In this document: piece after piece, positions 1 through 64,000 of the stretch
Layout: every line of letters starts with the position of its first letter
How positions within the stretch are numbered: position 1 is the stretch's first letter
Assembly: GCA_016927475.1 (NCBI GenBank)
Contig: JAFGMO010000012.1
Location: forward strand, 21,287-85,286
Source of the DNA: Candidatus Aminicenantes bacterium
GTDB taxonomy: Bacteria > Acidobacteriota > Aminicenantia > Aminicenantales > Aminicenantaceae
Direction: 5' to 3'
DNA length: 64,000 nucleotides
The notes under the pieces: model-generated
Databases searched by the model: none
What the model was told of the DNA's origin: nothing
The model's input: only the letters and a program-made list of their open reading frames with translations
Made by a program: the position numbers and the translations under genes

Positions 1-135
1 ATTCTTCCTGACAGCCACCACGGTTATAGGGGTGTTGCCGGTGATTATTTCACCCGTAAACGTTGGGATTATTTCGTCGAGCACCTGCACGGACAAAACC
101 CGCCGGCCTTCAGAATCACACCGGAGAAAAAATAG
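1..135 (+). CDS. 3' end of an unidentified ORF (partial, about 44 aa in window, stop TAG 133-135)
   Basis: Open frame from the window edge to TAG at 133-135; no recognisable motifs. Confidence 0.2.
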   Translation: MLPDSHHGYRGVAGDYFTRKRWDYFVEHLHGQNPPAFRITPEKK

Positions 136-169
136 GTTGAGTAAAGAGAAGTGAGAATGGCTTCTTTTC

Positions 170-2530
170 TTATTCCAGCATGGTTTTGCGGCTGCCGAAA
201 AACTTCTGGAACCAGGACTTTATGTGGCCCGTATACTTCTTGGTCAGGATAATGGGAACAGAGGTTTCTTTGGTGATTTTTTCGGGCATGTCACCGAACA
301 CAGCCCGCCTGACCAGACCTTCTTCAGGAGCCCCCATGATGATCAGGTCATGATGTTGTGTCTCCGATAGTATGGCTTTAAGGATATCATTTGTTTTTTT
401 AATCACAATCTGATAACGGGACGGATCGATGTCTTCCTTCCATTTTCTAAGCTCTTCCTTGTAATGACGGCTGATGTTTTCAATGTCGTCCCTTGTTGTG
501 GCGTGAAAAAGAACGATCGGAGTTTTATTTTCAGGAAGCAGGGCCTCAGCCATTCTAAGAGACAGGATGGCGTATTTTATGGTGCTGACCGGAATCAGGA
601 TGCGTGATATATCCTGGTCCTGGTCAGGGGCACGGCAGACCAGGGCGATGTCGCAGACAGTGTTGAGGATGATTTCATCAGTAATGGTGCCGAAAACCCT
701 GTTGTGGGCTGGCCGTTCTCCCTCCCAGCCGAGGATCATCAGATCTATTTTCCGTTCTTCACAGGTTTCGATGATGGCTTTGGGAATGTTGTGGGTCAGC
801 TTGACCAAAGAAAAAACGGGAACCGATTCTTTTTCAGCGACAGCTATCGCCTTTGTCAGCAGGTTCCGGGAACTGTCAAGATATTTACGTCCTTCGCTTG
901 GAGGAAGTTGGGGGGGGACCTTGATGACATTAAGAGCCGTGATGTCGGCGTTATATACCTTGGCCATTCGCAAGGCAAAAAGCTGAAGCTGTTCGACGGT
1001 TTTTTCATTGGCGACGGGTACAAGGATGTGAAAATCGCAAGGCCGGGTTTCGAAGACGGGCCGCTCATCATGTACGATGGGTTCGGCCTTGGCTGTAAAT
1101 TCCTTTCGTCTGGAGTAGATATAATAAATAAAGACTCCCAGTCCAAGATATCCGATGCAAACCCAAACGCCGAGCGGCCTGTAGAAAAAGAGAAAGATGG
1201 CCAGGAAAAGGTTCAACACGGTGGCGATGATAGGGACAAAGGGGAAAAGGGGGACCTTAAATCCACGGTCGAGGTCAGGCCTGTTTTTCCGGAGATTGAC
1301 GACGGCCAGGTTAACGAAAATGAATAAAAGCAGGAACATGGCATCCGTTGCGCTGGCGATATCTTCGATGGGAAGGACAACAGCCATAAAAATGATCAAC
1401 CCTCCGGAAATGAAAACCGCCATATGGGGAGTTCTTTTTTTTGAGTGGATCCGGGCAAAAAGACCGGGCAGGTTGTGGTCCCGGCCCATGGCGAAGCTCA
1501 CGCGGGAGGAGGAATAAACTGTGGCGTTGAGGGCTGACATGGTGGAAAAAAGACCGCCGATAAGAAAGATAACCCGCCCGAGTTTCCCTAACATGAAATG
1601 TTCGGCGGCTTCGATCATGGCCAGTTCGCCCTTCTCACCCAGGTACTGCCAGGTTTGCTGGTCTCCTTCGGGGGCAACCGCTCCCAAGGCTACAAAGGCG
1701 ACCAGGATATAGATGGGAACGACGATAATGAGCGAAAGAAAGATGGATCGTGGTATGTTTTTTTTGGGATTTTTCACCTCTTCCCCGCATTGGGCGATGA
1801 TCTCGTATCCTTCGAAGGCGATAAAGGTTAATCCCATGGCCATGATAATCCCAAAGGGGCCTTTCTGGAAAAATCCCTTAAAATGCTGGGGCCAGGGTTC
1901 CGGTGTTTTTCCGGAAAAGATAGCAAAACACCCGAATCCGATAAAAAGGGCGATGACAATGATCTTGAGGATGGTAATCAGGCTTTCGGCCTGTCCGGTT
2001 TCCTTGGCGCCCCGGTAATTGATAAAGACAAAAAGGATCGTGATAACTACGGCGATGATTTTTGCGGCCAGATTGTAAGGTTCTGAGGTGGAGAAGCTCG
2101 ACAGAAGTCGCTTGATGTCAACACCTGCCAAATGCAGAAGATCGACGGCGAAAGTTCCGAAGGCGACGGCGTAAAGACTACAGGCCACGGCATGGGCGAA
2201 CCAGCTGATCCAGCCGGAGAGGAATCCGTTGGGCTGGGGAAGGGCCTGCTTAACCCAAAGGTATCCTCCTCCTGCCTCCGGAAAACAGGAGCCCAACTCG
2301 GCATAAGACATGGCCGTCAAAGAGGTGACCAATCCGTTAAGGGCGAAAACCAAAATGAGCGCCGGCCCGGCTACTCCGGCGGCCAAACCTGTTAAGACGA
2401 ATATGCCGGCACCGATCATGGCTCCGACACCGATCATGGTGATATGCATCAGTCCCATGTCGCGTGCCAGTTCCGTGGCTGGTTTTTTCGAGTTGACGTC
2501 AGCTTTTTTTTCGAATGTATCTGCCGGCAA
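170..2530 (-). CDS. APC-superfamily amino-acid permease fused to two C-terminal universal stress protein (UspA) domains
   Basis: N-terminal ~12 TM segments with APC signature (ITMIGVGAMIGAGIFVLTG). The C-terminal ~300 aa carry two Usp-like alpha/beta repeats (HILVPV..., ILIPVST...). TTG start at 2530 is preceded by AAGGAG. Confidence 0.8.
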   Translation of the reverse strand: MPADTFEKKADVNSKKPATELARDMGLMHITMIGVGAMIGAGIFVLTGLAAGVAGPALILVFALNGLVTSLTAMSYAELGSCFPEAGGGYLWVKQALPQPNGFLSGWISWFAHAVACSLYAVAFGTFAVDLLHLAGVDIKRLLSSFSTSEPYNLAAKIIAVVITILFVFINYRGAKETGQAESLITILKIIVIALFIGFGCFAIFSGKTPEPWPQHFKGFFQKGPFGIIMAMGLTFIAFEGYEIIAQCGEEVKNPKKNIPRSIFLSLIIVVPIYILVAFVALGAVAPEGDQQTWQYLGEKGELAMIEAAEHFMLGKLGRVIFLIGGLFSTMSALNATVYSSSRVSFAMGRDHNLPGLFARIHSKKRTPHMAVFISGGLIIFMAVVLPIEDIASATDAMFLLLFIFVNLAVVNLRKNRPDLDRGFKVPLFPFVPIIATVLNLFLAIFLFFYRPLGVWVCIGYLGLGVFIYYIYSRRKEFTAKAEPIVHDERPVFETRPCDFHILVPVANEKTVEQLQLFALRMAKVYNADITALNVIKVPPQLPPSEGRKYLDSSRNLLTKAIAVAEKESVPVFSLVKLTHNIPKAIIETCEERKIDLMILGWEGERPAHNRVFGTITDEIILNTVCDIALVCRAPDQDQDISRILIPVSTIKYAILSLRMAEALLPENKTPIVLFHATTRDDIENISRHYKEELRKWKEDIDPSRYQIVIKKTNDILKAILSETQHHDLIIMGAPEEGLVRRAVFGDMPEKITKETSVPIILTKKYTGHIKSWFQKFFGSRKTMLE

Positions 2531-2692
2531 ATTTGCTCCTTATTTTCAGTTTAACCTGCATTCTTTATCGATTCATGAATCGTATGGATTAAACACATTA
2601 ACCCGGTTGTTCGATAAAAGTCAAGGTAAAGGCGAGCGGGAAAACTTACCCAATATGATCATCTCAAAATTGTATTTTATGCTTCTTGTTTA

Positions 2693-5600
2693 TCATTTGA
2701 TGTTCGGGTCGATCAGGCCGGCAATGTTGTTGTCGGCAAGAAACTTGTTGAATTCCGGAAGGTCGGTCTGTAGAAGTTTTTCAAAACGGGCCATCTGATG
2801 AGCCAGTCGTTCTTTGAGAACAGCATGGACCTCTTGCTGCTGCTTATTGGGAGCAAAATCAACGCTGGTATTGAGATCTCCGGCTAAAACACTGAGCTTG
2901 CCGTAAAGTTTGTTGGGGCGGCGGAAGGATTTGGAATCTCCCTCAGCCAGAATGGGCTGGAAAAGCTCATCTTCAACACTGCAAAGTTTTTCTTCCATCT
3001 TGTCGATGGCCGAAAGGGCTTCCGCAAGGTCCGTTTCCGACGGTAACAGACTTTTGAGTTCGTGAAGCTGTCTGCGCATCCACTCGATGCGGTTGATCAT
3101 ACGTGTTACCGACGTCAGGTCTTCCCGTACTTCCAGCTGCATGGCCACCAGCTTTTGGATGTCGGAGAGAGTGCCTGCCGAGTGCGGGTCTTTTTTGATT
3201 TCCAGATTCTGGGTAAAGGTACGCCCGCCCACGGTCAATCTAACAGTGTAAGTTCCGGGCGCGGCGAGAAAACCCCGGAATCCGCCGTAAGTTCCCCAGC
3301 TGAGAATGGGATACCAACCCTGATTTTCCCAGAGATGGTGAAAGCGTTTTTCTTCGACAACATGGGGATTACCGGGTGGTTTTGTCCGTAACCTTGCCTG
3401 TTCGGCTCCGTCGTATCTGAGATTCCAGGTTATACGGTTGATTCCTTTGTTCCTTGTAACGCGGAGAGTGGTTGCCAGCCGGCCTTCGGGATCATATATT
3501 TCCGCCTGAATCAATCCGCCGGGGATATGTTTGAGATAGTAGTTGATAGTGGCTTCGGGATAGATGCTGGGACCTCCGGCGATGCTGTGCAGCCGGAAAA
3601 CAGGCCGCGGTTTGAAGAAGTGGATATCGGACTGCAGGACCTTTTCGGTCAGCTGCTGAAGCGGTGTGATATCGTCCATAATCCAGAATCCTCGTCCGTA
3701 GGTGCCGACCACCAGGTCGTTAAAATGTTCCTGAACGACCATATGATGGACCGGAGCGTGGGGAAGGTTATTTTGCAGCGAAAGCCATGTTTTTCCGTCA
3801 TTGAAGGAAATCAATAGTGCGTTTTCCGTGCCCAGATAAAGAAGCCCTTTTCGAACAGGATCTTCGTGGATCCAGTGGCAGTAGCTGAAAACGCTTTTGG
3901 GAATGCCCGTGCTCAGAGATTTCCATGTTTGACCGTAGTCCGGAGTTTTGTAGACATAAGGGTTACGGTCGTTCATCTGGTGGAAGTCGACGGTGATGTA
4001 GGCCGTTCCGGCATCGTGACGTGAGGGTTCGATATTGCTCACGGTTCCCCATTCAGGGAGGTTCGGAATATTTTTAGTAACGTTGTTCCATGTTTTGCCC
4101 CCATCCCGTGTGAGGTGAACCAGGCCGTCGTTGCTTCCCGCCCAAATGGTTCCTTCTTCCAATGGGGATTCGGCGATGGCGAAAACCACGCATCCGAATT
4201 CGACGGCCAGGTTGTCGAGAGTCATTCCCCCAGAGGGTCCCAATTTCTCCGGGTCGTTAGTGGTCAAGTCGGGGCTTATAACCTGCCAGCTGCGGCCCCC
4301 GTCGGTGGTCATGTGGACGTGCTGGCTTCCGGCGTAAACCCGGTTGTGGTCATGGGGAGAGATAGTGATGGGGAACGTCCAGTTGAACCGGTATTTGGCG
4401 GCGGCTCCGTGGGAGCCATAGATGGATTCCGGCCAAATATGGACGGTATTGATATGGCCGGTCCGGTAGTCGGCCCGCTCCAGTTGGGCGTTATAACTTC
4501 CTCCCCAGACGATATGATGATCAACAGGGTCGGGGATGATATATCCGCATTCTCCGCCTGCTGTAGCTTCCCAAAGGGTTCGAACGGGAGACCAGCCGCC
4601 TCGTCCGTGACCGACACTCGGGCCCTTGTAAGCCGAACCATCCTGCCGTCCGCCGTATACGTAATAGGGAATCTGGTTGTCTACAGCGACGTGGTACATC
4701 TGAGCGATGGGCAAATTGATACGCTGCCAGGTTTTTCCCCGGTTGAGGGTGATGATGACTCCTCCGTCATCGGAGATCATCATCCGGTCCGGAATTTTGG
4801 GGTCGGCCCACATGTCATGGCAGTCCCCGCTCCAGGGAACGGTTTCCGTGGTATAGCCTCTGTCAAAAGTCCGGCTTTGGCTGTTGGCCGCGAAGTAGAC
4901 CTCGTTTTCATCGGCCGGATTGACCATAATCCGGGAAGCGTAGTGAGGCCTTTCGTTGAGCAAACGGTTGTAGCTCATGAGCTTCCAGGTGGTCCCTCCG
5001 TCGTTCGACCGCCAGAGAACACCCCGGTTGGGATGACCTGTTTCAATCAAAGCGTAAACGACATCGGAATTGCTGGGCGCTACGGCCAGGCCGATCTTTC
5101 CCAGAGGAGGCGAAGGAAGTCCGTCACCCGTGAGTCGCTTCCATGTTTCGCCCCCGTCCGCTGATCGCCATATGCCTCCGTTGGGTCCGCCGCTTTCCCG
5201 GCCCCAGGTGCGGATGATGAGGGGCCACATTCCGGCAAAAAGAATCCGGGGATTGTTGGGATCCATGGCGATCTCGAAGCAGCCGGTGTTCTCATCGACG
5301 AATAGGACCTGTTCCCAAGTCTTTCCACCGTCTTTGGTTCGGAAAATACCGCGTTCCTTTTGGGGGCCGTAGCAGTGTCCCATGGCAGCGACATAGACGA
5401 TGTCGGGATTGCGGGAGTCGATGGCGACGCGTCCGATGCGTCCGGTTTTTTCCAGTCCCATGTGCGTCCAAGTCCGCCCGGCATCTGTCGATTTGTATAC
5501 GCCGTTGCCGATGGAGATATTGCTGCGGACAAAAGCTTCTCCCGTTCCCGCCCAGACGATATTCGGGTCGGACGAAGCGATAGCCAGGGCTCCTATGGAC

Positions 5601-5893
5601 TGGGCCGGCTGGTCGTCGAAAATGGGCTCCCAATGAGTGCCTCCGTCGGAGGACTTCCAAATACCGCCGGATGATGCGCCGATGTAATAGGTGAGCGGGT
5701 CACCGGGGACGCCGCAGACGGCGGCTGTCCGGTTTCCCGGAGGCCCGATATGACGGTAGGTTAGAGCCTTGTATATTTCCGGAGTGATGTCCTGGGCCTC
5801 AACAACGGCACTTGTTGAAATAAGAAAAAAGAAAAGAACGGTCGTGACCAGGAATCCCGGCAGTAAAGAGTTTTTTCTCATAAATAGGGACAT
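2693..5893 (-). CDS. secreted BNR/Asp-box repeat beta-propeller protein (sortilin/VPS10-like) with C-terminal helical/coiled-coil region
   Basis: More than 9 Asp-box motifs (SxDGGxTW: SSDGGTHW, STDAGRTW, TKDGGKTW, SADGGETW, SNDGGTTW, TTDGGRSW, TRDGGKTW...). ATG at 5893 has GGAGGA 7 nt upstream and is followed by a signal peptide (MSLFMRKNSLLPGFLVTTVLFFFLISTSAVVEAQD). The track ORF runs to 6100, but that upstream part lacks RBS support. Confidence 0.8.
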   Translation of the reverse strand: MSLFMRKNSLLPGFLVTTVLFFFLISTSAVVEAQDITPEIYKALTYRHIGPPGNRTAAVCGVPGDPLTYYIGASSGGIWKSSDGGTHWEPIFDDQPAQSIGALAIASSDPNIVWAGTGEAFVRSNISIGNGVYKSTDAGRTWTHMGLEKTGRIGRVAIDSRNPDIVYVAAMGHCYGPQKERGIFRTKDGGKTWEQVLFVDENTGCFEIAMDPNNPRILFAGMWPLIIRTWGRESGGPNGGIWRSADGGETWKRLTGDGLPSPPLGKIGLAVAPSNSDVVYALIETGHPNRGVLWRSNDGGTTWKLMSYNRLLNERPHYASRIMVNPADENEVYFAANSQSRTFDRGYTTETVPWSGDCHDMWADPKIPDRMMISDDGGVIITLNRGKTWQRINLPIAQMYHVAVDNQIPYYVYGGRQDGSAYKGPSVGHGRGGWSPVRTLWEATAGGECGYIIPDPVDHHIVWGGSYNAQLERADYRTGHINTVHIWPESIYGSHGAAAKYRFNWTFPITISPHDHNRVYAGSQHVHMTTDGGRSWQVISPDLTTNDPEKLGPSGGMTLDNLAVEFGCVVFAIAESPLEEGTIWAGSNDGLVHLTRDGGKTWNNVTKNIPNLPEWGTVSNIEPSRHDAGTAYITVDFHQMNDRNPYVYKTPDYGQTWKSLSTGIPKSVFSYCHWIHEDPVRKGLLYLGTENALLISFNDGKTWLSLQNNLPHAPVHHMVVQEHFNDLVVGTYGRGFWIMDDITPLQQLTEKVLQSDIHFFKPRPVFRLHSIAGGPSIYPEATINYYLKHIPGGLIQAEIYDPEGRLATTLRVTRNKGINRITWNLRYDGAEQARLRTKPPGNPHVVEEKRFHHLWENQGWYPILSWGTYGGFRGFLAAPGTYTVRLTVGGRTFTQNLEIKKDPHSAGTLSDIQKLVAMQLEVREDLTSVTRMINRIEWMRRQLHELKSLLPSETDLAEALSAIDKMEEKLCSVEDELFQPILAEGDSKSFRRPNKLYGKLSVLAGDLNTSVDFAPNKQQQEVHAVLKERLAHQMARFEKLLQTDLPEFNKFLADNNIAGLIDPNIK

Positions 5894-6059
5894 GATTTCC
5901 TCCTTTGGCCTGATACAGGCCGGCCTCGATGGTAAAAATAGTAACAGAAAAAAGGTGTTCTTGTTGCCGATAAGAAAGAGTGAAAAACAATCGGCATGAA
6001 ACCATTTTATCCTTTTGCCTTGACTTGTCAAAGTTTTATTCCATGAGTTGACAATATCG

Positions 6060-7478
6060 ATGGGATTCTTGTACTCTAACCGGTTCATGAAAACATACAA
6101 TCAGACCTCCGACAGTCCCGATCTCCCCGCGACAAAGGGAGTGGAGACTCTTCTCGGAAACCCCAAAAAGGCCATCATCAAGCTTTCCCTTCCGATGATC
6201 GTAGCCATGTCCGCCCAGACCCTCTATAATTTTGTTGATGCCCTTTGGGTTTCGGGTCTGGGACCGGATGCCCTTTCCGCCGTCGGCTTCTTTTTTCCAT
6301 TTATGTTCATGATCATGGCCCTGTCGGTCGGCCTCGGGGTTGGCGGAAGTTCAGCCGTTTCCCGGCGAATAGGAGCCGGAGATAAACCCGGAGTTGACAG
6401 TGTCGCTTCACATACCATCGTTTTGATGTTTGTATTAGCGGTGTTGGTTGGGATTCCCTTTTTTCTGGCAGCCCCCCGGATATTCGTTTCCATGGGTGCG
6501 GGGCCGATCGCTCCGGCGGCTACGGCCTACGGCCGGATTCTTTTTGCCGGGACTTTGGTTATATTTTTTGGGAATATAGGAAGCGCTCTTCTTCGGGGGG
6601 AAGGGGATGTCAAGAGAGCGATGTTGGCTATGATGCTTGGGGCGGGTTTGAATATCGGCCTCGATCCCGTTTTTATTTTTGTCTTGGATTTGGGTGTTGC
6701 GGGAGCTGCCTGGGCGACACTTATATCACTTTTTATATCTTCCGGGATTCTTTTTTTCTGGATCTGTGTCCGGCATGATACATACCTGTCTATCAATCTG
6801 CGCGGATTTCGCTTTCGAAAAGAGATTGTCAAAGATATTTTCAGGGTAGGTATTCCGTCATCCGTCCAGCAATTATCCATGGCTTTTTCTGTCTTCCTTA
6901 TCAACATTATTGCGGTTAAGGTTGCCGGTACGGACGGGGTTGCCGTTTTTACCACCGGATGGCGGATGGTCACTTTTGCCACTCTGCCCCTTATTGGGAT
7001 GGCCACAGCCGTGACATCAACCACAGGTGCCGCTTACGGAAGCCGGGACATTCATAAGCTAAATACGGCTTACATGTATGCCATCAGAATCGGGCTTTTT
7101 ATCGAGCTGGGTGTCGCCGCCCTGACATATTTTTTGGCGCCCTATATCGCGGCCCTTTTTACCATGGTCGAAGAAGGGCTCCGCATCAGGGCCGACATCA
7201 CCGTGTTTTTGCGGACGATGTGCTTTTTTTATCCGTTTACAGCTTTTGGCATGCTTACTTCGTCCATGTTCCAGGGAACGGGGAAAGGTCTGTATTCATT
7301 AACGGTAACCTTAATCAGGACGATTTTCCTGACCGTTCCCATCGCCTATCTAATGGCTGTTGTTTTTAAATATGACCTTTCCGGATTGTGGTGGGGAATT
7401 GTTTCCGGAAACATATTGGGGTCGGCGGTGGCCTTTGCCTGGGGCCGCCGTCTCATTTTTGACCTAAAGCGTAAATAG
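6060..7478 (+). CDS. MATE family multidrug/oligosaccharidyl-lipid efflux transporter
   Basis: 12-TM protein with MATE N-terminal motif (LSLPMIVAMSAQTLYNFVDALWVSGLGPDALSAVG) and an internal repeat. The start is ambiguous: TTG 6048, ATG 6060 or ATG 6087. Confidence 0.8.
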   Translation: MGFLYSNRFMKTYNQTSDSPDLPATKGVETLLGNPKKAIIKLSLPMIVAMSAQTLYNFVDALWVSGLGPDALSAVGFFFPFMFMIMALSVGLGVGGSSAVSRRIGAGDKPGVDSVASHTIVLMFVLAVLVGIPFFLAAPRIFVSMGAGPIAPAATAYGRILFAGTLVIFFGNIGSALLRGEGDVKRAMLAMMLGAGLNIGLDPVFIFVLDLGVAGAAWATLISLFISSGILFFWICVRHDTYLSINLRGFRFRKEIVKDIFRVGIPSSVQQLSMAFSVFLINIIAVKVAGTDGVAVFTTGWRMVTFATLPLIGMATAVTSTTGAAYGSRDIHKLNTAYMYAIRIGLFIELGVAALTYFLAPYIAALFTMVEEGLRIRADITVFLRTMCFFYPFTAFGMLTSSMFQGTGKGLYSLTVTLIRTIFLTVPIAYLMAVVFKYDLSGLWWGIVSGNILGSAVAFAWGRRLIFDLKRK

Positions 7479-7500
7479 TTCAGCCAAGCCTGAACTATTT
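7477..7500 (+). terminator. possible intrinsic terminator hairpin after the MATE gene
   Basis: AGTTCAG-ccaagc-CTGAACT perfect 7-bp stem directly after the stop, followed by ATTT. The U-tract is weak. Confidence 0.3.
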
Positions 7501-7537
7501 ACACAATCGGCATTTTTTATGAATAGTGAAGTTGTAT

Positions 7538-7782
7538 TTTTGCTGTTCACGAGCCAAGCTTGCTGTTGGTCAAATTTTTAAATAACACAGTTGAACCTGT
7601 GTTATTCACGAGTCGAGGTTGCCGAAGATGGGAGGCGTCGATGGACGAAGCTGTGCTTGTTCACCGCGAGTCCATCGCAACGAAGCAGATGCGAAAAGAT
7701 CGGCTCGCCTGGAAGGTAAATTTGGTCGGTTTTAAAATAAAAAAAATAATAAGTTCCCGGCCAAATTTATGAATAACACGGG
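7538..7782 (-). mobile_element. MITE-like repeat, copy B (minus orientation) plus an adjacent TIR fragment and TIR-TIR junction hairpin
   Basis: 7596-7782 aligns almost base-for-base in reverse complement with the 3' half of copy A (40400-40527), including terminal CCTGTGTTATTCACGAG. 7538-7562 is a second TIR fragment. 7581-7606 is AAATAACACAG-ttgaa-CCTGTGTTATT. The element abuts the stop of the 7783 gene. Confidence 0.7.
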
Positions 7783-8928
7783 TCAGATGATCTCAAGCAT
7801 ATCCCTCCCCGGCAGTTTCGGAAAAGGGGCGTGGGGTTCCTGCTGGTACCAGATAGCTACGGAAGACAGATCGTCTTGAAGAGGTAAATATCTTCCGCCC
7901 GACCTCCAGCCCAAAGCCTGAATTGTTACTTTTAGTTCTTTTTCGAAACGGACCGGGTCCATAATATGCCACCGGTAAAGCCCGAAGCGTTGTTGGGACT
8001 GCCACATTCCGTCAGGTTTGATAACCTGTGGCATGCCGGCATAGGGAGTGGTAAATTCACTATATTCCCCGCCCGAGGTAAAACAGTATGAGCCGCAGAA
8101 ATAGTCTTCTGTTCCGGTTCCGCAGATGGTCGGAAAATCTGTATCACCGTCGATGAAAAATTTGATCTCACCTTCTCCCCACCAGCCGGTATTATTTGAG
8201 CCCCAGCACATATAGGTGCCGACGTAATGGCCCCAACCTCGAATGCCGTCGACGATTGTATACACCGACTTATAGGGAAGCGGATTTGCCCGGCGGAATT
8301 GGGCATGGAAATATGCGGCATCCTTTGGAATTTCGGTCAGGGTGTAATTGATTTGGTAATAGAGGGTCAAATTTTTGTCATTCAGGTTTTCCATGGTGAT
8401 CCGGCAGGATTTGCGAAAGGGCATGACCCAGTAGCAGTTGAGGCCGCTTCCGGGATTAACGCAGACAGCCAGGGATGAGACCTGAGCGTATTTGCCCCAG
8501 CCGCAGGCGAAAAAGTCTCCGACGGGAACTTCGACCGAAGGCTCCTCTTCACCGTCCCAGTAGAAGCGGAGGATGGAAAAACGCCAGTTTCCGGAGGGAG
8601 TCATCCAGATCTGTTGGATAGCTCCCGGTCCTTCAATCTCGGCCAGAGTGGTCGTCTTTCCGGATTCGATGTGGATATAAGGGGATACCTTCCAGCCTTG
8701 GCCCAAGTCACGGGCGGCTTCTTGGGCGAGTCCGTCGACGGACTTACCGCCTTTTCCTTTTTTACCTGAAAAGTTTTCCGGGCTGATCGAGCGGGATTTG
8801 GCGTGTGAGAGCTTGTAAAGATTTCCCAGGTTGAGATACAAACCGTTGAATGGTTCTTCCTCTTCCGCGAAAATAAAAAGAGACACTAAACATAAAGAAA
8901 GAAAAATCGCCGTTCGCTTTTTTTTCAT
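7783..8928 (-). CDS. secreted DUF2961 / GH172-like protein
   Basis: Signal peptide MKKKRTAIFLSLCLVSLFIFA and the DUF2961 hallmark TGTEDYFCGS with surrounding conserved Trp/Gly blocks. RBS AAGGAG. Confidence 0.75.
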   Translation of the reverse strand: MKKKRTAIFLSLCLVSLFIFAEEEEPFNGLYLNLGNLYKLSHAKSRSISPENFSGKKGKGGKSVDGLAQEAARDLGQGWKVSPYIHIESGKTTTLAEIEGPGAIQQIWMTPSGNWRFSILRFYWDGEEEPSVEVPVGDFFACGWGKYAQVSSLAVCVNPGSGLNCYWVMPFRKSCRITMENLNDKNLTLYYQINYTLTEIPKDAAYFHAQFRRANPLPYKSVYTIVDGIRGWGHYVGTYMCWGSNNTGWWGEGEIKFFIDGDTDFPTICGTGTEDYFCGSYCFTSGGEYSEFTTPYAGMPQVIKPDGMWQSQQRFGLYRWHIMDPVRFEKELKVTIQALGWRSGGRYLPLQDDLSSVAIWYQQEPHAPFPKLPGRDMLEII

Positions 8929-9243
8929 GTTTTTCTCCTTAGAGGGAATACATGCGGGCTTCCCTATATTATGTTGAATTATAGTCCCCCAAAGGGGGTT
9001 GTCAATGTTTAATGTTTCTAAGAAATCTTTAAAAATTTGGGGAATTTCAATGGCATTTTTGTTTTACGATTATTCAATGAATATGCTATGATATTTAAGC
9101 TAGCTGCGTTAGTGTTCTTTTACGGCGAATAAATGCCATAAGAAAAAACCACCTGCCAAAAAGGATTTTTATCCGTTAGGGAGTTTTTTTAGTCTTGAAT
9201 TGTTTCGTTTTTTTGGAATGAATAATAGAATGTCGCTGGTCGA

Positions 9244-12200
9244 ATGAGAAAATCCGGTCCCTTTTTTCTCCATTTTTGCCTTCCTTTTTTCCTATATGCC
9301 ATTTTGCTTTTTACGCCTGCCAAAGCAGAGGCGCAGTTCAAACGGCTTTCCTTGCGCGAAGGTTTATCGCAAAGCCAGGTTTTTTGTGTTGTTCAGGATA
9401 TGGGCGGTTTTTTATGGTTTGGTACCCTGGATGGATTGAACAAGTATGACGGGACGAAATTCACTATTTTCCGGAGGATGATCAATGATCCTCATTCGCT
9501 TTCCGATAACAATATCCTATCACTCTGTGTTGATAAATCAGGAACTTTATGGATCGGAACAGAAGGAGGAGGGCTCAACAGATTAAATCCCGACATGGAG
9601 ACTTTTGCTCATTTTGAACATGATCCCGCTGTTTCTACGAGTTTAGGGAACAACTTCGTTAATGTGATTTTACAGAGCGGAAAGGGCTTTCTCTTGATCG
9701 GTACAGATGGTGGAGGATTATACACATTTGATCAAAAAAGTGAAGAGTTCCGACTCGTGGATTTTTCTCCTTATGATGCACAAATTCATGTGAATGCTGT
9801 TGTCGAAGAAAGTCAGGGAACCTTATGGATGGGAACAACGGCCGGGCTGTTCAAAAAAGATGCAAAAAACGGTAAAGTGGACAAGTTTGTTCATGATCCG
9901 GCCATCGCCGGCAGCCTTTCCCATGACGAAGTCGGAGCGCTTATGCTGGATAAAGAAGGAAATCTATGGGTCGGAACATCGGACGGTCTTGACAGGTTAA
10001 ACAGAGGGAGCGGGGAGTTTGAACATTTTAAACACCAGTCGGACAAACCGAACAGCCTTTCGGATAATAATATCAAATCTCTTTTTCAGGATTCGAAGGG
10101 AAGCATATGGGTTGGAACGGAGAGAGGGGGTCTCAATCGGTGGGACAGCAAGAATAGGATTTTTACGCGGTATGTGAATGATCCTGTGGATCCTGAGAGC
10201 ATCAGTGACAACAGTATTAACGACATTTTTGAGGACCGTTCCGGAGTTTTATGGATTGCAACCAACAATAACGGACTGTCTAAGTTGAGCTTGGTGAGGA
10301 AAAATTTTCATGTTTTTCGAAAACGTCCTTACGATGATAACAGCCTTAGCAATAATGTTGTTTGGGCCGTTCACCAGGATAAAAAAGGAATCTTTTGGGT
10401 GGGAACTGAAAATGGTTTGAACCGGATTGACAGAAAGAGAGGGAAGATTACGAGATTTTATGCGCAGGAGGATTCGTTGCGTTCCATCAGCCATAATTTG
10501 ATCAGGGCTATCTGTGAGGATAGCCAGGGAAATCTGTGGGTGGGGACGGATGGAGGAGGTGTCGACAAGCGGGATTCAAAAACAGGAAAATGGGAGAATT
10601 TTAGCCATGATTCCTCCATTCCCATGGGCCTAAGCAGCAATTACATACGTGTCATTTTTGAGGATCATTCCGGCTTGATCTGGATCGGAACACTAGGAGG
10701 TGGTTTGAACTGCTTGGATCCTCAAAAGAATAAATGTGTTGTCTACAGGAATGAGCCAGGCAATTCCGCAAGCCTTAATAATGATAACGTATATTCCTTG
10801 ATGGAAGACAGCAGGGGAGATCTCTGGGTAGGGACCCTGGGTGGCTTGAATGTGTTTAACAGGGCAAAAAAAACCTTCCATAACTATACGTATAATCCTG
10901 ATGATCCCGCTTCTATAAGTGACAACGGAATCGGAGTTATTTATGAAGATACAAAGGGAAATTTTTGGGTAGGAACGGACAGCGGTCTCAACAAGTTCGA
11001 TAGGACAAGGAATATTTTTATCCGATACACGGTCAAGGACGGTCTGCCCAATGATTTTATCTATGGAATGCTGGAAGACGACAGCGGGCATCTTTGGATC
11101 AGTACCAACCGGGGTTTATCCCGTTTTCATATCGGGACAGAGTTCTTCCGCAACTATGATATCGCCGACGGAATCCAGAGCAATGAATTTAACGCCGGGT
11201 CATTCTTCAAAAATGACAGCGGAGAAATGTTTTTTGGGGGGATCAACGGATTGACTTTTTTCTATCCGGATGAAATAAAAGATAACCTCTATATTCCTCC
11301 AGTTGTATTGACTGAATTCAAGAAATTCGACAGGGCCGTCAGGTTTGACCGTCCGCTGAACCATATCTCATCCATTCGTTTGCACCACAAGGATGATTTC
11401 ATTTCTTTCAGGTTTGCAGCCCTGGATTTCAATGCGCCGGAGAACAACCAGTATTTGTACAAAATGGAAGGTTTTGAAGCAAGCTGGCATGCCTGTGAAG
11501 CGGAACCCCGGGCTACCTATACCAATCTCAATCCGGGGGATTATATCTTCCGGGTAATAGGATCGAATAATGACGGAGTTTGGAATCGTAAGGGACTTTC
11601 AATCCATGTTGAAATTTTGCCGCCTTTTTGGAGCACAGCCTGGTTCAGGATATTAGCGGTTTTATTGTTGGGGGCGATGGTTTTTTTGGTGATCCAGTTC
11701 CGGACGCGACAGGTTTATGCTCAAAGAAAAAAATTGCAGGAACTTGTCCGGTTGAAGACGGAACAGCTCCAGAAAGCCAATAAGGAATTAGAGAAACTGG
11801 CCGGCGAAGATGCTTTAACAAAAATCGCTAATAGAAGAACATTTCAGAAATATATGGACCTGGAATGGAAAAAAGCTCAAAGAGAGAAAGATCCTCTTTC
11901 TTTGATCATGATCGATGTGGACCTTTTCAAATTATTTAATGATACCTATGGGCATCAGGCGGGTGATGATTGTTTGGTCCAGTTAGCCTGTGTTTTGAAA
12001 GAAACCGTAAAACGGCCGGGAGATTTTATCGCCCGTTACGGTGGGGAGGAATTTGCCGTTATTCTTCTCAATACAAATAAAGAAGGGGCTGTTCATGTTG
12101 CCCAAGAGATCAAGGAAAACATGATCAAGCGGCATATTCCCTTTAGAAATTCGCCTGTAAAAAATGTGGTGACGGTCAGCTTGGGGGTTTCCACGCTCGT

Positions 12201-12309
12201 CCCGTCATCTGAGAATAATCCTACGCAGCTTATCCTGTATGCAGACCGTGCCCTTTACGAGGCGAAAAAGTGCGGGAGGAATTGGATTATATCGTACACA
12301 CCGGTATAA
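9244..12309 (+). CDS. sensor diguanylate cyclase: periplasmic two-component-regulator propeller repeats + Y_Y_Y domain + TM + coiled coil + GGDEF
   Basis: Signal peptide, about 14 repeats of the NxIxxIxxDxxGxLWIGTxxGLNxxD type and a Y_Y_Y-like region. One TM helix (WFRILAVLLLGAMVFLVI) and a GGDEF domain with RYGGEEF active-site motif. Confidence 0.85.
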   Translation: MRKSGPFFLHFCLPFFLYAILLFTPAKAEAQFKRLSLREGLSQSQVFCVVQDMGGFLWFGTLDGLNKYDGTKFTIFRRMINDPHSLSDNNILSLCVDKSGTLWIGTEGGGLNRLNPDMETFAHFEHDPAVSTSLGNNFVNVILQSGKGFLLIGTDGGGLYTFDQKSEEFRLVDFSPYDAQIHVNAVVEESQGTLWMGTTAGLFKKDAKNGKVDKFVHDPAIAGSLSHDEVGALMLDKEGNLWVGTSDGLDRLNRGSGEFEHFKHQSDKPNSLSDNNIKSLFQDSKGSIWVGTERGGLNRWDSKNRIFTRYVNDPVDPESISDNSINDIFEDRSGVLWIATNNNGLSKLSLVRKNFHVFRKRPYDDNSLSNNVVWAVHQDKKGIFWVGTENGLNRIDRKRGKITRFYAQEDSLRSISHNLIRAICEDSQGNLWVGTDGGGVDKRDSKTGKWENFSHDSSIPMGLSSNYIRVIFEDHSGLIWIGTLGGGLNCLDPQKNKCVVYRNEPGNSASLNNDNVYSLMEDSRGDLWVGTLGGLNVFNRAKKTFHNYTYNPDDPASISDNGIGVIYEDTKGNFWVGTDSGLNKFDRTRNIFIRYTVKDGLPNDFIYGMLEDDSGHLWISTNRGLSRFHIGTEFFRNYDIADGIQSNEFNAGSFFKNDSGEMFFGGINGLTFFYPDEIKDNLYIPPVVLTEFKKFDRAVRFDRPLNHISSIRLHHKDDFISFRFAALDFNAPENNQYLYKMEGFEASWHACEAEPRATYTNLNPGDYIFRVIGSNNDGVWNRKGLSIHVEILPPFWSTAWFRILAVLLLGAMVFLVIQFRTRQVYAQRKKLQELVRLKTEQLQKANKELEKLAGEDALTKIANRRTFQKYMDLEWKKAQREKDPLSLIMIDVDLFKLFNDTYGHQAGDDCLVQLACVLKETVKRPGDFIARYGGEEFAVILLNTNKEGAVHVAQEIKENMIKRHIPFRNSPVKNVVTVSLGVSTLVPSSENNPTQLILYADRALYEAKKCGRNWIISYTPV

Positions 12310-12329
12310 TCCATCAACGCCATGCATCT

Positions 12330-12385
12330 TCGCTAAACTCTACTCGCCTGAAAGGTAAATATGTCCGGTTTTTTCTTTTTTCTTC
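12330..12385 (-). repeat. fragment of the MITE-like family (internal CTCGCCTGAAAGGTAAAT...CCGG segment)
   Basis: Matches the internal segment of copies B and C (ctcgcctggaaggtaaatttggtcgg). Confidence 0.5.
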
Positions 12386-12521
12386 TCACTCCCGGGCAGA
12401 TTTATGGACAACAAAAGTTTGCTTTAGCTGTTAACATTAAAAATATTCTATTGAATAAACAAAAATACTTTTTCGTATAAAATATAGTGAACATAATATC
12501 GAGCAAAGGAGATGTGCTAGC

Positions 12522-14984
12522 ATGAGACACAAAGCCGTCATCGTTTTTATGCTTTTATTTTTATTATTCATCTTTGTTATTGGTGAGGAAAAGGAGATAA
12601 AACCCTTTCCCCTCAGCGGATTTGCTGAGAAAGGTCATTTTTTCATTTACGTCCAGGGAAGCGCTATCGGGGAGATCGACTATACGCTGACTGATGAGGG
12701 AAATTATTCCCGCATATTTACCTTGTCCATGGCCGGCCAGAAGGCTGAAAATGTGTTGGAGATCACTTCGGGACCCGGAGGAATCTGGGAAAAGATGACC
12801 ATCAAGGTGCCTACAGAAACGGTTTCCATAACGCGTCTAGAGGGGAAGGCGGAGTACCATCTCGAAAAAAAGGACGAGACCTACAGCACCGTTCTTAAGG
12901 ATGGACATATTCTTTACGATAGCTATGGTCCGGTTTTCGAGGGATTCATGATTCGGGCTTATGATATGGATAAAGGCGGTGTTCAGAAGATACCAAGATT
13001 CCTTATCCCGGCCCGTACTGAGGAAGCGGAACTTGAGTTCAAGGGAAAGGAAGTCCGCACTCTGAATGGCAAGGATACGACCTTCAGTCTTTTTAACGTT
13101 AAGGTAGTGGGGATCGAACTTACGATCTGGGCCGATGCAAGCAACCGAATCATGATGATGAATGTACCCGTGCAGCATGCCGTGTACATAAGGGAAGGAG
13201 CCGAGGAATTGATGGTGGCTGGTGAGGAAGATCCCCTTCTCTCCAAACCGCAGTATGATGTTCGAAAGGAAACGGTTTTGATTCCCATGCGGGATTCCGT
13301 GGAGCTCTCCACGGACCTTTATTTCCCGGAAATCATGGACCGGAAATTACCCGTTATTCTCATCCGGACACCCTATATGAAAGAAATGAACGAACTGACG
13401 GGAAAATATTTCGGCAGACGCGGATTTGTCGTTGCCGTACAGGACTGCAGGGGACGGTTCGCTTCGAAAGGGACATGGGAACCTTTTGTCCATGAGTCAA
13501 GGGATGGTTACGATACCGTAGAATGGCTGGGTACCCGGGATTGGTCCAACGGAAAAGTGGGAATGATCGGTGGCTCTTATGTGGGTTGGGTCCAACTCTG
13601 GGCGGCGGTGGCCCAACCGCCCCACCTGACAACGATAATTCCCAACGTGGCACCGCCGGACCCGTTCTATAACATTCCTTATGAGTACGGTTCCTTTTTT
13701 ATCCTGGGGGCTATCTGGTGGGCCGAGATCCTTGAAACGGAAGCCACCGGTGACCTGACCGGGAAGACTATGGCCCAGATTAATGAACACAAATATGAAA
13801 AAGTTCTTAAATCCCTGCCTGTTATCGATCTGGATAAAAAGATCCTGGGAAAGGAAAATATTTATTGGCGCAAATGGATCCATCACAACATAAACGATGA
13901 GTACTGGGAGCAGGCGAATTTTATGGAGAAGCTCAAAGATCTGGACCTTCCGGTTTTTCTTCAATCCGGCTGGTTCGACGGCGACGGTATTGGAAGCAAG
14001 CTCAACTACATGGCTTTAAAGCAATCCCGGAACCACAACATAAAGCTCATTATCGGACCGTGGGGCCATACGGACCAGTCATCCTCTACGATAGGTGACT
14101 TTGATTTCGGTCGCCAGGCCGCTCCGGACCTACAGAAGCTTTACCTGCGCTGGTTCGACTACTGGCTTAAAGGCGTCGACAACAATATTTTAGAAGAACC
14201 ATTGGTGCAATACTTTGTCATGTTTTCCAATGTATGGCTGGAAGGAGATACCTACCCCTTACCGGAGACTCGTTTCACTGAGTTTTATCTGAATTCCGTA
14301 AAAGGAGCCAACACCTCGTGCGGCGACGGGACACTGGCTGTTCAGCTTCCCCGTTCGGGCAAAGACTTCGACAGGTATATTTATGATCCGGGAGATCCGA
14401 CGCCCTGGCCCGAATATTATTACAAAAGCGAGGAAGAGACCGAACAGGAAAAAAGCAAGACAGTCAATATCGAGGAGGTTAAAAAACAGGTTGAGGCGTT
14501 CCATAACAAGGTCACCAATGAACGGGAAGATATCCTGGTTTTCCGGACCCGGCCGTTGGAAGAGCCTGTTTCCATCGCCGGGCCTGTTTCCGCCGTTTTG
14601 TATGCAGCCTCTTCGGCGCCTGATACCGACTGGTTTGTCACCCTGATGGATGAAGATGAAGACGGAAAAATTTTCCATCTTGTCCGGGGAACCGTACGAG
14701 CCCGGTTCCGCGAATCCCTCAAGAAGCCGCGGCTGCTGGAAAAAAACAAGGTTTATTCCTATAACATTAATATGTGGCAGACGGGAATAACCTTTCAAAA
14801 GGGACACCGAATCCGTGTGGAAATATCATCGGCCTTGTTCCCCATGTTTTCCCGCAATCTTAATACGGGTGGCCATAATGAAATAGAGACTGCCTTTCAA
14901 AAGGCCGAGCAGCGTATTTATCACTCCGAAGAATATCCTTCCTATGTGTTGCTGCCTATTGTGGAAGTCAAAAATCAGCAATGA
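12522..14984 (+). CDS. CocE/NonD family hydrolase (S15 X-Pro dipeptidyl-peptidase-like alpha/beta hydrolase) with N-terminal extra domain and C-terminal beta-sandwich
   Basis: IGGSYVGW nucleophile elbow and overall length and order typical of CocE/NonD. Signal-peptide-like N-terminus; RBS AAGGAG. Confidence 0.7.
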   Translation: MRHKAVIVFMLLFLLFIFVIGEEKEIKPFPLSGFAEKGHFFIYVQGSAIGEIDYTLTDEGNYSRIFTLSMAGQKAENVLEITSGPGGIWEKMTIKVPTETVSITRLEGKAEYHLEKKDETYSTVLKDGHILYDSYGPVFEGFMIRAYDMDKGGVQKIPRFLIPARTEEAELEFKGKEVRTLNGKDTTFSLFNVKVVGIELTIWADASNRIMMMNVPVQHAVYIREGAEELMVAGEEDPLLSKPQYDVRKETVLIPMRDSVELSTDLYFPEIMDRKLPVILIRTPYMKEMNELTGKYFGRRGFVVAVQDCRGRFASKGTWEPFVHESRDGYDTVEWLGTRDWSNGKVGMIGGSYVGWVQLWAAVAQPPHLTTIIPNVAPPDPFYNIPYEYGSFFILGAIWWAEILETEATGDLTGKTMAQINEHKYEKVLKSLPVIDLDKKILGKENIYWRKWIHHNINDEYWEQANFMEKLKDLDLPVFLQSGWFDGDGIGSKLNYMALKQSRNHNIKLIIGPWGHTDQSSSTIGDFDFGRQAAPDLQKLYLRWFDYWLKGVDNNILEEPLVQYFVMFSNVWLEGDTYPLPETRFTEFYLNSVKGANTSCGDGTLAVQLPRSGKDFDRYIYDPGDPTPWPEYYYKSEEETEQEKSKTVNIEEVKKQVEAFHNKVTNEREDILVFRTRPLEEPVSIAGPVSAVLYAASSAPDTDWFVTLMDEDEDGKIFHLVRGTVRARFRESLKKPRLLEKNKVYSYNINMWQTGITFQKGHRIRVEISSALFPMFSRNLNTGGHNEIETAFQKAEQRIYHSEEYPSYVLLPIVEVKNQQ

Positions 14985-14995
14985 TAAAGGGTTCA

Positions 14996-15150
14996 ACCTG
15001 AATAAAGCAGCTGCCCTTGCATTATTCATAAATTTGGCCGACAGCAACTCATAATTTCAATATTGAGTAGCATTTAATGCTGGTTTTCGGCAAAAATGAT
15101 ACTGGAACATTTTCCATGACCATTTTAAGAAGCTGCTGACATTGCTTTTA
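14996..15150 (+). mobile_element. MITE-like repeat, copy D (5' half, degenerate 3' end) preceded by an inverted TIR
   Basis: CCTTGCATTATTCATAAATTTGGCCGACAGC...GGAACATTTTCCATGACCATTTT matches the 5' half of copy A. It is preceded by CCTGAATAAAGCAG, a TIR in opposite orientation, forming a hairpin junction. Confidence 0.6.
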
Positions 15151-15297
15151 TACCGGAAGACGTGAAAAATTGTAGATGTTTTACATTTGCCATATTTTTT
15201 GAAAAAGTTTATCTTAAAATATAGAAAAAAGCGTTATTTACCCGGTTGTGATGGAAATAAAGAGGTCAAAGGGCCGGGATTTGAAAAGCGGAGAGAC

Positions 15298-16782
15298 ATG
15301 AGAATTAAAAAGCGAAATAAGAGGCGGCAATTTTTCATTTTTCTAGGTTTTTTTCTGCTGATGATGTTCTTATGGAGTTGTGAGACGGAGCAGTCCTTGG
15401 CCCGCTCCCGGCAGAAGGCCGCGGAGAAGGGGCTGCTTAAGGCTGTTGTTTTTAAGGGAATGCAGCCTGAAAAAATGAATCTTATGGAAAGAATGCAGTA
15501 CTACCGGGTTCCGGGAGTCAGTCTGGCTGTTATCGATAAGCTTCGCGTGGAATGGACCATGGGTTACGGTTTTCGAAGGGCTGGTGAGAATAATTCTATT
15601 ACTCCTGAAACCGTTTTCCAGGCAGCATCCCTCAGCCAACCGGTTGCGGGACAAACGGCGCTTCATTATGTCCGAACGGGAAAATTCCAGTTGAATACCG
15701 GTGTGAACAGGCTGTTGAGATCCTGGAAACTGTGGGAAGGCGATAACATCAACCAAAGGGAGGTGACATTATTTGACCTGTTAACCCATACTGCTGGACT
15801 GGTGGAGTGGACCTTCAACGGTTATTCTCCGGATGAGGAGATCCCTTCTTCGGAACAAATCCTTGAAGGACTAAAACCTGCCAATTCCCCTTGCTTGAGG
15901 ATCGTTTATTCCCCAGGTTCCGAGGTTCGTATTTCCGAACTTGGTTTTTTTCTCCTTCAAAGATTGCTGGAGGATGTCCTTGATAAACCGTTTGCCGATG
16001 CGGCCTCTGAATCTGTTTTGAAGCCCTTGGCCATGAAAAGAAGCGCCTTCAGTGCTGTCCTTCCCGAAGCATTGGCTGGAAATGCGGCTGTGGGGCATCT
16101 TCGCGACGGAGAACCTGTTAAAGGGGGGTACAACCGTTATCCGGAATTGGCGGCTGCCGGGCTATGGTCGACACCAAATGATATGGCTGTGTTTGTCATC
16201 GACATTATGAAGACGGCTCTGGGAGAATCCGACCATGTCATTTCTCCCGAGGCGGCTCGGGCCATGCTAACTCCTCATGTGGGCAACAGAGGTTTGGCTT
16301 TCAAGGTAGAGGATGAAGGGGACGATCTTTATTTCACCATCCGCGGGCGAAACCATGGTTTTGAATGTGTTTTGGTGGCTTATCCCGTCCGGAGGCAGGG
16401 AGTTGTTATTATGACCAACAGCGATAATGGCTCTTATCTTATTGATGAAATCTTGCGTGGGGTGTCCGCCGTTTATGAATGGCCCCATTTTCAGCAGGAG
16501 GTCAAGACACTCTACCGGCTTGATCCGTCCATATATAAGCAGTATGTCGGGCGTTACGAGATCAATCCTGAATACATCCTGGATGTAAAGTTTGAAGATT
16601 ATTATCTTGTTATCCAGCCTACGGGACAGGCTCCGACCAAGTTTTATGTTGAAAATCCGAGCATGTTTTTTTCCACCGATCCCCTCATTCGTATTCGATT
16701 CACCCGTGATGAAACCGGCCGTGTGAATGGACTGATGCTCTATCAGCGAGATTTTAGTATGAAGGGGCGGAAAATCAACTAA
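15298..16782 (+). CDS. serine hydrolase of the beta-lactamase/transpeptidase fold (class C beta-lactamase-like), lipoprotein
   Basis: Lipobox (FLWSC) after a basic N-region. Candidate S-x-x-K motif (FQAASLSQ) and a beta-lactamase-like length. ATG 15298 is chosen over the track start because of the signal peptide. Confidence 0.65.
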   Translation: MRIKKRNKRRQFFIFLGFFLLMMFLWSCETEQSLARSRQKAAEKGLLKAVVFKGMQPEKMNLMERMQYYRVPGVSLAVIDKLRVEWTMGYGFRRAGENNSITPETVFQAASLSQPVAGQTALHYVRTGKFQLNTGVNRLLRSWKLWEGDNINQREVTLFDLLTHTAGLVEWTFNGYSPDEEIPSSEQILEGLKPANSPCLRIVYSPGSEVRISELGFFLLQRLLEDVLDKPFADAASESVLKPLAMKRSAFSAVLPEALAGNAAVGHLRDGEPVKGGYNRYPELAAAGLWSTPNDMAVFVIDIMKTALGESDHVISPEAARAMLTPHVGNRGLAFKVEDEGDDLYFTIRGRNHGFECVLVAYPVRRQGVVIMTNSDNGSYLIDEILRGVSAVYEWPHFQQEVKTLYRLDPSIYKQYVGRYEINPEYILDVKFEDYYLVIQPTGQAPTKFYVENPSMFFSTDPLIRIRFTRDETGRVNGLMLYQRDFSMKGRKIN

Positions 16783-16824
16783 CGCTTCATTTGTTTTATT
16801 CCTTTAATTTTTAGGAAAATCTTG

Positions 16825-16853
16825 TTGACAAACGCATCAATATTCCTTAAAAT
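16825..16853 (+). promoter_or_regulatory. sigma70-like promoter TTGACA-N17-TAAAAT for the PadR-permease operon, overlapped by AGGAA/TTCCT repeats
   Basis: TTGACA at 16825-30, 17-nt spacer, TAAAAT at 16848-53. ATATTCCTTAA-type motifs flank it. Confidence 0.4.
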
Positions 16854-16878
16854 TAAAGGAAAACTATAAGGATTAAAA

Positions 16879-17199
16879 ATGAAGCTTTTAACACGAGCGG
16901 AAGAAATGATCCTTCTGTCCATTCTTAGGCTCAAAGACAACGCCTACTGTGTGCCCATTTTTGACGAGATCCAGCGGATCACACAAAAAAAATGGACCAT
17001 GGGAGGGATTTACATTCCGCTTTACAGGCTTGAAAAGAATGGGTATGTGGGATCCCATCTTGGTCAACCCACTGCAGAGCGGGGGGGGAAAAGTAAAAGA
17101 TTTTACTGGCTGACCCCTAAGGGTTTGAAATCCCTCGAGGCGATCAAAAAGATCGAAAAAGCTATGTGGGAAGGACTTACCCAAGTCGGCACTGATTGA
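16879..17199 (+). CDS. PadR family transcriptional regulator
   Basis: Winged-helix PadR signature (LSILRLKDNAYCVPI...GGIYIPLYRLEKNGYV...). Confidence 0.9.
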   Translation: MKLLTRAEEMILLSILRLKDNAYCVPIFDEIQRITQKKWTMGGIYIPLYRLEKNGYVGSHLGQPTAERGGKSKRFYWLTPKGLKSLEAIKKIEKAMWEGLTQVGTD

Positions 17200-19841
17200 A
17201 TACGATGACATCAAAGAAAAACAGTCCTCCCAGACTCGGCCAGTGGCTGCTGAAGAATGCGTTGCCGGATTATGTCAGCAAGGTGGGAACGGGAGACTAT
17301 GAAGAAATCTATAAGAGGATTGTCGAGCTTGAAGGCCGGAGCAAGGCGCGAAGATGGTACTGGTCTCAGGTCATAAAGGCTTTGCCTCTGTTTTTATGGG
17401 ATTATCTTTATTGGAGTATGGAAATGTTTAAAAATTATCTAAAAATCGCCTTTAGAAACTTGAAAAGACAAAAAGGATTTTCTCTCATCAATATTTCCGG
17501 ACTGGCCATCGGCATGGCCTGTTGTCTTTTAATCCTGCTGTACGTGTCAGATGAGTTAAGCTTTGACCGGTTCCACAAAAACGGAGATAGAATTTACAGG
17601 ATCCTGTCATACAGCACCATTGGGGGAACCACCCGAAATTTTGCCATATCACCCTCAGCCCTAGCTCCGGCCGCAGCCGAATCCATCCCCGAGATCGAAC
17701 TCTATTGCAGGCTTTATGAGTTCGGAAATATGAGGCTTCAGCATGGTGAAAACATTCATGAATTTCCGACATGGCATAGTGCGGACGAGGACTTTTTTTC
17801 CATCTTTTCCCATGACTTCATAGAGGGAAATCCCGATACCGCCCTTCGGCAGCCCTACTCTTTGGTCTTGCCCAAAAGCACAGCCATAAGGATTTTTGGA
17901 CGAACGGATGTACTCGGTGAAACACTGCACACACCGAACGAAAATCCCCTTGAGGTGAAAATAACAGGCGTGATAGAAGACATCCCGAAAAATTCACACT
18001 ATCATTTTGATATGCTCCTGTCCACACTCACTTTTAGGGCTAGGCAAAACGAGCAGCAGCAGGACCGGCAGCGGAGGCAATCCTTCTTGGATGAACCCTA
18101 TTATTTTCAAGCCTATTCCTACCTTTTTCTCCAGGAAAATGCCGACCCTGAAGACGTGCAGGCCAAAATAATGGCCGTTGTCGAAGCACGGTGGGGAGAT
18201 CTTTTACGACAGAGAGGAGTCACCCGAGAGTACCCACTCCAGACCCTTAAAGACATACATCTGCGGTCCAACTATGAAGCTGAACTAGGTCATCCGGGAA
18301 ACATTAACTATGTCTATCTCTTTTCCGCTGTCGCCCTTCTTGTACTGATCATCGCCTGTTTCAATTTCATCAATCTTTCGACAGCCAAATCCGCTAAACG
18401 GGCCAAAGAAGTCGGACTGCGAAAGGTATTCGGCGCCTATAAAAAGCAGCTTATCAAACAATTTATGGGAGAATCTATCCTTCTTTCCATGTTCGGTCTC
18501 GTTTTGGGTTTGATCCTTGTTCTGCTTGCTCTTCCCATTTTCAACAATCTTACCAATAAACAGTTCAACACTTACCAGCTTTTAAGTTTGACAGTAATAT
18601 TAGGCTTGTTCACTATCATCATGGTTACAGGATTTATAGCCGGAAGCTTTCCCGCTTTTGTTTTATCCTCTTTCCACCCCGTGGAGACGGTTCAAGGAAA
18701 ATTTGCTTCCGGGAAAAAAAGCAGTTTGCTGCGCCGTTTTCTGGTAGTGATCCAGTTTGCCATTTCCATCTTCATGATCATCGGAATTTTGGTCATCCTT
18801 AAACAGCTCGATTTTATGAAAAATAAAGATTTCGGCTTCAATAAAAATCATATGGTCGTTATTATAAACAGAGGCCGTGTCACCGATGCCTTCAAAAACC
18901 AGCTCCTGCAGAATCCTGAAGTTGTATCCGTCTCCTTCTCTCACTCTGTCCCTGGTCAATACTTGGGGGATGACACCTTTCTTCCCGAAGGCAGAAGCTC
19001 AGAGGAAACCGTTAGGGCGTCGGCCTTTTTTATCGGATATGACTTCATCGAGACCTACGAAATGGAGATCGTCTGGGGAAGAGATTTCTCCAAAAAATTT
19101 CCCTCAGATACCCGGGAGGGAATCATCATCAATCAAAAAATGGCTGCGGACATAGGCTGGGGAGAGAGCGATATCGGAAAAGAACTGGTGAATGTATCCA
19201 GCAATAATGCCCGGAAAAAAGTCATCGGGATTGTAAAAAATTTCCACCATAAAAGCCTTAAAATGGAGATCAATCCTACGGTGTTAAACCTTATTCCCCA
19301 AGGCGGCAGATACACTACAGTGCGGATCAAGCCCGAGGATGTCGCTTCCACCTTGGGTTTTCTCGAGGGCCTCTATCAAAAGACCTTTCCCGGACAGGAA
19401 TTCGAATATTATTTTATCGACGATGATTTCAGGAGCAAGTATCCCGAAGAAGAAAAAGTCCAAAAAATCTACTTTTACTTCGGCTTTTTGGCCATTTTTG
19501 TTGCCTTTCTCGGTCTTTATGCACTGGCCTCATATACCATCGAACAGAAAACAAAGGAAGTCGGGATCCGGAAGGTCCTGGGCGCCAAAACACAGGGGCT
19601 TGTCTTTTCACTCTCGAAGGAATTTCTCAAATGGGTGCTTTTAGCCAACATTCTGGCCTGGCCTACGGCTTTTATCATCATGAATAATTGGCTCAAGAAT
19701 TTCGCCTATAGAATAGATATCGCCTGGTGGATGTTTATCGCCTCCGGAATCCTTACAATGACCATTGCCGTTATGACAATAAGTTATCAGGCTTTCAAAT
19801 CGGCCATCTCTGATCCAGTCGAGGCTTTGAGATACGAATAA
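17196..19841 (+). CDS. two-domain FtsX/MacB-like ABC transporter permease with N-terminal permease-prefix domain
   Basis: Prefix motif (...WYWSQVIKALPLFLWDY...MFKNYLKIAFRNLKRQKGFS) followed by two FtsX repeats (TM, about 200-aa periplasmic domain, 3 TM each). It overlaps the PadR stop (TTG 17196 or ATG 17205), consistent with translational coupling. Confidence 0.85.
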   Translation: MNTMTSKKNSPPRLGQWLLKNALPDYVSKVGTGDYEEIYKRIVELEGRSKARRWYWSQVIKALPLFLWDYLYWSMEMFKNYLKIAFRNLKRQKGFSLINISGLAIGMACCLLILLYVSDELSFDRFHKNGDRIYRILSYSTIGGTTRNFAISPSALAPAAAESIPEIELYCRLYEFGNMRLQHGENIHEFPTWHSADEDFFSIFSHDFIEGNPDTALRQPYSLVLPKSTAIRIFGRTDVLGETLHTPNENPLEVKITGVIEDIPKNSHYHFDMLLSTLTFRARQNEQQQDRQRRQSFLDEPYYFQAYSYLFLQENADPEDVQAKIMAVVEARWGDLLRQRGVTREYPLQTLKDIHLRSNYEAELGHPGNINYVYLFSAVALLVLIIACFNFINLSTAKSAKRAKEVGLRKVFGAYKKQLIKQFMGESILLSMFGLVLGLILVLLALPIFNNLTNKQFNTYQLLSLTVILGLFTIIMVTGFIAGSFPAFVLSSFHPVETVQGKFASGKKSSLLRRFLVVIQFAISIFMIIGILVILKQLDFMKNKDFGFNKNHMVVIINRGRVTDAFKNQLLQNPEVVSVSFSHSVPGQYLGDDTFLPEGRSSEETVRASAFFIGYDFIETYEMEIVWGRDFSKKFPSDTREGIIINQKMAADIGWGESDIGKELVNVSSNNARKKVIGIVKNFHHKSLKMEINPTVLNLIPQGGRYTTVRIKPEDVASTLGFLEGLYQKTFPGQEFEYYFIDDDFRSKYPEEEKVQKIYFYFGFLAIFVAFLGLYALASYTIEQKTKEVGIRKVLGAKTQGLVFSLSKEFLKWVLLANILAWPTAFIIMNNWLKNFAYRIDIAWWMFIASGILTMTIAVMTISYQAFKSAISDPVEALRYE

Positions 19842-19844
19842 ACG

Positions 19845-19900
19845 AAGAAATTACGCTGATACATCGAGAGTAACTCGCCTGGAAGGATAACGATAAAAAA
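19845..19900 (+). repeat. fragment of the MITE-like family (CTCGCCTGGAAGG core)
   Basis: Shares the internal core with copies B, C and E. Confidence 0.4.
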
Positions 19901-19973
19901 TAGAAGTTGAGGTTGGTTGCGGACAGCGGTAACCATTGTTTTTCAAGAGGGAAAAACGTAAAATCCTTGTCAA

Positions 19974-20675
19974 ATGACGATGTGGATCATCCTGTCAGGA
20001 ATTATTGCTCCCGCCCTTTTCTGGATGGGTTATTTTTACTATAAAGACCGGTTCCGGCCGGAACCCCTGATCAAAATCGGAACTTGCTATGTGATGGGAA
20101 TTTTGAGCGGATTCCTGTGCCTTAAGTTTTTTCATTTTTTAAATATGTTCGGCCTGCCGGATGACCTCAGTATCTACATGGAAACCAACCGATGGCGGTA
20201 CCTGCTTTATAATGTGTTGCTGGTGGGGGGAGTGGAGGAGCTTTTTAAATTTTTTCCTTTCTTAGCGGCTTTAAGATTCAAAGCATTTGATGAAAAAGTC
20301 GATGGATTCGTTTATGCCTCAATGATTGCATTGGGTTTTGCCAGCTATGAAAACAGCCTGTATCTTGTCTATATGTCCGGACCGGAAATGTTGGGACGGG
20401 CTTTTGCTTCCCCCCTTTCTCATACGATCTTCGCTTCTATTTGGGGGTATGCCGTCGGGGCCGCAAAAATTCAAAAAAAATCACTGTGGAGAGCAGTGGC
20501 CGTCAGCCTTCCCGCTGCCGCCATTTTTCATGGTGTCTTCAATTTTCTAACAACGTCACCTCTGCTGCGGATCGGGTCGGCGCTGCTCATTCTCGGAGGA
20601 TGGATCTGGCGTATCCGCATTCAGGATAAAAGCTTAAAAGCGGACAAAAAATTATCTTCAGGGAAAAAATTCTAA
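19974..20675 (+). CDS. PrsW-family intramembrane glutamic-type protease
   Basis: Polytopic membrane protein with E-E-x-x-K (GGVEELFKFFPF), FxxxH and HxxxN (IFHGVFN) motifs. Confidence 0.65.
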   Translation: MTMWIILSGIIAPALFWMGYFYYKDRFRPEPLIKIGTCYVMGILSGFLCLKFFHFLNMFGLPDDLSIYMETNRWRYLLYNVLLVGGVEELFKFFPFLAALRFKAFDEKVDGFVYASMIALGFASYENSLYLVYMSGPEMLGRAFASPLSHTIFASIWGYAVGAAKIQKKSLWRAVAVSLPAAAIFHGVFNFLTTSPLLRIGSALLILGGWIWRIRIQDKSLKADKKLSSGKKF

Positions 20676-20747
20676 AAACAATTTTTTTTTATTTTTTTTG
20701 TAACGATTTGTCCTAGAAAACCGTAATAATATATAGAGGAATTTTTG

Positions 20748-21065
20748 ATGAAAGAATTGACCTTATCCCAACTGACCATCCTTCTGGCCATTTTGCGTTT
20801 GAAGGACAATGCCTACGGTGTGACTATCCGGCGGCAGATCCATGAGGTAACGGGAAAAGCCTTTCCTTACGGAACCTTGTACAGCTTTCTGGAGCTTCTC
20901 CATAAAAAAGGTTATGTCGAGAAATTTATCGGGGGGCCGACAAAAAAAAGGGGAGGACGGCGGAAAATTCTTTACAAACCTACCAAAAAAGGTTTGGAAG
21001 CGCTGCAGGCGGCCCAAAAACTTCAGAAAGCCCTGTGGCGGGATATTCCGGAAAAGGTTGTGTGA
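20748..21065 (+). CDS. PadR family transcriptional regulator
   Basis: Paralog of the 16879 gene. ATG 20748 has RBS AGAGGA. Its stop TGA overlaps the ATG of the downstream permease (TGATG). Confidence 0.9.
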   Translation: MKELTLSQLTILLAILRLKDNAYGVTIRRQIHEVTGKAFPYGTLYSFLELLHKKGYVEKFIGGPTKKRGGRRKILYKPTKKGLEALQAAQKLQKALWRDIPEKVV

Positions 21066-23689
21066 TGCGTCCTCCGAAATATGCTGAAAAAATATGTAAT
21101 CGTTTGTCCAGACGCGGGGAAGAATTTTCCCTGGTCGGAGATCTGCAGGAGGAGTTTTGCGATTTGTGCTCTCAGAAGGGCGTCCTTTCCGCAAAAGTGT
21201 GGTACTGGAAGCAGGTTTTTTTATCCCTTCCCGGGTTTGTTTTTAATTCAATATTTTGGAGTTTCATCATGTTTAAAAACTACCTAAAGATTGTCTTGCG
21301 CAATCTCAAAAAAAACAAAATTTATACCGTCATCAACCTGGCCGGATTAGCTGTCGGTATGACCGCTTTTATCCTGATTTTTTTCCATATCCGCTATGAG
21401 CTCAGCTATGACGGCTTTCATGAAAAAGGGGAACGCGTCTACCGGATTATTCGGCAGTATTCACGAAATGTCATAAAAAACACACCGGAAGAGCTTTATA
21501 TCGGGGGAACTCCGGCTCCTCTGGCTCCTTACCTTGTTCAAACATATCCTGAGGTCTTGGCCGGAACACGGGTTGGAGAGGTGAACGGCATTCTTCGTCT
21601 GGAAGATTCAAAATTCAGCCAGAACGGGATTTTTGCCGACTCCAACTTTTTTGATATATTCAGCTTCAAGCTCCTGCAAGGCGACGCTGAAAGGGCTCTC
21701 CAAACCCCCTTTTCCATCATTTTGACCCGGGAACTGGCAAAAAAATGTTTCGGCCGGGAAGATCCCTTGGGTAAAATGATTCATTTTTATAAACAAAAAA
21801 ATGAAAGCCGTTCAGGCCAAAAGAACGAGGATTATGATGTGCAGGTCACGGGAATTCTTGAAGATGTGCCTTCAAACTCCCACCTCCGGTTCGATTACAT
21901 CCTTTCCTTTGCCACCATCACAGCGACACCGGGAAACGCGCAGCTTCTTGAGACGTGGCAAAGGAGCGATTATTACAATTATATCGAGCTCGACCCTCAA
22001 ACCGGGCCCGATGTTTTTAATGAGAAAATCGCCGCTTTGGCCGATCAGCGCAGAGGACAGAAGATCGAAACATATGTCCTTCAATCCCTGAGGGATATTC
22101 ATTTCAAACTCGGTATCTTAGATGAAATGCCTGGGAATATGGTCGGAGACATCAAACAAGTCACTTTTTTTTCTCTTATCGCTTTCGTTATTTTACTTGT
22201 GGCCTGTATCAACTACATGAATCTGGCCACGGCCAGGTTCACCCGGCGCCTCAAGGAAATCGGCGTCAGGAAGGTGATCGGGGCTCACAAATCCCAGCTC
22301 GTGCGCCAGTTTTTGACGGAATCGACCCTGCTCTCCGTTTTTGCGGTTTTTCTAGCTCTTGGAATGGTCGGGCTTCTTCTGCCCGTCTTTTCACGCTTTG
22401 TCGGCCGGGAGATTTCCTTGTCTCTTTTCAACGATCCTCTGATTTTAAGTGTTCTTTTTGGTGTGGTCGTTTTTACGGGACTTATCTCCGGAAGCTATCC
22501 CGCCCTTTTTCTATCTTCCATTCGACCCATATCCATTTTCAGAGGAGGATCCAACCTGCGCCTCAGCGGGGGACGAATGCGAAATATGATGGTTTGTCTC
22601 CAGTTTGCCGTGACCATCCTCCTTATCACCTGCACGGTCGTCATTTCCAGTCAGATACGTCATGTTTTGCATAAAGATGTGGGGTATGACCGTGAGCATG
22701 TGGTCGTTATGCCGCTTCGGGACGAAGAGGCCAGGAACCAAGGATCGATCATTCTGAAAGAACTGCGACGACTTCCGAATGTGCAATATGCAACAAGTTC
22801 GGAATATATCCCCTTGGCCGTCAACAATATTCCGGGCTTTTGGTATGAGGATGAAAGCGGTGATCGGCAGAACATCAACGCGCTTGAGAGCGGCATCAAT
22901 TATGACTTTTTTAAGGTTTTCAAACTCAAACTTTTGGCCGGACGGACGTTTTCTCCCGAATACCAGGATGATGAGAAAGGAACCGTCATTCTCAATGAGA
23001 CCGCAGCCCGAAAAACCGGATGGAAAGAACCCGTCGGAAAAATGGTCCACTGTATGGGTTATCGGCGGATCATAGGCGTTGTCAAAGATTTTCATCATGC
23101 TTCCCTTCATGAGGGTATTCAGCCCATGGTTCTCCACCTGCGGCCCCAGGGATTCGCTTATGTTTGTGTCCGAATCAATCCGGACAACATTCCTCGAACC
23201 ATTTCCCTGCTGAAAAAAAACGTAGAAAAATTCAGCCCGCATTTTGCGTTTGAATATTATTTTCAAGATGATTATTTCAATATGAAATATAGTGCGGACC
23301 AGCGCTTCCGCATCCTTTTCGGTTCTTTTTCTCTTCTGGCTGTTTTCATCGCCTGTATCGGTCTCTTCGGTTTGTCCTCGTTTGTGATGGAACAAAGAAC
23401 AAAAGAAATCGGAATCCGCAAAGTTTTGGGAGCATCTCTTCCCGGACTTATAAGGCTTTTATCCTGGAAATATATCATATTGGTGGTAGCGGCCAATGCC
23501 GTGGCCTGGCCGCTGGCTTATATTATCATGAGCCGCTGGCTGCAAAATTTCGCCTTCAGAATAGATCTTGAAGCCTGGATGTTTCTTTTGGCTTCATTAA
23601 TAACCCTGCTTATCGTAATGTTGACGGTGAGTATCCAATCGTTCAGGGCGGCCCGGACCGATCCCGTTCGTTCCTTACGCTTCGAATGA
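21065..23689 (+). CDS. two-domain FtsX/MacB-like ABC transporter permease with prefix domain
   Basis: Same architecture as 17196; MFKNYLKIVLRNLKKNK motif. Confidence 0.85.
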   Translation: MRPPKYAEKICNRLSRRGEEFSLVGDLQEEFCDLCSQKGVLSAKVWYWKQVFLSLPGFVFNSIFWSFIMFKNYLKIVLRNLKKNKIYTVINLAGLAVGMTAFILIFFHIRYELSYDGFHEKGERVYRIIRQYSRNVIKNTPEELYIGGTPAPLAPYLVQTYPEVLAGTRVGEVNGILRLEDSKFSQNGIFADSNFFDIFSFKLLQGDAERALQTPFSIILTRELAKKCFGREDPLGKMIHFYKQKNESRSGQKNEDYDVQVTGILEDVPSNSHLRFDYILSFATITATPGNAQLLETWQRSDYYNYIELDPQTGPDVFNEKIAALADQRRGQKIETYVLQSLRDIHFKLGILDEMPGNMVGDIKQVTFFSLIAFVILLVACINYMNLATARFTRRLKEIGVRKVIGAHKSQLVRQFLTESTLLSVFAVFLALGMVGLLLPVFSRFVGREISLSLFNDPLILSVLFGVVVFTGLISGSYPALFLSSIRPISIFRGGSNLRLSGGRMRNMMVCLQFAVTILLITCTVVISSQIRHVLHKDVGYDREHVVVMPLRDEEARNQGSIILKELRRLPNVQYATSSEYIPLAVNNIPGFWYEDESGDRQNINALESGINYDFFKVFKLKLLAGRTFSPEYQDDEKGTVILNETAARKTGWKEPVGKMVHCMGYRRIIGVVKDFHHASLHEGIQPMVLHLRPQGFAYVCVRINPDNIPRTISLLKKNVEKFSPHFAFEYYFQDDYFNMKYSADQRFRILFGSFSLLAVFIACIGLFGLSSFVMEQRTKEIGIRKVLGASLPGLIRLLSWKYIILVVAANAVAWPLAYIIMSRWLQNFAFRIDLEAWMFLLASLITLLIVMLTVSIQSFRAARTDPVRSLRFE

Positions 23690-23747
23690 AGGGGTCGAAC
23701 AAAAACGTGATCCGTTCACGCTGATTTAAGATAAAAAGGGCTTTTAA

Positions 23748-23954
23748 CCTGCTTTATTCACGAGCCAACAAAGCAGATGCGGTAAGATCGGCGGATTAGG
23801 TTGGGTCGGCGCCTGAAAGGTAAATTTGGCCGGCATTTTCTTAAAAACGGTCGTGGAAAATGTTTCATTATCACTTTTACCGAAAATCACTCTCAAATGA
23901 CACAAAATATTGAAATTATCTGTTGGTGTCGGCCAAACTTATGAATAATGCAGG
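23748..23954 (-). mobile_element. MITE-like repeat, copy C (complete, about 207 bp)
   Basis: Runs from CCTGCTTTATTCACGAGCC to GGCCAAACTTATGAATAATGCAGG. TIRs and internal segments align with copies A and B. Confidence 0.7.
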
Positions 23955-23974
23955 TTAAATAGAAGGCGAAAAAA

Positions 23975-26557
23975 TCACTCATACCGGAGCGAGTCAACAG
24001 GATTAGATGTGGCTTCCCTTAGGAATTGAAATATAACTGCAGAAATGGCGACGGCGAAAGCTAAAAATGATGAAAAAACAAAAATCTCCAGCCGCATTCC
24101 AATTTTATAAGCAAAATTCCTCAGCCAACCGGACATCACAAAATATGCAAGGGGCCAAGCGATAACATTGGCTATAAGAACCCACAACATAAACTCTTTC
24201 CCCAAAATCAAAATCATATTTCCAGGCGAAGCCCCAAGAACCTTCCGGATACAGATTTCTTTTTTCCTCTGCTCAATGGCAAAAGAAGTCAATCCTATGA
24301 GTCCTAAACAGGCAATAAAAACAGCGAGGCCGGCAAAAACATTGATGAGTTTTCCCATGCGCATTTCCGGCTTATAGTGTCTTTCATACTGTTCTTCCAT
24401 AAAACGGAAGGCGAACGGAATATGAGGAAAGATATTTTTCCATATTTTATTTATATCTGTGAGAGTCATGGGAATGCTATCCTGATGAATTTTTATCAGC
24501 ACATGATTCCAATAATCTTCAGAGCCGATGCCCATAGCCAAAGGGCCGATACCCGAATGGAGCGAATGAAAATGAAAATCCTTCATCACTCCGATGACCC
24601 GGCCTTCCCGTCCGAAAAATGAAAACTTTGCTCCGACAGGAGACTCGGCTTCCATCATTCCGGCCAATGTTTCATTGATCAGAAATGCCTGCGTGGCATC
24701 GGTAGAATATTTTTTTGAAAACGGCCTTCCCTCTGCCAATTCGATATTTAAGGTGTCAAGAAAGTCATAATCCACCAGGTTTCCGGTAACATGAACAATC
24801 TCTTCCGGGTTCTTTCCCTCCCAATTCACGCTAGATGAACTGGTTTCGAAACTGGTCGGATCGGAGTAAGCAGCCGTAACATTCAAAATCCGGGGGTGTT
24901 TCAAGAGTTCGGTTCTCAGAATATCGTATGATTTTTTCATTTCTTTGCTTAGAGAAATCCCTATGAGATTTTCTCTTTCCCAGCCTATTTTTCTGTTGCG
25001 GACATAATCGAGTTGGCTGTAAACAACAATGGCTCCAATAATCAGAATGACCGATATGGAAAACTGAAGAATAACAAGAATCCGTCTGAATCCTGATTTT
25101 TTCTTCCCTTTTTGTAAAACATTCTTAAAAACATGAACGGGACGAAAAGACGAAAGAAATAGAGCTGGATAACTGCCGGCAACACATGCCGCAAATAAAT
25201 TGATTCCAACCAATCCAATAATGGCCTGCCAGTTGAAAAGAGAACGAATAGTTATCTGCTTTCCTGTAAATTTATTGAATTCGGGCAGAATGAGACAAAT
25301 GATTACCAAGGCCAGACCGAGCGCCAAGAAAGTCACAAACATAGACTCTCCGAGAAATTGAACGATCATATGTCTGCGCGTTGCCCCGAGAGTTTTCCGC
25401 ATCCCGATTTCCTTGGCCCTGTTGAACGATATGGCAGTCGTCAGGTTCATAAAATTGAAACATGCAATCAGCAGAATGAACACTGCAACAATGGAAAAGA
25501 TATAAACATAATCGATGCCTCTTAATCCTGGTGACAGCCGGTAATGCGATCGGAGATGAATATCAGAAATGGGTTCCAACAGAATTTCAGTTTTCGCGCC
25601 AGGCGAATATTGCTGGATGATTTTCTTTATTTTCTGATTGACCTCAAAAAATGAGGCTTTCTCTCCGAGTAAGACGTATGTTCGATAGCTGTTCATCCCC
25701 CAGCTATTGGGTTCATACCAATTCATGTGATTCAAATGGGACCACGGCAAAACGAAATCAAACTGGCGAATATGTGTATTATAAGGAATGTCTTGGAAAA
25801 CTCCCCTGACAGTATATTCGAACCGGCTATCAACCTGGATTATTTTTCCGATAGGATCTTCGTTTCCAAAAAAACTTTCAGCCCGTCTCTCACTGATGAG
25901 AGCAGAGTTCGGCGTATTCAGGGATGCTGCCCCTTCCCCTTTGATAAAGGGAAATGTGAAAAGATCAAAAAAAGAGGGCTCTACCACGATCATATTGGTC
26001 TCATTGAACGATTTATTTCCAGAGCGGAGAGGTACACTTCCCCAATAGCTGAGCCTTGTTGTCTCTACGATCTCAGGAAAATCATTTTTCAGTACCTGTC
26101 CCAGCGGAGGAGGTGTGGCTACAATTTTCCGTATTCCCCTTGATGACGGCAAATTCACAACCACTCTATACAAACGATCACGATTCTCATGAAAACGGTC
26201 ATAGCTATGCTCATCCAAAATCCAGAGCGTTATAAGAAGACAGCAGATCAATCCGACAGCTAATCCTGTGATGTTGATAAAAGAATAAGTTTTGTGCCTT
26301 CTCATGTTTCTCCAGGTGATCAAGGCATAGTTCTTAAACATCACCAGCTTGAATCGAATGGCATCCGCAACAAAAGGAGGGACGGATTTAAGTATATTGA
26401 GTGCTAACCAAAAATTCGCGAAAGGTCTTCCCCGGTTAGCGGCGATCTGCGCATATTCCTCTTCGAAATCACCGATGTTTGTATCATCGGCATATCCGGG
26501 TAAAACCCGGCGAAGCATCCAAACCAGGAATTTGGCAGGTTTATTTTTACGACTCAT
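23975..26557 (-). CDS. two-domain FtsX/MacB-like ABC transporter permease with prefix domain
   Basis: MFKNYALITWRNMRRHKTYS motif and duplicated FtsX domains. ATG 26557 overlaps the PadR 3' end by 11 nt. Confidence 0.85.
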   Translation of the reverse strand: MSRKNKPAKFLVWMLRRVLPGYADDTNIGDFEEEYAQIAANRGRPFANFWLALNILKSVPPFVADAIRFKLVMFKNYALITWRNMRRHKTYSFINITGLAVGLICCLLITLWILDEHSYDRFHENRDRLYRVVVNLPSSRGIRKIVATPPPLGQVLKNDFPEIVETTRLSYWGSVPLRSGNKSFNETNMIVVEPSFFDLFTFPFIKGEGAASLNTPNSALISERRAESFFGNEDPIGKIIQVDSRFEYTVRGVFQDIPYNTHIRQFDFVLPWSHLNHMNWYEPNSWGMNSYRTYVLLGEKASFFEVNQKIKKIIQQYSPGAKTEILLEPISDIHLRSHYRLSPGLRGIDYVYIFSIVAVFILLIACFNFMNLTTAISFNRAKEIGMRKTLGATRRHMIVQFLGESMFVTFLALGLALVIICLILPEFNKFTGKQITIRSLFNWQAIIGLVGINLFAACVAGSYPALFLSSFRPVHVFKNVLQKGKKKSGFRRILVILQFSISVILIIGAIVVYSQLDYVRNRKIGWERENLIGISLSKEMKKSYDILRTELLKHPRILNVTAAYSDPTSFETSSSSVNWEGKNPEEIVHVTGNLVDYDFLDTLNIELAEGRPFSKKYSTDATQAFLINETLAGMMEAESPVGAKFSFFGREGRVIGVMKDFHFHSLHSGIGPLAMGIGSEDYWNHVLIKIHQDSIPMTLTDINKIWKNIFPHIPFAFRFMEEQYERHYKPEMRMGKLINVFAGLAVFIACLGLIGLTSFAIEQRKKEICIRKVLGASPGNMILILGKEFMLWVLIANVIAWPLAYFVMSGWLRNFAYKIGMRLEIFVFSSFLAFAVAISAVIFQFLREATSNPVDSLRYE

Positions 26558-26888
26558 TTGAAGCCTTCTTTTCTGAGGAAAATTCGGGAACTCCTGTCCA
26601 CATAGAATCATGAAGCTTTCTGACTTCGTCCAAGGCTTTTAATCCGGGAGGCGTCATTTTGTATATTCGCCTGCTTTTTCCTCCCCGCACGGGAATGGGA
26701 TCAACCAAATAAGATTTGACCAATCCTTTCTTTTCCAGCCGATGCAGGGGCACATAAATGGCACCGAATGACCATGTCTTGCCGGTAAGCTTGGAGACAT
26801 GTTTTCTGATCGAGACACAATAGGCATCTTCTTGCAGCTCCCAGACAGCATGCAGCAAAAGCTCTTCAGGCCGCGATAGAAATTTCAT
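26547..26888 (-). CDS. PadR family transcriptional regulator
   Basis: PadR signature (LHAVWELQEDAYCVSI...GAIYVPLHRLEKKGLV). Confidence 0.9.
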   Translation of the reverse strand: MKFLSRPEELLLHAVWELQEDAYCVSIRKHVSKLTGKTWSFGAIYVPLHRLEKKGLVKSYLVDPIPVRGGKSRRIYKMTPPGLKALDEVRKLHDSMWTGVPEFSSEKKASNES

Positions 26889-26918
26889 GTACGTTCCTTT
26901 CTTTGTTATATTTCTTAC

Positions 26919-26947
26919 AATATAATTAATATATATCGTTTTGTCAA
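26919..26947 (-). promoter_or_regulatory. sigma70-like promoter TTGACA-N17-TATATT for the minus-strand PadR-permease operon, with three flanking GTAAGGAATAT repeats
   Basis: Minus-strand TTGACA (26947-42), 17-nt spacer, TATATT (26924-19) and RBS AAGGAA before ATG 26888. The motif GTAAGGAATAT or its complement occurs at ~26911, ~26945 and ~26965. Confidence 0.45.
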
Positions 26948-27292
26948 GGAATATTTTTTAATTTGTAAGGAATATAAAGTGCTTTTTGTGCGCCTTCCAA
27001 AGGCTGGGCTGGGATAATCCGCAAATTGCATGAGGCATGCCGGCTGCTTTGTGCCGATTCGAGGGTGGAATCTATCTTAATATTTCAGGTTTGAGCATCT
27101 TGGTGACTTTGTTTGGTTTTTTGAGTCGTTGGCCTTGTCGCTCTGGACGTGAAAGTCTTATTCCAGGATGTTTGTGGTTGGATATTGAGAAAAATTTTAG
27201 GAGATTTTATGATAGGCCGAAAAGGAACCTATAGTTATGAAAATCGGGGATGCCCTATCGTCTGAACACCTATATATCTTTGTTTAATCGGT

Positions 27293-28891
27293 CTAATTTT
27301 TTTTCTTCATCCCCGGCTGGGTGATTTGGAAATTTTCTTTGGCTTTGGCCTGGCTGACTATATTGCGGACATCGGCCAGAAGCTGTTTCGCATCATAAAC
27401 GATTCCGTCTTTGATGGTATATGAAACTCCGCCCACTCGAACGGCCTGGTTTTGCTCATTCAATTTAATAGCGCCGGTGCCGTAGAGGACCTTGAAGTTA
27501 GGCAGAGGATTTTCTCCCACAACGACCAGATCGGCCAGTTTGCCGGCCTCGATCGTGCCCAATTCGTCCTCGGCTCCTAAGGCCTCGGCTCCTTTCAAGG
27601 TCGCGGCCCGAATGATCTCCAGGGGATGAAACCCGGCCTCACGGAGTAGTTCAAACTCGCGGATAAAACCGAATCCCCAGAGTTTATAAATAAACCCGGA
27701 ATCGGCACCCATGGCCACCCGGCCGCCTCGATTCTTATATTCATTGATAAAAGTCATCCACAATTTGTAGTTGTTTTTCCAGGCCACCTCGTCTTCCGTC
27801 GTCCAGTAATACCAGTAGGCCCCGTGGGAGGTCCGGCTGGGCGTATAAAATCTCCATAACACCGGCAGGGTATACTCTTCATGCCATTCGGCCCGGCGGG
27901 CCCGCATTAGATCCCGGCTGGCCTCGTAAATGGTCAGGGTCGGAACCAAGGTGAAATCGAGCTCGATCAGCTCATTCATGACCTTGTTCCATTTTTCGCT
28001 GTATGGCGGGGCGGCCTGGGACCAGAGCCTTCCGGCATTACCGAAGCGGTCTTGCTCGTTGCCGTAAACCGCGTCCAAGGGCCAATCCTGAATGGTGGAG
28101 TGATCGAGGAAGGATTCGGGCAGTCCGTACCAATGTTCCATGGTGGTGAGGCCCATCCTTGCCAGGTCGAGCATATTGGTCCGGCCCACCGCGTTCTGGG
28201 CCAGATGACAGGCCGATCGCAGGCCCAGCTTTTTCGCTTCATCAAGAACCGCCGCATAGGCTTTGGGCGGCATAGCAAAAAGCTTAACCCCGTCAACCCC
28301 GGCTTCGGCATTGTGCCGCACCTGTTCCCGCGCCTTATCGGGATCCGATGTTCTGACGACGTGGTATGCATAGATTCGCGGGGCGGTTATTTCGTTGCGG
28401 GCGCTCTGCTGTTTCTGCTCGATCAGCCACTTGAGGCTGTTGCGGGTTCCCACTTCGCGAATGGTGGTCACTCCGTGTCCCATCAGCAGCTTATAGACAT
28501 ACTCGGAAGGAATCCCGCTGGTAGAGCCGATATGTTCGTGCATATCGACAAAACCGGGAAGAATATACATTCCCCTTAAGTCCATAACTTTTTGACCGGG
28601 TTTTGCTTCGGGAGCGGGACGAACCGGCATTCCCGGAACTCCGACTCCCCGGATGGAAACGATCCGGTTCTGTCTGATGACGATCGTGACCGGGCCTGCA
28701 GGAATAGCCCCAGTTCCATCGATTATGGTGGCCCCGTGGAGAATCAAAGTATCGAATGGTCCCTCCCCTTGGGAGCGGGGTGGAGGCGAGGCCACGGCCT
28801 GGCGCTGGGATTCCGCGATCACGGCGTCGGAACCGATAACACTAAGTAATAAAACAAAAAAAACAAGCACATTTAATCGCCGGTATTTCAT
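27293..28891 (-). CDS. secreted amidohydrolase-family metal-dependent hydrolase
   Basis: Signal peptide and the N-terminal HxH metal motif (LPGFVDMHEHIG) of the amidohydrolase superfamily. RBS AAGGAG. Confidence 0.8.
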   Translation of the reverse strand: MKYRRLNVLVFFVLLLSVIGSDAVIAESQRQAVASPPPRSQGEGPFDTLILHGATIIDGTGAIPAGPVTIVIRQNRIVSIRGVGVPGMPVRPAPEAKPGQKVMDLRGMYILPGFVDMHEHIGSTSGIPSEYVYKLLMGHGVTTIREVGTRNSLKWLIEQKQQSARNEITAPRIYAYHVVRTSDPDKAREQVRHNAEAGVDGVKLFAMPPKAYAAVLDEAKKLGLRSACHLAQNAVGRTNMLDLARMGLTTMEHWYGLPESFLDHSTIQDWPLDAVYGNEQDRFGNAGRLWSQAAPPYSEKWNKVMNELIELDFTLVPTLTIYEASRDLMRARRAEWHEEYTLPVLWRFYTPSRTSHGAYWYYWTTEDEVAWKNNYKLWMTFINEYKNRGGRVAMGADSGFIYKLWGFGFIREFELLREAGFHPLEIIRAATLKGAEALGAEDELGTIEAGKLADLVVVGENPLPNFKVLYGTGAIKLNEQNQAVRVGGVSYTIKDGIVYDAKQLLADVRNIVSQAKAKENFQITQPGMKKKN

Positions 28892-29144
28892 GCCTATCTC
28901 CTTTTGATCGGATATAATTTCCTGAATTAACCAGATATTTATCCCTGAAAGAATAACAGTATCAGATTCAGATCACCCTCGTCAATCTAGAGTCATAATA
29001 TACCTTTTTTTAGAGAATTTTTTGAATGACGATGCTGTGGTTGTATAATTTGAAATGTTTCTTATATAATTTAGGAAAGCATATGAAAATAGATGGTTCG
29101 TTGTAATTTAATAAATAGCCATTAAAGATAATAGAGGAAGTAGG

Positions 29145-31394
29145 ATGAAAAAGTATAAAATCGCCTTTATCGGAAATTATATTCCACGTCAATGCGGTAT
29201 CGCAACATTTACCAGAGACCTCACTGAGTCTTTAATCAAAATCAATAGAGAAAAGAATATAAAAGCAGAGGCCTTTGTGGTAGCGATGAATGATCAGAAT
29301 CAGACATATGCCTATCCGGAAATAGTCAAGTTTACTGTCAGACAGGAATATCAGAGAGACTATTTAGAAGCTGCAAAATTTATTAATTATAGTAATGCTG
29401 AAATCTGCATTTTACAGCACGAATTTGGCATTTTTGGGGGTGAAAACGGGATATATATTCTTCCTTTGATTCACGAATTGCAAATTCCTCTTATTGTTAC
29501 ATTTCATACGGTATTAAAAAATCCATCTGAAAAAGAGATGATGATTGTTAGAGAAATCGGGAAAAAAGCAGAGAAAATTGTTGTTATGAGCAAATTGGCT
29601 GTAGATTTTTTAATCAATATTTATAATTTACAGAAGCAGAAAATAAAGCTTATCGAACATGGAGTTCCAGATTTTGATTTTATTCAAAGGAAAACTTATA
29701 AAAAGAAACTCAATCTTGAAAACAAGAAATCACTGCTGACATTTGGACTATTGAGTCGAGACAAGGGGCTTGAAACTGTTATCCAGGCTCTGCCTCGCGT
29801 AGTGAAGAAACATCCTGAAATCGTTTATGTCATACTGGGGAAAACTCACCCAAATGTAGTAAGGTCGTCCGGGGAAGAATACAGAAATTATCTTAAACTT
29901 CTTGTAGAAAGGAATAATTTAAGAAAGCATGTCTATTTTTATGATAAATACGTATCCAACGAGGAGTTGTTTGGCTATCTTTCAGCCATTGATATATATA
30001 TCACACCATATCTCAATGAGGCGCAAATAACGAGCGGTACATTATCCTATGCCATAGGAGCGGGAGCTGCTGTTGTTTCAACCCCATACTGGCATGCCAA
30101 GGAATTATTGTCGGATGGAAGGGGAATGTTGTTTGATTTTAAGGATTCTGATGCACTTGCCGATTTACTGATAAATTTGTTTAATAACCCAGAAAAGCTG
30201 AGCAGAATAAGGAAAAAAGCTTATCAATATGGAAGGAAAACTGTCTGGCCTGAGATTGGGGCTCGCTATCTTCAGCTTGTTGCCGACGTCTTGAAAAAAG
30301 GTCCTGAAGTAAGAATTAAAGAGGAACCTGTAGTTAATCCTTTGATTCTTCCAGAATTTTGTTTAGATCATGTGCAAAGATTAACTGATGATACGGGAAT
30401 TCTCCAACATGCAAAATATATAATCCCTAACTTTAAAGAAGGCTATAGTCTGGATGACAATGCTCGCGCTCTTTTAATGTTTCTTATGGTCTTCAGGCAA
30501 AGAAAAAATAAAGAAGCACTGAAGTTTATTACTACCTGCTTGAGTTTCATCAATTTAATGCAGAATGATGATGGGACCTTTAAAAATTATTTGAGCTTTA
30601 ATAGGAATTTCATTGATCAAGTCGGTTCAGAAGATTCATTTGGTAGAACTGTGTGGGCACTTGGATATCTGGTTAAGTATCCACCAAATGACCTCTTTTT
30701 TGAAATTGCTGAAGAGATTTTAATAAAATCTTTCTCTAACTTGATGCATTTAAAATCTATTCGTGGTATGACAAACTCAATCATAGGGCTCTGCCATTTT
30801 CTCAAAATTTTCCCCGATAATAAGCAGATAAAAATAATCCTTAAAGAGATGACTTACAAAATAGTGAAAAGCTATAAAAATTATAAGACAGATGATTGGC
30901 GTTGGTTCGAACCAATTTTGACTTATGATAATGGCATTCTTCCCCTCTCGCTTTTGCATGCTTCTGAAGAGATTGAAGATGAGAACATTTTAAAGATTGC
31001 CTACGAATCAATAGAATTTTTGGAAAAAGCAACTTTGGTGAAAGGACATCTGTCTTTGGTGGGAAGTGATAACTGGTTTAAAAAAGGAGGAGATCGTTCG
31101 CAGTTTGCTCAGCAGCCATTAGATACTACGGCCATGGTTTTGATGTTTTATCAGGCTTATCTAGTCAGTAGAAATAAAACTTTTTTAAAAAAAATGCTCA
31201 AATCTTATATGTGGTTTCTGGGAGAAAATGATATAAATAAGCCTTTGTATGATTTCAAAACTTGCGGCTGTTCTGATGGAATAGAAAGCTACGGCACAAA
31301 CAGAAATCAAGGAGCAGAAAGCATTATCATGTATATGATTGCCCACATGGCCGTTCTTTTGGCTTATGAACAAGAAGTGGATCAGATCAAATGA
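29145..31394 (+). CDS. GT4-family glycosyltransferase fused to a C-terminal (alpha/alpha)6-barrel-like domain
   Basis: N-terminal ~390 aa are GT-B/GT4 (KIAFIGNYIPRQCGIATFT...). The C-terminal ~350 aa have alpha-toroid-like blocks (YSLDDNARALLMFL, NDDGTF, FGRTVWALGYL). Low GC (~35%). Confidence 0.65.
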   Translation: MKKYKIAFIGNYIPRQCGIATFTRDLTESLIKINREKNIKAEAFVVAMNDQNQTYAYPEIVKFTVRQEYQRDYLEAAKFINYSNAEICILQHEFGIFGGENGIYILPLIHELQIPLIVTFHTVLKNPSEKEMMIVREIGKKAEKIVVMSKLAVDFLINIYNLQKQKIKLIEHGVPDFDFIQRKTYKKKLNLENKKSLLTFGLLSRDKGLETVIQALPRVVKKHPEIVYVILGKTHPNVVRSSGEEYRNYLKLLVERNNLRKHVYFYDKYVSNEELFGYLSAIDIYITPYLNEAQITSGTLSYAIGAGAAVVSTPYWHAKELLSDGRGMLFDFKDSDALADLLINLFNNPEKLSRIRKKAYQYGRKTVWPEIGARYLQLVADVLKKGPEVRIKEEPVVNPLILPEFCLDHVQRLTDDTGILQHAKYIIPNFKEGYSLDDNARALLMFLMVFRQRKNKEALKFITTCLSFINLMQNDDGTFKNYLSFNRNFIDQVGSEDSFGRTVWALGYLVKYPPNDLFFEIAEEILIKSFSNLMHLKSIRGMTNSIIGLCHFLKIFPDNKQIKIILKEMTYKIVKSYKNYKTDDWRWFEPILTYDNGILPLSLLHASEEIEDENILKIAYESIEFLEKATLVKGHLSLVGSDNWFKKGGDRSQFAQQPLDTTAMVLMFYQAYLVSRNKTFLKKMLKSYMWFLGENDINKPLYDFKTCGCSDGIESYGTNRNQGAESIIMYMIAHMAVLLAYEQEVDQIK

Positions 31395-31401
31395 AAATCC
31401 A

Positions 31402-32868
31402 TCAATGATTCGTCAATTTCTCAAAGAGCTCATCAAGGGGAATGCCGGCAAATCCTGAGGAATAATCAGACATACCATAGGCAATGACTAATTCATTGTT
31501 ATGAATGATGGAACCGCAGGAATACACCACATTGGGAACATAACCTTCACGTTCCTCTTCGTTGGGAACAAGAAGTGGTTCTGCCAGGCGGCCGATAACT
31601 TTTGTAGGGTCATCTTTGTCAAGAAGTAGAGCACCTAGACTGTAGCTTCTCATCGGACCGACTCCATGGGTAATGAGAAGCCATCCTTTTTCGGTTTCAA
31701 GAGGGGATCCTGAATTACCGATTTTAATGAGTTCCCATGTTTGAAGGGGTTCCTGGATTTTCTTTGCACTTCTCCAGTAATTTATATTTTCTGAATACAT
31801 GATATAGTTGTTAATGCCATCCGATCGTGCAGTCATAACGTATTTTCCATTTATCTTTCGCGGGAAGAGAGACATCCCTTTATTCTGAGCATATTCTCCA
31901 TTCATCGGCATCACTTCAAAATGATAGAAATCATATGTTTTCATCAGTTTTGGCAGAATGGTATAACCATCATAGGCCGTATAGGTCGCGTAATAAGTGA
32001 CCTTTCCATTATCATCAGTAAATTTTACAAATCTGGCGTCCTCAATACCGTTCACTTCTGTGTATGAGACAGGAAAAAGAACTCTTTCTGAAATTGCAGT
32101 ATCCAGTGAAAATTTAACCTCATAATGAGACTTGGCCAGCCACATAATCGATTCTATGACCTTTGTTTTACTGGGAGTGACTCTAACCTGTTTTAAAGTT
32201 TCCTCTATACTTTGTTTCAATTCGCCGTAAAGAAATGTTTTTCCTAGTTTATCCATCACTATATTCACGACATCTTTTTCAATATGCATTTCAGAAAGCT
32301 TTTTCAGAAACGTTATTTTCTTGTATACATGACGCTTGATGATTTCTGGTACATCTACTAATCTTCCCTCAGTCTGAAATTTCAGGCTGTTATCTTTATC
32401 AACGATTCCCTGGCGGAAAACAATAGAAGAAATATGATGCTCGCCTGTAGCGCGGAAACTGACGATGATTCTTTTCTGGCCTTCTTCCAAATTGCTTTGA
32501 TCAGGTGCTTCAACAATAGATGGATTAAAAAACGCAGTTGATTCAATGGAGTATTCTGTTGTGAAATAAGATCCAATCAGTAATTTTTTTTTCAAACTAA
32601 GTGGCTTATTATCATTATTTATATTACCCAATATTTCTTGTAGAGAATTAAAACTATTCTCAAATATTTTTGAAATGTTTCGATGTCTTTTGGAAAAATT
32701 GCTCAATATTTGGTTGAGTATATGACTTACTTCCTCTTCAGAACGTTTTAAAATGCTTGTAATAATGACTCTTGCTCTATCCTCTTTTATTGGCATATAG
32801 AATTTCGCAATAACTCTTTTTGGGTTAGGGTAAAAACGAGTTTCTTTTCTATTCACGGTTATAGCCAT
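31402..32868 (-). CDS. GH130-family glycoside hydrolase/phosphorylase-like protein (beta-mannoside phosphorylase family)
   Basis: GIEDARFVKF (GH130 EDPR-like block), GALLLDKDDPTKV and VVYSCGSIIHNNELVIAYGMSDYSSGFA C-terminal blocks typical of GH130, plus an N-terminal ~190-aa extension. Low GC. Confidence 0.65.
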   Translation of the reverse strand: MAITVNRKETRFYPNPKRVIAKFYMPIKEDRARVIITSILKRSEEEVSHILNQILSNFSKRHRNISKIFENSFNSLQEILGNINNDNKPLSLKKKLLIGSYFTTEYSIESTAFFNPSIVEAPDQSNLEEGQKRIIVSFRATGEHHISSIVFRQGIVDKDNSLKFQTEGRLVDVPEIIKRHVYKKITFLKKLSEMHIEKDVVNIVMDKLGKTFLYGELKQSIEETLKQVRVTPSKTKVIESIMWLAKSHYEVKFSLDTAISERVLFPVSYTEVNGIEDARFVKFTDDNGKVTYYATYTAYDGYTILPKLMKTYDFYHFEVMPMNGEYAQNKGMSLFPRKINGKYVMTARSDGINNYIMYSENINYWRSAKKIQEPLQTWELIKIGNSGSPLETEKGWLLITHGVGPMRSYSLGALLLDKDDPTKVIGRLAEPLLVPNEEEREGYVPNVVYSCGSIIHNNELVIAYGMSDYSSGFAGIPLDELFEKLTNH

Positions 32869-33097
32869 TTTGTGCTTTCCTTCTTCTTCTTCAAAGCCTC
32901 AATCTAGTGAAAAGACTCTTAAATTAAAATTGTTTTTAATTAAGAGATTATTAAAGAAAAAACAAAGTTTTGTCAATACTCAAAGAAAGGCATGATTTGG
33001 GGTGGGGGATCACGGCCATCAAGATAGATTTTGCTGGGATGTATTTATTGTTTTTTTCCCGGCGAAGGCTTTTCAAGCGAGGTGCGCAGGACTGTAA

Positions 33098-34267
33098 TCA
33101 CCTGTTCTTTTTATCGAAGTATAAGATTTGACCTTTCTCTACACACTTGGCCGCATACAAATACATGGCGGCTGACCATGTCTGCCAGTCTTGCCCTTGG
33201 GGGGTGCCGTCTTTGGCGCGTATCCATTCATTGAAACCGAAGGAAAGCTTGTTTCCTCGAGCAGGCCTGACCAGCTCTGTAAGCGCCACTAATTTTTTTT
33301 CAGCCAGCTTGGGCATCCCTGCAGCGAGAACCGCGGCCACATAAAAACCGCAAATAAATGGCCAAACACCCCCGTTGTGATATTCACCGGGTTTATTGTA
33401 TGTTTCATAGCGGGGTCTCCAATCGGGATCCTCCGGTCTAATATAAGGAAATAAGTTCGGTGGCAAATCTACAGCTAGCTCTCTATGTTCCCTTAGATTT
33501 TTACATTCGGATTCGATCCAGGATATCAGCTGTTTCGATCGAGTATGACTAGCAATGCCGGTAAGAATGGCTAGGGAATTTCCCAGAAGGTCGAATCGTT
33601 CATTCCTGTAGATTTTGTAAGACCAGAGGGAATAATATGGCTTATGGGGAACAACCAATCCCTCGTGAACATGCCTTGACTGTTTCTCTCCCAGAATTAT
33701 GAAGTGCCGGATCATGTCACGGAGCTGTTCGGCCTGATCATTGCGCCCGAAAAGACAAAGATATGCGAAGACAATGGTATTAACATATAGCCCATAACCG
33801 AGAACCCATTGCTCGTCACGCCAGTCTGAGGTAGGAAGTTGAGCCACCATGACGCGGTCACTGGGGCTCTGGTACTCCATCCAAGTGAGCGCTTTATTTG
33901 CGGCCTCCTCTAAAAAATCCTTGTTGCCGGTTACCCTTCGGAAGATGGCAAGGGACATGAGAAATAGGGGAGTCGTATCACTGGCCCCCCGGTCTTCTGG
34001 ATCGTGCACCAATGAAGGGATGTGTCCATGAAAGGTTTGGTTCTGAGCTAGTGTTTCCAGTACTTTCTTTAGGCAATTTATAAGCTGTTCGTTCTCCGAA
34101 GCGAGTATCCCCAAAGCTGATACCATCAAATCCCTTGTATAAGGTTCAGGATACCCCCAGCCTGCTGTTCTGGGCAGTCCCTGATAGGGGCCTCGGGAAT
34201 TATGGATGAGAATCTCCAGAGCTGCCTTCTTGGCTTCCTCAACAGGATTGTAAAAAGGCTTTTTCAT
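33098..34267 (-). CDS. GH100/GDE_C-like (alpha/alpha)6-barrel glycoside hydrolase (neutral-invertase/amylo-alpha-1,6-glucosidase superfamily)
   Basis: PYTRDLMVSALGIL (compare VFIRDFVPSALAFL of alkaline/neutral invertases), GASDTTPLF and YHNGGVWPF motifs. Start is 1 nt after the upstream GT4 stop. Confidence 0.6.
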   Translation of the reverse strand: MKKPFYNPVEEAKKAALEILIHNSRGPYQGLPRTAGWGYPEPYTRDLMVSALGILASENEQLINCLKKVLETLAQNQTFHGHIPSLVHDPEDRGASDTTPLFLMSLAIFRRVTGNKDFLEEAANKALTWMEYQSPSDRVMVAQLPTSDWRDEQWVLGYGLYVNTIVFAYLCLFGRNDQAEQLRDMIRHFIILGEKQSRHVHEGLVVPHKPYYSLWSYKIYRNERFDLLGNSLAILTGIASHTRSKQLISWIESECKNLREHRELAVDLPPNLFPYIRPEDPDWRPRYETYNKPGEYHNGGVWPFICGFYVAAVLAAGMPKLAEKKLVALTELVRPARGNKLSFGFNEWIRAKDGTPQGQDWQTWSAAMYLYAAKCVEKGQILYFDKKNR

Positions 34268-34268
34268 T

Positions 34269-35414
34269 TCAGGAAATACTCAACCTTCGGGACATGATCT
34301 CGATAAATTTGCGGGCAACTCTGCGGTAATCAAAGAGTTCTACGACGCGTTTCCTTCCCGCCATACCCATTGTTTTACGGAGATCGGAATCAGTCATCAA
34401 TTTAAACAAATAATCAGCGATGTCATAGATGCTGGCACGGTAGTCGGCAGTGTGCGGCCTTGGAAAGACGATGCGGTGCCCATTCTCAAAACCGGACTCT
34501 TCTCCCAGAATCGCTTCTCTTAGCCGAACTTCCTGGGCTACGCGGGCAAGGAAAGCCGTTTCTTTATGAACCAAAGTATCCAGCATGGCCATCGCTTTGA
34601 TACCGATGACCGGTTTTCCACAAGCCCCGGCCTCAACCTGAGGCATACCGAATCCTTCCAATCGAGAGGGAGCCGCATATATATCGCAGGCACCGATCAG
34701 ATAAGGCATGAAATTCCTGGAAATTACATTGGTCGTATACACCACGTTCTTTTCTATACCCAGATCAGTGGCCAATTTCATATCTGCCAGGTTCTGAGCG
34801 ACCGTCCGAGGTTGAGGCCATACTTTACAGACGTACTTCCAATCAGGAATCTTGGTGTCAATCAAGGCGAGCGCTTGCATCACCTCCTGGGAACCTTTAG
34901 ATGCTGCATCACCACCGACAGTCAAGATCATGATCTGATCTTGAGACACTCCCAAGGCCTCGCGTACGGTTACGATCTTTTTGTCGTTCATGTCGGGGGG
35001 ATTGAAGGCATCAGTGTCACACCCAACAGGAAGGACTTCTATAATATCCTGTTTGACGCCGTCCCTGATGTAAGTGTCTTTAACCCAATTAGATGTGACT
35101 AAAATCAAGGGAAGATTGTTCAAGACTTCGATATAATTTGCAATATAACCGTCGGCTACCATCCAAGGGACAGGCAGTACGCCATATCTTTGCGGATGGA
35201 GAATCAAGTGGGGGGTGTGTCCCCAATAACCGACGCCTACCACAACATCTGGTTCGAACCAGCGGTAATACCACTCTTTTTCTTGGGCGGATTCGAAATG
35301 GACAGCATGCGCATCAATACCTATCTCCTTAAGGCCTCTGAAGAGGAGATCGCCCTGAGTAGCGAGGCCTCCAGGAGAAGGGGGATAATCATAGAGGACC
35401 AATATTTTCATCAT
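34269..35414 (-). CDS. GT4-family glycosyltransferase
   Basis: GT-B fold with C-terminal EGFGMPQVEAGACGKPVI motif. ATG 35414 (MMKILVLYDY) is preceded by AAGGAG. The longer track start lacks an RBS. Confidence 0.8.
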   Translation of the reverse strand: MMKILVLYDYPPSPGGLATQGDLLFRGLKEIGIDAHAVHFESAQEKEWYYRWFEPDVVVGVGYWGHTPHLILHPQRYGVLPVPWMVADGYIANYIEVLNNLPLILVTSNWVKDTYIRDGVKQDIIEVLPVGCDTDAFNPPDMNDKKIVTVREALGVSQDQIMILTVGGDAASKGSQEVMQALALIDTKIPDWKYVCKVWPQPRTVAQNLADMKLATDLGIEKNVVYTTNVISRNFMPYLIGACDIYAAPSRLEGFGMPQVEAGACGKPVIGIKAMAMLDTLVHKETAFLARVAQEVRLREAILGEESGFENGHRIVFPRPHTADYRASIYDIADYLFKLMTDSDLRKTMGMAGRKRVVELFDYRRVARKFIEIMSRRLSIS

Positions 35415-36063
35415 CTTTCTCCTTTTTGAGACACCATCCATTATAACTTTTTGGTGAATTGAAACACCAAAAGGCTTCCACATTGGGTGAGGTTCGAGCT
35501 TCCCAGCTTGCCTGAGAAAATCCGTATATCTTGGTTATAATAGAATTCTTTCTCTTCCAAACAGGCAGAGGCAGGGACAGGGTATGATGGGCGTTTTTAT
35601 CAGCGTGGGTGTAATAGGCTCCTTGGCCATCCTCATAGGCAAAAATCCACATTTCCTTTGTTTGGATCTTTTTACTGGTCCAGAGTGCTAATAATGCTTT
35701 GCCGGTTTCTTCATGTCTCCGGTGTCGGGTGTATTCGCCCCAAGGACTGTGGGTAATTAAAAGATCAAACCTGCTTCCTTCGATTAAGTTAATGATTGTT
35801 TTGTGAATCTCGGCCTCTTCCAGTGGCTTTTGATCAGGACCGTCCTCCAGATCCGCCATTTTTCCTTTTGCATGCAGAAATCTTAGTGCTTTGAAAAACT
35901 TGTTGGATCTGTCGCGATCGCTCTGGCGGCACAAAGTATAGATTGAACATTGCCATTCGGGATGCATAATTATTGTTCCTCCTGCCCAAAGTGTCTCATC
36001 ATCAGGGTGGGCAACAATGATCCCGACATTTCGGCATTTGTTATGTGTTTTTTCTTGCCCCAT
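35389..36063 (-). CDS. PIG-L/LmbE-family N-acetylglucosaminyl deacetylase
   Basis: AHPDDE zinc-binding motif (IIVAHPDDETLWAGG) and conserved His/Asp downstream. The 3' end overlaps the GT4 start by about 26 nt. Confidence 0.8.
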   Translation of the reverse strand: MGQEKTHNKCRNVGIIVAHPDDETLWAGGTIIMHPEWQCSIYTLCRQSDRDRSNKFFKALRFLHAKGKMADLEDGPDQKPLEEAEIHKTIINLIEGSRFDLLITHSPWGEYTRHRRHEETGKALLALWTSKKIQTKEMWIFAYEDGQGAYYTHADKNAHHTLSLPLPVWKRKNSIITKIYGFSQASWEARTSPNVEAFWCFNSPKSYNGWCLKKEKDDENIGPL

Positions 36064-36212
36064 GGTTCCTAGGAATAAAAAATTTTTTTTTATTTTTATA
36101 ATTATAATGTAAAGCTCGATGTAATAATACTGGAAAGCGGCCTTAGTCAGCGGATGAATTTTTTTTTAGATGCAAAGTATTCATATTTGAAATCGGTTTA
36201 TAAATATATAAA

Positions 36213-38633
36213 TCATTCTGATATTGTAACAGACTCCAAAAGTGCGGATGTCATCCAGGGAGAATAATCAAATAGATTATGATAGGAAAAACGTAATGTG
36301 AGAATATTCTCTCTTTTTTTTACAAAATCACCCATACAGATGAAATCAATCACATTGGTTCCGTATTTTAATGATTTTTGATATACATGAGTTCCATTAC
36401 AAGCGATTTTTACTTTCTGGATGTAATCTCCATGCCACCTAGGATCGGTAAAGCGGAATTGAGAATAGAGACGAAGCTGAACATGCATTCTTTTGGAGAC
36501 GGATTTGTTGATTCTTATATAAACTTCTCGCATACAGATTCTATGAGTTTTATTCTCCACTTTAACTATGGGACCAAAACCTGATAAAAATTCGATTTTA
36601 GGTCTTTGATTAGAGAGTCTTTCCCTGGGCATCTGATAGGATATTTCTTTTTCTGTATGGGGCATTTCAATGCCCTGATAGTCCAGATAGTATTTTATTG
36701 TGAATAGCTGAGTATTAGGCAGAGGCAGCTGAAAATGAATCAACTCCTTTTGAGAAGAGAATCCTCTCTCTAATGAAATATTTTTTTGGATTTTTATGTG
36801 GATCAGAAAACCTGGATTATTCGATAGTTTTCGATTCCGGAAAGTAATGTACAATTTTCTGTTGGAAGTTTCTATTTGATGGATAACAAGGTCTGGAATA
36901 GTATCTGGAATCCTATGTAGAAGTTCTAATGGAAAAATATGGCCTCGAAGATCAAACACCAAAAGCCCGAAGTTACCAATATCTATTTTTTTTCTATGAA
37001 CATGAAGCCGGTCAAGAAGCTGCAGAAAAAACTCAGAGCGGTCGAAATATTGGATTAAATTTTCTTTTATATTATTTACGCTTTCCTTGTATTTCAATGC
37101 GTACGATCCAGGCTCTTTAAAAAATAAAAAGTTGTTGTTTTCCCCACGGTTCAAGTACTCCAGTCGGTAAGGAATATATTTTACATAAGGTTGAGACCAA
37201 CAGATCAGCTTCTCACCCGAGAGGGCGGTAATAAGAAAGGACTGCCAGAATCCTCCTGTCCAGTACTTCTTGCCGGTTTTTTCCATAATTGTTATGAGTT
37301 GTTTTAAGTTGGCGTCTGCCTCTTTAACCAGGAGGTGGCTTTTAAAAAGCCCGGAAATGTTGCTGGTGAAAAAAATAAGGAGAAATAAACCTGCGATAAG
37401 AAAGTTTTTAATTTTTTTTCTTATCTGGATCATACCATATACTAAGAAGACAGGGAGGGAAACGTAAAGGGGATACAGATACCGGATCAAGAGATCGTTT
37501 GATTCGAATTTTGACAGCATGTAAATGCAAATAATGACAATAGCTAGAATGAGAAATATATTTTCAGGCAGGAATTTTTTTCTTTTTACTGAGTTAAATA
37601 TTAGAGTTGCCACACCAAGAATCAAAAGCCCGGCAAGTATATATACGAATTTGTTTTTTTCCCAAGTTAGTAGGGAAAAAATATTATTCAGGATGGAGGC
37701 CATTTTTTCTGTTGGATTATTGAGAAGGAGAGATTCTGGAAGCAGATACTGAATAGAAACCCCTTTAGAGCTTAATATGTGTAAAATCATGGGGAAACAT
37801 CCCACAAGTCCATAAATGCCCAGCTTGAAGTATTCTTTAATAGAAAACCGGAGCCGCATGACCAGAAATATCATACAGCATGACGCAAAATAGATAGTTA
37901 AAGGATGGGTCCAGAATGACAAACCCAGACATAGTCCGATTATAGGGATGTATTCTTTTCTATTTTTTTTATATAAAAGATAGGAAAGGAAAAGTGATAG
38001 AGTTCCCAAAAAAAGAACTACAGGTGAATAGGTGAGATGAAAGCTTAAAGCAAGGAGATATCCGATAGGCAGACTATAGAACAGACATAATGCTAAAGAT
38101 ATGGATTCTGATGAAAATATTTCCCGGTAAAAAAAATATTGAGTGATCACGAAGGCCGAAAAAAAGAAGAAGATAACGACCAAAGGACCCAAAATGGAAT
38201 AGCCGAATATTTTAAATACGATTGCATAAAGATGGCTGGGAAAGGTTCCTTCATCCAAGCTGTCATATAAATAGATGGGAGGCCATTTTCCTTCCGAGAT
38301 ATGCTTTCCGACTAATAGAGGAACGGAGTCATCGGAGTCTATAAGGCCAAAGCTATATGAATAAAATGGAATTCGAATGATGAGGGCCAGCAGGATGAGT
38401 CCGGTCAGAAACCAAAAACTCCTGGACTTCCAGAATGGAAAGTGTGGTCTGTATTTCTTGGATATTATTATACGAGCAAGGGTGATACCTATGAGTGGAA
38501 TCAATGCCGGAAATGGGGAGGCTTTGAGTTGATGCAATATTGTGAAGTTATTTTTGAACCATAAAATGAGAAAAATCAAATAAAGAATAAGTTGTAGATA
38601 TTTTAGAATAGATTTAGAGGTCTGTTTTGCCAT
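36213..38633 (-). CDS. GT-C-fold membrane glycosyltransferase (ArnT/PMT-like) with large C-terminal extracytoplasmic domain
   Basis: About 12 N-terminal TM helices with an acidic first-loop motif (GLIDSDDSVPLL), in the position of the GT-C catalytic DE/DxD. A ~380-aa soluble C-terminal domain follows. Very low GC (~33%). Confidence 0.5.
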   Translation of the reverse strand: MAKQTSKSILKYLQLILYLIFLILWFKNNFTILHQLKASPFPALIPLIGITLARIIISKKYRPHFPFWKSRSFWFLTGLILLALIIRIPFYSYSFGLIDSDDSVPLLVGKHISEGKWPPIYLYDSLDEGTFPSHLYAIVFKIFGYSILGPLVVIFFFFSAFVITQYFFYREIFSSESISLALCLFYSLPIGYLLALSFHLTYSPVVLFLGTLSLFLSYLLYKKNRKEYIPIIGLCLGLSFWTHPLTIYFASCCMIFLVMRLRFSIKEYFKLGIYGLVGCFPMILHILSSKGVSIQYLLPESLLLNNPTEKMASILNNIFSLLTWEKNKFVYILAGLLILGVATLIFNSVKRKKFLPENIFLILAIVIICIYMLSKFESNDLLIRYLYPLYVSLPVFLVYGMIQIRKKIKNFLIAGLFLLIFFTSNISGLFKSHLLVKEADANLKQLITIMEKTGKKYWTGGFWQSFLITALSGEKLICWSQPYVKYIPYRLEYLNRGENNNFLFFKEPGSYALKYKESVNNIKENLIQYFDRSEFFLQLLDRLHVHRKKIDIGNFGLLVFDLRGHIFPLELLHRIPDTIPDLVIHQIETSNRKLYITFRNRKLSNNPGFLIHIKIQKNISLERGFSSQKELIHFQLPLPNTQLFTIKYYLDYQGIEMPHTEKEISYQMPRERLSNQRPKIEFLSGFGPIVKVENKTHRICMREVYIRINKSVSKRMHVQLRLYSQFRFTDPRWHGDYIQKVKIACNGTHVYQKSLKYGTNVIDFICMGDFVKKRENILTLRFSYHNLFDYSPWMTSALLESVTISE

Positions 38634-38905
38634 TATAAAAACAATGAAGATGAGAAATATTTATCAAGCTAAAATAAAACAGCCTCTTTCCCTTTTCACC
38701 GATCAGTTCTTGCAGAGAAAGGATAGGAACTTCTTTTTTGTCGATGATGATTCATTTTTCCTAAATCCCCACCCAATAAAATCCTGAACTGAGACTAGCA
38801 CACCCAAACAGACAAAGTCAATGTCATTCGGAATGTCATTCGGAATGTTTCAGTAGTCGACAATGACAAATAGTTATTTTTATGTATTATGAATGGTGAG
38901 GTTTT

Positions 38906-40273
38906 ATGGAAAATCAAATTTCTATAAAAAGAGAAGGTTTTGGTACAAAATTCGGAGCTATCGCTGCGGCTGCAGGAGCAGCTGTCGGAATCGGCAACAT
39001 CTGGAATTTCCCTTATCTTACAGGTAAAAATGGTGGTGGAGCTTTCATTGTCATCTACATTTTTTGTGTTCTTTTAATCGGTATTCCGATTATGATTTCC
39101 GAATTTATTTTAGGAAAAAGAGGACAAAAGAACATGGTAGGCTCTTTTAAGACTCTTGCTCCAAACTCAAAATGGCACTGGGTAGGATGGTTCTGTGTTG
39201 TTGCGTGTTTCCTCATACTCGGATTCTACGGTGTTGTTGCAGGATGGAGTTTTGCTCATGTTGCAGAGGCTATTGGCGGCATTTTTAACGGCCTTAATGC
39301 TGAACAGATAGGGGATAAATTTACTAGACACATAACACATCCTATATGGCCTATCTTCTGGCATTTTATTTTTATGGGTGCAACTGCAGGTATCGTTATA
39401 TGCGGCATCAGAAAAGGGATCGAAAAATTCTCAAAGATTTTTATGCCGGTTCTGTTTGTTCTTCTTATGATTCTTGCTATAAGATCGATCACTCTTCAAG
39501 GGGCTTCCGATGGTCTTAAATTTATTTTTAAACCCGATTTTTCTCAGGTTAGTGCTAAAACCATACTTATTGCCTTAGGAGCTGCATTCTTCTCAATTGG
39601 TGTGGGTAACGGTGTTATGGTGACCTTCGGTTCATACCTGAGAAGAGATACAGAACTTGGAAACACAGCGTTTCAGGTTTCCATGACTGATACTATCATT
39701 GCAATTATTGCAGGTGTCGCAATTTTCCCCGCAGTTTTCGCTCTTGGATTTGAACCAACTCAGAGCTCTGGTCTTGCTTTTATTACTGTTCCAGCTGTAT
39801 TTCAGAGTATTCCAGGCGGAGCAGTAGCGCACTACTTTTTTACACTTGTCTTCTTTATCCTGCTTTCAATTGCGGCACTCACATCTTCCGTTGCAACCCT
39901 CGAGGTAGTGGTAGCTTATTTTACAGAAGAGTTTAAGGTAAAGAGAATAGGTGCTGCTTTAGTGATTTCCGGAATAATGTTTCTTATTGGTATCCCCTGT
40001 GCCCTCTCAATAGGTGCTGTACAAATTAACCTTTTTGGAGTTGGATTCTTCGATTTTATCATTTTCCTTGTTGAAGCTATCTTCCTGCCGGTTGGCGGAC
40101 TTATGATAGTTATCTTTGTAGGCTGGCGTCTCAAAAAGAAAGATATTGAAGAAACATTAAGTGCCAATGGAGTAAAAGCTTGGTATCAGGATAGTTGCCT
40201 TTTATTAATAAGATTTATTGTCCCAGTAGTTATTGTTGCAGTTCTTGTTAAAACTTTTATTGATGCTTTCTAA
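38906..40273 (+). CDS. neurotransmitter:sodium symporter (NSS/SNF, SLC6-like) family transporter
   Basis: N-terminal NSS signature (GFGTKFGAIAAAAGAAVGIGNIWNFPYLTGKNGGGAF) and 11-12 TM segments. Confidence 0.85.
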   Translation: MENQISIKREGFGTKFGAIAAAAGAAVGIGNIWNFPYLTGKNGGGAFIVIYIFCVLLIGIPIMISEFILGKRGQKNMVGSFKTLAPNSKWHWVGWFCVVACFLILGFYGVVAGWSFAHVAEAIGGIFNGLNAEQIGDKFTRHITHPIWPIFWHFIFMGATAGIVICGIRKGIEKFSKIFMPVLFVLLMILAIRSITLQGASDGLKFIFKPDFSQVSAKTILIALGAAFFSIGVGNGVMVTFGSYLRRDTELGNTAFQVSMTDTIIAIIAGVAIFPAVFALGFEPTQSSGLAFITVPAVFQSIPGGAVAHYFFTLVFFILLSIAALTSSVATLEVVVAYFTEEFKVKRIGAALVISGIMFLIGIPCALSIGAVQINLFGVGFFDFIIFLVEAIFLPVGGLMIVIFVGWRLKKKDIEETLSANGVKAWYQDSCLLLIRFIVPVVIVAVLVKTFIDAF

Positions 40274-40274
40274 C

Positions 40275-40527
40275 CTGCATTATTCATAAATTTGGCCGAC
40301 ACCGACAGATAATTCCAATATTATGTGTCATTTAATGATGATCTTAGGTAAAATTGATAATGAAACATTTTCCATGACCATTTTCAAGAAAATGTCGGCC
40401 ATATTTACCCTACGGGCGAGCCGCTCTTACCACATCTGCTTCGTTTCGATGGACTCGCGGTGCCAAGCACAACTTCATCCATCGACGCCTTGCATCTGCG
40501 GCAAGCTTGGCTCGTGAATAATACAGG
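40275..40527 (+). mobile_element. MITE-like repeat, copy A (complete, 253 bp)
   Basis: Starts CCTGCATTATTCATAAATTTGGCCGACA 1 nt after the NSS stop and ends CTCGTGAATAATACAGG. TIR consensus CCTG(C/T)ATTATTCA. Confidence 0.75.
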
Positions 40528-40727
40528 CTAAATATTTAGTCTGAAAATAAATAAATCTGAATAGAAAGAATTTTGTAAGAAAATGAAGGGGGTCAAATCT
40601 TTGCTCGACTCATTTACCCATATAATAATGGGAAATGATTTGCAATACGGCAGAAGCAAAATCCAGGAATATGAACATATACCATCAATATAAAAAAATA
40701 GATGAGTCAAGCAAAAACTTGGCCCCT

Positions 40728-43370
40728 TTACAGGGTAAAGCGGTAGTTGATCTTGATGAGAAAAATGTTGTCGCCCGGAGCGCGAAGCATGAGGGAGAGG
40801 TCCCGGTCAAAGTCGAAGCTGCCGGGATGGGAATGATCGGCACGGTCCTGCGTCCATACCGCGTAGATAGTGGATCCGGGACGGTATTCCCAGCGCAGAA
40901 TAACCGTTCCTCGAAGGGATTTTAGGTTAAAATCGGGATCACTAAAGGAAAAAGCCGGGCTGGGTCCTGCTCCGTCGGGATCTACGGTATATATTCCCGC
41001 ATCGCGGTTTATTGTTGAAGTCCCTTGTCCGTAGGAGTCGAAATCGAAGGTGAGGGCCGCCCGGAGCTCCTTGTAATTGAAAAAATCACCGGTTCCTAAA
41101 AATGGCTGCAGGTAAGCCTGAAGGCTGAGCCTGGGAGTGAAAATCCAGTTTAAACGGATTTCCATGGAGGCTGTTTCCTGGATAACATCCGAGAGAACGT
41201 ATCGTACGCCGTACGTTTCGATCTTGAGAGGATCGGAAACCTGTCTAATGTACTGTCCGACGGAATGGCGCCAGGAATATTCCGGTACGATGGAAATGTT
41301 GAAATTGGTGCTCGGCTTCCAGCGGATAGAGGCTCCGAAAGAATAATTGTAAGACCCATACGGATGATCCCGGTAGTGCCCGAAAAGCCCAAAAACCAGG
41401 CGGCGGCGGTTGTCGCTGGTAATGCTGGGCTGGATGGAAGCTCCCCAGGGATAAGCGGCCAATGGGCCTCCCCTTGTTAAATAATGGCTGGTTCTATTGG
41501 GGTCGTAGCTCAAATACAGGTTTCCCGTCCAGTAATTTAAAAGTTGAGCCGTGGCATTAAGGATATAGTTTTCGTCCGTCCGTATCCCACCGAAATCATA
41601 GCTGCGCAAGGCGGCAAAGGTCACCTTCCAGTTGCGGAAAAATCTGCCCGGATGAAAAGACTGGTATCCCAGCTCCACATGGCCGTTTATAACATCTCCT
41701 CTGGTGTGGTAACCCAGGTCTACCGCATGAAACCCAGGGGACATGGCGCCTAGAGCCGCGTTGAAGACAAAAGGTCCTTTTTGTTTGTTGACAAAAAACC
41801 GTCCGGCCCAGCCGTTAAGGGTGGTGGCATTGGGATCATAATCCACATAATCAACATCCGGCCGCTGATAATAATGGAGGGAGGACAACTGCAAATGGGA
41901 GATGGCTTCCTGAGATCCGGAAACCGTTGTTCCCCCGAACCAGCCTGTGAGAACCCAGGTGCGGCCGCGGTCGAGAAAAGTCCATCCGTCGAGACCGAAG
42001 CAGAAGGCGCTTTTGGGTATGAGTCCCTGGAGGGAATCCACCCTGAGGTCACGCCAGGTGCTTGTGGCGATAAATCCCAGGCCCCGGAATCCTCCTCCCA
42101 TTTCTTTAAGCGCTCTCACCACACCGTAGGAAGAAAAGGGCTCTACTTCATGGGAGAAGCGATCCTCCCCGTTATCAATAAGGGCATATTCCCTTTGGGT
42201 GAGGGCGGTCATCACTCCCAGATTCCATCCGTCTCCCATCTTGCTTGTTATTTTGGCCGCTCCCAGGATGGTTGCCCAGTCAGGGGAGGCGGTAAATCCG
42301 GGGAACGGTACGCTGCCTTGGGGTGAACGTCCGATACGCCGGCTGTAGAAAAAACTGGGATCGCTCCAACCCAGGTTCCGCTGCACATTGGCACCTCCGT
42401 TGCCGAAGCGGAAAATATCAGCGCCTTCGACAAAAAACGGCCGTTTTTCCTCATAATAGGTTTCCTGGTCGCTGATGTTGATCACGGCCGGATCAACCTC
42501 CACCTGGCCGAAGTCAGGATTCACACTTAGGTTCAGGGTCAGGTGGCTCTGAAGAGCGGATTTTACGTCGAATCCGAAGTTTCCGGCAAAATCCGATCCC
42601 GTGCGGAACGGATCGCCGGGAACAGCGGGGCTGAATTCAGCGCGTCCCGCTGTGTAGGGCAAAACTTCGACCAGACGGCGGGGTTGGAGACCGCTCAAGC
42701 CTGTCAAATCGGCAAAACGGGAAACATATCCGCTCTCTTCCTTGGGAATCCAGGAGTAGACCGCCTTTTCGTTTTTTCGCTTGATGGTTCTGAAAAAATT
42801 CACACCCCAGATGGTGCTTTCTTTTTTCTGAAAATGAAGCTGGTGGAAGGGGATGCGAATTTCAGCGGTCCATCCTTGATCGTCGATGCGGACGGCAACT
42901 TCCCATATCCCGTCCCAGGTTTTGTCTATTCCTTCGTCATTGAACAGGGTCCCATCCTGAATGGTCCCTGCCGGATTGACGGCAAACTGGAATCCGCTGC
43001 GTCTGTCGTGATAGGGGTCAACGGCAAGAACGAACCAGTCCGACTCCACATCTGCATCGCGACGGCCCAGAAGGCTGATGATTCCCTCAGGCTGGTTGTC
43101 GTACAGGCGGGCCGCCACATAAAGACTGCCTTTGTCGAAGGCTACCCAGACAACGGTTTTTTCCGTCGCAGGAGCACCGTCGTCGGGGTCGGACTGACGG
43201 AATCCGGTGACACCTTCGGATTTCCAAACTTCCTCGTTCAAAACGCCGTCTATACGGACCGGAGACTTCGCCCGCACGGCCCGGACCGGAGAAGGAGCCG
43301 GAACAGAATTTTCGGCAAACAGCAGAGTGGTTCCTATTAGGAATAGAATATAAACCAAACGTTTTAACAT
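40728..43370 (-). CDS. secreted CBM9-like + DUF5916 beta-barrel domain protein
   Basis: Signal peptide, N-terminal carbohydrate-binding-family-9-like region (RIDGVLNEEVWKSEGVTGF...) and a long beta-rich C-terminal region typical of DUF5916 proteins. Confidence 0.6.
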   Translation of the reverse strand: MLKRLVYILFLIGTTLLFAENSVPAPSPVRAVRAKSPVRIDGVLNEEVWKSEGVTGFRQSDPDDGAPATEKTVVWVAFDKGSLYVAARLYDNQPEGIISLLGRRDADVESDWFVLAVDPYHDRRSGFQFAVNPAGTIQDGTLFNDEGIDKTWDGIWEVAVRIDDQGWTAEIRIPFHQLHFQKKESTIWGVNFFRTIKRKNEKAVYSWIPKEESGYVSRFADLTGLSGLQPRRLVEVLPYTAGRAEFSPAVPGDPFRTGSDFAGNFGFDVKSALQSHLTLNLSVNPDFGQVEVDPAVINISDQETYYEEKRPFFVEGADIFRFGNGGANVQRNLGWSDPSFFYSRRIGRSPQGSVPFPGFTASPDWATILGAAKITSKMGDGWNLGVMTALTQREYALIDNGEDRFSHEVEPFSSYGVVRALKEMGGGFRGLGFIATSTWRDLRVDSLQGLIPKSAFCFGLDGWTFLDRGRTWVLTGWFGGTTVSGSQEAISHLQLSSLHYYQRPDVDYVDYDPNATTLNGWAGRFFVNKQKGPFVFNAALGAMSPGFHAVDLGYHTRGDVINGHVELGYQSFHPGRFFRNWKVTFAALRSYDFGGIRTDENYILNATAQLLNYWTGNLYLSYDPNRTSHYLTRGGPLAAYPWGASIQPSITSDNRRRLVFGLFGHYRDHPYGSYNYSFGASIRWKPSTNFNISIVPEYSWRHSVGQYIRQVSDPLKIETYGVRYVLSDVIQETASMEIRLNWIFTPRLSLQAYLQPFLGTGDFFNYKELRAALTFDFDSYGQGTSTINRDAGIYTVDPDGAGPSPAFSFSDPDFNLKSLRGTVILRWEYRPGSTIYAVWTQDRADHSHPGSFDFDRDLSLMLRAPGDNIFLIKINYRFTL

Positions 43371-43420
43371 CAGAACGGAAGATTATAACAAATTCAAGAA
43401 AAAAGGACCTGCACTTTTCT

Positions 43421-43936
43421 GTGCCCGGGAAAGATGGCGGAATCAGCTACGCAACAATGCATATTGCATATTCACATTATGAAATAAAGATTGTTGATCA
43501 AAAATCGCTGAAAACAGTTTTAAGTTTTGGTGCCGAGGAACTAAAAAACGCACTCGATACCCATGGCCATATAGCTGTTTATGGGATTCATTTCCATAGT
43601 GACAGCGATACTCTCCAGGTGGGAGCAGCCAAAATCCTGGAAGAATTTGCCAGGCTCATGATCCTTTGCCCTAATCTCAAAATCGAAATTCAGGGCCATA
43701 CCGATAACACCGGTGCTGCCGCTCATAATCTTGAACTTTCAAACAGGCGGGCCCGGACAGTTCAGAAATTTATTTTGCTCTATGGAATCGATCCGTCGCG
43801 AATGAAGGCCAAAGGATATGGCGTGACCAAACCGGTAGACACCAATGATACTGAGGAGGGCAAAGCCAAAAATCGCCGCGTGGAACTGGTTAAAATCAAG
43901 AAAAAAGAAAGACTGGCAGCGTTGGGAATATTTTAA
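43421..43936 (+). CDS. OmpA/MotB-like peptidoglycan-binding domain protein, no signal peptide; possibly a remnant
   Basis: C-terminal OmpA-like motif (IEIQGHTDNTGAAAHNLELSNRRARTV...GYGVTKPVDTN...NRRVEL). GTG start, no signal peptide or membrane anchor. Confidence 0.5.
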   Translation: MPGKDGGISYATMHIAYSHYEIKIVDQKSLKTVLSFGAEELKNALDTHGHIAVYGIHFHSDSDTLQVGAAKILEEFARLMILCPNLKIEIQGHTDNTGAAAHNLELSNRRARTVQKFILLYGIDPSRMKAKGYGVTKPVDTNDTEEGKAKNRRVELVKIKKKERLAALGIF

Positions 43937-44106
43937 ATCCACACTTCCTGTGCTGTGATTTCTGAAACGAACGGTGACCTGCTCCCCGACATTGCTACAC
44001 ATATAAAGTGAGAGCACCGAGCTCGATAGCCTCTGGAGCTGGTGGGCTGTATCCCAGAGAACTGTGAGGCCGGAACTTATTGTATTCCCTTCTCCAGCTC
44101 TCTGTA

Positions 44107-44184
44107 CACACATAACGTCAAAGCTCACCGGCGGCAATGGAGCGCAGCGGAATTGCCTGTCCGAGTTGATGCGTTTGTTATGTG
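44107..44184 (-). other. attC-like recombination site (attC-L2), minus-strand polarity
   Basis: Minus strand reads ACATAAC-AAACGCATCAACTC...GGCAAT/ATTGCC centre...GAGCTTTGACGTTATGT. R'' ACATAAC pairs with R' GTTATGT, with imperfect L''/L' bulges. It begins 2 nt after the TPR gene stop. Confidence 0.55.
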
Positions 44185-44185
44185 T

Positions 44186-44881
44186 TCACTTCTTTTCCAT
44201 TATTTTCTTTTTCAATTCTAATAAGTTGGCGTTATTTGGCTCCACTTCTAATCCTTCATTGATGAATTCCAAAGCCAAATCATAATTACCCTGCTCAAAA
44301 AATATTTGAGATAATCGCAAAGATTTGGCTATAGAATGCTTCTTAACATCTTCTGGGGAAACGCCACGTAAAGTTGGTTCATAAGTATCTATACTTTCCT
44401 GTGCCAATGATAGATATTTTTCAAATTTCGTCGGAGATGCAGAATACATGAGGTTATGTGTAGTGTTACCTATCATAAAATCAATAAATAATATTTTTGT
44501 GCCTTTGAAAGTAAATGTTCTCTTCACGGCTGGTTTGCCAGCAAACGCGATCTTTTCTATATTAGTATTGGTCCCGATCTTTTTTTCTATTCCTTTAATT
44601 TCTTCTAACATTTCTTCAAAGCTGTTGTAATCAAGTCCTTTTGCTAGGACTCTTAGTTCAACACCATCAGGGGCAATAAAGGCGACCTTTCCACGAGGGT
44701 CTTGCGGATATTGCTGTATCCGCCACCCATCTGGAGGAACAATTTTGAAATAACCATTAGGATCGGAATATCGACTTTTTGCGAGTGTAGCTGTTTTGCT
44801 CTGCGCATTAGCGCTTCCGATTAGCTGAAAAACAAAAAACAATGAAATAATTGTAACACTTGCGAACTTGAATTTTTTCAT
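44186..44881 (-). CDS. TPR-repeat lipoprotein/secreted protein (integron cassette L2)
   Basis: Signal peptide MKKFKFASVTIISLFFVFQLIGSANAQ and C-terminal TPR-like helices. ATG 44881 with AAGGAG lies directly after the R' box of attC-L1. Low GC (~40%). Confidence 0.55.
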   Translation of the reverse strand: MKKFKFASVTIISLFFVFQLIGSANAQSKTATLAKSRYSDPNGYFKIVPPDGWRIQQYPQDPRGKVAFIAPDGVELRVLAKGLDYNSFEEMLEEIKGIEKKIGTNTNIEKIAFAGKPAVKRTFTFKGTKILFIDFMIGNTTHNLMYSASPTKFEKYLSLAQESIDTYEPTLRGVSPEDVKKHSIAKSLRLSQIFFEQGNYDLALEFINEGLEVEPNNANLLELKKKIMEKK

Positions 44882-44895
44882 GTTTATCTCCTTTT

Positions 44896-44981
44896 CACAT
44901 AACACGGGCGTTGAGCTGCGAGGGCCGCGCCTACTCTGAGACGGGGCGCGGACCTCGTCTGCTCCAACGCCTTGTTAGCCG
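44896..44981 (-). other. attC-like recombination site (attC-L1), minus-strand polarity
   Basis: Minus strand reads GGCTAACAAGGCGTTGGAGC...CCGCGCC/GGCGCGG centre...GCTCAACGCCCGTGTTATGT. L'' GGCGTTGGAGC pairs with L' GCTCAACGCC leaving one extrahelical G. The 5' arm resembles the aadA attC (CTAACAA..CGTT..AAGC). R' is GTTATGT. Confidence 0.6.
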
Positions 44982-44990
44982 ACAGCGCAC

Positions 44991-45848
44991 CTACTCGAAG
45001 CCCTGAGGCTCGTACTGCGGGGTCCAGGGCGCAACGCCCTCAACCGCACGTAGAGTGACTCGAAACCGCTGCGGGTAACTGGGATCCCTGCGTGACTTCG
45101 GAATCTCGACGATCGCTACTCCGCGGGACAGCATCGTCTGAAACGTGTAGGCGAGGGTGTTTTCCACGAAGGCTAGCACGTGTCGGCACATGGCAGCCAC
45201 CCACTGGGACACCGGCACGCCATCAACAGGCGGCTCGATCATCGACACTCCCCCCTCAGGCGTAGGCGGGTACTTGACGTCCGGGAGGACCCAGCCCTCA
45301 TGCTCGAGAGCATTGCGACGATCAATGAGACCTTGGGACCAGTCTTGTCGGGCAAGCCGGAAGTACTCGACCAGAGGTTCGTGGCCGGCGGAAGCCAGTA
45401 CAGTCATGCGGCGCTCGAAGTTCGCATCATTAGCGAAGAAGCCCCCTATGTCCAAGCCGAGATGCGCCGTCACCTTTTGCAGCGACTTTGCAGCCCGGAC
45501 CGCGCTATTCAGGAAGCGAGATAGGAGGTCACGGAGGTCATGGTGAATAGCTTCGTGGATCTCGATAGCGTTTCGTTGGCGGCCTACGATCTCGCCTGAT
45601 AGCAGCTTCGCGCGGTGACCCTCTACAAGGGTGTGCAGGGTTTTTGCAGCCTTTCGCATCGCGAACATCTCGTTCAACACAGCCTCGTACAACTCGTCGA
45701 ATGCCAGGCGGCGTGCCTCGCGCTCTCGGTGGGAGATATCGAGAGCGTTGAGGTAATGATCGCGGAGTTCCATCATGCCGCTCATCAAGCGTGCGATGAA
45801 GGGTTTGGCAGTGCCCTCGTCAAGCGCCTTCTGGATCGTCCACTTCAT
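44991..45848 (-). CDS. hypothetical protein (integron cassette L1), high GC
   Basis: 285-aa ORF with no family recognised; there is an Rx5H stretch (RQRNAIEIHEAIHH) reminiscent of HEPN. ATG 45848 lies 5 nt from the GTTAGCC core that terminates the left 140-bp repeat. Confidence 0.4.
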   Translation of the reverse strand: MKWTIQKALDEGTAKPFIARLMSGMMELRDHYLNALDISHREREARRLAFDELYEAVLNEMFAMRKAAKTLHTLVEGHRAKLLSGEIVGRQRNAIEIHEAIHHDLRDLLSRFLNSAVRAAKSLQKVTAHLGLDIGGFFANDANFERRMTVLASAGHEPLVEYFRLARQDWSQGLIDRRNALEHEGWVLPDVKYPPTPEGGVSMIEPPVDGVPVSQWVAAMCRHVLAFVENTLAYTFQTMLSRGVAIVEIPKSRRDPSYPQRFRVTLRAVEGVAPWTPQYEPQGFE

Positions 45849-45855
45849 GCTCGGC

Positions 45856-45996
45856 TAACTATTAATATACAGCATGCTGTATTTGACACAAATTTCCCTC
45901 AATTAACGTCGTATATTATGTGATATCATCGGATATCCCCGCAAAATTGCTGTCTTAGTTTATAATTATCCTGCTTATATTGCAAGTCGTATATTC
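45856..45996. repeat. left copy of a 140-bp inverted repeat pair (candidate attI/Pc module)
   Basis: Reverse-complement of 46643-46782 with about 8 mismatches. Its outer end is GTTA (GTTAGCC on the minus strand). It contains the 18-bp palindrome TATACAGCATGCTGTATA and an outward TATATT. Confidence 0.85.
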
Positions 45997-46028
45997 GATG
46001 GACCTGTTATCCTCTTGAGAGGAATCAA

Positions 46029-46513
46029 TTGAACAATCAACACAAAAATCTTGAGGAGTTTGAAGATTTTATCAAGCGTTTCCATCTTGTTCCCCTAGAG
46101 AAAGCCCGATTTTATGTTTATTGGGTAGAACGATTTATGAAATATTATAAATATAGAACTTCCAAAACGGTGGGAAATATCCTAATGCCAACAAGGAATG
46201 GCCCTGGCAGTGGGTATTTCCCTCGAAAAGCCTTGTGGTGCATCCTAAGAGCGGAAAGCTCTTGCGTCATCATATCCAACCAAGCTTGCTTCAGAGAAAG
46301 ATCAAAAAAGCTGTAAGAAATTCTGATATTTCCAAACCGGCAAGCTGTCATACGCTTCGGCACAGTTTCGCCACTCATCTGCTGGAGGCAGGACATAATA
46401 TCCGAACGATTCAGGAACTCATGGGACATAAAAACGTCAATACCACGATGATATACACTCATGTTGTTCGTAAGAGCTATTCGGATGTTTCCAGCCCTTT
46501 GGACAAACTATAG
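46029..46513 (+). pseudogene. intI: integron integrase (IntI-type tyrosine recombinase) pseudogene with internal deletion
   Basis: The N-terminal segment (EKARFYVYWVERFMKYY) matches the IntI SAM-like N-domain (EQAYVHWVRAFIRFH). A C-terminal segment in another frame ([17 protein letters not shown]...[72 protein letters not shown]...VSSPLDKL) aligns with IntI1 residues ~230-320, including the catalytic Tyr. About 160 central residues, including the catalytic R/K box and the IntI-specific insert, are missing. Confidence 0.7.
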
Positions 46514-46642
46514 AGAAATGATGGCGTGCAGCTAGAGAAAAAAGGCTTCTATCAATTTCTCATCCTAGGATTTTTGTGACAAATTGAAAAGAGTATTTTT
46601 TAGAAATTATTTAGAAAACCTTGAAGGATATTAAAGGAGTTG

Positions 46643-46782
46643 GATATACGACTTGCAATATAAGCAGGATAATTATAAGCTAAGACTGCAATTTTGTGGG
46701 GATATTCGATGATATCACATAATATACGACGTTAATCGAGGGAAATTTGTGTCAAATACGGCATGCTGTATATTAATAGTTA
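46643..46782. repeat. right copy of the 140-bp inverted repeat pair (candidate duplicated attI/Pc module)
   Basis: See the left copy. The outer end is GTTATGT at 46779-46785, where homology with the left copy stops. Confidence 0.85.
46746..46774 (+). promoter_or_regulatory. outward-facing promoter-like element in the right repeat (TTTGTG-N17-TATATT); the mirror copy on the minus strand at 45864-45892 faces cassette L1
   Basis: TATATT at 46769-74 is 34 nt upstream of the DUF4145 ATG, with RBS AGGAATGGAGG. The mirror TATATT at 45869-64 lies 15 nt upstream of ATG 45848. Confidence 0.35.
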
Positions 46783-46808
46783 TGTGAGAGAGGAATGGAG
46801 GCGATACT

Positions 46809-47411
46809 ATGGATATCAATGTGAAGCATTCATGGAAGGCCATCGTAGGCCTATCCTCGCGGGGGTATACGTGCGGATACTGCAATCGCCCCCTCGCGTC
46901 CGAGAAGGGATGGCATTCGAACAATTCCGGTTTCATCTATGTCTGCCATCACTGTACGCGCCCCACCTTCTTCGACTTTCACGGTGAGCAGATCCCGGGT
47001 GTTATGCACGGGAATCCGGTCGGTGACATAACCGACAAGTCAGTTTCCGCCCTTTACGATGAAGCTCGCAGCACAACTCAGGCGAACGCCTACACTGCCA
47101 CGGTTCTCTGCTGCCGGAAGCTCTTGATGCACGTTGCCGTTTCAAAGGGTGCCAAGCTTGGAGAGAGCTTCGCGTTCTACGTCACCTACCTTGCAGAGAA
47201 AAACTTCGTTCCTCCCGACGCAATGGGGTGGATCGATCATATCCGCAAGAAGGGGAACGAAGCGAATCATGAGATCACCATCATGAAAAAGGACGATGCA
47301 GAAGAACTGCTGTCCTTTACGGAGATGCTGCTGAGGATTATCTACGAGTTCCCTGCGATGGTCGCGAAGAAGTACCAGCAAGGACAACAAGGGAAGGGGA
47401 AGACCACATAA
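46809..47411 (+). CDS. zinc-ribbon + DUF4145 domain protein (integron cassette R1)
   Basis: N-terminal CxxC...CxxC (CGYCNRP...CHHCTRP). The C-terminal region matches DUF4145 features (VLCCRKLLMHVA...HIRKKGNEANHE). Confidence 0.55.
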   Translation: MDINVKHSWKAIVGLSSRGYTCGYCNRPLASEKGWHSNNSGFIYVCHHCTRPTFFDFHGEQIPGVMHGNPVGDITDKSVSALYDEARSTTQANAYTATVLCCRKLLMHVAVSKGAKLGESFAFYVTYLAEKNFVPPDAMGWIDHIRKKGNEANHEITIMKKDDAEELLSFTEMLLRIIYEFPAMVAKKYQQGQQGKGKTT

Positions 47412-47427
47412 CAATCGAATCGAACGC

Positions 47428-47496
47428 GACTTAGTGTTAACCGCGCCGCTTCGCTCTGCGGCTAACACTAAGCGGTTCATTCGAGGCGTTATGTCC
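47428..47496 (+). other. candidate short or degenerate attC-like site (attC-R1)
   Basis: Imperfect palindrome CTTAGTGTTAACC-GCGCCGCTTCGCTCTGCG-GCTAACACTAAG (11/12 stem), whose centre GCCGCTTCGC..GCGGCT(T)AAC resembles the aadA attC centre. It is followed by GTTATGT (47489-95), the same R' as attC-L1 and L2. The full fold is unclear. Confidence 0.3.
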
Positions 47497-47531
47497 ATAA
47501 TTGTCATGAATGAATCGAATTATGAGGTTTG

Positions 47532-50500
47532 ATGGAGCAAAAGCGCAAAATAGATAAAGTCAGGGCGTCACGGGACGGCCATGAGTTTCATGAGGCCTGG
47601 ACGGCACGTAAGGCGACTCAGTTGCTATGGCCCGATGCCGAGTTGACTGCTATCGCCGTTGAAGGGCTTTCACCTTCTGATCAGGCTGGGGCGCCCGCGG
47701 CTACGATCGAAGTCGCTGACTTGACGTTCTATTATAAAGGTCCCCCGAATTTCAAGGATTCCGCCCGAACAACAATTGCCCAATTCAAATACTCCATTGC
47801 TGATCATAACAAGGACTTCCGTACCTCTCACGCAAAGAAGACAGTAAAAAAGTTTGGCGTGACCTATCGCTCATATAAACGAAAGTACGGTGCCAAAGCG
47901 GTTGATAATAAACTCGAATTTCAGCTCGTCACGAACCAGCCAATCAGCGAATCATTGCTTCAGGCCATTGAGGCAACGGCAACGGGATCGAGGATTAGCG
48001 GTGATGTTAAGGCGCAGGCAGAGCAGTTAAAGACGGCTTCCGGCTTGTCGGGAAAACCACTGGCTGCATTTGCGAGAAAGATGAAAATTATTGGCCGCTC
48101 TGGGAGCTTGCCGCAAACAAAGGGTGAGCTTGCCAGCATGCTCGTCGACTGGTCTGCCACGAGTGATCCGATTGCTTCCGCCCGGCTCGGGAAGCTTAGA
48201 GAACTTGTACGTGACAAGGCTGGTTATGCCGGTACTAACCGAAATCTGATCAGACGCACTGACGTGCTGGCCGCTCTTAAGATCGGTGACCCGAAAGACT
48301 TACTTCCCTGTGAAGCGGCTCTCGTCGATGTCGGCAAGGTACTGGAGCGGGAGCAGCTCCGCGAGGTCATGAACCGTATCGGAAGTACGTCAACGCCGCT
48401 TCTTATTCATGCGACGGGTGGCGTGGGCAAGACAGTCTTTATGGATTCGCTCGCCTCGAAGATCGCCTCAGACCACGAGATTGTTTTCTTCGATTGTTTT
48501 GGAGGCGGTGCTTACCGCTCTCCAGAAGACGCGCGACACTTACCCAAGAAGGGGCTCATTCATATTGCGAATACACTGGCATTTCGCGGCCTCTGCGATC
48601 CGATGCTCCCGGACAGTCCTGATGTGCACACTTTACTCAGCACGTTCCGCCGCCGCCTTACGCAGTGCCTGAACACCATCTCACGCATGATGCCAGGACG
48701 CAAGCTGGCGATTTTTATTGATGCCATCGACAATGCAGCCTTTGCTGCTGGCCAGGCAAGCGAAGACTGTTTTCCCATTAAGCTGCTGGAGACCCTCGAT
48801 ACGGAACCGATTGATGGCGTAAACCTTATCGTGTCCTGCCGTACAGAACGCAAGCCGAAAACCTATGCCAAGCTCGATGAATTCGAACTGTACCCTTTTA
48901 CCAAGGATGAAACAGCCACGTTTTTGCACGCGCGACTGAAGAGCGTCACAACCATAGAAATAAACGTTGCGCAAGCCCGGTCAGGCGGCAATCCGCGTGT
49001 GCTGGATTACCTGGTCAAGGCAGGTCGCGGCCTTCTTGATCCATCCGAGATCAACAAAGACATCGAGCTGGATGATCTGATTCAACAAAGAATCACGGAT
49101 GCGCTCTCTTTGGCCACAAAGCAGGGTTATAAGGAGAAGGACCTCAGTGCCTTTCTTGCAGGGCTCGCGGTGCTTCCTCCGCCGGTGCCTAAAGATGAGT
49201 ATGCCGCCGCTCATGGTATAGAGCTCGCCGCCATTGAGAGCTTTGCTTCGGACCTTAGCCCTCTACTAGAGCGCACCAATCACGGGCTCATGTTCCGTGA
49301 TGAGCCAACGGAAACACTGATCCACGAGCAATACGCGACATCACGTGATGCGCTTGAGCGTGTCGCATCCAATCTCCTTGCTCGCCAGGATGCGTCGGTA
49401 TATGCAGCCCGTGCGCTTCCGCGTCTGCTACACGAACTCGATGATAATGAGCGGCTGTTCGCACTTGCTTTCGATGATCGTATTCCTGCCTCAATTACCA
49501 GCACAGTTGGCAAGCGCAATATTCAATATGCCCGGCTTAAGGCAGCCACTTTGCACGCGGCTCTCAAGGTTGACTACAACAGCCTTGTACGGCTTCTCGT
49601 CGAGCTATCAACCTTAGCTGAGGTTGATCAGCGTGGAGCCAATTATCTACTGAAACATCCTGATCTTGTTGTTGCTGCCGAAGATGTTGACGCCCGGCGG
49701 CGACTATTTGAAATAAGAACGGCTTGGCCAGGAACACGACATGCGCGTCTTGCTATCGTCAATGTTTTATCGGGTGATCCGACAGAGGCGACCCGTCATG
49801 CACATGCAAATGAAGAGTGGATAAAGCATTACCGGCGCACAGAGCGAAACGATTTTGAGCGTGAACCAATTCCTGATCAGGCCGACATCGCTGCCACAAG
49901 TTTCTTTCTGATCTCGGAAGATCGCACAGAAAATGCGGCCGGCTACCTCACAGGTTGGCGGGACTGGTATGCCTTTGAAGTTTCTCAGCTCGTCCTCGGA
50001 TATGCGCATCTTGCGAGCTTGTTAGGAACTCAGCCCGCTCAACGGACTGAACAATTCATTGATGCGCTCTCCAGTATCGGTCCGATTGCGGCTGCTTTGT
50101 CTTTTCAAGAGCTGGCGAACTCTAAATGCAAGCCGCTTTGCGTCAAACTCGCTGCTCTCTGCAAGAAGGAGACAAAGCTTTACTTGCCGCAAAAAAGTTA
50201 CTCGCGCCCAAAAAACTACGAACTCGAAGACGGTCTAAGGAAGTCGGCCGCCATCGCGCTCTCATTGGGCCTCATCACTGAGGCACAATCTATTTCACTA
50301 AGAGCACGGCATGATCGGCCCGGTATCTGGGCATACCGTGACGCGTTCAACCACACAGAAGTATTCGCTAATATATTCCGAGTTGCCCTGCTTTCTGCTG
50401 CAAAGAAGCGCGCTATTCACGAGAAGGAACTGCTGCCAAAAGAGCTCGTATCGGTCTGCGCGCGCATTCCAAAGACCATTTCTGGAAAAACCTTCCGAGA

Positions 50501-53500
50501 AAAGGCCAAGGAAGAGCTCTCTAAGCTTCCGCGCAAGCCGCGTTACGAAGATGGGCAAACCAAGAACGTGGCGGCTAATGCCATTAGCTATGATGAGCAG
50601 CAGACGGCAGAGCGCTTTCTTGGCATCCGCCTGGAGCCGCTGCTTACTCTCACTGAGGCACTGTCGGCTGCACTCGCAGCATCGGCGCGGACCATTGATA
50701 AGCGCTTTGTCGAGCTTGTGGAAGCCTGGGAGCAGGCGCGAAAAAATCGCGATCACTACCGGGTTGAGGATATCGATCCCTTCTTTCAATTCTTGGGTCT
50801 CGACACTGTTCTCTTCATATTGTGGTCCCGTAGCGAGCTGAAGCCACAATCCATCGAGCGCATGCTGACAGCCGTACATGCCCACATGAGCAATGCCAGT
50901 GATTTGATTCGTATTGTCGCGATTCTATCGCAGCGAACCCCGCTGCACTCGATTGCGGGCGAGCAGGCCGTAAAGGCGCGCGAGATGATTAAGAAAGAGG
51001 ATGAAGTTACCTATCGGGCGTCTCTCTATGGTGCTCTTGGCCGGGCAATCCTTCCTGCCAGCCTTGATGAGGCTGCCTCCTATTTCCGGGATGGTCTGGA
51101 GCAGATGGATGCCATTGGTTCGGGTGATTACCAGTTCACGAATGAACTGCTCTTGTTCGCATCGGAGATGAAAGGTGACGAACTGGAAGAACGTGACTTT
51201 CACACGCTGAGCAATATCTGCGAACTCAATATGGGGGACGAGCCCGAGAAATTTTTCTGGGGTGCGTACGGTCGCGGCATGGCAAAGGCAGCCGGGATGC
51301 GTGGCCTATCCAAGCTCAGTCGCTGGGATGACCGCAACAGGATAGCTCTGGACAACACACTTCTCACCTATCTTACGGGGCTGCTCGAAGCGGGAAAGAT
51401 CGATCCAAAGGGCGCGCTTTGTCTAAACCGCCTCGCCAATCCGGTTGAATATTTCTATGCCGGGACGAAGGAGTTTGCCAAAGCGTTGCGCGCCCAGGCA
51501 GGGCCGGATGCTGAAGTGATTACAGAGCTGATAACACAGTTCGAGGATGACAATCCGACGATAGCGAGTGACGAGACTGTCGAGACACTTTATGCGCTGG
51601 CTGACGAAGCGCTGGGTGCATCGCATGATATAACGAAGCACCTCAAAGCCGCGCGGGACAGATACGAGACCGCAAGGCAAGGACGCAATACTGCGTATGG
51701 TAGTAGCAGCGACTTCGATCCGAAGATGCATAGAGAAGCTGCCAAACGTGACAATGCAAACCGGGAGGCACTCGCACGTATAGCTGAAGCGACGGACCCG
51801 ACCGACGAGGCATCGCTTGTAAAGGCCATCGACGAATTCAATGCACTTGGGAACATGTATGACCTAAAAGGTGGCTTCTTTTCCTCGCTGCGAGCCAAAG
51901 TGCCCTTTGCTGCGCGCGGCCAGTATGTGCGCAATGTTGCCAGTCTGGAGCATCTGTTCTTCTATTGGAAATTCGCAGAACTGAAAGATGCAAAGGAAGC
52001 CTGGGGCGAATCATCCGTAGCGCTTGCTGGTGTTTATAGGAGCCTGGCACAGCCGCTAATTCTTGCCCATGCCGATGATTTGGTCAATGACGGTCGGTTC
52101 TCGGGTTCGAGCATCAAGGAAATATCTGAGTTTACGGGTGTGTCTATGGCCGAACTCGTTCTTGAGGTGATAAAGGTCTTTTCACGTCCTGATAGCACGG
52201 CCGGTGGTTCGGTATGGCTTGCGCTTGCCAATTTCATATGTCCAGCAGCGGATGAAGGGCAGGGGCAACTTGCCCTGAAGCGCCTACTGTCTGGCGACTC
52301 GGCACGGATTGCCGACAACGTAACAGACGGTCCATGGAAAGCAGGCTGCTACCCCGCGGATGTCTTCGCCGAAATTGCTGCTGGGCTAATATGGCGTGTC
52401 CTCGGTTCGCCCCATGCGACTGACAGATGGCGCGCGGCTCACTGCATACGCCGATTTGCAAAGTTCGGGCGCTGGGACATTGTTGACACGGTTGTTGCCG
52501 CCTTTGATACGAAGACTGCTGAACCGTTTCAGGCACCAGAGCTTGTGTTCTATTACCTGCATGCACGGTTATGGCTCCTGATAACCCTGGCGCGGGCCGC
52601 GATCGATCATCCCGATCAGGTGGCGCGTTACAAGGATCTACTCTTGGCTGTCATCATGGAAAAAGATGAGCCGCATGTGCTTAAGCGCCACTTTGCCGCC
52701 AAAGCGCTTCTTGCCTGTATAGAACGCAGCAAACTGGTGCTTGACCCAGCCACGCTCAAGATTGTGCGTAATGCCGACAATTCCCCGAATCCGCGTTTAC
52801 GAAAGAAGATCCGCAACGGCGGCGGCTTCTATCAGGGCCGTCCGAAATCAGTATCCAAGCCTTCCTTTCGTTTTCATCTGGAGTATGACTTTAATAGGCA
52901 TGACGTTGATAACCTCGGCCGTGTCTTCGGCAAGGGCTGCTGGGAAGTTGATGACATGATGTCAAGCATCGTACAAAAGATTGATCCGTCAATGACGCAC
53001 ATGTATGAGGATGGTGACCGCGAGTACCGCGGGCAAAATTCTCATGGAATAACGACTCGCTTTCACGGCTATGGGCAACAGCTCGGCTGGCATGCACTAT
53101 TCATTGCTGCAGGCAAGCTGCTTGCCGCCAATCCTGTAACCAACGACTGGTGGTACGAGGACGACCCGTGGGGAGAGTGGCTTGGCCGCTACGTGCTTAC
53201 GCGAAAGGATGGATTGTGGCTATCCGATGGAACAGACAGGACTCCAGATGACGCATCTGTGAGGCTGCTTGAAACAAAGAAGAAGGGGCTTACGATAACC
53301 GGCGATCAGAAGAAGATTATGGGGCTTGCCGGCATAGATATTGAGAAAGGCATTGGTGAAGAACTGATTGTTCAGGGCAGATGGTATTCATCCGATGGTG
53401 TTGAAATCGGATTATCCTCTGCGCTTGTTCCACCCAAAAAGGCCGAGCAGTTTGCAAGAAAGCTCATTCGCGAAAAGCCGATACTGGCGTGGGTGCCTGC

Positions 53501-54005
53501 TTTCGAGGACGGCGAAGACGATGAAGAATATCTTCATAGTGATAAGAAGGGGTACTCACCTTGGATTGTCTGTCCATCCGGAGAAACACGTTTGGATGAA
53601 CATGATCCATATGGCGTTTCGGTTGCCAATCTTCGGCCGCGCCTTGCGCAAGATTATTCAGAGTTCTGTAAGCTGAAACAGCAAGATGAGTTCGGACGTT
53701 TCTGGAATAACAATCGTGGGACGCTTTCACTTCTAGCCCAAGCCTGGGGGCGCGATGAAACCAATCGAGAAGACGGCCCTCATCCGGGACTGCGGCTTCT
53801 CTGCAAGTCAAGTGTACTTAAGAATTTATTAATGAAGTATGACAGGGAACTGCTATTGCTCTTCAAACTTCAGCGTTATGAGAAAGAAAGTTATCGAAGC
53901 AGCGGACATTTTTTGCATTCTATCGGTGTAGTGAGGATTGATAAGTTGCTCAGTTTGGAGTACGTTAAGGGTCGCGTAAACTACTTACACAAGTCGGAGT
54001 GGTAG
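47532..54005 (+). CDS. giant STAND/NACHT-like P-loop NTPase (2157 aa): N-terminal unknown domain + NTPase + about 1500-aa helical repeat region; candidate defence protein (integron cassette R2)
   Basis: Walker A LLIHATGGVGKTVF (nt ~48409-48450), Walker B LAIFIDAIDNA (nt ~48707-48739), sensor-like LIVSCRTE and GxP-like ARSGGNPRVLDYL. The C-terminus is long and alpha-helical. GC ~57%. ATG 47532 has GAGG upstream. Confidence 0.6.
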   Translation: MEQKRKIDKVRASRDGHEFHEAWTARKATQLLWPDAELTAIAVEGLSPSDQAGAPAATIEVADLTFYYKGPPNFKDSARTTIAQFKYSIADHNKDFRTSHAKKTVKKFGVTYRSYKRKYGAKAVDNKLEFQLVTNQPISESLLQAIEATATGSRISGDVKAQAEQLKTASGLSGKPLAAFARKMKIIGRSGSLPQTKGELASMLVDWSATSDPIASARLGKLRELVRDKAGYAGTNRNLIRRTDVLAALKIGDPKDLLPCEAALVDVGKVLEREQLREVMNRIGSTSTPLLIHATGGVGKTVFMDSLASKIASDHEIVFFDCFGGGAYRSPEDARHLPKKGLIHIANTLAFRGLCDPMLPDSPDVHTLLSTFRRRLTQCLNTISRMMPGRKLAIFIDAIDNAAFAAGQASEDCFPIKLLETLDTEPIDGVNLIVSCRTERKPKTYAKLDEFELYPFTKDETATFLHARLKSVTTIEINVAQARSGGNPRVLDYLVKAGRGLLDPSEINKDIELDDLIQQRITDALSLATKQGYKEKDLSAFLAGLAVLPPPVPKDEYAAAHGIELAAIESFASDLSPLLERTNHGLMFRDEPTETLIHEQYATSRDALERVASNLLARQDASVYAARALPRLLHELDDNERLFALAFDDRIPASITSTVGKRNIQYARLKAATLHAALKVDYNSLVRLLVELSTLAEVDQRGANYLLKHPDLVVAAEDVDARRRLFEIRTAWPGTRHARLAIVNVLSGDPTEATRHAHANEEWIKHYRRTERNDFEREPIPDQADIAATSFFLISEDRTENAAGYLTGWRDWYAFEVSQLVLGYAHLASLLGTQPAQRTEQFIDALSSIGPIAAALSFQELANSKCKPLCVKLAALCKKETKLYLPQKSYSRPKNYELEDGLRKSAAIALSLGLITEAQSISLRARHDRPGIWAYRDAFNHTEVFANIFRVALLSAAKKRAIHEKELLPKELVSVCARIPKTISGKTFREKAKEELSKLPRKPRYEDGQTKNVAANAISYDEQQTAERFLGIRLEPLLTLTEALSAALAASARTIDKRFVELVEAWEQARKNRDHYRVEDIDPFFQFLGLDTVLFILWSRSELKPQSIERMLTAVHAHMSNASDLIRIVAILSQRTPLHSIAGEQAVKAREMIKKEDEVTYRASLYGALGRAILPASLDEAASYFRDGLEQMDAIGSGDYQFTNELLLFASEMKGDELEERDFHTLSNICELNMGDEPEKFFWGAYGRGMAKAAGMRGLSKLSRWDDRNRIALDNTLLTYLTGLLEAGKIDPKGALCLNRLANPVEYFYAGTKEFAKALRAQAGPDAEVITELITQFEDDNPTIASDETVETLYALADEALGASHDITKHLKAARDRYETARQGRNTAYGSSSDFDPKMHREAAKRDNANREALARIAEATDPTDEASLVKAIDEFNALGNMYDLKGGFFSSLRAKVPFAARGQYVRNVASLEHLFFYWKFAELKDAKEAWGESSVALAGVYRSLAQPLILAHADDLVNDGRFSGSSIKEISEFTGVSMAELVLEVIKVFSRPDSTAGGSVWLALANFICPAADEGQGQLALKRLLSGDSARIADNVTDGPWKAGCYPADVFAEIAAGLIWRVLGSPHATDRWRAAHCIRRFAKFGRWDIVDTVVAAFDTKTAEPFQAPELVFYYLHARLWLLITLARAAIDHPDQVARYKDLLLAVIMEKDEPHVLKRHFAAKALLACIERSKLVLDPATLKIVRNADNSPNPRLRKKIRNGGGFYQGRPKSVSKPSFRFHLEYDFNRHDVDNLGRVFGKGCWEVDDMMSSIVQKIDPSMTHMYEDGDREYRGQNSHGITTRFHGYGQQLGWHALFIAAGKLLAANPVTNDWWYEDDPWGEWLGRYVLTRKDGLWLSDGTDRTPDDASVRLLETKKKGLTITGDQKKIMGLAGIDIEKGIGEELIVQGRWYSSDGVEIGLSSALVPPKKAEQFARKLIREKPILAWVPAFEDGEDDEEYLHSDKKGYSPWIVCPSGETRLDEHDPYGVSVANLRPRLAQDYSEFCKLKQQDEFGRFWNNNRGTLSLLAQAWGRDETNREDGPHPGLRLLCKSSVLKNLLMKYDRELLLLFKLQRYEKESYRSSGHFLHSIGVVRIDKLLSLEYVKGRVNYLHKSEW

Positions 54006-54089
54006 GCATCTAAAGTCCACATCTGACCGATAAACTCGCGGAACGAAACGGGAAATTGTTGAAAATCCCAAGCACACGATGCTTGATTA

Positions 54090-54150
54090 GAACATAACCA
54101 ACATTTTGGAGCCGACCGAAAAACCTGGCGGCTCAAAATGAACGTTAGAT
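54090..54150 (+). other. attC-like recombination site (attC-R2), about 60 bp
   Basis: ACATAAC-CAACATTTTGGAGCC-GACCGAAAAACCTGGC-GGCTCAAAATGAAC-GTTAGAT. L'' has an extra G relative to L' (extrahelical), and R' GTTAGAT is identical to the aadA1 R'. It is followed by AAGGAG and ATG 54166. Confidence 0.6.
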
Positions 54151-54165
54151 GAAAGGAGATTTGTC

Positions 54166-54801
54166 ATGAAAAAGGCTTATCTATTATTGGTTCTATCCAG
54201 CAAGAAAGCTATTCTTTACTTTTTCGCTCTCTCCACTATTTCCTTAATAATCAATCCGCTCTATTCCTTGTCAGCCGAAGGTCCTATGGCAGATATTTTA
54301 GATATAGACGGTGCGTCCATATCGGCGGAATTTATCCAGGCTAATTGGGTGGCACCAGGCGACTGGAGGCGTGGTCTCATGCCAGCAGAGGCCCCTTCTA
54401 AATTAACCTCATATTTTGAGATAAAAATAACGGTCAAAGAGGGCAGAGTTATAACCTATGAAACAGTCAATATCCCTTTTAATGATATTAGATCCATTGA
54501 GGTTGATTGGTACAGAATTGACAAAAAAAGAAATACGATAACATTCAATATGCGCAATGGAAAAGCGATCATCTATGTTAAGGAATATGACAATGCAAGC
54601 CATGGAACGTACATAAAGAAAGACCCAAATGGGAATATTTTGTCCAAAGTACCTGCTCCAGATTCACGTCTTACAATCGGAGAATACCAGGGAGTTCCAT
54701 TTGAGTTTGTTGGATTTAAAGGCAGGGCAATAATGAAATCGGGAAAAATCGGTGAATTCTCTATTCCTTACCGGGACGTTAAAAAGTTAGTATTTAAATA
54801 G
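54166..54801 (+). CDS. secreted hypothetical protein (integron cassette R3), low GC
   Basis: Signal peptide; no family recognised. It lies between attC-R2 and attC-R3. Confidence 0.4.
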   Translation: MKKAYLLLVLSSKKAILYFFALSTISLIINPLYSLSAEGPMADILDIDGASISAEFIQANWVAPGDWRRGLMPAEAPSKLTSYFEIKITVKEGRVITYETVNIPFNDIRSIEVDWYRIDKKRNTITFNMRNGKAIIYVKEYDNASHGTYIKKDPNGNILSKVPAPDSRLTIGEYQGVPFEFVGFKGRAIMKSGKIGEFSIPYRDVKKLVFK

Positions 54802-54804
54802 TAT

Positions 54805-54870
54805 TCATCTAACAACGGCATTAAGGCCGACGGTAAAAAAGCCGCCGCGCCTTATGCCGCAGCGTTATGC
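54805..54870 (+). other. attC-like recombination site (attC-R3)
   Basis: ATCTAACAACGGCATTAAGGCCGAC...GCCTTATGCCGCAGCGTTATGC. R'' ATCTAAC is a perfect RYYYAAC and the 5' arm is close to the aadA attC (GTCTAACAATTCGTTCAAGCCGAC). L'' carries an extra A. R' GTTATGC overlaps the ParE stop on the opposite strand. Confidence 0.6.
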
Positions 54871-55161
54871 GGAATCAGACGGCTCAACAATCTCCTGTGC
54901 TCCGTGCCAGACAGCGACAATCCAAATCGTCTTCTTCTCAACGCGATAAAAGAAACGATATGGATTGATCATAATTTCGCGATGCGCCAATTCCGGGAAC
55001 TCAGGAATCACTCGACCAGACTCCGGAAATCTTTCTAGACGTCGGAGAACCCGTTCGGACCTCTCACGAAAACGCTGTGCTGCGGAAGGCTTATCTCTAC
55101 GGATGTATACAAGTGCCTCAAGAAATTGCAGACGAGCCGAGGGCGTGAACCGAACCCTCAC
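54865..55161 (-). CDS. parE: type II toxin, RelE/ParE family (cassette R4)
   Basis: RelE/ParE fold signature (PSARLQFLEALVYIRRD...RFFYRVEKKTIWIVAVWHGAQ). Confidence 0.85.
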   Translation of the reverse strand: MRVRFTPSARLQFLEALVYIRRDKPSAAQRFRERSERVLRRLERFPESGRVIPEFPELAHREIMINPYRFFYRVEKKTIWIVAVWHGAQEIVEPSDSA

Positions 55162-55439
55162 GCCTCACCCTCCCGAAGAAGGGCATCCGCCTCTCGAAGC
55201 ACGCTATCTAGCGAATATCCTTTGCCCTTTGCGATCTCCCTTTCCCCCAACGCGAGCAGGCGCAGTAACTCCCGCTCATGCTGTGAACGTTCGTAGGCTT
55301 CGAGGTTCAACAGAACAGCAGTCGCCCGCCCTCTCTGGGTTATAACAAGGGGTTCCTCGGATTTTTGAAGCTCTTTCAGTACAGACGCTGCGTCCTGCCG
55401 CAGGTCTGTAATAGGAATTATTTTTGGAACTTTCGCCAT
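55158..55439 (-). CDS. phd: type II antitoxin, Phd/YefM family
   Basis: Phd/YefM N-terminal motif (IPITDLRQDAASVLKELQKSEEPLVITQRGRATAVLL). 4-nt overlap with parE. Confidence 0.85.
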   Translation of the reverse strand: MAKVPKIIPITDLRQDAASVLKELQKSEEPLVITQRGRATAVLLNLEAYERSQHERELLRLLALGEREIAKGKGYSLDSVLREADALLREGEA

Positions 55440-55513
55440 ATGACACCTCCAATGGTACGCTTAATAATACCGTATGGCGTATCATAAATCAACGTATTAT
55501 CTCCGCATAACGC

Positions 55514-55590
55514 GTGCATAACCGGTAAAAACGTTTGGCGCGGCCTTTGTACCAAAGGGCGTGACGAGCGGTTTTGTCCGTGGTTATGCG
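55514..55590 (+). other. attC-like recombination site (attC-R4), probable distal end of the right cassette array
   Basis: GCATAAC-CGGTAAAAACGTTTGG-CGCGGCCTTTGTACCAAAGGGCG-...CGGTTTTGTCCGTG-GTTATGC. R''/R' pair as TAAC/GTTA, with a central CCTTTG/CAAAGG stem and bulged arms. Confidence 0.45.
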
Positions 55591-55759
55591 TATTCTTTCT
55601 ATTTCTACAAACGGAATTAATTTATTGAATATAAACCTTCTTCCCGGATTCAGGGTCCAACATAGGGATCAGAGTGTGGGGACATTTAACCTGCTCTTTA
55701 ACGCCCTGTTTTATGGATCAGCTGGAGAGGCAACGACACTGCGATAAATCAGCCCGGTG

Positions 55760-57505
55760 TCAGTCCGATTCACCTGACAGATTGATTTTTGGCAGGGGAG
55801 AGTCGAACTTGCCATTTCCGTCTACATCTACAAAGATAGGATTGGTTAAGGCGTAGGGGAGAGGGCCGCGTTCGTAACCTTCGTTTCTTAATCTTTTTTG
55901 TACTACAGGATATAAAGTTTTGTTGCCGAGGGCCTCAATAGCGACATAAGAATCAGTTTTGAGATTCAGACTGATTCTGTTTTGAAATTTTAAGATTTGT
56001 TCCCTCGGAACTTTTATGGGGAATATAATTTTTCTTTCCCCGTTGATGATAATCCTCACTTCATCCACCGAGATCCAAGGAGCACTCTGGATTTTGATCC
56101 CTACATCGGTTTCCGGATCGAGTTGATAATAAGTAAAATAACCATACCCCCTCCGTCTCGGGTGATTGACCTGGATCAGGGCCCCGGGATCCCTTCTACG
56201 GCTTTCGGCAATAATGGGCGTGTTATCTTCAAAGAATCGGATGTCGATGGCGCCGTTACCCGGCTCGCTTTCTCTCACCTTTAGAGGAAACCGGTTGAAC
56301 TCCGGCATGTATACCTGATTGACATCGAGGGGGGTGACTTCCTGTCCGATGAGGACTGCTATGAATTCACCCAGGCCGATTTTTTTGAGCTCAGACGGAT
56401 AGTCGCTGATGTAATTGTGATCCGCAGAAATGGCCACATCAACTCCTTCGGCGACGGCAGATTTTATCCTTTCAGCGATCGTCATTGAACCGTCTGAATT
56501 CAGCGTATGCATGTGGGGATCGACCGAAATCAGGTTCGTCGTTTCGATGATTTTATCGATCCGGAAAACGACTTCCTGCAGGCTGTCTTTCAGGATTTCT
56601 ACGACTCTTTGATCCAGAGTATATTCAGGCCCCCTTGATGCAGAGATCATATAAGTTCCGACAGGAAGATCGACCTCAAGGCCTTCTTCTTGCGGATAGC
56701 AGGAATTCTTGAAATATTCATGAGCATTATTTGTCTCTAAAGGGTTTTCGGGTCTGAAGTAGGGAGTCCTTGTAGGATCGAGGCCGAAAAATGTCGTTTT
56801 CCCGGGGACGAAGGCTCCGGTTTTGTTTCTGATGGAAATCTTGACCTTTCCTTTGGGCGGGTCTTGGAGGAGAGTCGTGTCGATATTTACTTTCGCTGTC
56901 CTCACGCCGAGTATCTGATAAATTTTTTTTAGGAGGTTTTCGGCCTCAACATCGACAAGAAGAACGTATCGGGCTTCAAAACTTTTTCCAGGATCGAGAT
57001 TCATGGAAATGGATTCCCGGGAAATAGGTTGAGATGAAGATCGGATGGGATTCAGGTCTATCCATCCTAAATAATGTCCTTTCTTTGGGTAAACCCAGAA
57101 AGGAAGCCGGTCAGCGTAATCAAAAGGGCTGAAGGAATAGACTTGACCCGAATTGTTTTTTAGGGAATAGTGAAAATCTTCCAGCCTCACACTTCCCGTA
57201 TTTTTTACCGTGGACGTGATATCAATATTTCCTGACTCGGGATTCAGTTGATACAGTGTTGTCACTTCGGCTTTTTCCCATTTATCCCCTTTGTAATGCG
57301 CAACAGCAAGAAATTGAAGGGATCCGCCTTGGGCTTTCTGAAGAATGGTGCTGAAGGAAGAATAACCCAGGTATTGGCTTTTGTTTTTAATTCTGATATA
57401 TGGTGAGCCGACGACCAGATCACTCTTGAAGTCTTTCCCTTTAGGCACATAGCCCAGGACAGATCCCAGGGTGTGTTCAATAGGGTATTGATAATAGGAC
57501 TTCAA
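55760..57505 (-). CDS. PHP-domain metallohydrolase (CehA/McbA family); the true 5' end probably extends to 57713 but is interrupted
   Basis: PHP motif VDPHMHTLNSDGS. The reading frame stays open upstream of the TTG track start through a signal-peptide-like segment (KKNLFGILILCVPILLQGAEF). ATG at 57713 is in frame but is followed by TAA at codon 4, inside a 10-nt homopolymer (57694-57703). Confidence 0.6.
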   Translation of the reverse strand: MKSYYQYPIEHTLGSVLGYVPKGKDFKSDLVVGSPYIRIKNKSQYLGYSSFSTILQKAQGGSLQFLAVAHYKGDKWEKAEVTTLYQLNPESGNIDITSTVKNTGSVRLEDFHYSLKNNSGQVYSFSPFDYADRLPFWVYPKKGHYLGWIDLNPIRSSSQPISRESISMNLDPGKSFEARYVLLVDVEAENLLKKIYQILGVRTAKVNIDTTLLQDPPKGKVKISIRNKTGAFVPGKTTFFGLDPTRTPYFRPENPLETNNAHEYFKNSCYPQEEGLEVDLPVGTYMISASRGPEYTLDQRVVEILKDSLQEVVFRIDKIIETTNLISVDPHMHTLNSDGSMTIAERIKSAVAEGVDVAISADHNYISDYPSELKKIGLGEFIAVLIGQEVTPLDVNQVYMPEFNRFPLKVRESEPGNGAIDIRFFEDNTPIIAESRRRDPGALIQVNHPRRRGYGYFTYYQLDPETDVGIKIQSAPWISVDEVRIIINGERKIIFPIKVPREQILKFQNRISLNLKTDSYVAIEALGNKTLYPVVQKRLRNEGYERGPLPYALTNPIFVDVDGNGKFDSPLPKINLSGESD

Positions 57506-57906
57506 AACTCTGTCTGTCCCTCCGAAGAGAACCAGATCCTTGCCGTCTGAGACGAGGATATCCCCTACTTTCCATAAGGTGTTGAACGGCTCCGGCAGAT
57601 CCGCCGCACTCTTGATTACCCTTACTTTAAATTCTGCCCCTTGGAGAAGAATAGGAACGCAAAGGATTAGAATTCCGAACAGATTTTTTTTTTATCCTTT
57701 CATTATTGACCTCAAAAAAAGCGAAAATTACTTCAATCATTTGGAGTCCCGTAAGTTGAATCACTCCCATTCACCCGAGGAGAATATCAAACTTGAAGAT
57801 GTGATCGTGTCCAAGAATTTGCAGAATCCGCCCCTTTTTTCTTCACATGATCGCTCCGCCAAAATAACAACGCTTAAAATTCCTGATCAGGAGGATTTTT
57901 ATACTT

Positions 57907-58869
57907 CTAGCTTTTATTCTCACCTATTAAGGCATGGTAAACAGCCTTTGCTATCTGGATGTCCTGAACGGCAACACCTGTCAGATCTGCGATGGTTGTT
58001 TGTTCCTCAGATATTCTCTGAAGATCCGGATTGACAATCACATTTCCCAATTCAACGATCCGTTCTTTTTCCAGGACACCAGCTTTCAGCGCTTGATGAA
58101 TCTCGCCCCGCAAGAGACACTGGCTGATGCTGTCGGCGACAATGATATCTGCTTTTTGAAGAATTCGCGGGTCCAACTCATTCTTTTCCGGAGTATCAGA
58201 TCCCATTGCTGTAATATGTGTTCCTTGACGGATCATGTCGGCAGACAACAGGGGAGATTTTGAGGGAGTAGCCGTGACGATTAGTTTGCAGTGAGCCGCA
58301 ATATCTTCAGCCTTCAAGGTTGTCCGGACATTGTAACCCACGAGTTCCATATCTTCCCTGTAGACATCCAGCTCTTTCTGATTCATTCCCCACACCATAA
58401 CTTCCTTGCAGTCTATGACAGAATCTAAAAACTCAAGCTGCATGCGTCCTTGCGTTCCTGCCCCTACAATACCTATGCAATCGACGTGTTTCGGAGCCAG
58501 GTATTTGGCAACGACAGCTCCAGCGGCCGCAGTTCTCACATTGGTGAGATAGCACTCATCCAACAGAGTGCAAGCCAGCTCTCCCGTCCCCTTTTTGAAA
58601 AGTAAAATGAGTCCGTCACTCGTATAGCGGCTCGATTGAGGACTCTCAAAAAATCCGGATGCAATTTTGATGGCATAATAATCGTCATCCATAATATAGC
58701 CGTACTTGATGTGGACATCACCGGGAGGCTTTTTGAAGAGCATTTCTCCTACGGGAGGAATCTCAGCTTTGCCTTCGGAATAGGCAATAAATCCTTCTTC
58801 GATCTCCTGGACTGGTTGAATATTTTTTAGGACACTTTTGATCTGAGTAAGATTATAAAACTGAGTCAT
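57907..58869 (-). CDS. ornithine cyclodeaminase/mu-crystallin family NAD-dependent enzyme
   Basis: OCD/mu-crystallin length and Rossmann motif GIVGAGTQG, plus conserved N-terminal substrate-binding region. Confidence 0.8.
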   Translation of the reverse strand: MTQFYNLTQIKSVLKNIQPVQEIEEGFIAYSEGKAEIPPVGEMLFKKPPGDVHIKYGYIMDDDYYAIKIASGFFESPQSSRYTSDGLILLFKKGTGELACTLLDECYLTNVRTAAAGAVVAKYLAPKHVDCIGIVGAGTQGRMQLEFLDSVIDCKEVMVWGMNQKELDVYREDMELVGYNVRTTLKAEDIAAHCKLIVTATPSKSPLLSADMIRQGTHITAMGSDTPEKNELDPRILQKADIIVADSISQCLLRGEIHQALKAGVLEKERIVELGNVIVNPDLQRISEEQTTIADLTGVAVQDIQIAKAVYHALIGENKS

Positions 58870-59010
58870 TTTTAGTTTATTTCCTGGTCTTGTTCATTAT
58901 AAAATCAAAATCAGGTGTTTGCAAATTGAGATGTTTCTCTTTTCGATCGTTAATTTGAAACCTAAAGACTCCTCTTAAATAACAATGTGCGTCATGTGGG
59001 GTAACCGCAT

Positions 59011-59753
59011 ATGAGCAACCGAAAAACAAAAGATTCCCCGCAACTCTTGCGGAAAATGAACCTTCTGGATTCGACTTTTTTGGTTATTGGGGCCATCGTT
59101 GGTTCGGGAATTTTTATGACGACCGGTTTTATCGCCGAGTATCTCCCATCACCTCTCATGATCCTGATTGTGTGGCTGCTGGGCGGTTTTTCTGGGTCAT
59201 TGAGTGCGGAGGAGTTGCTGCTCTTGCCGTCGGGTTTGCGGAATACGTTGGATGCTTTGTCCCGGTCCTATCGACTAAGACCTACTTTTTGAAATTAAGT
59301 CTTCTAGGCTTTGATTATTCCTTATCTTTTGGTCAGCTGGTCGCGGTTGCCTCCATATTATTTCTATCCGCCATAAATTATATTGGCATCAAGAGCGGCA
59401 TCGTTGTTCAGAATTTCTTTACATTTTTACGGATTGCAGCTGTGGTTGTTTTGATTGTTCTAGATCTGACGGTAGGATCAAAGGCAGGTGTAGTTTCTTT
59501 TGAGGGATTTTTGACAGGCGACAAATCCATCAGTATCAAACTTTTCGGACTGGCATTTATAGCCGTTCTCTGGACTTATGATGGCTGGTATGGAATAAAC
59601 TGCGCCGCCGAAGAGATAAAAAATCCGGGTAAAAACATTCCCCGGGGTTTGATCCTGGGAACTCTGAGTGTGATGCTAATCTATTTTCTGGTGAATATTG
59701 TCTATGTGTCCGCCCTGCCAGTCGAACGGATGAAAGGAGTCATGGGAGTTTGA
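59011..59753 (+). pseudogene. APC-family amino-acid permease pseudogene (frameshift near 59180-59290 and C-terminal truncation)
   Basis: Frame 1 gives LLDSTFLVIGAIVGSGIFMTTG...WLLGGFSGSLSAEEL. It continues in frame 2 (59172-59753: ...AINYIGIKSG...WTYDGWYGINCAAEEIKNPGKNIPRGLILGT...) and ends after about 6 TM helices. Confidence 0.6.
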
Positions 59754-60000
59754 GTCTTTCTCATTCTTTTTGAACGGTATCCTTTTTCCACCACCAATTG
59801 AGTTGCTCACTCGCCATTCACCTTTGGGTATGTGTTCAGGTGCTCATTGACGTGATGAAACGACCTTTATTTTCGAGGATTCATCATCTCCTAGTGAATT
59901 ATTAAGACCTTTTCTATAAACAATCCAGATCGCTCAAGCGTCATGAGTCCTAAATGTCTCATGGCATAAAAGGAGACCGCATATTTTATGAGGAGCTGAT

Positions 60001-62376
60001 ATGCTGATTCATGATGTTCGAATGACTTTTCGTCAATTCAAGAAATATCCGGGGTATTCTTTCCTTAATATTTTCGGTTTGGCCGTCGGAATGGCCTGTT
60101 TTTTCCTCATATTCCTCTGGGTAAAGAATGAGCTCGACTATGACCGCTTTTTTGACCATGCCGAGCGGATCTACCGGGTGACCTCGGATGTCAGCCTGAG
60201 ATCGGGCCAAAAAAAATTCTACGCCTATTCCACTCCCGCTTTGGCTGAAGCGTTAAAAAAAGAATATCCTGAAGTTATGGCCGCGGCGCGCTTTCGGCCT
60301 GCCGGGAGGGTGCTTCTTCAGAAAGATGATCAGAGCTTTTTTGAATCCGGGTTTATATTCGCCGACTCCGGATTCCTGGAAGTTTTTTCCGCTCCGCTCC
60401 TTCAAGGAAACCGGGAGGAGGTATTGAAGGAACCGCATTCGCTGCTGCTTTCCCAGGAAACGGCTCAAAAATATTTTGGGGATGAAAACCCGGTGGGAAA
60501 AACTTTGCTGGTAGATCATGAACATGAATACAGGGTGACCGGAGTTTTGGGAACTCTCCCGGCCAATACTCATTTCCGGCTGGATTTTCTCGCTTATCCC
60601 GGAGAGGACGACTTGTTCCATCCACCTAACTGGATGTCGCTATCGGTGTTTGTTTATGTCCTTCTCGACCAAAATGTTCCTGTTTTGGAGTTTGAAGCTA
60701 AAATCCAGGATCTAGCGGTAAAATATATCGGTCCAAGAGGAAAAGAGATCTTTACCTACAGGCTCCAGTCCTTGACTTCCATCCATCTTCACTCCGACCT
60801 TGAGGGGGAGTTTGCCCCGGTTATGAACGTTTTGCAGGTTTATCTTTTTATGGCTGTCGCAGTTTTGATTTTATGTGTCGCCTGTATCAATTTTGTCAAT
60901 CTTTCCACGGCCAGGGCCGGAAAAAGATCCCGTGAAGTCGGAGTACGCAAAGTTTTAGGCGCGCACCGGCTCCTGTTGGGACGGCAATTTTTCAGCGAGT
61001 CGATGTTTTCCGCTTTGGCGGCCTTTATTCTAAGTCTCGGTTTGGTGCATCTTTTGCTGCCCTTGTTCAACTCGCTCAGCGAGGGGCGGCTTAAAATGGT
61101 TTATGGTGAATATTTTGTTCTATGTGCCGGCATCGTTCTTCTGGTCGGAATATTGTCCGGCAGCTACCCGGCGGTTTTGCTTTCTTCCTTTAAGCCTTCT
61201 TCCGCGCTGAGGGAAGAAGCGCATAAAGGAAAGTCCGGGCTGCTTGTCCGCAGGGCTTTGATTGTTTTTCAATTTGCGGTGACCGTGTTTCTGCTTTTTT
61301 CCACAGGAGTCGTTTATAAACAAATGAAGTTCATGCGCAGCCGGAACCTCGGCTTCGACCAGGAACACATTGTTTCCGTCCGTATGAGAGGTGAAAATGT
61401 AGTGGGGGATTATGAAACGGTTAAAAATGAACTGCTGCGCCATCCCGATATTTTAAAAGCCTCGGCAGCGTGGTCTGTTCCGGGATTTTCCATTGCCCAG
61501 AGGGCATATGTGCCTGAAGGTTTTGAGGATAGAGCCATGATGGTTTTGACCCTCTATGTCGATCATGATTTTGTTTCGACCCTGGGATTGTCTTTAAAGG
61601 AAGGGCGTGACTTTTCCCGTAATATCGCCTCCGACACCCTGACGGCTTATATCATCAATGAAGCCGCTCAGAAAAAGTTTGGCTGGCAGGAACCGATCGG
61701 TAAAAAATTAACCTGCCGTGGTCGTGATGAAGATGAAAAAACAGCCTTCGGAAAGGTTATAGGTGTGGTTAAAGATTTCCATTTTCGTTCCCTGCACCAG
61801 TCGATCGAGCCGGTATTGCTGCGGATCAGGCCTGACCGTTTTTTGCTTATGAATATGAAACTGAGAGGCGAAAATGTATCACGGACAATGCGATTTATCG
61901 AAGAGACTTTTTCCCGCCTGCAGCCGGAATATCCCTTTGAATACTGGTTTCTGGATGAGCGCCTCGATAATCTTTACCGGAATGAAGAACGGCTGGCCGG
62001 CATCTTCTCCGCTTTTTCCTTGATTGCCGTTTTTATAGCCTGTCTGGGATTATTCGGTTTGGCCGCTTATCTTGCCGAACAAAAGACCAAAGAAATAGGC
62101 ATTCGAAAAGTCTTAGGAGCGGGAACCGGCGGTCTGGTCTGGCTGATCAGCCGGGATTTTGTCAAATGGGTCGGAATTTCCAGTTTGTTCGCCTGGCCTT
62201 TCGCCTTCATGGCTATGCGAAAATGGCTCCAGCATTTTTCTTACCGAACGGAAATAGGGATTTTGGTCGCGGCCTTATCCGGATTAACGGCCGTGCTGAT
62301 CGCTTTTTTCACCGTGAGCTTTCAGGCAGTCAAAGCGGCCAGGACGAATGTGGTTAGGTCAATTCGCCGTGAATAA
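60001..62376 (+). CDS. two-domain FtsX/MacB-like ABC transporter permease (no prefix domain, no PadR partner)
   Basis: Starts directly at TM1 (YSFLNIFGLAVGMACFFLIFLWV), with duplicated FtsX domains. Confidence 0.85.
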   Translation: MLIHDVRMTFRQFKKYPGYSFLNIFGLAVGMACFFLIFLWVKNELDYDRFFDHAERIYRVTSDVSLRSGQKKFYAYSTPALAEALKKEYPEVMAAARFRPAGRVLLQKDDQSFFESGFIFADSGFLEVFSAPLLQGNREEVLKEPHSLLLSQETAQKYFGDENPVGKTLLVDHEHEYRVTGVLGTLPANTHFRLDFLAYPGEDDLFHPPNWMSLSVFVYVLLDQNVPVLEFEAKIQDLAVKYIGPRGKEIFTYRLQSLTSIHLHSDLEGEFAPVMNVLQVYLFMAVAVLILCVACINFVNLSTARAGKRSREVGVRKVLGAHRLLLGRQFFSESMFSALAAFILSLGLVHLLLPLFNSLSEGRLKMVYGEYFVLCAGIVLLVGILSGSYPAVLLSSFKPSSALREEAHKGKSGLLVRRALIVFQFAVTVFLLFSTGVVYKQMKFMRSRNLGFDQEHIVSVRMRGENVVGDYETVKNELLRHPDILKASAAWSVPGFSIAQRAYVPEGFEDRAMMVLTLYVDHDFVSTLGLSLKEGRDFSRNIASDTLTAYIINEAAQKKFGWQEPIGKKLTCRGRDEDEKTAFGKVIGVVKDFHFRSLHQSIEPVLLRIRPDRFLLMNMKLRGENVSRTMRFIEETFSRLQPEYPFEYWFLDERLDNLYRNEERLAGIFSAFSLIAVFIACLGLFGLAAYLAEQKTKEIGIRKVLGAGTGGLVWLISRDFVKWVGISSLFAWPFAFMAMRKWLQHFSYRTEIGILVAALSGLTAVLIAFFTVSFQAVKAARTNVVRSIRRE

Positions 62377-62446
62377 CACCAGTCATCACCTGGTCCATCC
62401 GGGGTGATTCAGGTAGATTAAATAAATAGTCTTGATCTTATAGCTT

Positions 62447-63529
62447 TTATTTGATAGCACAGCTTGTGCCGCAGGTTCTGTTTATTTTTTTTCCGTAGGT
62501 TTTTTCGATGTACTGCTGGTGGTATTCTTCGGCACGGTAAAAGGCCGAAGCGGCGACGACCTGGGTGACGACGGGTTTTTTGGTACGGCCGGATTTTTCA
62601 AGCTCGGCGATTTTCTTTTCCGCGGCCTGTTTTTGCTCTTCGTTATGGTAAAAAATGGCGGAGCGGTACTGGTCGCCCACATCCGGTCCCTGCCGGTTGA
62701 GCTGGGTGGGGTCGTGGAGGTTGAAAAAAACATCCAGAAGCTCTTCATAGCTGATTTGTGAAGCATCATAATTGAGCCGGATCGCCTCGGCATGTCCCGT
62801 GTTTTTTGTGCATACCTGCCTGTAGGTCGGGTTTTTTGTTTTTCCGCCGGTATATCCCACTTCCGTGGCCAGCACGCCTTCGACTTGGCGCAGCTTGTGT
62901 TCGACGCCCCAAAAACAGCCCGCGGCGAAAACGGCCGTTTTGACGTCCGGTTTTTTATTCTCAGCTTGAATCTTTTTGTTTTGCGAAGTGATGACTTCCT
63001 TTTCATCGTTTTCGAACGGTTTGAAATCGAGGCTGACCGAGTTGATGCAGTAATGTTTGAATGTCGGGGCGGGGCCGTCGTCAAAAACATGTCCCAAATG
63101 GCCTCCGCAGACGGCACAGCGGACTTCGATCCGTTTCATGCCCAGCTTATAATCATCAGAATATTCGAGATATTCTTCCTTTACGGGGGCCGTAAAGCTT
63201 GGCCATCCTGTGCCGTGGTCGTATTTTGTTTCGGAGCTGAAGAGGGAGGTGCCGCAGCCGGCGCATTGATAAACTCCTTCTTCATAGTGGTCATTGTATT
63301 TACCGGTAAAAGCCCTCTCCGTTCCGCTCTTACGCAGCACCCGGTATTGTTCGGGGGTAAGGATTTTTTTCCATTCTTTATCCGTTTTGTTCACTTTTTG
63401 AACCATGGATTTCTCTCCTTTCTGTTCGTTCTCTAAGTTCAGCAGGGAAAGTTTGGAGGTGGCGTTAAGAACAATATATCCCGTAACCAAAAAAACCACA
63501 ATTATTATCAAAAGAGGCAAATTCCTCAT
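62447..63529 (-). CDS. msrBA: membrane-anchored bifunctional methionine sulfoxide reductase MsrB-MsrA
   Basis: N-terminal signal anchor, an MsrB domain (CxxC pairs [20 protein letters not shown]...RYCINS) and then an MsrA domain (GCFWG motif [13 protein letters not shown]). RBS AGGAGA. Confidence 0.85.
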
Positions 63530-63749
63530 AGCTTCTCCTTTAATTTATAATTCCTATATATATTATAGTGATTATAACCGGAAAAGTAAAGCTTGTGTTA
63601 CAAAATGGTACACTTTCTGTTTCAAAATGAACAGTTCCTTCACAAAAGGCGGCACCACTTTTTTATAACATCTGGAATAATATTGGCATACAATTTGCTG
63701 TTGTAATATGTATATTCTTATTCATATATGGATTTATGAGGAAAAAGCT

Positions 63750-64000
63750 ATGCTGAAAAATGTTCTTCTTCTGTTTTTTCGAAACATCAAAAAACACAAG
63801 GGATATTCCTTTATCAACATCTTCGGTTTTGCGGTTGGTATCGCCTGCTGTATGTTTTTGGTTCTTTATATCAAATCCGAGCTCAGTTTTGACCGCTATC
63901 ATGAAAACGCCGACCGTATCTTTCGAATGGGCGTTAGAGGAGGATCGGGTGATACACAGTTTGAGTGGGGAGAGTCCAACGCCGTAATCGCCCGGGTGCT
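63750..64000 (+). CDS. FtsX/MacB-like ABC transporter permease, 5' partial (runs off the window)
   Basis: MLKNVLLLFFRNIKKHKGYSFINIFGFAVGIACCMFLVLYIKSELSFDRYHENADRIFRM matches the N-terminus of the 60001 paralog. RBS GAGGA upstream of ATG 63750. Confidence 0.7.
   Translation, partial: MLKNVLLLFFRNIKKHKGYSFINIFGFAVGIACCMFLVLYIKSELSFDRYHENADRIFRMGVRGGSGDTQFEWGESNAVIARV

Follow-up and report, generated by a model that had tools for sequence, protein, structure and literature searches.

The window analysed here, a stretch of 64,000 nucleotides from Candidatus Aminicenantes, carries hairpins with AAC and GTT ends on both strands, and this raises the question of whether they are integron attC sites and, if so, to what kind of element they belong. 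Integrons are described as having one integrase, one attI site, and one cassette array. We propose that positions 44110-55589 are very probably a sedentary chromosomal integron of Candidatus Aminicenantes, in which a decayed intI gene lies between two inverted attI sites, each heading its own cassette array (Table 1).

Table 1. Features of the two arrays and of the platform between them, with positions in the window
Feature	Position	Strand	Details
Cassette L2	44116-44902	-	ORF 44186-44881, 231 aa; RBS AGGAGA before ATG at 44881
attC-L2	44110-44183	-	R'' ACATAAC 44183->44177; R' GTTATGT 44116->44110; final left-array site
Cassette L1	44903-45858	-	ORF 44991-45848, 285 aa; ATG 5 nt after attI core
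attC-L1	44897-44980	-	R'' GGCTAAC; R' GTTATGT; fold -30.4 kcal/mol
Putative attI arm, intI 5' side	45852-45998	-	core GTTAGCC 45859->45853; arm profile 153.6 bits; heads left array
intI pseudogene	46029-46513	+	internally deleted; TIGR02249 positions 225-315 only, E 2.3e-40
Putative attI arm, intI 3' side, inverted	46640-46785	+	core GTTATGT 46779-46785; arm profile 149.7 bits; heads right array
Cassette R1	46780-47488	+	ORF 46809-47411, 200 aa, DUF4145 (Pfam E 5.8e-10)
attC-R1	47406-47494	+	R'' ACATAAC; R' GTTATGT; fold -27.4 kcal/mol
Cassette R2	47489-54144 (6.66 kb)	+	ORF 47532-54005, 2157 aa, Avs3a-like anti-phage STAND NTPase
attC-R2	54092-54150	+	R'' ACATAAC; R' GTTAGAT
Cassette R3	54145-54864	+	ORF 54166-54801, 211 aa, predicted secreted
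attC-R3	54807-54870	+	R'' ATCTAAC; R' GTTATGC
Toxin-antitoxin cassette	54865-55583	.	parE 54865-55161 (-); phd/yefM 55158-55439 (-)
R4 attC-like hairpin (candidate)	55505/55516-55589	.	GCATAAC (twice) and GTTATGC

Five of the six proposed sites, L1, L2, R1, R2, and R3, are genuine integron attC recombination sites. A covariance model was trained on 50 attC sites, all taken from other loci and none from the window, and was used, with filters switched off, to scan both strands of the full window; it matched L1 with 49.6 bits (E 1.3e-9), R3 with 41.5 bits (E 1.1e-7), R1 with 40.7 bits (E 1.7e-7), R2 with 37.0 bits (E 1.4e-6), and L2 with 23.3 bits (E 0.0026), all in the expected orientation. These are the only matches at E < 0.01, and the rest of the window gave none at E < 2. 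Each of the five sites spans the complete model in the alignment and has its unpaired bases at consensus positions 16 and 23, and all five lie at the 3' end of co-oriented ORFs; in R1 the stop codon of the upstream ORF is inside the R'' box. Their bottom-strand DNA folds have z-scores of -7.1 (L1), -6.6 (R1), -5.1 (R2), -3.2 (R3), and -1.7 (L2), and the bottom strand folds about as well as or better than the top strand (for R2, -11.6 versus -11.8 kcal/mol).

The inverse cores R'' (...AAC) and R' (GTT...) are found at both ends of all six sites. Moreover, each of the six cassettes begins with a hexamer (TTNNNN) that exactly complements its own R'' box, the pairs being TTAGCC with GGCTAAC, TTATGT with ACATAAC (three times, including cassette L2), TTAGAT with ATCTAAC, and TTATGC with GCATAAC. 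This boundary rule is expected of a circular cassette cut between the G and the TT of its core. Judged from the sequence, the view that the five sites show every attC feature open to testing (cores, imperfect palindrome, position at the 3' end of an ORF, boundary rule, model scores, and an adjacent intI remnant with attI) is supported.

The original prediction had placed L1, L2, R2, and R3 within 1-2 nt of the limits given here and on the correct strands, and it had read the R' boxes GTTATGT, GTTAGAT, and GTTATGC correctly. The RBS and ATG of the next ORF are present at 44881, 47532, and 54166, and the parE stop codon on the minus strand (54865-54867) falls within the R' box of R3 (54864-54870), both as it described. 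R1, listed there as a weaker candidate, is in fact a strong site, and the limits 47428-47496 cover its inner palindrome only. A start 2-10 nt past the upstream stop, said to hold for each site, does not apply to R2, where the distance is 86 nt. R4, listed there on a par with the others, does not fit the attC family of the other five sites, despite its matching R boxes and its hairpin, which were seen correctly. The model, standing in for the attC covariance model that had been suggested as a check, gave the other five sites 23-50 bits, and R4 11.1 bits (E 2.1) on the minus strand, aligned through the R boxes alone. R4 folds better on the plus strand (-22.3 versus -13.4 kcal/mol on the minus strand), the reverse of the asymmetry of the other sites, and has no relatives among about 140 related loci.

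Wider sampling of the family bears on the pairing and the extrahelical bases, whose conservation had likewise been put forward for checking. The boundary rule recovered 82 distinct attC sites in related loci. Across the 50 aligned sites of the family, AAC and GTT never vary, and the pairing is kept by covariation: 81% of cells are paired versus 63% in shuffles, 16 of 22 pairs change on both sides, and the covariation score is 0.396 versus 0.138, with none of 500 shuffles reaching it and slid controls at or below 0.105, although these statistics are not unbiased because the model sites were harvested by a rule that includes folding. The consensus is gcCTAACAA-6 nt-G/C-cAgCgG-A-C. In the model alignments, unpaired G/C and A bases lie on the 5' arm, where a single unpaired G or A had been claimed. 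The R boxes are often RYRYAAC (e.g., ACATAAC), which a strict RYYYAAC search misses. A search for the same attC arms beside different cassettes had also been suggested; attC-L2 has relatives beside other genes in over 20 further loci, with 74-93% identity (87% over its full length to the site in locus L013).

The hairpins might instead be REP-like repeats or transcription terminators whose AAC and GTT ends arose by chance. An Rfam search of the window gave no match (Rfam may contain no attC family), and the folds of L2 and R4 are little better than those of shuffled sequences, both of which would suit such a reading. However, the boundary rule, the orientation of the matches, the adjacent intI remnant and attI arms, and the lack of terminator-like T tracts all speak against it, and it is contradicted by the family covariation and the covariance-model scores, so that we give it a negligible probability.

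The likening of the 5' arms to those of aadA cassettes seems reasonable, as the unpaired positions 16 and 23 match what we take to be the geometry of attC-aadA7. Presumably both share xxxTAAC, AA, 6 nt, an unpaired base, 6 bp ending in CCG/CGG, an unpaired A, and C, as well as a variable tip and a GTTRRRY-like R' box. Unlike in attC-aadA7, the stretch from the R to the L box is mostly paired here, the first unpaired top-strand base is most often G and not C, and the R boxes often have the RYRYAAC form.

The left array holds two cassettes and the right array four. The L1 ORF has no family match and a 36%-identical full-length homologue in locus L079, whereas the L2 ORF has a signal-peptide-like N-terminus and a weak TPR match. 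On the right, the R1 ORF has a weak match to PD-T7-4 (PADLOC E 7e-7), and the R2 ORF matches NCBIfam NF041816 over residues 10-820 (E 4e-233) and PADLOC Avs3a (E 1e-202); no attC site was found inside this long cassette with the covariance model. The R3 ORF has no family match. The parE and phd/yefM genes (Pfam ParE_toxin E 7.8e-16; PhdYeFM_antitox E 1.3e-18) read against the array.

Between the arrays lies what is left of an integrase gene. On the basis of tblastn against the IntI of locus L016 and of translations, it comprises residues 1 to about 35 (to near 46165) and 310-421 (46175-46510) of this 421-aa relative, with about 270 codons deleted and a frameshift. The integron-specific domain and the tyrosine-recombinase catalytic set are incomplete in the window and complete in the relatives from L046, L016, and L099. 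The gene is flanked by an inverted repeat of about 148 nt, the 3' copy of which starts 130 nt past the intI stop codon. The two arms are 94% identical, which is unusually alike, and their identity ends at GTTA, that is, at the GTT core; each copy ends in the crossover core ...TATATTAATAG/TT (slash, crossover point). The arms would therefore be two attI sites, at which cassettes probably insert. A scan of the arms for a sigma-70-like promoter found none by a consensus that may not hold for this phylum; by eye, a conserved TTGTGT, 16 nt, and TATATT lie just 5' of the core. On the left, intI (+) and cassettes L1 and L2 (-) face outward, as in the regular integron layout, whereas cassettes R1-R3 (+) lie on the same strand as intI and downstream of it, as in the inverted-integrase layout. 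This centre, a decayed intI between inverted attI copies from which the two arrays run apart, had been missed in the original prediction, and the two-array layout is the more interesting fact.

At least 120 metagenome stretches and 13 genome contigs contain the arm pattern; most of their records bear the label Candidatus Aminicenantes or Aminicenantales, from which the taxonomy used here is taken. Among the 71 arms with an assessable inner side, 46 form 23 divergent pairs, 106-1934 nt apart. Each of these 23 loci carries an arm pair, and three of them, all metagenome contigs, keep an uninterrupted IntI reading frame between the arms. In L046 this frame is 431 aa long, and its product and VchIntIA (PDB 2a3v) align from end to end (E 1.9e-75); the L016 protein matches TIGR02249 with 423 bits over positions 2-315 of 315, as does that of L099. 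At its N-terminus, the IntI of this clade is extended by about 100 aa. Model-supported attC sites around the arm pairs point outward from the adjacent arm in 72 of 79 cases, and attC sites are present on both sides in 13 loci and likewise in two more, one of which (L133) is a named Aminicenantales genome bin. Up to AATAGTT, L016, L091, and L046 share one and the same distal-arm sequence, but the sequences directly after it are unrelated, from which it follows that the second (3') attI has probably been used. Internal intI deletions are found in 15 of the 23 arm pairs, and most intI copies in this lineage are pseudogenes; therefore, much of what is observed may be relics. Single-armed relatives of both kinds exist in the lineage, and the flanking genes are ordinary chromosomal genes.

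Several other origins of the layout have to be weighed. Two ordinary integrons could have come to lie tail to tail in a one-off rearrangement, with one intI lost by deletion; the large internal deletion in the window intI, the unusual likeness of its arms, and the closeness of platforms in some contigs (L024, L030, L040) would fit this. However, the layout recurs in 23 loci, and the five loci with a full-length inner segment (1426-1434 nt) hold exactly one intI, with the distal arm 107-130 nt past its stop codon. Nothing in this arm is homologous to the 5' end of intI, and no leftover of a second copy's 5' end was seen beside it in the full-length loci. Since identity between the two arm types of a locus is usually 77-90%, and closer relatives of each occur in other loci, the duplication appears old and inherited, and we regard a one-off event as highly unlikely.

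A recombinase gene between inverted repeats of this length also resembles a transposon, and the flanking sequence switches exactly at the repeat ends, as though a mobile element with terminal inverted repeats had inserted into existing arrays at GTT. Such an insertion would leave collinear attC sites, but nearly all of those counted above diverge from the platform. Furthermore, at each arm the opening cassette and its own attC follow the boundary rule, as an attI x attC crossover predicts, and the enzyme of the relatives is a full integron integrase by its TIGR02249 score and VchIntIA alignment, which makes this origin extremely unlikely. It is very unlikely, too, that the distal arm serves only as a second copy of a promoter or regulatory region, without being a recombination site, and that the right array arose by another route. 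Arms are intact where intI is wholly deleted (in L097 and L127, whose arms are 106-110 nt apart), which suggests a function independent of the local intI. Nevertheless, right after GTT, distal arms of identical sequence continue into unrelated cassettes, the tails after the core differ widely among loci at both arm types, and cassette R1 in the window begins with TTATGT, the complement of its own R'' box.

An integron with two attI sites thus compares with known elements as follows. Like sedentary chromosomal integrons, such as the Vibrio cholerae superintegron and those of Xanthomonas with decayed intI, it has a chromosomal site between housekeeping genes, an IntI-type tyrosine recombinase with the integron-specific insertion (in relatives L046 and L016), an attI followed by promoterless cassettes with attC, a toxin-antitoxin cassette, and frequent loss of intI. 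Anti-phage defence cassettes, reported in sedentary chromosomal integrons (bioRxiv 10.1101/2024.07.02.601686), are shared as well. Unlike those integrons, it has two inverted attI sites and two diverging arrays and not one, short arrays (2 + 4 cassettes) including one very long cassette, and an IntI with the N-terminal extension. By its layout, the right array resembles the inverted-integrase integrons of the Treponema denticola type, with attC on the intI strand downstream of the intI 3' end, but here a regular array coexists on the other side of the same intI. According to a 2026 survey (PMC13323075), the inverted-integrase form is the second of only two known integron structures, the other being the regular one; both layouts in one element are absent from the structures listed there, and we found no published description of a two-armed integron in the literature. 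With its attC clusters and no intI other than a pseudogene, the window would probably be annotated automatically as a CALIN, an attC cluster lacking an integron integrase (IntegronFinder, PMC4889954). Unlike in a CALIN, both attI sites and the integrase remnant are recognisable, and close relatives keep an uninterrupted intI frame.

In such a platform, each of the two attI copies of about 148 nt would head an array of promoterless cassettes ending in attC hairpins, the 5'-side arm a regular array divergent from intI and the 3'-side arm an inverted-integrase array co-oriented with it, which includes the Avs3-like defence gene and the ParE/Phd addiction module. IntI, made locally before the deletion or supplied in trans by another platform in the genome, may have inserted folded bottom-strand attC sites at either attI through the usual attI x attC reaction. 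An outward promoter in each arm would express the first cassettes, and the element in the window would now be frozen unless IntI were supplied in trans.

More tentatively, the two-armed layout might be a working, selectively maintained design and not debris, combining a fast-turnover and an archive array on one platform, with two first-position cassettes expressed at once; it might also be a natural intermediate from regular to inverted-integrase integrons by loss of one arm. How cassette mobility is balanced against storage depends on how the array is oriented relative to replication (PMC5371416). Because the arrays diverge, the recombinogenic attC bottom strands of one would lie on the lagging-strand template, where excision and shuffling would be favoured, and those of the other on the leading-strand template, favouring stable storage. 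A two-armed element thus places both orientations side by side.

The Avs3-like gene, in an unusually large cassette, joins the defence systems carried as integron cassettes. Elements of this kind would be mis-split or dropped by software that allows for a single array per integrase or rejects integrons with unexpected orientation. If one integrase serves two inverted attI sites, the integron platform would be more plastic than assumed, and there would be a concrete path between the regular and the inverted-integrase layouts.

Two cassette arrays diverge from a single integrase gene (intI) in the window, and their attC sites are ordinary, with canonical geometry. The sequences put forward in the original prediction for sites L1 and L2 of the left array and R2, R3 and R4 of the right array were found by direct reading where they had been placed. 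R1, listed there as a weaker candidate, is also a real site, the proposed extent of which was too small. A rule unstated in that prediction holds for all six window cassettes (6/6): the six bases TTNNNN following the preceding G are the exact complement of the cassette's own R'' box, as would follow from each cassette having started out as a circle cut at G/TT. Folding of the bottom strands as single-stranded DNA gave z-scores against shuffles of -7.1 (L1), -6.6 (R1), -5.1 (R2), -3.2 (R3), -1.9 (R4) and -1.7 (L2). An Rfam gathering scan of the whole window returned 0 matches, which is uninformative on attC sites. A strict RYYYAAC...GTTRRRY search found nothing beyond one chance pair because the R boxes here are mostly RYRYAAC, and a crude ungapped-arm filter overlooked 4 of the 6 sites.

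The proposed covariance-model check was made with a substitute model, for which public contigs were scanned for the conserved attI region and walked outward from each core by the boundary rule, yielding 82 distinct attC sites. The underlying alignment holds 50 non-window sites of 57-81 nt, with the structure assigned by hand. Paired cells in it amount to 81% versus 63% in shuffles, and its covariation score is 0.396 versus 0.138 shuffled (reached by 0 of 500 shuffles) and at most 0.105 when the partners are slid, figures that lean towards the structure because folding partly guided the choice of the 50 sites. Applied to both strands of the whole window with filters off, the model gave exactly five matches below E = 0.01, namely L1 (49.6 bits), R3 (41.5), R1 (40.7), R2 (37.0) and L2 (23.3), each on the strand originally assigned to it. 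L2, the weakest of the confirmed sites, belongs to an abundant subfamily; sites of over 20 other loci are 74-93% identical to it, that of the related locus L013 being 87% identical over the full length. No homologue of its cassette gene was found in the loci sharing L2-like sites, so that L2 supplies what the original prediction had suggested looking for, the same attC arms linked to different cassettes. A weak match at 39330-39401 (+; 10.3 bits, E 3.3; ACATAAC...GTTATAT), within or beside the SNF symporter gene and 5 kb beyond the left array, is probably due to chance.

The claim that R4 is an attC equal to the others was not borne out. It scored 11.1 bits only (E 2.1), on the minus strand, with the R boxes alone aligning; its plus strand folds at -22.3 kcal/mol versus -13.4 for the minus strand, the opposite of the pattern in the other five sites, and no relatives of it were found among the related loci. 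The most fitting name for R4 is an attC-like hairpin that may point either way. In related loci, plus-oriented arrays often run up against minus-oriented attC sites at their ends (L003 13997-14098, L029 6997-7127, L046 6895-6996), and L024 (3167-5906) and L030 hold two platforms 3-6 kb apart with converging arrays. The convergent arm pairs of L024 and L030 could be taken for the product of circular contigs; these contigs have no terminal overlap and carry their own intI fragment at each end, and the pairs are separate platforms. R4 (window 55505-55589) may be the remnant of such an array meeting point.

Between the arrays, the integrase of the window is dead. Compared with a 421-aa relative, residues 1 to ~35 and 310-421 are left in different frames, and ~270 codons are lost, the catalytic Arg and Lys region among them. 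The protein nearest to the fragment (99% identity) is labelled Candidatus Aminicenantes. Around the remnant lies an inverted repeat (45839-45994 and 46644-46799, 91% complementary), the two copies of which we call arms. The aligned arms are near-identical up to ...TATATTAATAGTTA and continue as GCC... in the left arm and TGT... in the right arm, and the homology thus stops at the crossover core. The agreement between core and R'' box at both arms argues that both are attI sites that received cassettes. A scan of the platform for sigma-70 promoters and terminators found nothing within the arms; a conserved TTGTGT-16 nt-TATATT just before the core is a putative promoter, the outward role of which is only suggestive.

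Features of the window element, with positions in the window
Feature	Position	Strand	Description
attC-L1	44980->44897	minus	GGCTAAC to GTTATGT
attC-L2	44183->44110	minus	ACATAAC to GTTATGT
attC-R1	47406-47494	plus	ACATAAC to GTTATGT; stop codon of upstream ORF within R'' box
attC-R2	54092-54150	plus	ACATAAC to GTTAGAT
attC-R3	54807-54870	plus	ATCTAAC to GTTATGC
R4 candidate	55516 (or 55505)-55589		GCATAAC to GTTATGC
Left attI core	45859->45853		GTTAGCC; attC of first left cassette has R'' GGCTAAC
Right attI core	46779-46785		GTTATGT; first right cassette ends in ACATAAC
Broken integron integrase gene	46029-46513	plus	C-terminal piece matches TIGR02249 positions 225-315 of 315, E 2.3e-40
Cassette L1	left array		285-aa protein without family match
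Cassette L2	left array		231-aa protein, signal-like N-terminus, weak TPR matches
Cassette R1	right array		DUF4145 protein, weak PD-T7-4 match
Cassette R2	right array, 47489-54144		2157-aa Avs3a-like protein; NF041816 E 4e-233, PADLOC E 1e-202
Cassette R3	right array		211-aa protein without family match
ParE/Phd pair	right array		oriented against the array

The two-armed layout is not peculiar to the window and recurs in relatives. A 24-base arm pattern matched at least 120 metagenome stretches as well as 13 genome contigs labelled mostly Candidatus Aminicenantes or Aminicenantales. Among the matches listed, a 148-nt arm profile found 152 arms, and 46 of the 71 arms with an assessable inner side form 23 divergent pairs, the two arms of a pair being 106-1934 nt apart. 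Around the arm pairs, 72 of 79 model-supported attC sites are directed outward from the adjacent arm. Outward sites stand on both sides at 13 loci, and likewise in L127 and in L133, the latter belonging to a named Aminicenantales genome bin. In five pairs the inner segment is full-length (1426-1434 nt) and has exactly one intI, and the distal arm (3' of intI) starts 107-130 nt past the stop codon. Single-armed relatives of both kinds and orphan arms exist. The layout is not general to related integrases, as no long inverted repeat surrounds intI in three loci whose IntI fragments are 63-69% identical. The locus L139 (6001-12030), in a 4.7-Mb genome and with a 63%-identical intI fragment, has at least seven attC sites on the intI strand, downstream of two IS fragments, and could be another inverted-integrase or a rearranged integron.

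Most intI copies within pairs are broken by stop codons or internal deletions of varied size, and across the lineage the arms have survived better than the integrase. L046 has a complete intI, a 431-aa ORF alignable with VchIntIA from end to end (PDB 2a3v; E 1.9e-75), integron-specific insertion and catalytic motifs included, and the stop-free IntI cores of L016 and L099 span the whole TIGR02249 model, scoring 423 and 420 bits, respectively (cut-off 265). The IntI of this clade has ~100 extra N-terminal residues (431 aa versus 320 in VchIntIA; L046 89-1384, L016 2587-3849, window 46029-46165), a region that looks like a second SAM-like N-domain; the L016 copy of this region contains a stop codon, and the core is open. 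In L097 (4531-4925) and L127 (1595-1990) the arms are 106-110 nt apart, with intI wholly deleted and both arms and both arrays intact. A second full-length tyrosine recombinase (329-353 aa; Phage_int_SAM_4 and Phage_integrase) lies ~7 kb into the distal array of L003 (15402-16391) and L046 (8228-9289), with attC sites of both orientations around it.

In L016, L091 and L046 the distal arms share one sequence through AATAGTT and are unrelated from the next base, and the four bases after GTT are highly variable among loci in both arm types. Such a pattern is what repeated attI x attC insertion leaves behind. Changing sequence right after AATAGTT would not come from a distal arm that was a duplicated promoter or the end of a transposon, and if a transposon had carried intI into a pre-existing array, the attC sites to its left and right would be collinear, whereas those observed diverge. 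The junctions argue strongly that both attI sites were used in the past in this lineage.

Arm identity within a locus is 0.77-0.94 versus a between-locus mean of 0.83, which rules out a general concerted evolution of the two arms; the window pair (0.94) alone exceeds its best outside match, the other arms generally having a closer relative elsewhere. The nearest neighbour is of the same side type (5' or 3' of intI) for 72 of 83 arms, a count inflated by near-duplicate loci. Since arms within a locus are usually no closer and tend to have neighbours of their own side type, we infer that the duplication is old and inherited; the 94% identity in the window is an exception that suggests recent gene conversion. 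As for an invertible intI segment, arms with the same first cassette always lie on the same side of intI (0 discordant pairs), and no sign of flipping between the inverted arms was found.

The window element is a sedentary chromosomal integron set among ordinary genes of the chromosome; one flank encodes an OmpA-family protein, DUF5916 and the SNF symporter, and the other ornithine cyclodeaminase and an amino-acid permease. Chromosomal integrons are known to carry defence genes and toxin-antitoxin pairs (bioRxiv 10.1101/2024.07.02.601686; PMC13108822). R2 is one 6.66-kb cassette with one gene, far above the typical integron cassette size, and no attC was found inside it. The Avs3a match covers only the first ~810 residues of its protein, the C-terminal ~1300 being unmatched. 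The ORF of cassette L1 has its ATG just 5 nt past the attI core (window 45843-45860), with no ribosome-binding site within the cassette. This start is backed by a full-length homologue in the related locus L079 (36% identical), and translation would depend on signals within attI or on a transcript lacking a leader. GC content is ~56% around L1, ~42% around L2 and R3 and 51-54% over R2, with flanks at ~43-48% (window 44000-55000), contrasts among cassettes that fit different origins.

According to a 2026 paper (PMC13323075), integrons have two known structures, the regular and the inverted-integrase one; the window element combines the two, as do at least 23 relatives. Full-text searches, covering a minority of subscription-journal papers, turned up no account of a single intI with two attI sites or diverging arrays, and the novelty is for that reason provisional. 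The two-armed platform, rather than the attC sites, is the unusual and seemingly undescribed part. Annotation software would probably report the window element as attC clusters and an intI pseudogene.

From established integron biology, an IntI tetramer would join a folded bottom-strand attC to double-stranded attI, with one strand exchanged at G/TT and the product resolved by replication. With two attI sites, the first position of either array could take a cassette, and two first-position cassettes could be expressed, provided that each arm has the putative outward promoter. As its integrase is dead, the arrays of the window would be frozen unless IntI comes in trans from another platform of the genome. 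The arm family occurs on each of three contigs (L130, L133 and L134) of one bin, Candidatus Aminicenantales MFD01647 bin15; a genome can thus have several platforms, making such a supply plausible. Arms are intact even with intI wholly deleted (L097, L127). The orientation of an array to replication governs attC folding, and 25 of 30 sedentary integrons have their bottom strands on the leading-strand template, an arrangement that limits excision (PMC5371416). Because the two arrays diverge, they cannot both have their bottom strands there. GC skew is positive over nearly the whole window (cumulative skew from 0.1 to 2.65), and by the criterion of PMC5371416 the plus strand would, on skew alone, be the leading strand. 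On this same skew, the right array would be oriented in the usual, stable way and the left would be recombination-prone.

Follow-up and report, generated by a model that had tools for sequence, protein, structure and literature searches.

A decayed integron of a Candidatus Aminicenantes bacterium holds a RAZR/PD-T7-4-type cassette and a cassette for a candidate HEPN-type protein

What is encoded by the two small genes that stand on either side of a degenerate integron integrase in a Candidatus Aminicenantes bacterium, and did they come to lie there as separate gene cassettes? The window, the whole stretch of 64,000 nt that was analysed, comprises forward-strand positions 21,287-85,286 of JAFGMO010000012.1 from the metagenome-assembled genome GCA_016927475.1. 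A preliminary description had located both genes, ORF285 and ORF200, at coordinates and on strands with which the ORF calls agree (Table 1), and had regarded them as cassette cargo of unknown function. Cassette structure, family relations, motif conservation and predicted folds were computed here for both. The reading that we consider reasonably probable as a whole is that of two independent cassettes in a decayed integron, ORF200 being of the RAZR/PD-T7-4 type and ORF285 most likely a divergent HEPN-type RNase.

Table 1. Positions of the features of the integron locus, numbered from the first nucleotide of the window.
Feature	Position	Strand	Basis
attC ending the ORF285 cassette; R'' GGCTAAC, R' GTTATGT	44897..44980	-	sequence reading, folding, ad hoc attC scanner
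ORF285, 285 aa, unannotated family, candidate HEPN-like effector	44991-45848	-	ORF call, homologues, AF2 model
ORF285 codons of R178-N-A-L-E-H183 (Rx4H)	45300..45317	-	family conservation
ORF285 codons of RNAIEIH (aa 92-98), motif of the preliminary description	45555..45575	-	not conserved
Left inverted-repeat arm, attI copy	45839..45994	.	repeat I1, 156 nt, 91% complementary; arm alignment
Left-arm cassette junction GTTAGCC	45855-45861	-	arm alignment
Integron integrase remnant, internal deletion and frame break	46029..46513	+	TIGR02249 match, IntI-type motif
Right inverted-repeat arm, second attI copy	46644..46799	.	156-nt repeat; arm alignment
Right-arm cassette junction GTTATGT	46779-46785		arm alignment
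ORF200, zinc-ribbon-HEPN(DUF4145) protein, RAZR/PD-T7-4-like, 200 aa	46809-47411	+	Pfam, PADLOC, Foldseek
ORF200 Cys4 zinc ribbon (C22, C25, C46, C49)	46872..46955	+	conserved in relatives
ORF200 codons of R146-KKGNEAN-H154, predicted HEPN catalytic pair	47244..47270	+	conservation; RAZR-Ec mutants
attC ending the ORF200 cassette; R'' ACATAAC, R' GTTATGT	47406..47494	+	sequence reading, folding, ad hoc attC scanner
Avs3a-like STAND NTPase, 2158 aa, neighbouring cassette gene	47529..54005	+	PADLOC Avs3a, E 1e-202
attC of the Avs3a-like gene itself	54092-54150		folding, attC scanner

The integrase remnant retains the IntI-specific motif, and its C-terminal 92 aa matched the integron integrase model TIGR02249 with an E value of 2.3e-40, covering profile positions 225-315 only; its N-terminal piece matched no family in a profile search of Pfam and NCBIfam. 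The integrase is internally deleted and therefore inactive. It is flanked by two inverted copies of attI, with ORF285 and ORF200 as the first cassette beside each. The 156-nt arms are approximately 95% identical as far as ...AATAGTTA and part exactly after GTTA, where the left arm continues into GTTAGCC and the right arm into GTTATGT. A promoter scan of the attI arms was uninformative.

That the two ORFs are the first cassettes on their arms had been proposed before, and the attI junctions, the attC sites and the intI remnant were all found. Both attC sites carry R''-L''...L'-R' boxes with a folding bottom strand, at -30.4 kcal/mol (z -6.4) for the ORF285 site and -27.8 kcal/mol (z -6.5) for the ORF200 site, and in neither case did any of 200 shuffled sequences fold as well. 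A cassette is further recognised by a TTRRRY start complementary to its own R''. The ORF285 cassette starts with GTTAGCC, which pairs with its R'' GGCTAAC, and the ORF200 cassette with GTTATGTG, which pairs with its R'' CACATAAC. Each ORF is thus accompanied by an attC site, a complementary start and an adjoining attI with an integron integrase. The platform is a decayed, two-armed chromosomal integron, and ORF285 and ORF200 are independent single-gene cassettes at its two attI-proximal positions.

The ORF200 product resembles RAZR (ring-activated zinc-finger RNase, PD-T7-4) of E. coli, an experimentally characterised anti-phage RNase that assembles as a 24-mer around ring-shaped phage proteins and then cleaves ssRNA non-specifically (Zhang et al., Nature 2026, PMC13017515). 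Each is encoded by one gene and is about 200 aa long, with an N-terminal Cys4 zinc ribbon, a conserved linker and a C-terminal DUF4145/HEPN domain. The cysteines of the CxxC...CxxC ribbon were invariant in 49 relatives, and the ORF200 model displayed beta strands at aa 33-55. DUF4145 (PF13643) was matched at aa 85-172 with an E value of 5.8e-10 and 39.5 bits, against a gathering score of 23.1. In this domain N150 and H154 were invariant among the 49 relatives and R146 was kept in at least 90% of them; the two residues that RAZR-Ec needs for phage defence are likewise numbered R146 and H154 (PMC13017515).

The PADLOC model of PD-T7-4 (PDLC04109) gave a distant match to ORF200 (E 7e-7, 26.9 bits, profile positions 41-179 of 211) and matched all 49 of the relatives tested, with a best E value of 6e-12. 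The zinc-ribbon-DUF4145 protein of Stx phage was farther from PD-T7-4 than ORF200. When the ORF200 model was searched against the PDB with Foldseek, the top match was 9y9c (RAZR:Gp77; E 7e-3, probability 0.97, 190 aligned columns, TM only 0.38-0.42), followed by HepT HEPN toxins. Sequence searches of the PDB with ORF200 or its family profile did not find RAZR, which was reached by the fold search only, and the identity to the RAZR chain was 18%. Judged from its sequence, ORF200 is a new, distantly related member of the known anti-phage RNase family RAZR/PD-T7-4. The zinc ribbon, the DUF4145 domain and the link to defence had been recognised in the preliminary description, if in understated form; an unknown function can no longer be maintained for ORF200, since it combines the RAZR architecture (PMC13017515) with a PD-T7-4 match.

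A DNA-binding regulator is another conceivable identity, as ORF200 matched phrog_1305 (E 2e-20), which is annotated as 'DNA binding protein', and phage records of homologues bear the same label. The label is an automatic annotation, however, and the conserved R146, N150 and H154 in the family together with the RAZR experiments favour an RNase, so that a regulator appears most improbable.

By analogy with RAZR, the ORF200 product would remain inactive until the assembly of a phage protein triggers its oligomerisation, whereupon non-specific RNA cleavage would abort the infection. The Cys4 zinc ribbon would in such a scheme be the specificity or sensing domain, and the DUF4145 domain a divergent HEPN RNase with R146 and H154 as its predicted catalytic residues. 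RNase activity, mode of activation and defence role in the Aminicenantes host are in this way inferred from the E. coli protein, from which ORF200 differs in its host phylum, in its distant kinship and in the divergence of the zinc-ribbon domain, the part that sets specificity in RAZR. It cannot be assumed that phages of Aminicenantes provide the triggers of RAZR, which are phage proteins that form rings.

Immediately downstream of ORF200, on the same strand and after 117 nt, lies a large gene that matched the Avs3a models of both PADLOC and NCBIfam, and ORF200 might accordingly form a two-gene AVAST type 3 system with it, as a small subunit that is inactive alone. The NCBIfam match (NF041816) reached 777 bits, under the cut-off of 2800, and covered only the N-terminal 812 aa. 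Against such a subunit stands the complete attC site of the ORF200 cassette, which separates the two genes into separate cassettes, and PADLOC returned a PD-T7-4 match for ORF200 but no Avs3b model at E values up to 1. RAZR, moreover, functions as a single gene (PMC13017515). ORF200 has more than 1350 homologues, some of them carried by temperate phages and plasmids. For three that were looked up the neighbours differed in each (AbiTii, FRG and phage genes were seen) and none was an Avs gene; the ORF200 gene thus stands alone. With the attC site in between, no Avs3b match and no Avs neighbour in these three homologues, the subunit reading was rejected as very unlikely. The Avs3a-like gene is context only and no partner of ORF200.

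ORF285 had been described as a high-GC gene of no nameable family. Its GC content of 59.7% compares with 46% for the window and 37% for the attI/intI platform, and searches of Pfam, PADLOC, NCBIfam, PHROGs and PDB sequences all came back empty. Close homologues numbered 19, and the family, clustered at 50% identity, comprises at least 679 clusters, almost entirely metagenomic. The AF2 model had a pLDDT of 87.7 and a pTM of 0.86.

A HEPN-like nature had been suggested for ORF285 on account of the stretch RNAIEIH, read as an Rx5H catalytic motif. Among 167 family members, R92 was an arginine in 18 of 157 and H98 a histidine in 15 of 166, and the stretch sits in a beta-hairpin of the AF2 model; as a catalytic motif it does not exceed chance. 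The HEPN-like idea itself still offers the best reading, by way of another motif that had been overlooked, R178-N-A-L-E-H183. R178 and H183 were each present in 165/166 family sequences. The residue that follows R178 was N in 110/166 (66%) and D in 10/166. The motif forms the C-terminal end of helix 157-183, after which come a loop and helix 213-239.

In the HEPN superfamily an Rx4-6H motif is found at the end of core helix 3, with a polar N, D or H after the arginine (Anantharaman et al. 2013, PMC3710099). R178-x4-H183, at the end of a long helix and mostly with N or D after the arginine, agrees with this description. The order of predicted helices (40-84, 102-129, an insert at 135-153, 157-183 and 213-239) would suit the HEPN bundle of four up-and-down helices with an insert between helices 2 and 3, and an insert ahead of the motif helix would be shared with HepT (PMC3710099). 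The Rx4H spacing, the N after R and the location at a core-helix end are also those of the HepT/MNT-associated HEPN toxins (SO_3166, PDB 5yep). ORF285 is double the size of HepT, however, possesses beta elements, additional helices at the N-terminus and an extension at the C-terminus, and is accompanied by neither MNT nor any other antitoxin gene. It differs from the superfamily at large in lacking a conserved acidic residue in helix 2, a feature (Ex3[KR]) that is common and not universal: D107 was acidic in only 33% of the family. The conserved residues of this helix are K121 and Q124, and the conserved acidic residues of the family are D51 and E229.

Significant sequence or profile similarity of ORF285 to a known HEPN family was not detected with Pfam, with hhalign against DUF4145 (probability <1%) or in a PDB profile search, which was empty. 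Family consensus sequences searched against Pfam gave coiled-coil noise only. Single family members matched HEPN_LA2681 (E 0.0046), HEPN_Swt1 (0.016) and HEPN_Apea (0.042 in one search, 0.049 in another), weakly and none of them individually significant. In favour of HEPN kinship, HEPN_LA2681 and HEPN_Apea were, beside DUF6602 and DUF1281_C (2 members, best E 0.12), the only Pfam families that recurred in at least two of 118 members, and one member also matched HEPN_Swt1. We noticed one short hhalign alignment, not significant, that places N179, H183 and E184 of ORF285 on N150, H154 and E155 of DUF4145.

Foldseek with the ORF285 model gave no match below an E value of 0.2, and its top matches include Hbl-B (2nrj), AhlC, MakE and ClyA. 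As the model also shows a beta-hairpin at one end of its long helices, an alpha-helical pore-forming toxin of the ClyA/Hbl type was considered. These matches had E values above 0.2, probabilities of at most 0.35 and TM scores of at most 0.28; the hairpin (GEIVGRQRNAIEIH) is charged and not hydrophobic, a signal peptide is lacking, and what is conserved (R, H, E and K) is not a feature of membrane insertion. The pore-forming toxin was rejected on the weak fold matches, the charged hairpin and the missing signal peptide, and its probability is close to negligible.

Many relatives of ORF285 are approximately 640 aa long, with the module of approximately 280 aa as their C-terminal half and a NucC-like/DUF6602 PD-(D/E)xK domain at the N-terminus. 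The latter matched NucC/PD_DExK-like models with E values of 5e-11 and 1.2e-8, and DUF6602 was matched in 14 of the 118 members. Likeness to NucC, to CRISPR-associated PD-(D/E)xK nucleases and to DUF6602 is confined to this domain of the long relatives, and ORF285 is entirely without it.

The long forms bear on a rival reading, in which the ORF285 module is no enzyme but a helical sensor or regulatory module that controls the NucC-like nuclease in the long forms and serves as regulator, adaptor or decoy when free. The nuclease-like domain could indeed be the effector that the module regulates, the fold searches returned generic helical bundles only, the profile link to HEPN is missing, and the many conserved arginines (R20, R29, R65, R167, R254 and R261 in addition to R178) would also fit the binding of a ligand or nucleotide. 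Yet in the long forms conservation is poor in the N-terminal region and resides in the ORF285-like module, as is usual where a variable sensor is joined to a conserved effector. Free-standing short forms, moreover, made up 88/149 of the relatives listed and had no constant partner gene, and R-N-x3-H, near-invariant and placed where a helix ends, is a signature of the catalytic type. We consider a non-enzymatic module unlikely. ORF285 is probably a new HEPN-like effector, an assignment that we put forward tentatively, at close to even odds.

As a HEPN-like effector, ORF285 would be the free-standing form of the conserved module and most likely a divergent, metal-independent RNase using R178 and H183. 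The cassette has no room for an antitoxin gene, and the protein would serve as a toxic effector of abortive infection, held inactive post-translationally. A wider proposal, possible but doubtful, is that the module represents a widespread, undescribed family of conflict-system effectors with a fold variant of its own, occurring alone or fused to the NucC-like domain. Its active site would then consist of R167, R178, H183 and E229 together with the conserved N-terminal peptide DEGTxxPFxARL, for which the model gave no confident structure. If this wider proposal holds, ORF285 would be a two-domain defence protein pared down for an integron, and would make up a new anti-phage or toxin system of one gene.

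No housekeeping family matched ORF285 or ORF200, and homologues in mobile or defence contexts were found for both, in keeping with the earlier view of the two genes as cargo; for ORF200 these came from the homologue neighbourhoods and from the phage and plasmid records. Homologues of ORF285 adjoin integrases, transposon genes, Abi_C, HEPN_Swt1, DUF4062 and toxin-antitoxin genes. The ad hoc scanner detected no convincing attC site beside them, the sole candidate being a hairpin 3' of the gene in locus L014, so the family is not integron-specific. No relative of ORF285 was found in viral contigs, phage records or plasmid records. Scans of genome collections with family patterns and a back-translated NALEHEGW pattern gave no true relative either; Brevibacterium matches were taken as chance matches, and their terminal RENALEHEGWALIRV resembles the C-termini of DUF559/Vsr-like endonucleases.

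With ORF285, a sizeable protein family without annotation comes into view that occurs in mobile and defence contexts. Its candidate active site is clear and allows a possible HEPN-type defence effector of a new kind to be tested concretely and cheaply. ORF200 extends the newly characterised RAZR family into a deep-branching uncultured phylum, and as a further case of PD-T7-4 in an integron it is useful but expected. Darracq et al. (bioRxiv 10.1101/2024.07.02.601686) count PD-T7-4 as one of the most frequent defence systems of sedentary chromosomal integrons, and also describe cassettes with HEPN alone (Esos) and one with DUF6602 (Damona).

With those integrons the present array shares streamlined, single-gene defence genes as cassettes. 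The integrons of Darracq et al. are mainly from Vibrio, whereas this one belongs to Aminicenantes, its integrase is dead, its attI is duplicated in inverted orientation, and it contains both a 6.66-kb Avs3a-like cassette and, in ORF285, a cassette that matched none of the defence models tested. The locus indicates that defence genes are stored in integrons outside Proteobacteria too, one of them as a very large Avs-type cassette. Alongside the Avs3a-like gene, the same array also holds a Phd-type toxin-antitoxin cassette.

The 285-aa and the 200-aa ORF (ORF285 and ORF200) were both present as claimed in the preliminary description, and the locus harbouring them is a decayed two-armed integron. 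Their GC contents were 59.7% and 53.1%, respectively, compared with a window mean of 46% and 37% for the platform separating them. Identical copies of both proteins are recorded in a Candidatus Aminicenantes MAG. The region 45839-46799 displayed two inverted attI-region copies around an internally deleted integrase, with cassette arrays running outward on both sides. The tyrosine-recombinase remnant enclosed by the repeat arms matched the integron-integrase model TIGR02249 with its C-terminal 92 aa (E 2.3e-40), covering profile positions 225-315 only, and it still has an 18-residue motif, the IntI-specific insertion. Since the middle of the gene is absent, the integrase is dead. The attI arms were approximately 95% identical as far as ...AATAGTTA and parted exactly past GTTA (GTTAGCC on the left, GTTATGT on the right), and divergence at exactly this point is the signature of the attI x attC crossover point. 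Each of the two cassettes opens with bases that pair with the R'' box of its own attC (GGCTAAC for ORF285, CACATAAC for ORF200), and the bottom strands of both attC sites folded far better than shuffles (z -6.4 and -6.5). The attI junctions and attC sites, together with the arrays continuing on both sides, bear out the earlier claim that each ORF is the first cassette on its own arm.

Coordinates of the integron platform and its cassettes.
Feature	Position	Strand	Remarks
TPR lipoprotein-like cassette gene	44186-44905		left array, next after ORF285
ORF285	44991-45848	minus	285 aa
Inverted repeat (attI region copies)	45839-45994 and 46644-46799		156 nt each, 91% complementary, between ORF285 and ORF200
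ORF200	46809-47411	plus	200 aa
Avs3a-like cassette	47488-54150		~6.66 kb, one gene: 2158-aa STAND protein
211-aa protein	54166-54801		hydrophobic N-terminus (called secreted); second cassette past ORF200
Inverted toxin-antitoxin-like pair	54865-55589		fourth right-arm cassette; ends at attC 55516-55589

The zinc ribbon and DUF4145 described for ORF200 were recovered, the latter at aa 85-172 with a Pfam score over the gathering cut-off, but its function is not unknown as had been stated, for the protein matched the known RNase family PD-T7-4 (E 7e-7, PADLOC), now named RAZR. The PD-T7-4 model was also matched by 49 of 49 relatives (best E 6e-12), among which C22, C25, C46, C49, N150 and H154 were invariant and R146 nearly so. 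The family gave more than 1350 matches from many phyla, all of about 190-210 aa and all with PF13643. RAZR consists of a Cys4 zinc-ribbon domain and a DUF4145 that is a divergent HEPN RNase; its defence requires R146 and H154, and it is activated by 24-mer assembly around ring-forming phage proteins, followed by non-specific ssRNA cleavage (PMC13017515). ORF200 shares with RAZR the Cys4 zinc ribbon, the DUF4145 and the Arg and His, which even carry the same residue numbers. The best PDB match of its AF2 model (pLDDT 82.6) was 9y9c, RAZR:Gp77 (probability 0.97, 190 columns), with HepT HEPN toxins as the next fold matches.

With ORF200 a known family gains a new, distant member, and the setting is likewise of a known kind, PD-T7-4 being reported among the most frequent defence systems of chromosomal integrons (bioRxiv 10.1101/2024.07.02.601686); this half of the observation is already explained. 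We infer the activities, triggers and defence roles of ORF200 and ORF285 alike. ORF200 is very probably a RAZR-type RNase with R146 and H154, through which it would abort infection once switched on by phage-induced oligomerisation through the zinc ribbon; for a ring-type trigger the chances appear evenly balanced. The neighbours of its homologues, which are also found in temperate phages and plasmids, vary by locus and include AbiTii, FRG and phage genes. For one homologue (L001 5885-9598; L003), a truncated tyrosine recombinase, an Rce1-like (CPBP) gene, the RAZR-like gene and AbiTii form a small same-strand run, possibly a small defence islet; the recombinase is of a generic type, not an integron integrase.

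ORF285 had zero matches in family libraries or PDB sequences. A word-indexed search retrieved only 19 relatives, and an exhaustive profile search at least 679 clusters at E ≤0.001, with 201 at E ≤1e-30. The family of ORF285 is fairly large, lacks annotation and shows a clear candidate for the active site. This is not RNAIEIH (aa 92-98), proposed earlier as a possible HEPN-like motif, in which R was found in only 18 of 157 and H in only 15 of 166 family sequences. Nearly invariant instead was R178-N-A-L-E-H183 (R and H each 165/166, N 66%); R167 and E229 were invariant, and R20, W170, R254 and R261 near-invariant. In the AF2 model (pLDDT 87.7, pTM 0.86) the motif forms the C-terminal end of helix 157-183, followed by a loop and helix 213-239. 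The HEPN Rx4-6H sits in a matching helix-end position, with a polar residue after the Arg (Anantharaman et al., PMC3710099). When 118 members were scanned against Pfam, DUF6602 and DUF1281_C recurred (the latter in 2 members, best E 0.12), and the only other families in at least two members were HEPN_LA2681 and HEPN_Apea, with HEPN_Swt1 in one. None of these HEPN matches was significant singly; as Pfam holds approximately 30 HEPN-type families, we estimate that they exceed chance. Profile-profile and consensus searches with the family gave no HEPN link, and the usual helix-2 acidic residue of HEPN is absent from it.

Among the 149 relatives listed, 88 were short forms like ORF285, and most of the other 61 were about 640 aa long with the module C-terminal. 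The N-terminal domain of the long forms matches DUF6602 and NucC/PD_DExK nuclease models and is poorly conserved, with the ORF285-like module well conserved. The main rival reading, in which the module lacks catalytic activity and serves this nuclease domain as a sensor or regulator, seems rather unlikely. A divergent HEPN-type RNase effector, which would catalyse via R178 and H183, is our leading but tentative assignment, at slightly short of even confidence; it would be kept inactive without a genetic antitoxin, since no second gene would fit in the cassette.

The N-terminal peptide DEGTxxPFxARL (aa 10-21, 45785-45821) is strongly conserved across the family, with R20 in 99%. Its AlphaFold pLDDT was below 50, and it may be an interface or active-site part forming in an oligomer only.

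Relatives of ORF285 were found adjoining an integrase and a DUF4062 protein, near a TnsB/TniB-type transposon and a UvrD helicase, near Abi_C and PDDEXK genes and near a HEPN_Swt1 gene; TA genes and transposases also lay near relatives. Searches of phage, plasmid and viral collections and of species-representative genomes found no relative. A family with such conflict-system associations is worth experiment, though no surprise in kind.

The right array past ORF200 held three more cassettes, namely the Avs3a-like cassette, the 211-aa protein and the inverted Phd-type pair. The first is unusually large for an integron cassette; its initial bases are GTTATGT, and the R'' box of its own attC is ACATAAC. 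Avs3a models matched the N-terminal 812 aa only of its protein, so the sensor part is divergent. ORF200 as a subunit of this adjoining gene was rejected on the full attC between them and the lack of an Avs3b model match. The TPR lipoprotein-like and 211-aa cassettes were low in GC (36-39%) and their proteins had zero NCBIfam family matches, the former having only weak TPR matches in Pfam. In the inverted pair, a 98-aa ORF (54865-55161) without family match is the partner of a Phd-family antitoxin (55158-55439; TIGR01552, E 4e-9). Elsewhere in the window, an intergenic element of approximately 70-150 nt is repeated, with several copies in both orientations (7591-7787, 15018-15126, 23810-23962 and 40266-40532).

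Follow-up and report, generated by a model that had tools for sequence, protein, structure and literature searches.

The textbook integron has one attI site, one Pc promoter and one cassette array, and the promoters of class 1 and Vibrio integrons are known to be under LexA control. The locus described here, found in a 64-kb window (the whole stretch of DNA that was analysed, 64,000 nucleotides), shares with classical integrons, such as class 1 integrons and the sedentary chromosomal integrons of Vibrio, an IntI of the TIGR02249 family, a G|TT insertion point, attC hairpins with R''/R' boxes and a GCNGAC bulge motif, open reading frames (ORFs) that are co-oriented with attC and stop at R'', and a toxin-antitoxin cassette. 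Its left arm, with cassettes running divergently upstream of intI, corresponds to the textbook arrangement (model: PMC4889954). Its right arm taken alone has the layout of the reverse-orientation integrons known from Spirochaetota and of archaeal integrons, in which attI lies downstream of intI and the cassettes are co-directional with intI (PMC9668308), a likeness in arrangement. Unlike in the classical integron, a second, inverted attI region is present downstream of intI, with two arrays per integrase, and the attI region is conserved over ~140 nt across the clade; IntI, as seen in the related locus L036, carries a 118-aa N-terminal extension, and the intI of the window is a deletion pseudogene. 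Unlike in the reverse-orientation integrons, the attI downstream of intI has a mirror-image counterpart upstream of the gene. No description of a natural two-attI integron was found in full-text searches of an open-access library, and we know of none. We assign 44110-55589, with a probability of roughly 0.8, to a small chromosomal integron of an Aminicenantes-type bacterium, in which intI is flanked by two mirror-image attI regions of ~140 nt. This two-armed layout is a new architectural variant of the known integron system, present here as a decayed copy.

The initial annotation had described ~140-bp inverted repeats and proposed that they form a duplicated attI control module. The repeats are indeed present as two arms of 139 nt each, with 6 mismatches and no indels, and are spaced 649 nt apart:

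45856..45994, minus strand: left arm, attI-L region; cassettes exit on the minus strand (arm alignment; nhmmer arm profile, 143 bits)
46644..46782, plus strand: right arm, attI-R region; cassettes exit on the plus strand (arm alignment; nhmmer arm profile, 138 bits)

The two arms, mirror images with 96% identity in the arm alignment, make up the longest inverted repeat of the window. Their outer ends are cassette boundaries (G|TT): the left crossover corresponds to AAC at 45857-45859 on the opposite strand, the right one lies at 46779|46780, and the homology between the arms stops at TAAC/GTTA. The inner extension of the right arm is homologous to the 5'UTR and ribosome-binding region of intI. 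Since the arms end at crossovers and are followed by outward cassettes whose attC sites are oriented as the arm, the locus comprises two divergent arrays. The duplicated attI module is thus well supported, the repeats being two mirrored copies of an attI-containing integron control region, and on sequence grounds the reading of each arm as a putative attI region adjoining intI, with cassettes joined at G|TT, is well supported. The arm also holds CGTATATT direct repeats and AAWTATCC-N8-TTGCAR units.

Cassettes had been postulated on both arms, and they are confirmed, with attC boundaries on each side. The arrays comprise two cassettes on the left (minus strand) and four on the right (plus strand), and six attC sites are present in the window:

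44110..44183, minus strand: attC of left cassette 2 (R'' ACATAAC...R' GTTATGT), distal end of the left array; R2 32.3 bits, minus strand only, training-set site
44186..44881, minus strand: ORF of left cassette 2, TPR-repeat protein; ATG at 44881, longest ORF reaches GTG at 44905, stop abuts R''
44897..44980, minus strand: attC of left cassette 1 (R'' GGCTAAC...R' GTTATGT); R2 46.1 bits on the minus versus 20.1 bits on the plus strand
44991..45848, minus strand: ORF of left cassette 1, 285 aa; ATG 10 nt past the crossover G
46809..47411, plus strand: ORF of right cassette 1, 200 aa, DUF4145; PD-T7-4 match weak
47406..47494, plus strand: attC of right cassette 1 (R'' ACATAAC, R' GTTATGT); R2 35.8 bits, plus strand, outside the training set
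47529..54005, plus strand: ORF of right cassette 2, 2158 aa, Avs3a-like STAND NTPase; PADLOC PDLC02167 E 1.1e-202, AAA_16 and NACHT domains
54092..54150, plus strand: attC of right cassette 2 (ACATAAC...GTTAGAT); R2 51.5 bits, plus strand
54166..54801, plus strand: ORF of right cassette 3, 211 aa, no family match
54807..54870, plus strand: attC of right cassette 3 (ATCTAAC...R' GTTATGC); R2 30.1 bits, plus strand; ATCTAAC complements the preceding GTTAGAT
54865..55439, minus strand: right cassette 4, ParE toxin (54865-55161) and Phd/YefM antitoxin (55158-55439); Pfam E 7.8e-16 and 1.3e-18
55516..55589, plus strand (strand ambiguous): attC of right cassette 4 (GCATAAC...GTTATGC), distal end of the right array; hairpin scan and fold

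The attC covariance model R2 was built from 15 sites with a hand-drawn 24-pair structure (the RNAalifold consensus gave only 5 base pairs). It finds five sites in the 64-kb window, all within 44110-54870, on the minus strand to the left and on the plus strand to the right; at default filters it missed the site at 55516-55589. Read in gene direction, all attC sites have a GCNGAC bulge motif within their 5' half, and the most distal left site (44110-44183) folds as a hairpin with a bulged GAC motif in that half. Searches of the window with Rfam at gathering thresholds and with a tRNA scan returned nothing. The ORF of left cassette 1 matches no Pfam or PADLOC family and is not preceded by a Shine-Dalgarno sequence, and the toxin-antitoxin pair is reversed within right cassette 4, which closes the right array.

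In the window, each cassette body lies between two 7-mers that are exact complements of each other (GTTAGCC/GGCTAAC, GTTATGT/ACATAAC in three cases, GTTAGAT/ATCTAAC and GTTATGC/GCATAAC). The complementarity holds at both arm junctions, where a chance match of the four variable bases has a probability of 1/256: GTTAGCC, at the left attI junction, is matched by an exactly complementary R'' in the attC at 44897-44980, and R'' of the attC of right cassette 1 complements GTTATGT at the attI-R junction. At the distal end, R'' of the attC at 55516-55589 complements the preceding GTTATGC. The same rule holds for the first cassettes of the related loci L005, L016 and L036, with zero mismatches on both sides.

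Between the arms lies what is left of an integrase gene:

46029..46172, plus strand: N-terminal part of the intI remnant (48 codons, starting with TTG); corresponds to residues 1-48 in the intact 433-aa protein of L036
46169..46513, plus strand: C-terminal part of the intI remnant (114 codons), read in a different frame; Pfam Phage_integrase E 1.8e-22, TIGR02249

The two parts, each in its own frame, are fused near 46170. The C-terminal part keeps the HxxR, H and Y catalytic residues, while the first Arg and the Lys are missing. It covers model positions 209-315 of the TIGR02249 integron integrase with 165 bits, which is under the cutoff of 265 only because the protein is truncated. The intact homologue (L036, 7052-8353) covers the full model with 441 bits and has the first 48 and last 114 codons in common with the remnant, the intI of the window being ~820 bp shorter (modules of 927 versus 1747 bp). 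Judged from its sequence, the window intI is an internally deleted pseudogene and dead. An IntI gene able to act in trans was not seen in the 64-kb window, and present-day activity of the element would need IntI supplied in trans. Among ~25 two-armed platforms inspected, only L036 has an intact integrase.

Inverted repeats around a recombinase gene are also found in the hin/hix segments of Salmonella. The arms could in principle be sites at which the intI segment is inverted, as in hin/hix or fimS, thereby toggling the expression of the genes to the left and right; the recombinase is of the tyrosine type, outward-facing genes lie on both sides, and in NCBIfam the integrase also weakly matches tyrosine-type DNA invertases. 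But the outward sequence is the same in both arms, and because of this symmetry flipping would leave the outward read-out unchanged. In addition, each arm extends over 140 nt up to a cassette crossover, the protein matches the integron-integrase model over its full length, and six contigs of one related locus (L007-L012) all have the segment in the same orientation. The inverton was rejected on the symmetry of the arms, and we consider it highly improbable.

The same layout of mirrored, paired convergent arms was found in ~25 Aminicenantes-type loci from genomes and metagenomes, and the nhmmer arm profile retrieved 100 full-length arms, 77 of them non-redundant. The arm itself is conserved, whereas the 7-mer just outside it is variable (RYYYAAC). 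Over 18 two-armed loci, the attC sites to the left are on the minus strand in 25 cases and on the plus strand in 3, and those to the right are on the plus strand in 33 and on the minus strand in 5 (19:2 and 27:4, respectively, when training sites are left out); the exceptions are located where an array converges from a neighbouring platform. Single arms also start arrays alone (L003, L040, L101 and L132), L003 being the classical single-arm form, beside ruvABC-queA. Relatives of ~60% identity (Thermodesulfobacteriota, Syntrophaceae) lack the inverted repeat, and their attC sites are upstream only, on the minus strand. Arm identities within versus between loci are mixed, since the arms of the window, L036 and L043 look homogenised and others do not, and thus no general claim of concerted evolution is made. 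Short-read assemblies break inside the arms.

Several features of these loci could also be read as those of a mobile element, in which arm-intI-arm would be an IS- or transposon-like unit with 140-nt terminal inverted repeats, and the deleted copies would be non-autonomous and MITE-like. In one version of this reading, the unit would integrate and excise by recombining at its symmetric, palindromic core, and solo sites would be what remains after excision. Terminal inverted repeats are present (139 nt), the unit is found in many different flanks, and more than one platform occurs in a single MAG (L013, L016 and L040). As with the internally deleted derivatives of transposons bounded by terminal inverted repeats (TIRs), many copies here have internal deletions but keep both arms, in a series with inter-arm distances from 54 to 1454 nt. 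Solo sites, in which two outer arm ends are fused at the palindrome, lie at L036 4353-4396 and L077 4474-4517; because the core is palindromic, inverted arm copies are also direct repeats. However, varied flanks are expected regardless, because cassettes turn over, and the repeat ends here are cassette crossovers with no target duplication, unlike in hin/hix segments and TIR transposons. The window flanks outside the arms are unlike each other (CTCGGC versus TGTGAG), and each flanking 7-mer has its complement in the neighbouring attC and not in the 7-mer on the other side. The attC orientation flips at the unit, again unlike in those systems, which fits two attI sites and not an insertion into a one-way array.

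The paralogous copies within a genome are also old, in further distinction from hin/hix segments and TIR transposons. Arms within one genome differ by 11-17% with no near-identical copies (the pairwise identity of arms at three loci in MAG MFD01647 is 83-89%), which argues against recent transposition. The collapsed copies are heterogeneous (L115, L154 and L082), and the collapse of L115 is asymmetric and away from the palindrome. This asymmetry and the continuous range of deletion sizes are in keeping with random decay rather than site-specific excision. In 1.17 Mb of fetched loci, the inner-inner junction of a circular form was not found. An IS- or MITE-like element, an idea prompted by the occurrence of the same unit in a different context in L001, was therefore dropped on the attC sites, the complementary junction 7-mers, the polarity flip and the arm divergence. 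Likewise, site-specific excision at the palindrome was rejected on the missing inner-inner junction and the heterogeneity of the collapsed copies. We hold the mobile-element reading to be improbable.

There is also little probability that arm-intI-arm is a self-mobilising platform, in which IntI would recombine a double-stranded palindromic core (11-bp arms around AGCATGCT) and the resulting circle would re-insert into solo sites, whose form within cassette arrays is AAC TATTAATATAC AGCATGCT GTATATTAATA GTT. If true, such a platform would seed new two-armed arrays and explain the occurrence of several platforms per genome.

The solo sites sit at cassette boundaries and fold as minimal, fully paired hairpins between R''-like and R'-like boxes, and the whole unit likewise has AAC as its left and GTT as its right boundary. 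This could suggest a giant attC, whose single-stranded arms would pair into a long hairpin with intI in the loop, the platform travelling within a cassette. But the extrahelical bases of an attC are needed for strand choice, and the window arms pair in perfect register with zero extrahelical bases. Their outer 7-mers (GGCTAAC/GTTATGT) are complementary at AAC/GTT only, the arrays on the two sides have opposite polarity, and lone arms are sufficient as array starts. The giant hairpin was rejected on the absence of extrahelical bases, the non-complementary outer 7-mers and the sufficiency of single arms; it is almost certainly wrong.

We favour an integron with two mirrored attI regions. In a functional copy, either arm would take up circular cassettes through IntI-mediated attI x attC recombination, and each element would have two 'first positions'. 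The left arm would in addition supply the promoter and 5'UTR of intI, and the right arm would be a clade-specific inverted duplicate of the left-arm region, placed downstream of intI. A clade with intI between two mirrored attI regions and with divergent arrays changes the textbook picture, as the layout gives two promoter-proximal slots, puts two arrays on opposite strands relative to replication and sets a duplicate of the intI promoter region in antisense orientation to the gene. Folding of attC occurs on the lagging-strand template, and with the arrays on opposite strands one arm would be recombination-prone and the other stable. The layout seems to come at a cost, in that the long inverted repeat probably promotes internal deletions which destroy intI in most copies, including that of the window. 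Pipelines that allow each integrase a single array may leave half of the cassettes unassigned when annotating such loci. The Avs3-type defence gene among the cassettes adds to the view of chromosomal integrons as anti-phage stores.

As to the promoters within the arms, the outward TATATT reported in the initial annotation is found 15 nt before the left ATG at 45848 (minus strand, 45869-45864) and 34 nt before the right ATG at 46809 (46769-46774), and the inward TTGACA (45883-45888) with its 23-nt spacer to TATATT (45912-45917) is present as well. A sigma-70 scan of 45700-46950 made no call in the arms and gave one match outside them versus 3.1 expected from shuffles; a terminator scan of the same region gave nothing in the arms. 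Reading the sequence yields TTGTGT-16-TATATT, TTGTGG-18-CATAAT and TTGCAA-17-TAAGCT as candidates, all under the threshold of the scan. The best outward candidate, TTGTGT-16-TATATT, reaches a consensus score of 8/12, is not called by the scan and has its predicted start at the crossover, so that an inserted cassette would be transcribed from its first base. It is plausible that each arm drives outward cassette transcription from such a candidate promoter, probably composed of a -35 box TTGTAT or TTGTGT, a 16-nt spacer and a -10 box TATATT.

A palindrome overlaps the spacer and the upstream -10 edge of this best candidate:

45867..45882, no strand: perfect 16-bp palindrome ATACAGCATGCTGTAT, 8-23 bp inside the left crossover
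46756..46771, no strand: imperfect palindrome copy ATACGGCATGCTGTAT, with G at 46760

An 18-bp perfect palindrome had been claimed for each copy. The left copy is indeed perfect but 16 bp long, reading TATACAGCATGCTGTATT with non-complementary flanks, and the right copy, AATACGGCATGCTGTATA (46755-46772), has one substitution, the G at 46760, which breaks the symmetry; the sequence given for both, TATACAGCATGCTGTATA, is present in neither. The core TACAGCATGCTGTA, with up to two mismatches, occurs at two places only in the 64-kb window, both in the arms; its chance expectation in the window is 0.10, and a count of 2 was reached in 0 of 100 shuffles.

It had further been suggested that the palindrome is a lineage-specific LexA box, which would co-regulate the cassette promoters of both arms together with intI. 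The consensus of the 77 non-redundant arms is a perfect 16-bp palindrome, for which the chance in a 140-nt arm is ~0.2%, and its place at the spacer and -10 edge is the classical position of an operator. The LexA-controlled integron promoters of class 1 and Vibrio cholerae offer a precedent, with a palindrome likewise over the promoter beside attI. However, ACAG-N4-CTGT fits none of the LexA motifs described in PMC4951493 (GAAC-N4-GTTC, CTGT-N8-ACAG, GTTC-N7-GTTC and TGTTC-N4-GAACA), a set that does not include the motif of Aminicenantes itself, and, unlike in the known LexA-controlled promoters, the palindromy is poorly kept. Because the metagenome arm loci were fetched with a pattern that fixed part of the palindrome, the conservation statistics of that set are biased; the unbiased set consists of 22 arms retrieved independently of their sequence. 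The palindrome is perfect in 6 of these 22 arms, and its variable pairs are mostly uncompensated (C.T in 8, A.C in 6 and A.T in 2), as are most changes at palindrome pairs 14-23 and 16-21. In both the 77-arm and the 22-arm sets it is conserved no better than the surrounding 36-nt block, which is the best-conserved stretch of attI, and its inner half is wholly lost in L007. Away from arms and solo sites, the fetched loci (1.17 Mb) contain the motif at background rate only, and never upstream of repair genes (e.g., ruvABC in L003). As the window integrase is a pseudogene, an SOS box at this locus would have no intI to control. The initial annotation had offered the lack of further occurrences upstream of SOS genes as a refutation, but recA is not LexA-regulated in Acidobacteria (PMC4951493), which makes this test uninformative. 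Overall, the proposed SOS box is unsupported and distinctly unlikely, and the palindrome is probably not a LexA box. Most likely, it would serve as a protein-binding element of the attI/promoter core, recognized either by IntI or by some dimeric repressor.

The inverted repeat described in the initial annotation lies exactly where it was placed, with arms at 45856-45994 and 46644-46782, each 139 nt long. The two arms align with 6 mismatches and no indels, are separated by 649 nt, and form the longest inverted repeat of the 64-kb window. Outward from both arms, an imperfect hairpin comes after each ORF, with RYYYAAC and GTTRRRY as its two boundaries. The main features are the following:

44110-44183, minus strand, left attC hairpin, distal
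44897-44980, minus strand, left attC hairpin nearest the arm
reverse complement of 45857-45859, left attI crossover
45867-45882, left-arm palindrome, ATACAGCATGCTGTAT, a perfect 16-mer
46029-46172, intI remnant, N-terminal 48 codons, TTG start at 46029
ending at 46513, intI remnant, C-terminal 114 codons
46756-46771, right-arm copy of the palindrome, ATACGGCATGCTGTAT, with one substitution
46779/46780, right attI crossover
47406-47494, plus strand, right attC hairpin 1
54092-54150, plus strand, right attC hairpin 2
54807-54870, plus strand, right attC hairpin 3
55516-55589, plus strand, right attC hairpin 4

All cassette bodies are bounded by exactly complementary 7-mers (GTTAGCC/GGCTAAC; GTTATGT/ACATAAC, three times; GTTAGAT/ATCTAAC; GTTATGC/GCATAAC), which are the signature of formerly circular cassettes inserted at G/TT. 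Because the innermost pair on either side starts at the arm's outer end, the attI crossover is placed at the outer border of both arms. Read along the genes, the 5' half of every attC site contains GCNGAC with a bulged base, an asymmetry shared with canonical attC sites (attCaadA7, for example). An attC covariance model was trained on 15 sites, using a 24-pair structure supplied by hand. It identified five sites in the window (left of the arms on the minus strand, right of them on the plus strand), among them 47406-47494, which was absent from the training set, and none in the remainder of the window outside the integron. Together, the arms and attC sites therefore delimit an integron at 44110-55589, outside of which the window holds ordinary large chromosomal genes.

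The AT-rich interior between the arms carries two pieces of a single gene in different frames, the C-terminal one matching Pfam Phage_integrase and NCBIfam TIGR02249 ('integron integrase', model positions 209-315). A protein search returned thousands of relatives, the close ones mostly truncated and on 1-2 kb contigs, including a 92-aa relative with 99% identity from a Candidatus Aminicenantes MAG. An intact homologue of 433 aa (7052-8353 in L036, contig JBHIFL010000094.1) covers the full TIGR02249 model with 441 bits. Since its N-terminus is nearly identical to that of the window gene, and the modules measure 1747 bp in L036 vs 927 bp in the window, the window intI has lost about 820 bp, and the deletion removed the first catalytic Arg and the Lys. 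The window locus has the defining features of an integron, with the Pc promoter as a candidate, but its integrase no longer works, and it is a decayed example of a two-armed integron. It departs from known integrons in its architecture, one intI being shared by two mirrored attI regions and two divergent arrays. A full-text search of open-access literature for a natural integron with two attI sites returned none, only laboratory attI x attI assays. The IntegronFinder paper models a single attI and a single Pc (PMC4889954), and the putative attI sites of archaeal integrons, located downstream of intI (PMC9668308), correspond to the window's right arm alone.

Related loci were collected by protein from species-representative genomes and by arm pattern from metagenomes. 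An nhmmer arm profile recovered 100 full-length arms (77 non-redundant), with convergent arm pairs around intI or its remains at about 25 loci and inter-arm distances of 54 to 1454 nt, plus one case with a putative IS insertion. Across 18 two-armed loci, attC matches were 25 minus to 3 plus on the left and 33 plus to 5 minus on the right (19:2 and 27:4, respectively, without training sites), and the exceptions are at a distance from the unit, where the array of a second platform runs toward it (L084/L156, L092 and L078). The 7-mer immediately outside the arm differs between loci, while the arm itself is conserved. Loci of relatives whose protein is about 60% identical (Thermodesulfobacteriota, Syntrophaceae) lack the inverted arm repeat and have attC sites upstream of intI only, on the minus strand; L003 represents the single-arm form within the close clade and adjoins ruvABC-queA. 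This comparison identifies the left arm with the classical attI and makes the right arm its putative clade-specific inverted duplicate. The right arm's inner extension retains likeness to the intI 5'UTR and ribosome-binding region.

A rejected alternative takes the unit for an IS-like element bounded by long terminal repeats, its deletion derivatives resembling MITEs. Mobility would agree with the occurrence of the arm-intI-arm unit in different flanks in L001, and with solo sites in which the two outer arm ends are fused at the palindrome (L036 4353-4396 and L077 4474-4517), which are also the empty sites expected of a mobile platform. But the unit lacks a target duplication, its flanking 7-mers are complementary to the attC sites next to them, attC polarity reverses at the unit, the arms of one genome differ by 11-17%, no circular-form junction was found among the collected loci, and collapsed copies are heterogeneous (L115, L154 and L082). 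Because of these points, gradual deletion between long inverted repeats fits better than site-specific excision, and the solo sites are probably end-points of deletion between arms. All three solo sites, including L115 2550-2614, are joined at or near the palindrome at cassette boundaries, as in GCCCAAC TATTAATATACAGCATATTGTATATTAATA GTTAGGC. A giant attC does not fit, since the arms lack extrahelical bases and their outer 7-mers do not complement each other, and an inverton does not fit the symmetry of the arms.

L036 is the sole intact two-armed platform found. Its contig was binned to a Candidatus Heimdallarchaeota MAG, yet IntI shares about 77% identity with Aminicenantes copies, and the module DNA is close to that of the window across the intI C-terminal part and the arms, reflecting either misbinning or a recent cross-domain transfer. 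Integrases of this clade have a 118-aa N-terminal extension (L036 7052-7405, residues 1-118; window remnant 46029-46172) preceding the full TIGR02249 region, and this extension could bind the repeated motifs of the long attI arm; the Pfam SAM-like N-terminal domain family matches two stretches of L036 IntI, best at residues 119-201. Between the arms of L143 (1215-2715), a 420-aa ORF codes for a putative IS transposase, and such an insertion would be a further way of losing the integrase. Several platforms lie a few kb apart in L084/L156, L092 and L078, with arrays meeting head-on, and MAG MFD01647 bin15 has at least three (L013, L016 and L040) with arms 83-89% identical. An independent assembly of the window locus (L161, Logan SRR13394437_373326) begins within the right arm, and close intI homologues are mostly on contigs of roughly inter-arm length, many of 1-2 kb; short-read assemblers evidently break at the arm repeats, which may be why the two-armed layout has gone unnoticed.

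The arm consensus begins with AACTATTAATATACAGCATGCTGTATTTGATACAAA; further along it has CGTATATT as a direct repeat at consensus positions 54-61 and 132-139, and AAWTATCC-N8-TTGCAR as two tandem units. An 18-bp perfect palindrome had been claimed for each copy; the left arm does hold a perfect one, but as a 16-mer, since its flanks are T and T, and the right arm has a substitution. The 14-nt core has no further occurrence in the window (chance expectation 0.10). The consensus palindrome is perfect (chance about 0.2% per 140-nt arm). Among 22 arms retrieved independently of their sequence, it is perfect in six, pair 14-23 is C.T in eight, and pair 16-21 is A.C in six and a compensated A.T in two; L007 has wholly lost the inner half, and conservation is not above that of the surrounding 36 nt. 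The initial annotation gave correctly how far the outward TATATT is from the start codon on either side (15 and 34 nt), and the inward TTGACA-23-TATATT is present as well. A sigma-70 consensus scan called no promoter within either arm. Read outward, the palindrome occupies the 16-nt spacer between TTGTAT/TTGTGT and TATATT, from which the predicted transcript start is the crossover itself. This geometry, a sub-threshold match in the scan, makes an attractive candidate for an outward cassette promoter with operator. The proposal of an SOS (LexA) box, which prompted the finding, is its weakest part. ACAG-N4-CTGT does not match any LexA motif reviewed in PMC4951493, and a search for further occurrences gave only background level outside the arms in 1.17 Mb of collected loci, so the SOS reading is unsupported. 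According to the same paper (PMC4951493), recA of Acidobacteria is not under LexA control. The palindrome is best seen as a putative protein-binding part of the attI/promoter core.

Right cassette 1 codes for a protein of the DUF4145 family that matches PD-T7-4 weakly, and the ORF at 47529-54005 codes for a 2158-aa Avs3a-like STAND NTPase (PADLOC E 1.1e-202) in a single, unusually large cassette of 6.66 kb (47489-54150); based on these two, the right array seems to serve as a reservoir for defence. The last right cassette (54865-55439) carries genes for the toxin ParE and an antitoxin of the Phd/YefM type that run against the direction of the array, like the stabilising toxin-antitoxin cassettes of chromosomal integrons, which are typically reversed. 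Unrelated to the integron is an intergenic, MITE-like repeat (about 270 bp) that separates large genes of the window at four places, as full or partial copies:

7580-7795, MITE-like repeat copy
14985-15130, MITE-like repeat copy
23735-23970, MITE-like repeat copy
40260-40540, MITE-like repeat copy

The ends of this repeat are inverted (CCTGCATTATTCATAAATTTGGCCG ... CTCGTGAATAAnACAGG).

Follow-up and report, generated by a model that had tools for sequence, protein, structure and literature searches.

The window examined here, a 64,000-nt stretch of DNA from a Candidatus Aminicenantes metagenome-assembled genome (MAG; GCA_016927475.1, JAFGMO010000012.1:21287-85286), contains on its + strand a 6.5-kb open reading frame (ORF) that ends at 54005 and, from the ORF list and translation, can start with TTG at 47529 or with ATG at 47532. 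Counted from the ATG, which has the Shine-Dalgarno motif GAGG 7 nt on its 5' side, the gene encodes 2,157 aa plus stop, and PGAP names this exact protein merely 'ATP-binding protein'. The first-pass annotation of this DNA had delimited the ORF properly, but the G+C content of 57% that it reported was too high: the computed value is 52.7% (0.527), against 0.462 for the window and 0.48 and 0.45 for the 5-kb flanks. The protein is referred to below as Avs3-like, and the features of the locus are collected in Table 1.

The gene is preceded by the remnant of an integron integrase, whose C-terminal fragment matches positions 225-315 of 315 of the TIGR02249 'integron integrase' model (E = 2e-40). A longer relative of this pseudogene occurs in another locus (L091), where the same attI-like element, with the same ...AATAG|TTA junction, lies 3' of an intact intI; near the homolog loci, a tblastn search for an intact intI gave only distant tyrosine recombinases. 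Because intI is a pseudogene, the integron is degenerate, and the Avs3-like gene is cargo of this degenerate chromosomal integron. Since the integrase is broken, the cassette can probably no longer move in this host, except through an integrase acting in trans. The platform may have two inverted attI sites feeding two divergent cassette arrays, and its + side holds four attC sites. The first cassette of the right-hand array encodes a 200-aa protein matching Pfam DUF4145 (E = 6e-10) and the PADLOC PD-T7-4 model (E = 7e-7). Of the two cassettes 3' of the Avs3 cassette, the nearer carries a 211-aa ORF and an attC at 54807-54870, and the farther a reverse-oriented Phd/YefM-type antitoxin (55158-55439, minus strand; TIGR01552 phd_fam, E = 4e-9), a 98-aa partner ORF and an attC at 55516-55589.

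Table 1. Features of the Avs3-like locus, in positions counted from the first base of the window.
Feature	Position	Strand	Basis
Integron-integrase pseudogene, internally deleted and frameshifted	46029..46513	+	TIGR02249; three-frame translation
attI-like element, cassette junction at core GTTATGT 46779-46785	46644..46799	+	Conserved in L091
First cassette of right-hand array, 200-aa DUF4145 protein, PD-T7-4-like	46780..47488	+	Pfam, PADLOC
attC of preceding cassette (R'' ACATAAC, R' GTTATGT), 5' boundary of Avs3 cassette	47406..47494	+	Scan, fold
Avs3 cassette, 6,656 bp, from TT of upstream R' core to G of own R' core	47489..54144	+	Homology breakpoints
Avs3-like gene, 2,157 aa plus stop	47532..54005	+	PADLOC, NCBIfam, PDB 8dgc_A, dN/dS
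Predicted N-terminal nuclease domain, residues ~1-270	47532..48341	+	Aligned with SeAvs3 residues 7-~270
STAND NTPase module, residues ~271-620	48342..49391	+	Pfam, invariant motifs, colinear with SeAvs3
Predicted C-terminal sensor, residues ~621-2157: alpha-solenoid, then alpha/beta domain from ~1905	49392..54002	+	
attC of Avs3 cassette (R'' ACATAAC, R' GTTAGAT)	54092..54150	+	Scan, fold
Two cassettes 3' of Avs3 cassette	54145..55589	+	attC scans and sequence

Boundaries of the cassette

The attC sites were called with a home-made scanner and DNA folding, in relaxed and constrained versions, together with reading by eye. The site preceding the gene is an 89-nt hairpin with bulged bases (DNA fold -27.4 kcal/mol, z = -6.6) whose R' core, GTTATGT, occupies 47488-47494, and the site following it is a 59-nt hairpin (z = -5.1) containing one bulged base and a spacer that stays unpaired; it is followed by GGAG and an ATG belonging to the next cassette. 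Both flanks thus agree with the earlier observation that the gene sits between a GTTATGT at 47489 and an attC at 54090-54150. All five matches of the attC scan outside coding sequence lie beside the integrase remnant. An attC-like candidate within the gene (51848-51942) was at chance level (eight matches in the window against about two per shuffle), and fused cassettes are disfavoured because the alignment to SeAvs3 is colinear.

The boundaries are also marked by comparison with copies of the gene from other taxa (L001, L002 and L003; 86-90% identical), in which DNA homology starts exactly at the attC core, its first position (47485-47488) lying 0-3 nt from the crossover point (G|TT) in the R' core upstream of the gene, and stops at 54080-54084. 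The genes upstream differ among the window, L001, L002, L048 and L092. The recurrence of this cassette junction in other taxa indicates that the gene has probably spread by integron recombination, and the earlier description of a single, unusually large cassette holds, given 6,656 bp between folded attC sites, breakpoints at the R' core, and an adjoining integrase remnant and attI.

It could instead be argued that the gene is no mobile cassette, lying between two hairpins by coincidence or having entered an existing array by another route. The cassette exceeds by more than threefold the ~2 kb given in 2016 for the largest cassettes known (PMC4889954), and recombination is reported to drop as cassette length rises; moreover, no attC was found at five close homologs (L005, L006, L010, L093 and L094), attC bodies are not alike between orthologous copies, and the scanner was home-made. 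Its first version, which demanded AAC-GTT pairing in the minimum free energy (MFE) structure and at least 5/7 R''/R' complementarity, found no sites in ~60 distant loci, but it missed real ones (44110, 44897, 54807 and those of L001, L002 and L004), so that this zero count is weak evidence. Coincidence would nevertheless have to account for similarity that begins at the crossover point next to upstream neighbours that are all unlike, for downstream hairpins with R''/R' boxes, spacers and bulged bases, for a single attC type common to L002, L009 and L092, and for an array adjoining an intI remnant and a conserved attI. Of the ~15 loci examined at ≥76% identity, 8 had an attC flanking the gene on one side or both. 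We consider a non-cassette origin improbable.

Domain organisation and relationship to Avs3

The protein groups with Avs3 (AVAST type 3) in searches by profile, by sequence and by fold alike. The PADLOC scan, a check proposed with the first-pass annotation, returned the Avs3a model (E = 1e-202), and NCBIfam returned NF041816 Avs3a at E ≤ 1 with 776.9 bits, far short of its equivalog cut-off of 2,800 bits; no other defence model was matched at E ≤ 1 in either collection. SeAvs3 (8dgc_A) was the sole match in a sequence search of the PDB (E = 8e-124) and again with a 12-sequence profile, for which E improved to 1.6e-173. The alignment consists of two colinear stretches (query 10-821 with SeAvs3 7-823; query 1158-2121 with SeAvs3 1114-2051), and identity to annotated Avs3a is 29.7% over residues 10-810 and 23.0% over residues 1127-2120. 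A STAND-type defence ATPase with an effector-NTPase-sensor layout had been proposed from the sequence alone, and the Avs3 matches and the SeAvs3-like domain order bear this out, whereas the suggested novelty of an NLR-like protein does not stand: by its sequence relationships, the protein is predicted to belong to the Avs3 family, within which it is divergent, and not to a new kind of NLR. It is probable that the gene encodes a divergent single-chain antiviral STAND protein of the Avs3 lineage, carried as a 6,656-bp integron cassette.

The N-terminal region, in which no motif had at first been assigned over ~280 aa, aligns along its first ~270 aa with the nuclease region of SeAvs3, described as Cap4 / PD-(D/E)xK (PMC12803255). 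Residues E44, D63, Q84 and K86 match E41, D62, Q82 and K84 of SeAvs3 in the alignment and are invariant in 12 homologs; they probably form the PD-(D/E)xK catalytic set. A Pfam scan of the whole protein at E ≤ 0.01 found no family besides NTPase models. In the NTPase module, all the motifs named earlier were located, namely Walker A GGVGKT (residues 296-301), Walker B LAIFIDAID (392-400), LIVSCRTE (432-439) and SGGNPRVLDYL (484-494), with G296-T301, D397/D400 and R437 invariant in the 12 homologs. Pfam AAA_16 (residues 271-405) and NACHT (residues 293-466) both scored under their gathering scores, NACHT (PF05729) with 23.6 bits against a threshold of 26.7.

The C-terminal sensor aligns with that of SeAvs3 over residues 1158-2121 (i-E 2.7e-43), and the C-terminal domain matched, over residues 1662-2121, SeAvs3 1599-2051 (4e-29). 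Residues 821-1157 (~340 aa) had no detectable sequence match, and 821-1159 searched alone against the PDB gave nothing at E ≤ 10. The AlphaFold2 models are of low confidence; that of residues 1-1000 was kept out of the fold search because of its pLDDT of 59, and that of residues 958-2157 (pLDDT 63) served solely to rank PDB matches. In this ranking by Foldseek, 8dgc_A came best (E = 1e-19), followed by a generic solenoid (5e-4), and the global TM-score of the sensor model to 8dgc was only 0.21. Of the ~1500 aa of helical repeats noticed earlier, the last ~250 residues are mixed alpha/beta in the low-confidence model, so that the part following the NTPase is not helical throughout. Judged by these alignments, the predicted sensor is homologous to the terminase-binding sensor of SeAvs3. 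The sensor family comprises 1,370 clusters at 50% identity, and among the members listed most full-length ones measure ~2,120-2,215 aa and carry the sensor at an equivalent place.

Proposed mode of action and its alternatives

SeAvs3 is activated by the phage large terminase, forms a tetramer and degrades dsDNA (PMC13601566), and PDB entry 8DGC is "Avs3 bound to phage PhiV-1 terminase". The effector and trigger, initially described as unknown, are thereby given for Avs3 as a PD-(D/E)xK nuclease and the phage large terminase (PMC13601566, PMC11564622). By homology with SeAvs3, the protein would be monomeric and autoinhibited at rest, and would leave this state when its C-terminal solenoid and alpha/beta sensor engage a conserved protein of the phage, the large terminase subunit being the most probable one. 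Trigger binding and ATP would then lead the central STAND NTPase to drive oligomerisation, gathering the N-terminal nuclease domains so that dsDNA would be degraded without sequence preference and the infected cell stopped ahead of phage release. By homology we infer what triggers the protein, in which oligomeric form it acts and that infection is abortive; sensing of the large terminase, followed by oligomerisation and DNA degradation, is the most likely course.

Sensor specificity is not readable from 23% identity, and Avs families of similar layout sense other phage proteins (PMC12803255). A divergent clade might accordingly retain the STAND-controlled nuclease and abortive infection while sensing, instead of the large terminase, some different phage protein, a reading to which the low identity of the sensor to annotated Avs3a, the stretch at 821-1157 and the many phage folds detected by solenoid-sensor Avs families, with KpAvs2 recognising several proteins (PMC12803255, PMC11564622), would lend some room. 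We hold it to be rather unlikely, as some 960 residues of the sensor, the C-terminal alpha/beta domain among them, are colinear with the SeAvs3 sensor, searches matched neither a profile nor a structure of any other Avs, and SeAvs3 itself is reported to recognise invariant terminase features, tolerating minimal sequence similarity among terminases (PMC13601566). Loss of defence in a decaying or inactive relic would fit the adjoining integrase pseudogene and a promoter and terminator scan of 45700-47700 that gave nothing useful, with no sigma-70-like promoter upstream of the Avs3-like gene, but it is very improbable: the 6.5-kb frame is intact, the motif residues are all invariant, an identical protein in the same gene order occurs in a second, independent assembly (L008), and dN/dS against close homologs is 0.14-0.19 overall in every comparison and 0.10-0.33 per domain. 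Purifying selection acts on every domain of the protein. A housekeeping STAND regulator of the MalT/AfsR type, towards which the restriction of Pfam matches to weak AAA_16 and NACHT hits could point, is already contradicted by the sequence comparisons and is hardly conceivable, since Pfam and NCBIfam scans found no DNA-binding (HTH) domain, the N-terminus aligns to a nuclease domain, the homology to Avs3 is specific and full-length, and occurrence is patchy across phyla, with identity up to 88%. Nor do the homologs look like conserved core genes, the other possibility raised at the outset, as cassette arrays or genes of defence type surround the homologs in the six neighbourhoods with listed Pfam calls; among the neighbours of homologs are SIR2 and AbiGi, an OLD-TOPRIM protein and a UvrD helicase, HEPN, HipA and REase proteins, TIR with a type I R-M system, and BrxR with an SNF2 helicase.

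Known systems and integron surveys

Relative to SeAvs3 / Avs3a (2,092 aa), the Avs3-like protein is similar in length at 2,157 aa, keeps the order of nuclease, STAND NTPase, long solenoid and C-terminal domain, conserves the E/D/QxK residues and Walker motifs and is colinear at both ends; it differs in its 23-30% identity, its unalignable middle and its score below the NCBI equivalog cut-off, and in being encoded on an integron cassette. A Klebsiella plasmid locus (L089) has an overlapping avs3b, whereas none is present here, tblastn with Klebsiella Avs3b finding no homolog in the window or in loci L001-L089. Avs1 and Avs2, other terminase-sensing families, follow the same three-part logic, and Avs1 is reported to resemble Avs3 in structure (PMC13601566), but neither gave a PADLOC or NCBIfam model at E ≤ 1. 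SeAvs7, in which a Cap4 nuclease is joined to a STAND NTPase and a TPR sensor, senses the major capsid protein and releases its nuclease upon tetramerisation (PMC12803255); the Cap4-type effector is shared, whereas the sensor and expected trigger differ, and the profile search of the PDB returned SeAvs3 only. Little changes for the protein: the Avs3 family, of which effector and trigger are already known, would gain a divergent clade without Avs3b, widely transferred between taxa and missed by the NCBI naming rule. The gene is unusual in one respect, its transfer among distant bacteria on a very large integron cassette.

Promoterless defence genes between attC sites are likewise described from chromosomal integrons (Darracq et al. 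2024, bioRxiv 10.1101/2024.07.02.601686), and the PD-T7-4-like and toxin-antitoxin cassettes neighbouring the Avs3 cassette are of types listed there as common. That survey found integron defence systems to be small, with equivalents located elsewhere being longer, whereas the present cassette reaches 6.7 kb, in a host that is not a Vibrio. Avs is absent from one supplementary file of that study, and is mentioned neither by Kieffer et al. (mobile integrons) nor in a 2026 cassette-recovery preprint. [quoted passage not shown] If it used the default, the survey behind the conclusion that defence systems in integrons are compact would likewise have overlooked such cargo. We give about even chances to the joint proposition that integrons can carry an NLR-like immune receptor, encoded by a single gene of 6.7 kb, from one phylum to another, that giant cassettes escape standard surveys because of the 4-kb clustering of attC sites, and that the platform has two inverted attI sites; if it is true, the reported rule of always-compact integron defence cargo would be partly a detection artefact. 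The cassette context is more useful than the protein, and integron surveys at a larger distance threshold could show whether or not large immune receptors are regular integron cargo.

Family placement of the Avs3-like protein

The Avs3-like protein belongs, as a new and divergent member, to a family that is already known and whose mechanism has been characterised, and for that reason the headline of the first-pass annotation, a novel NLR with effector and trigger unknown, fails. A single family among the PADLOC models was matched, Avs3a (E = 1e-202), and the NCBIfam match, scoring 777 bits, was NF041816, "AVAST type 3 anti-phage nuclease/ATPase Avs3a", whose equivalog cut-off of 2,800 bits lies far higher. 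When all PDB sequences were searched, the sole match was Salmonella enterica SeAvs3 (8DGC; E = 8e-124), colinear over two stretches (query 10-821 with chain 7-823; query 1158-2121 with chain 1114-2051), and a profile from 12 homologs returned SeAvs3 (1.6e-173) and no other PDB match. The C-terminal 460 residues by themselves matched SeAvs3 1599-2051 (4e-29), while the best Foldseek match to a low-confidence AlphaFold model of residues 958-2157 (pLDDT 63) was "Avs3 bound to phage PhiV-1 terminase" (E = 1e-19), followed by generic solenoids at 5e-4.

The ORF itself is real and starts at TTG 47529 or, more likely, at ATG 47532, 7 nt past GAGG. All four NTPase motifs previously quoted were found (residues 296-301, 392-400, 432-439 and 484-494); the G+C content, put at 57%, was measured at 52.7%, versus 46.2% across the window and 45-48% in the 5-kb flanks. 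An independent Logan assembly contig (L008) encodes an identical protein, with the same DUF4145 gene upstream. Purifying selection acts on each domain, with an overall dN/dS of 0.14-0.19. Synonymous divergence from related loci (L002, L009 and others) is uneven along the gene (47532-54002), dS against L002 being 0.09 for residues 1158-1650 and 0.48 for residues 1-280; this unevenness suggests recombination between cassette alleles.

The N-terminal domain, earlier considered unassignable, aligns with the nuclease region of SeAvs3, which the literature describes as a Cap4 domain bearing a PD-(D/E)xK active site (PMC12803255). Residues E44, D63, Q84 and K86, which pair with E41, D62, Q82 and K84 of SeAvs3 and form the predicted catalytic set, are invariant among homologs at 59-88% identity, as are the Walker A and Walker B residues and R437.

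SeAvs3 binds the large terminase, reading its active-site residues and bound ATP, forms a tetramer and degrades dsDNA (PMC13601566; PMC11564622). By extension, the sensor of the Avs3-like protein would bind its trigger, the protein would oligomerise in an ATP-dependent manner, its nuclease would be switched on, and abortive infection would follow. A terminase is, by analogy, a reasonably likely trigger; sequence identity in the sensor is just 23%, and many further phage folds are detected by related Avs families (PMC12803255).

Divergence and distribution of the clade

The Avs3a of a Klebsiella plasmid (NCBI annotation; 2,092 aa) shares 29.7% identity across residues 10-810 and 23.0% across residues 1127-2120, and residues 821-1157 are without any sequence match. 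The Klebsiella locus also carries avs3b, as an overlapping gene; a search for Avs3b homologs in the window and in related loci L001-L089 found none. On these grounds the protein represents a distinct, solo Avs3-like clade. A sensor-only search gave 1,370 clusters at 50% identity (470 with E<=1e-30), and among the full-length matches listed most are 2,120-2,215 aa, with the sensor position unchanged; the clade is thus large and its architecture stable.

Scanning of GTDB species genomes recovered full-length relatives at 33-88% identity, assigned by record title to Gamma-, Beta- and Deltaproteobacteria, Acidobacteriota, Nitrospirota, Planctomycetota, Verrucomicrobiota, Myxococcota, Leptospira, Thermotogae and others. 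Recent horizontal transfer of the gene is indicated by copies at 86-90% identity to this Aminicenantes gene in Desulfobacterales, Desulfobulbaceae, Syntrophobacteraceae, Marinimicrobium and Nitrococcus.

Integron platform and cassette arrays

Overall interest is modest; the more interesting part is the claim that the gene is an integron cassette, together with a second, inverted attI copy bearing its own array and the unrelated attC bodies among orthologous cassettes. That claim proved correct, with support beyond what the first-pass annotation gave: attC-like hairpins on both sides, each with unpaired spacers and bulged bases, an intI remnant and a putative attI. A relaxed attC scan of the window gave eight matches, versus about two per shuffle, and all five outside coding sequence fall within 44.1-55.6 kb.

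Features of the two arrays and of the surrounding window (window positions)
Feature	Position	Strand	Details
MacB_PCD/FtsX permease genes	17196-26611; 60001-62376		four paralogs, about 790-885 aa
Left array	44110-45858	-	
attC, left array	44110-44183	-	
TPR protein, left array	from ATG 44882	-	
attC, left array	44897-44980	-	
285-aa ORF, left array		-	60% G+C
Putative attI, inverted copy	45839-45994		
Integron integrase pseudogene	46029-46513		frameshifted, internally deleted; directly upstream of right-hand array
Putative attI, start of right-hand array	46644-46799		156 nt
ORF of the DUF4145/PD-T7-4-like cassette	46809-47411		200 aa; weak PADLOC PD-T7-4 match, E=7e-7
attC-like hairpin	47406-47494		R'' ACATAAC, R' GTTATGT; z = -6.6
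Avs3-like gene	47532-54005	+	2,157 aa
attC-like hairpin	54092-54150		ACATAAC, GTTAGAT; z = -5.1
211-aa ORF	54166-54801		no family match
attC	54807-54870		
Phd/YefM-family antitoxin cassette	54865-55439	-	TIGR01552, E=4e-9; 98-aa partner ORF, no family match
attC	55516-55589		

The C-terminal fragment of the integrase pseudogene matches TIGR02249 at positions 225-315 of 315 (E=2e-40). Next comes a 156-nt element ending in ...AATAG, with TTATGT as the start of the first cassette. A 2.7-kb metagenome contig (L091; JGI Ga0180433_10091065, feature 1590-2599) shows the native arrangement: a longer, nearly identical intI, a spacer of about 130 nt, the same element with the same end junction, and a co-directional cassette, the element being followed by a 410-aa ORF that bears an S-x-x-K motif. 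In this type of integron intI and cassettes share one orientation. Since it lies there between intI and a cassette, the element is best read as attI.

Two inverted copies of the element, 91% identical, flank the broken intI; they are the same up to ...AATAGTTA, beyond which the first cassettes differ. It looks as if one integron platform supplies two divergent arrays. The Logan contig L008 stops within the right copy.

Mobility of the cassette and neighbourhoods of its homologs

L001 (Desulfobacterales) and L002/L003 share DNA similarity of 89-91% with the window from 47485-47488, at the G of the R' core, to 54080-54084, immediately 5' of R''; on the upstream side, genes and attC bodies all differ. 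One downstream attC type is common to L002, L009 and L092, in L048 the same leader sequence follows an R' core, and downstream sites with R'' ACATAAC occur in L004 and L066. Of some 15 loci inspected at identities of >=76%, eight had an attC on at least one side, the others lying in ordinary defence islands or attC-less contexts.

Orthologous Avs3-like cassettes (86-90% nucleotide identity) retain the 5' junction and, ahead of R'', some 80 nt of 3' UTR. The attC bodies, by comparison, show no sequence relationship to one another and vary in length (window, 54085-54150; L001, 16552-16620; L002, 11568-11626; L004, ~16595-16690). Exchange at the G|TT crossover cannot swap the attC body and so would not account for this difference.

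The cassette is 6,656 bp long. Integron defence systems are described as compact, with recombination dropping as cassettes lengthen, and PD-T7-4 is among their commonest defence cargo; no Avs was found in one supplementary file of that study (Darracq et al., bioRxiv 10.1101/2024.07.02.601686). The default clustering distance of IntegronFinder, 4 kb, was chosen as double the ~2 kb of the largest cassettes known in 2016 (Cury et al., PMC4889954). It would leave the sites at 47406 and 54092 unjoined, and the cassette would probably be absent from the default output.

The genes around homologs are of defence type: TIR and a type I R-M system (L001), Abi_alpha (L002), HEPN, HipA and REase (L004), SIR2 and AbiGi (L005), BrxR and an SNF2 helicase (L093), and, in L007, an Mrr-like gene and an OLD-TOPRIM protein with a UvrD helicase, a pair resembling Gabija. 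Ordinary chromosomal content makes up the remainder of the window; the permease genes also appear to be of this kind and are unrelated to the Avs3-like cassette.
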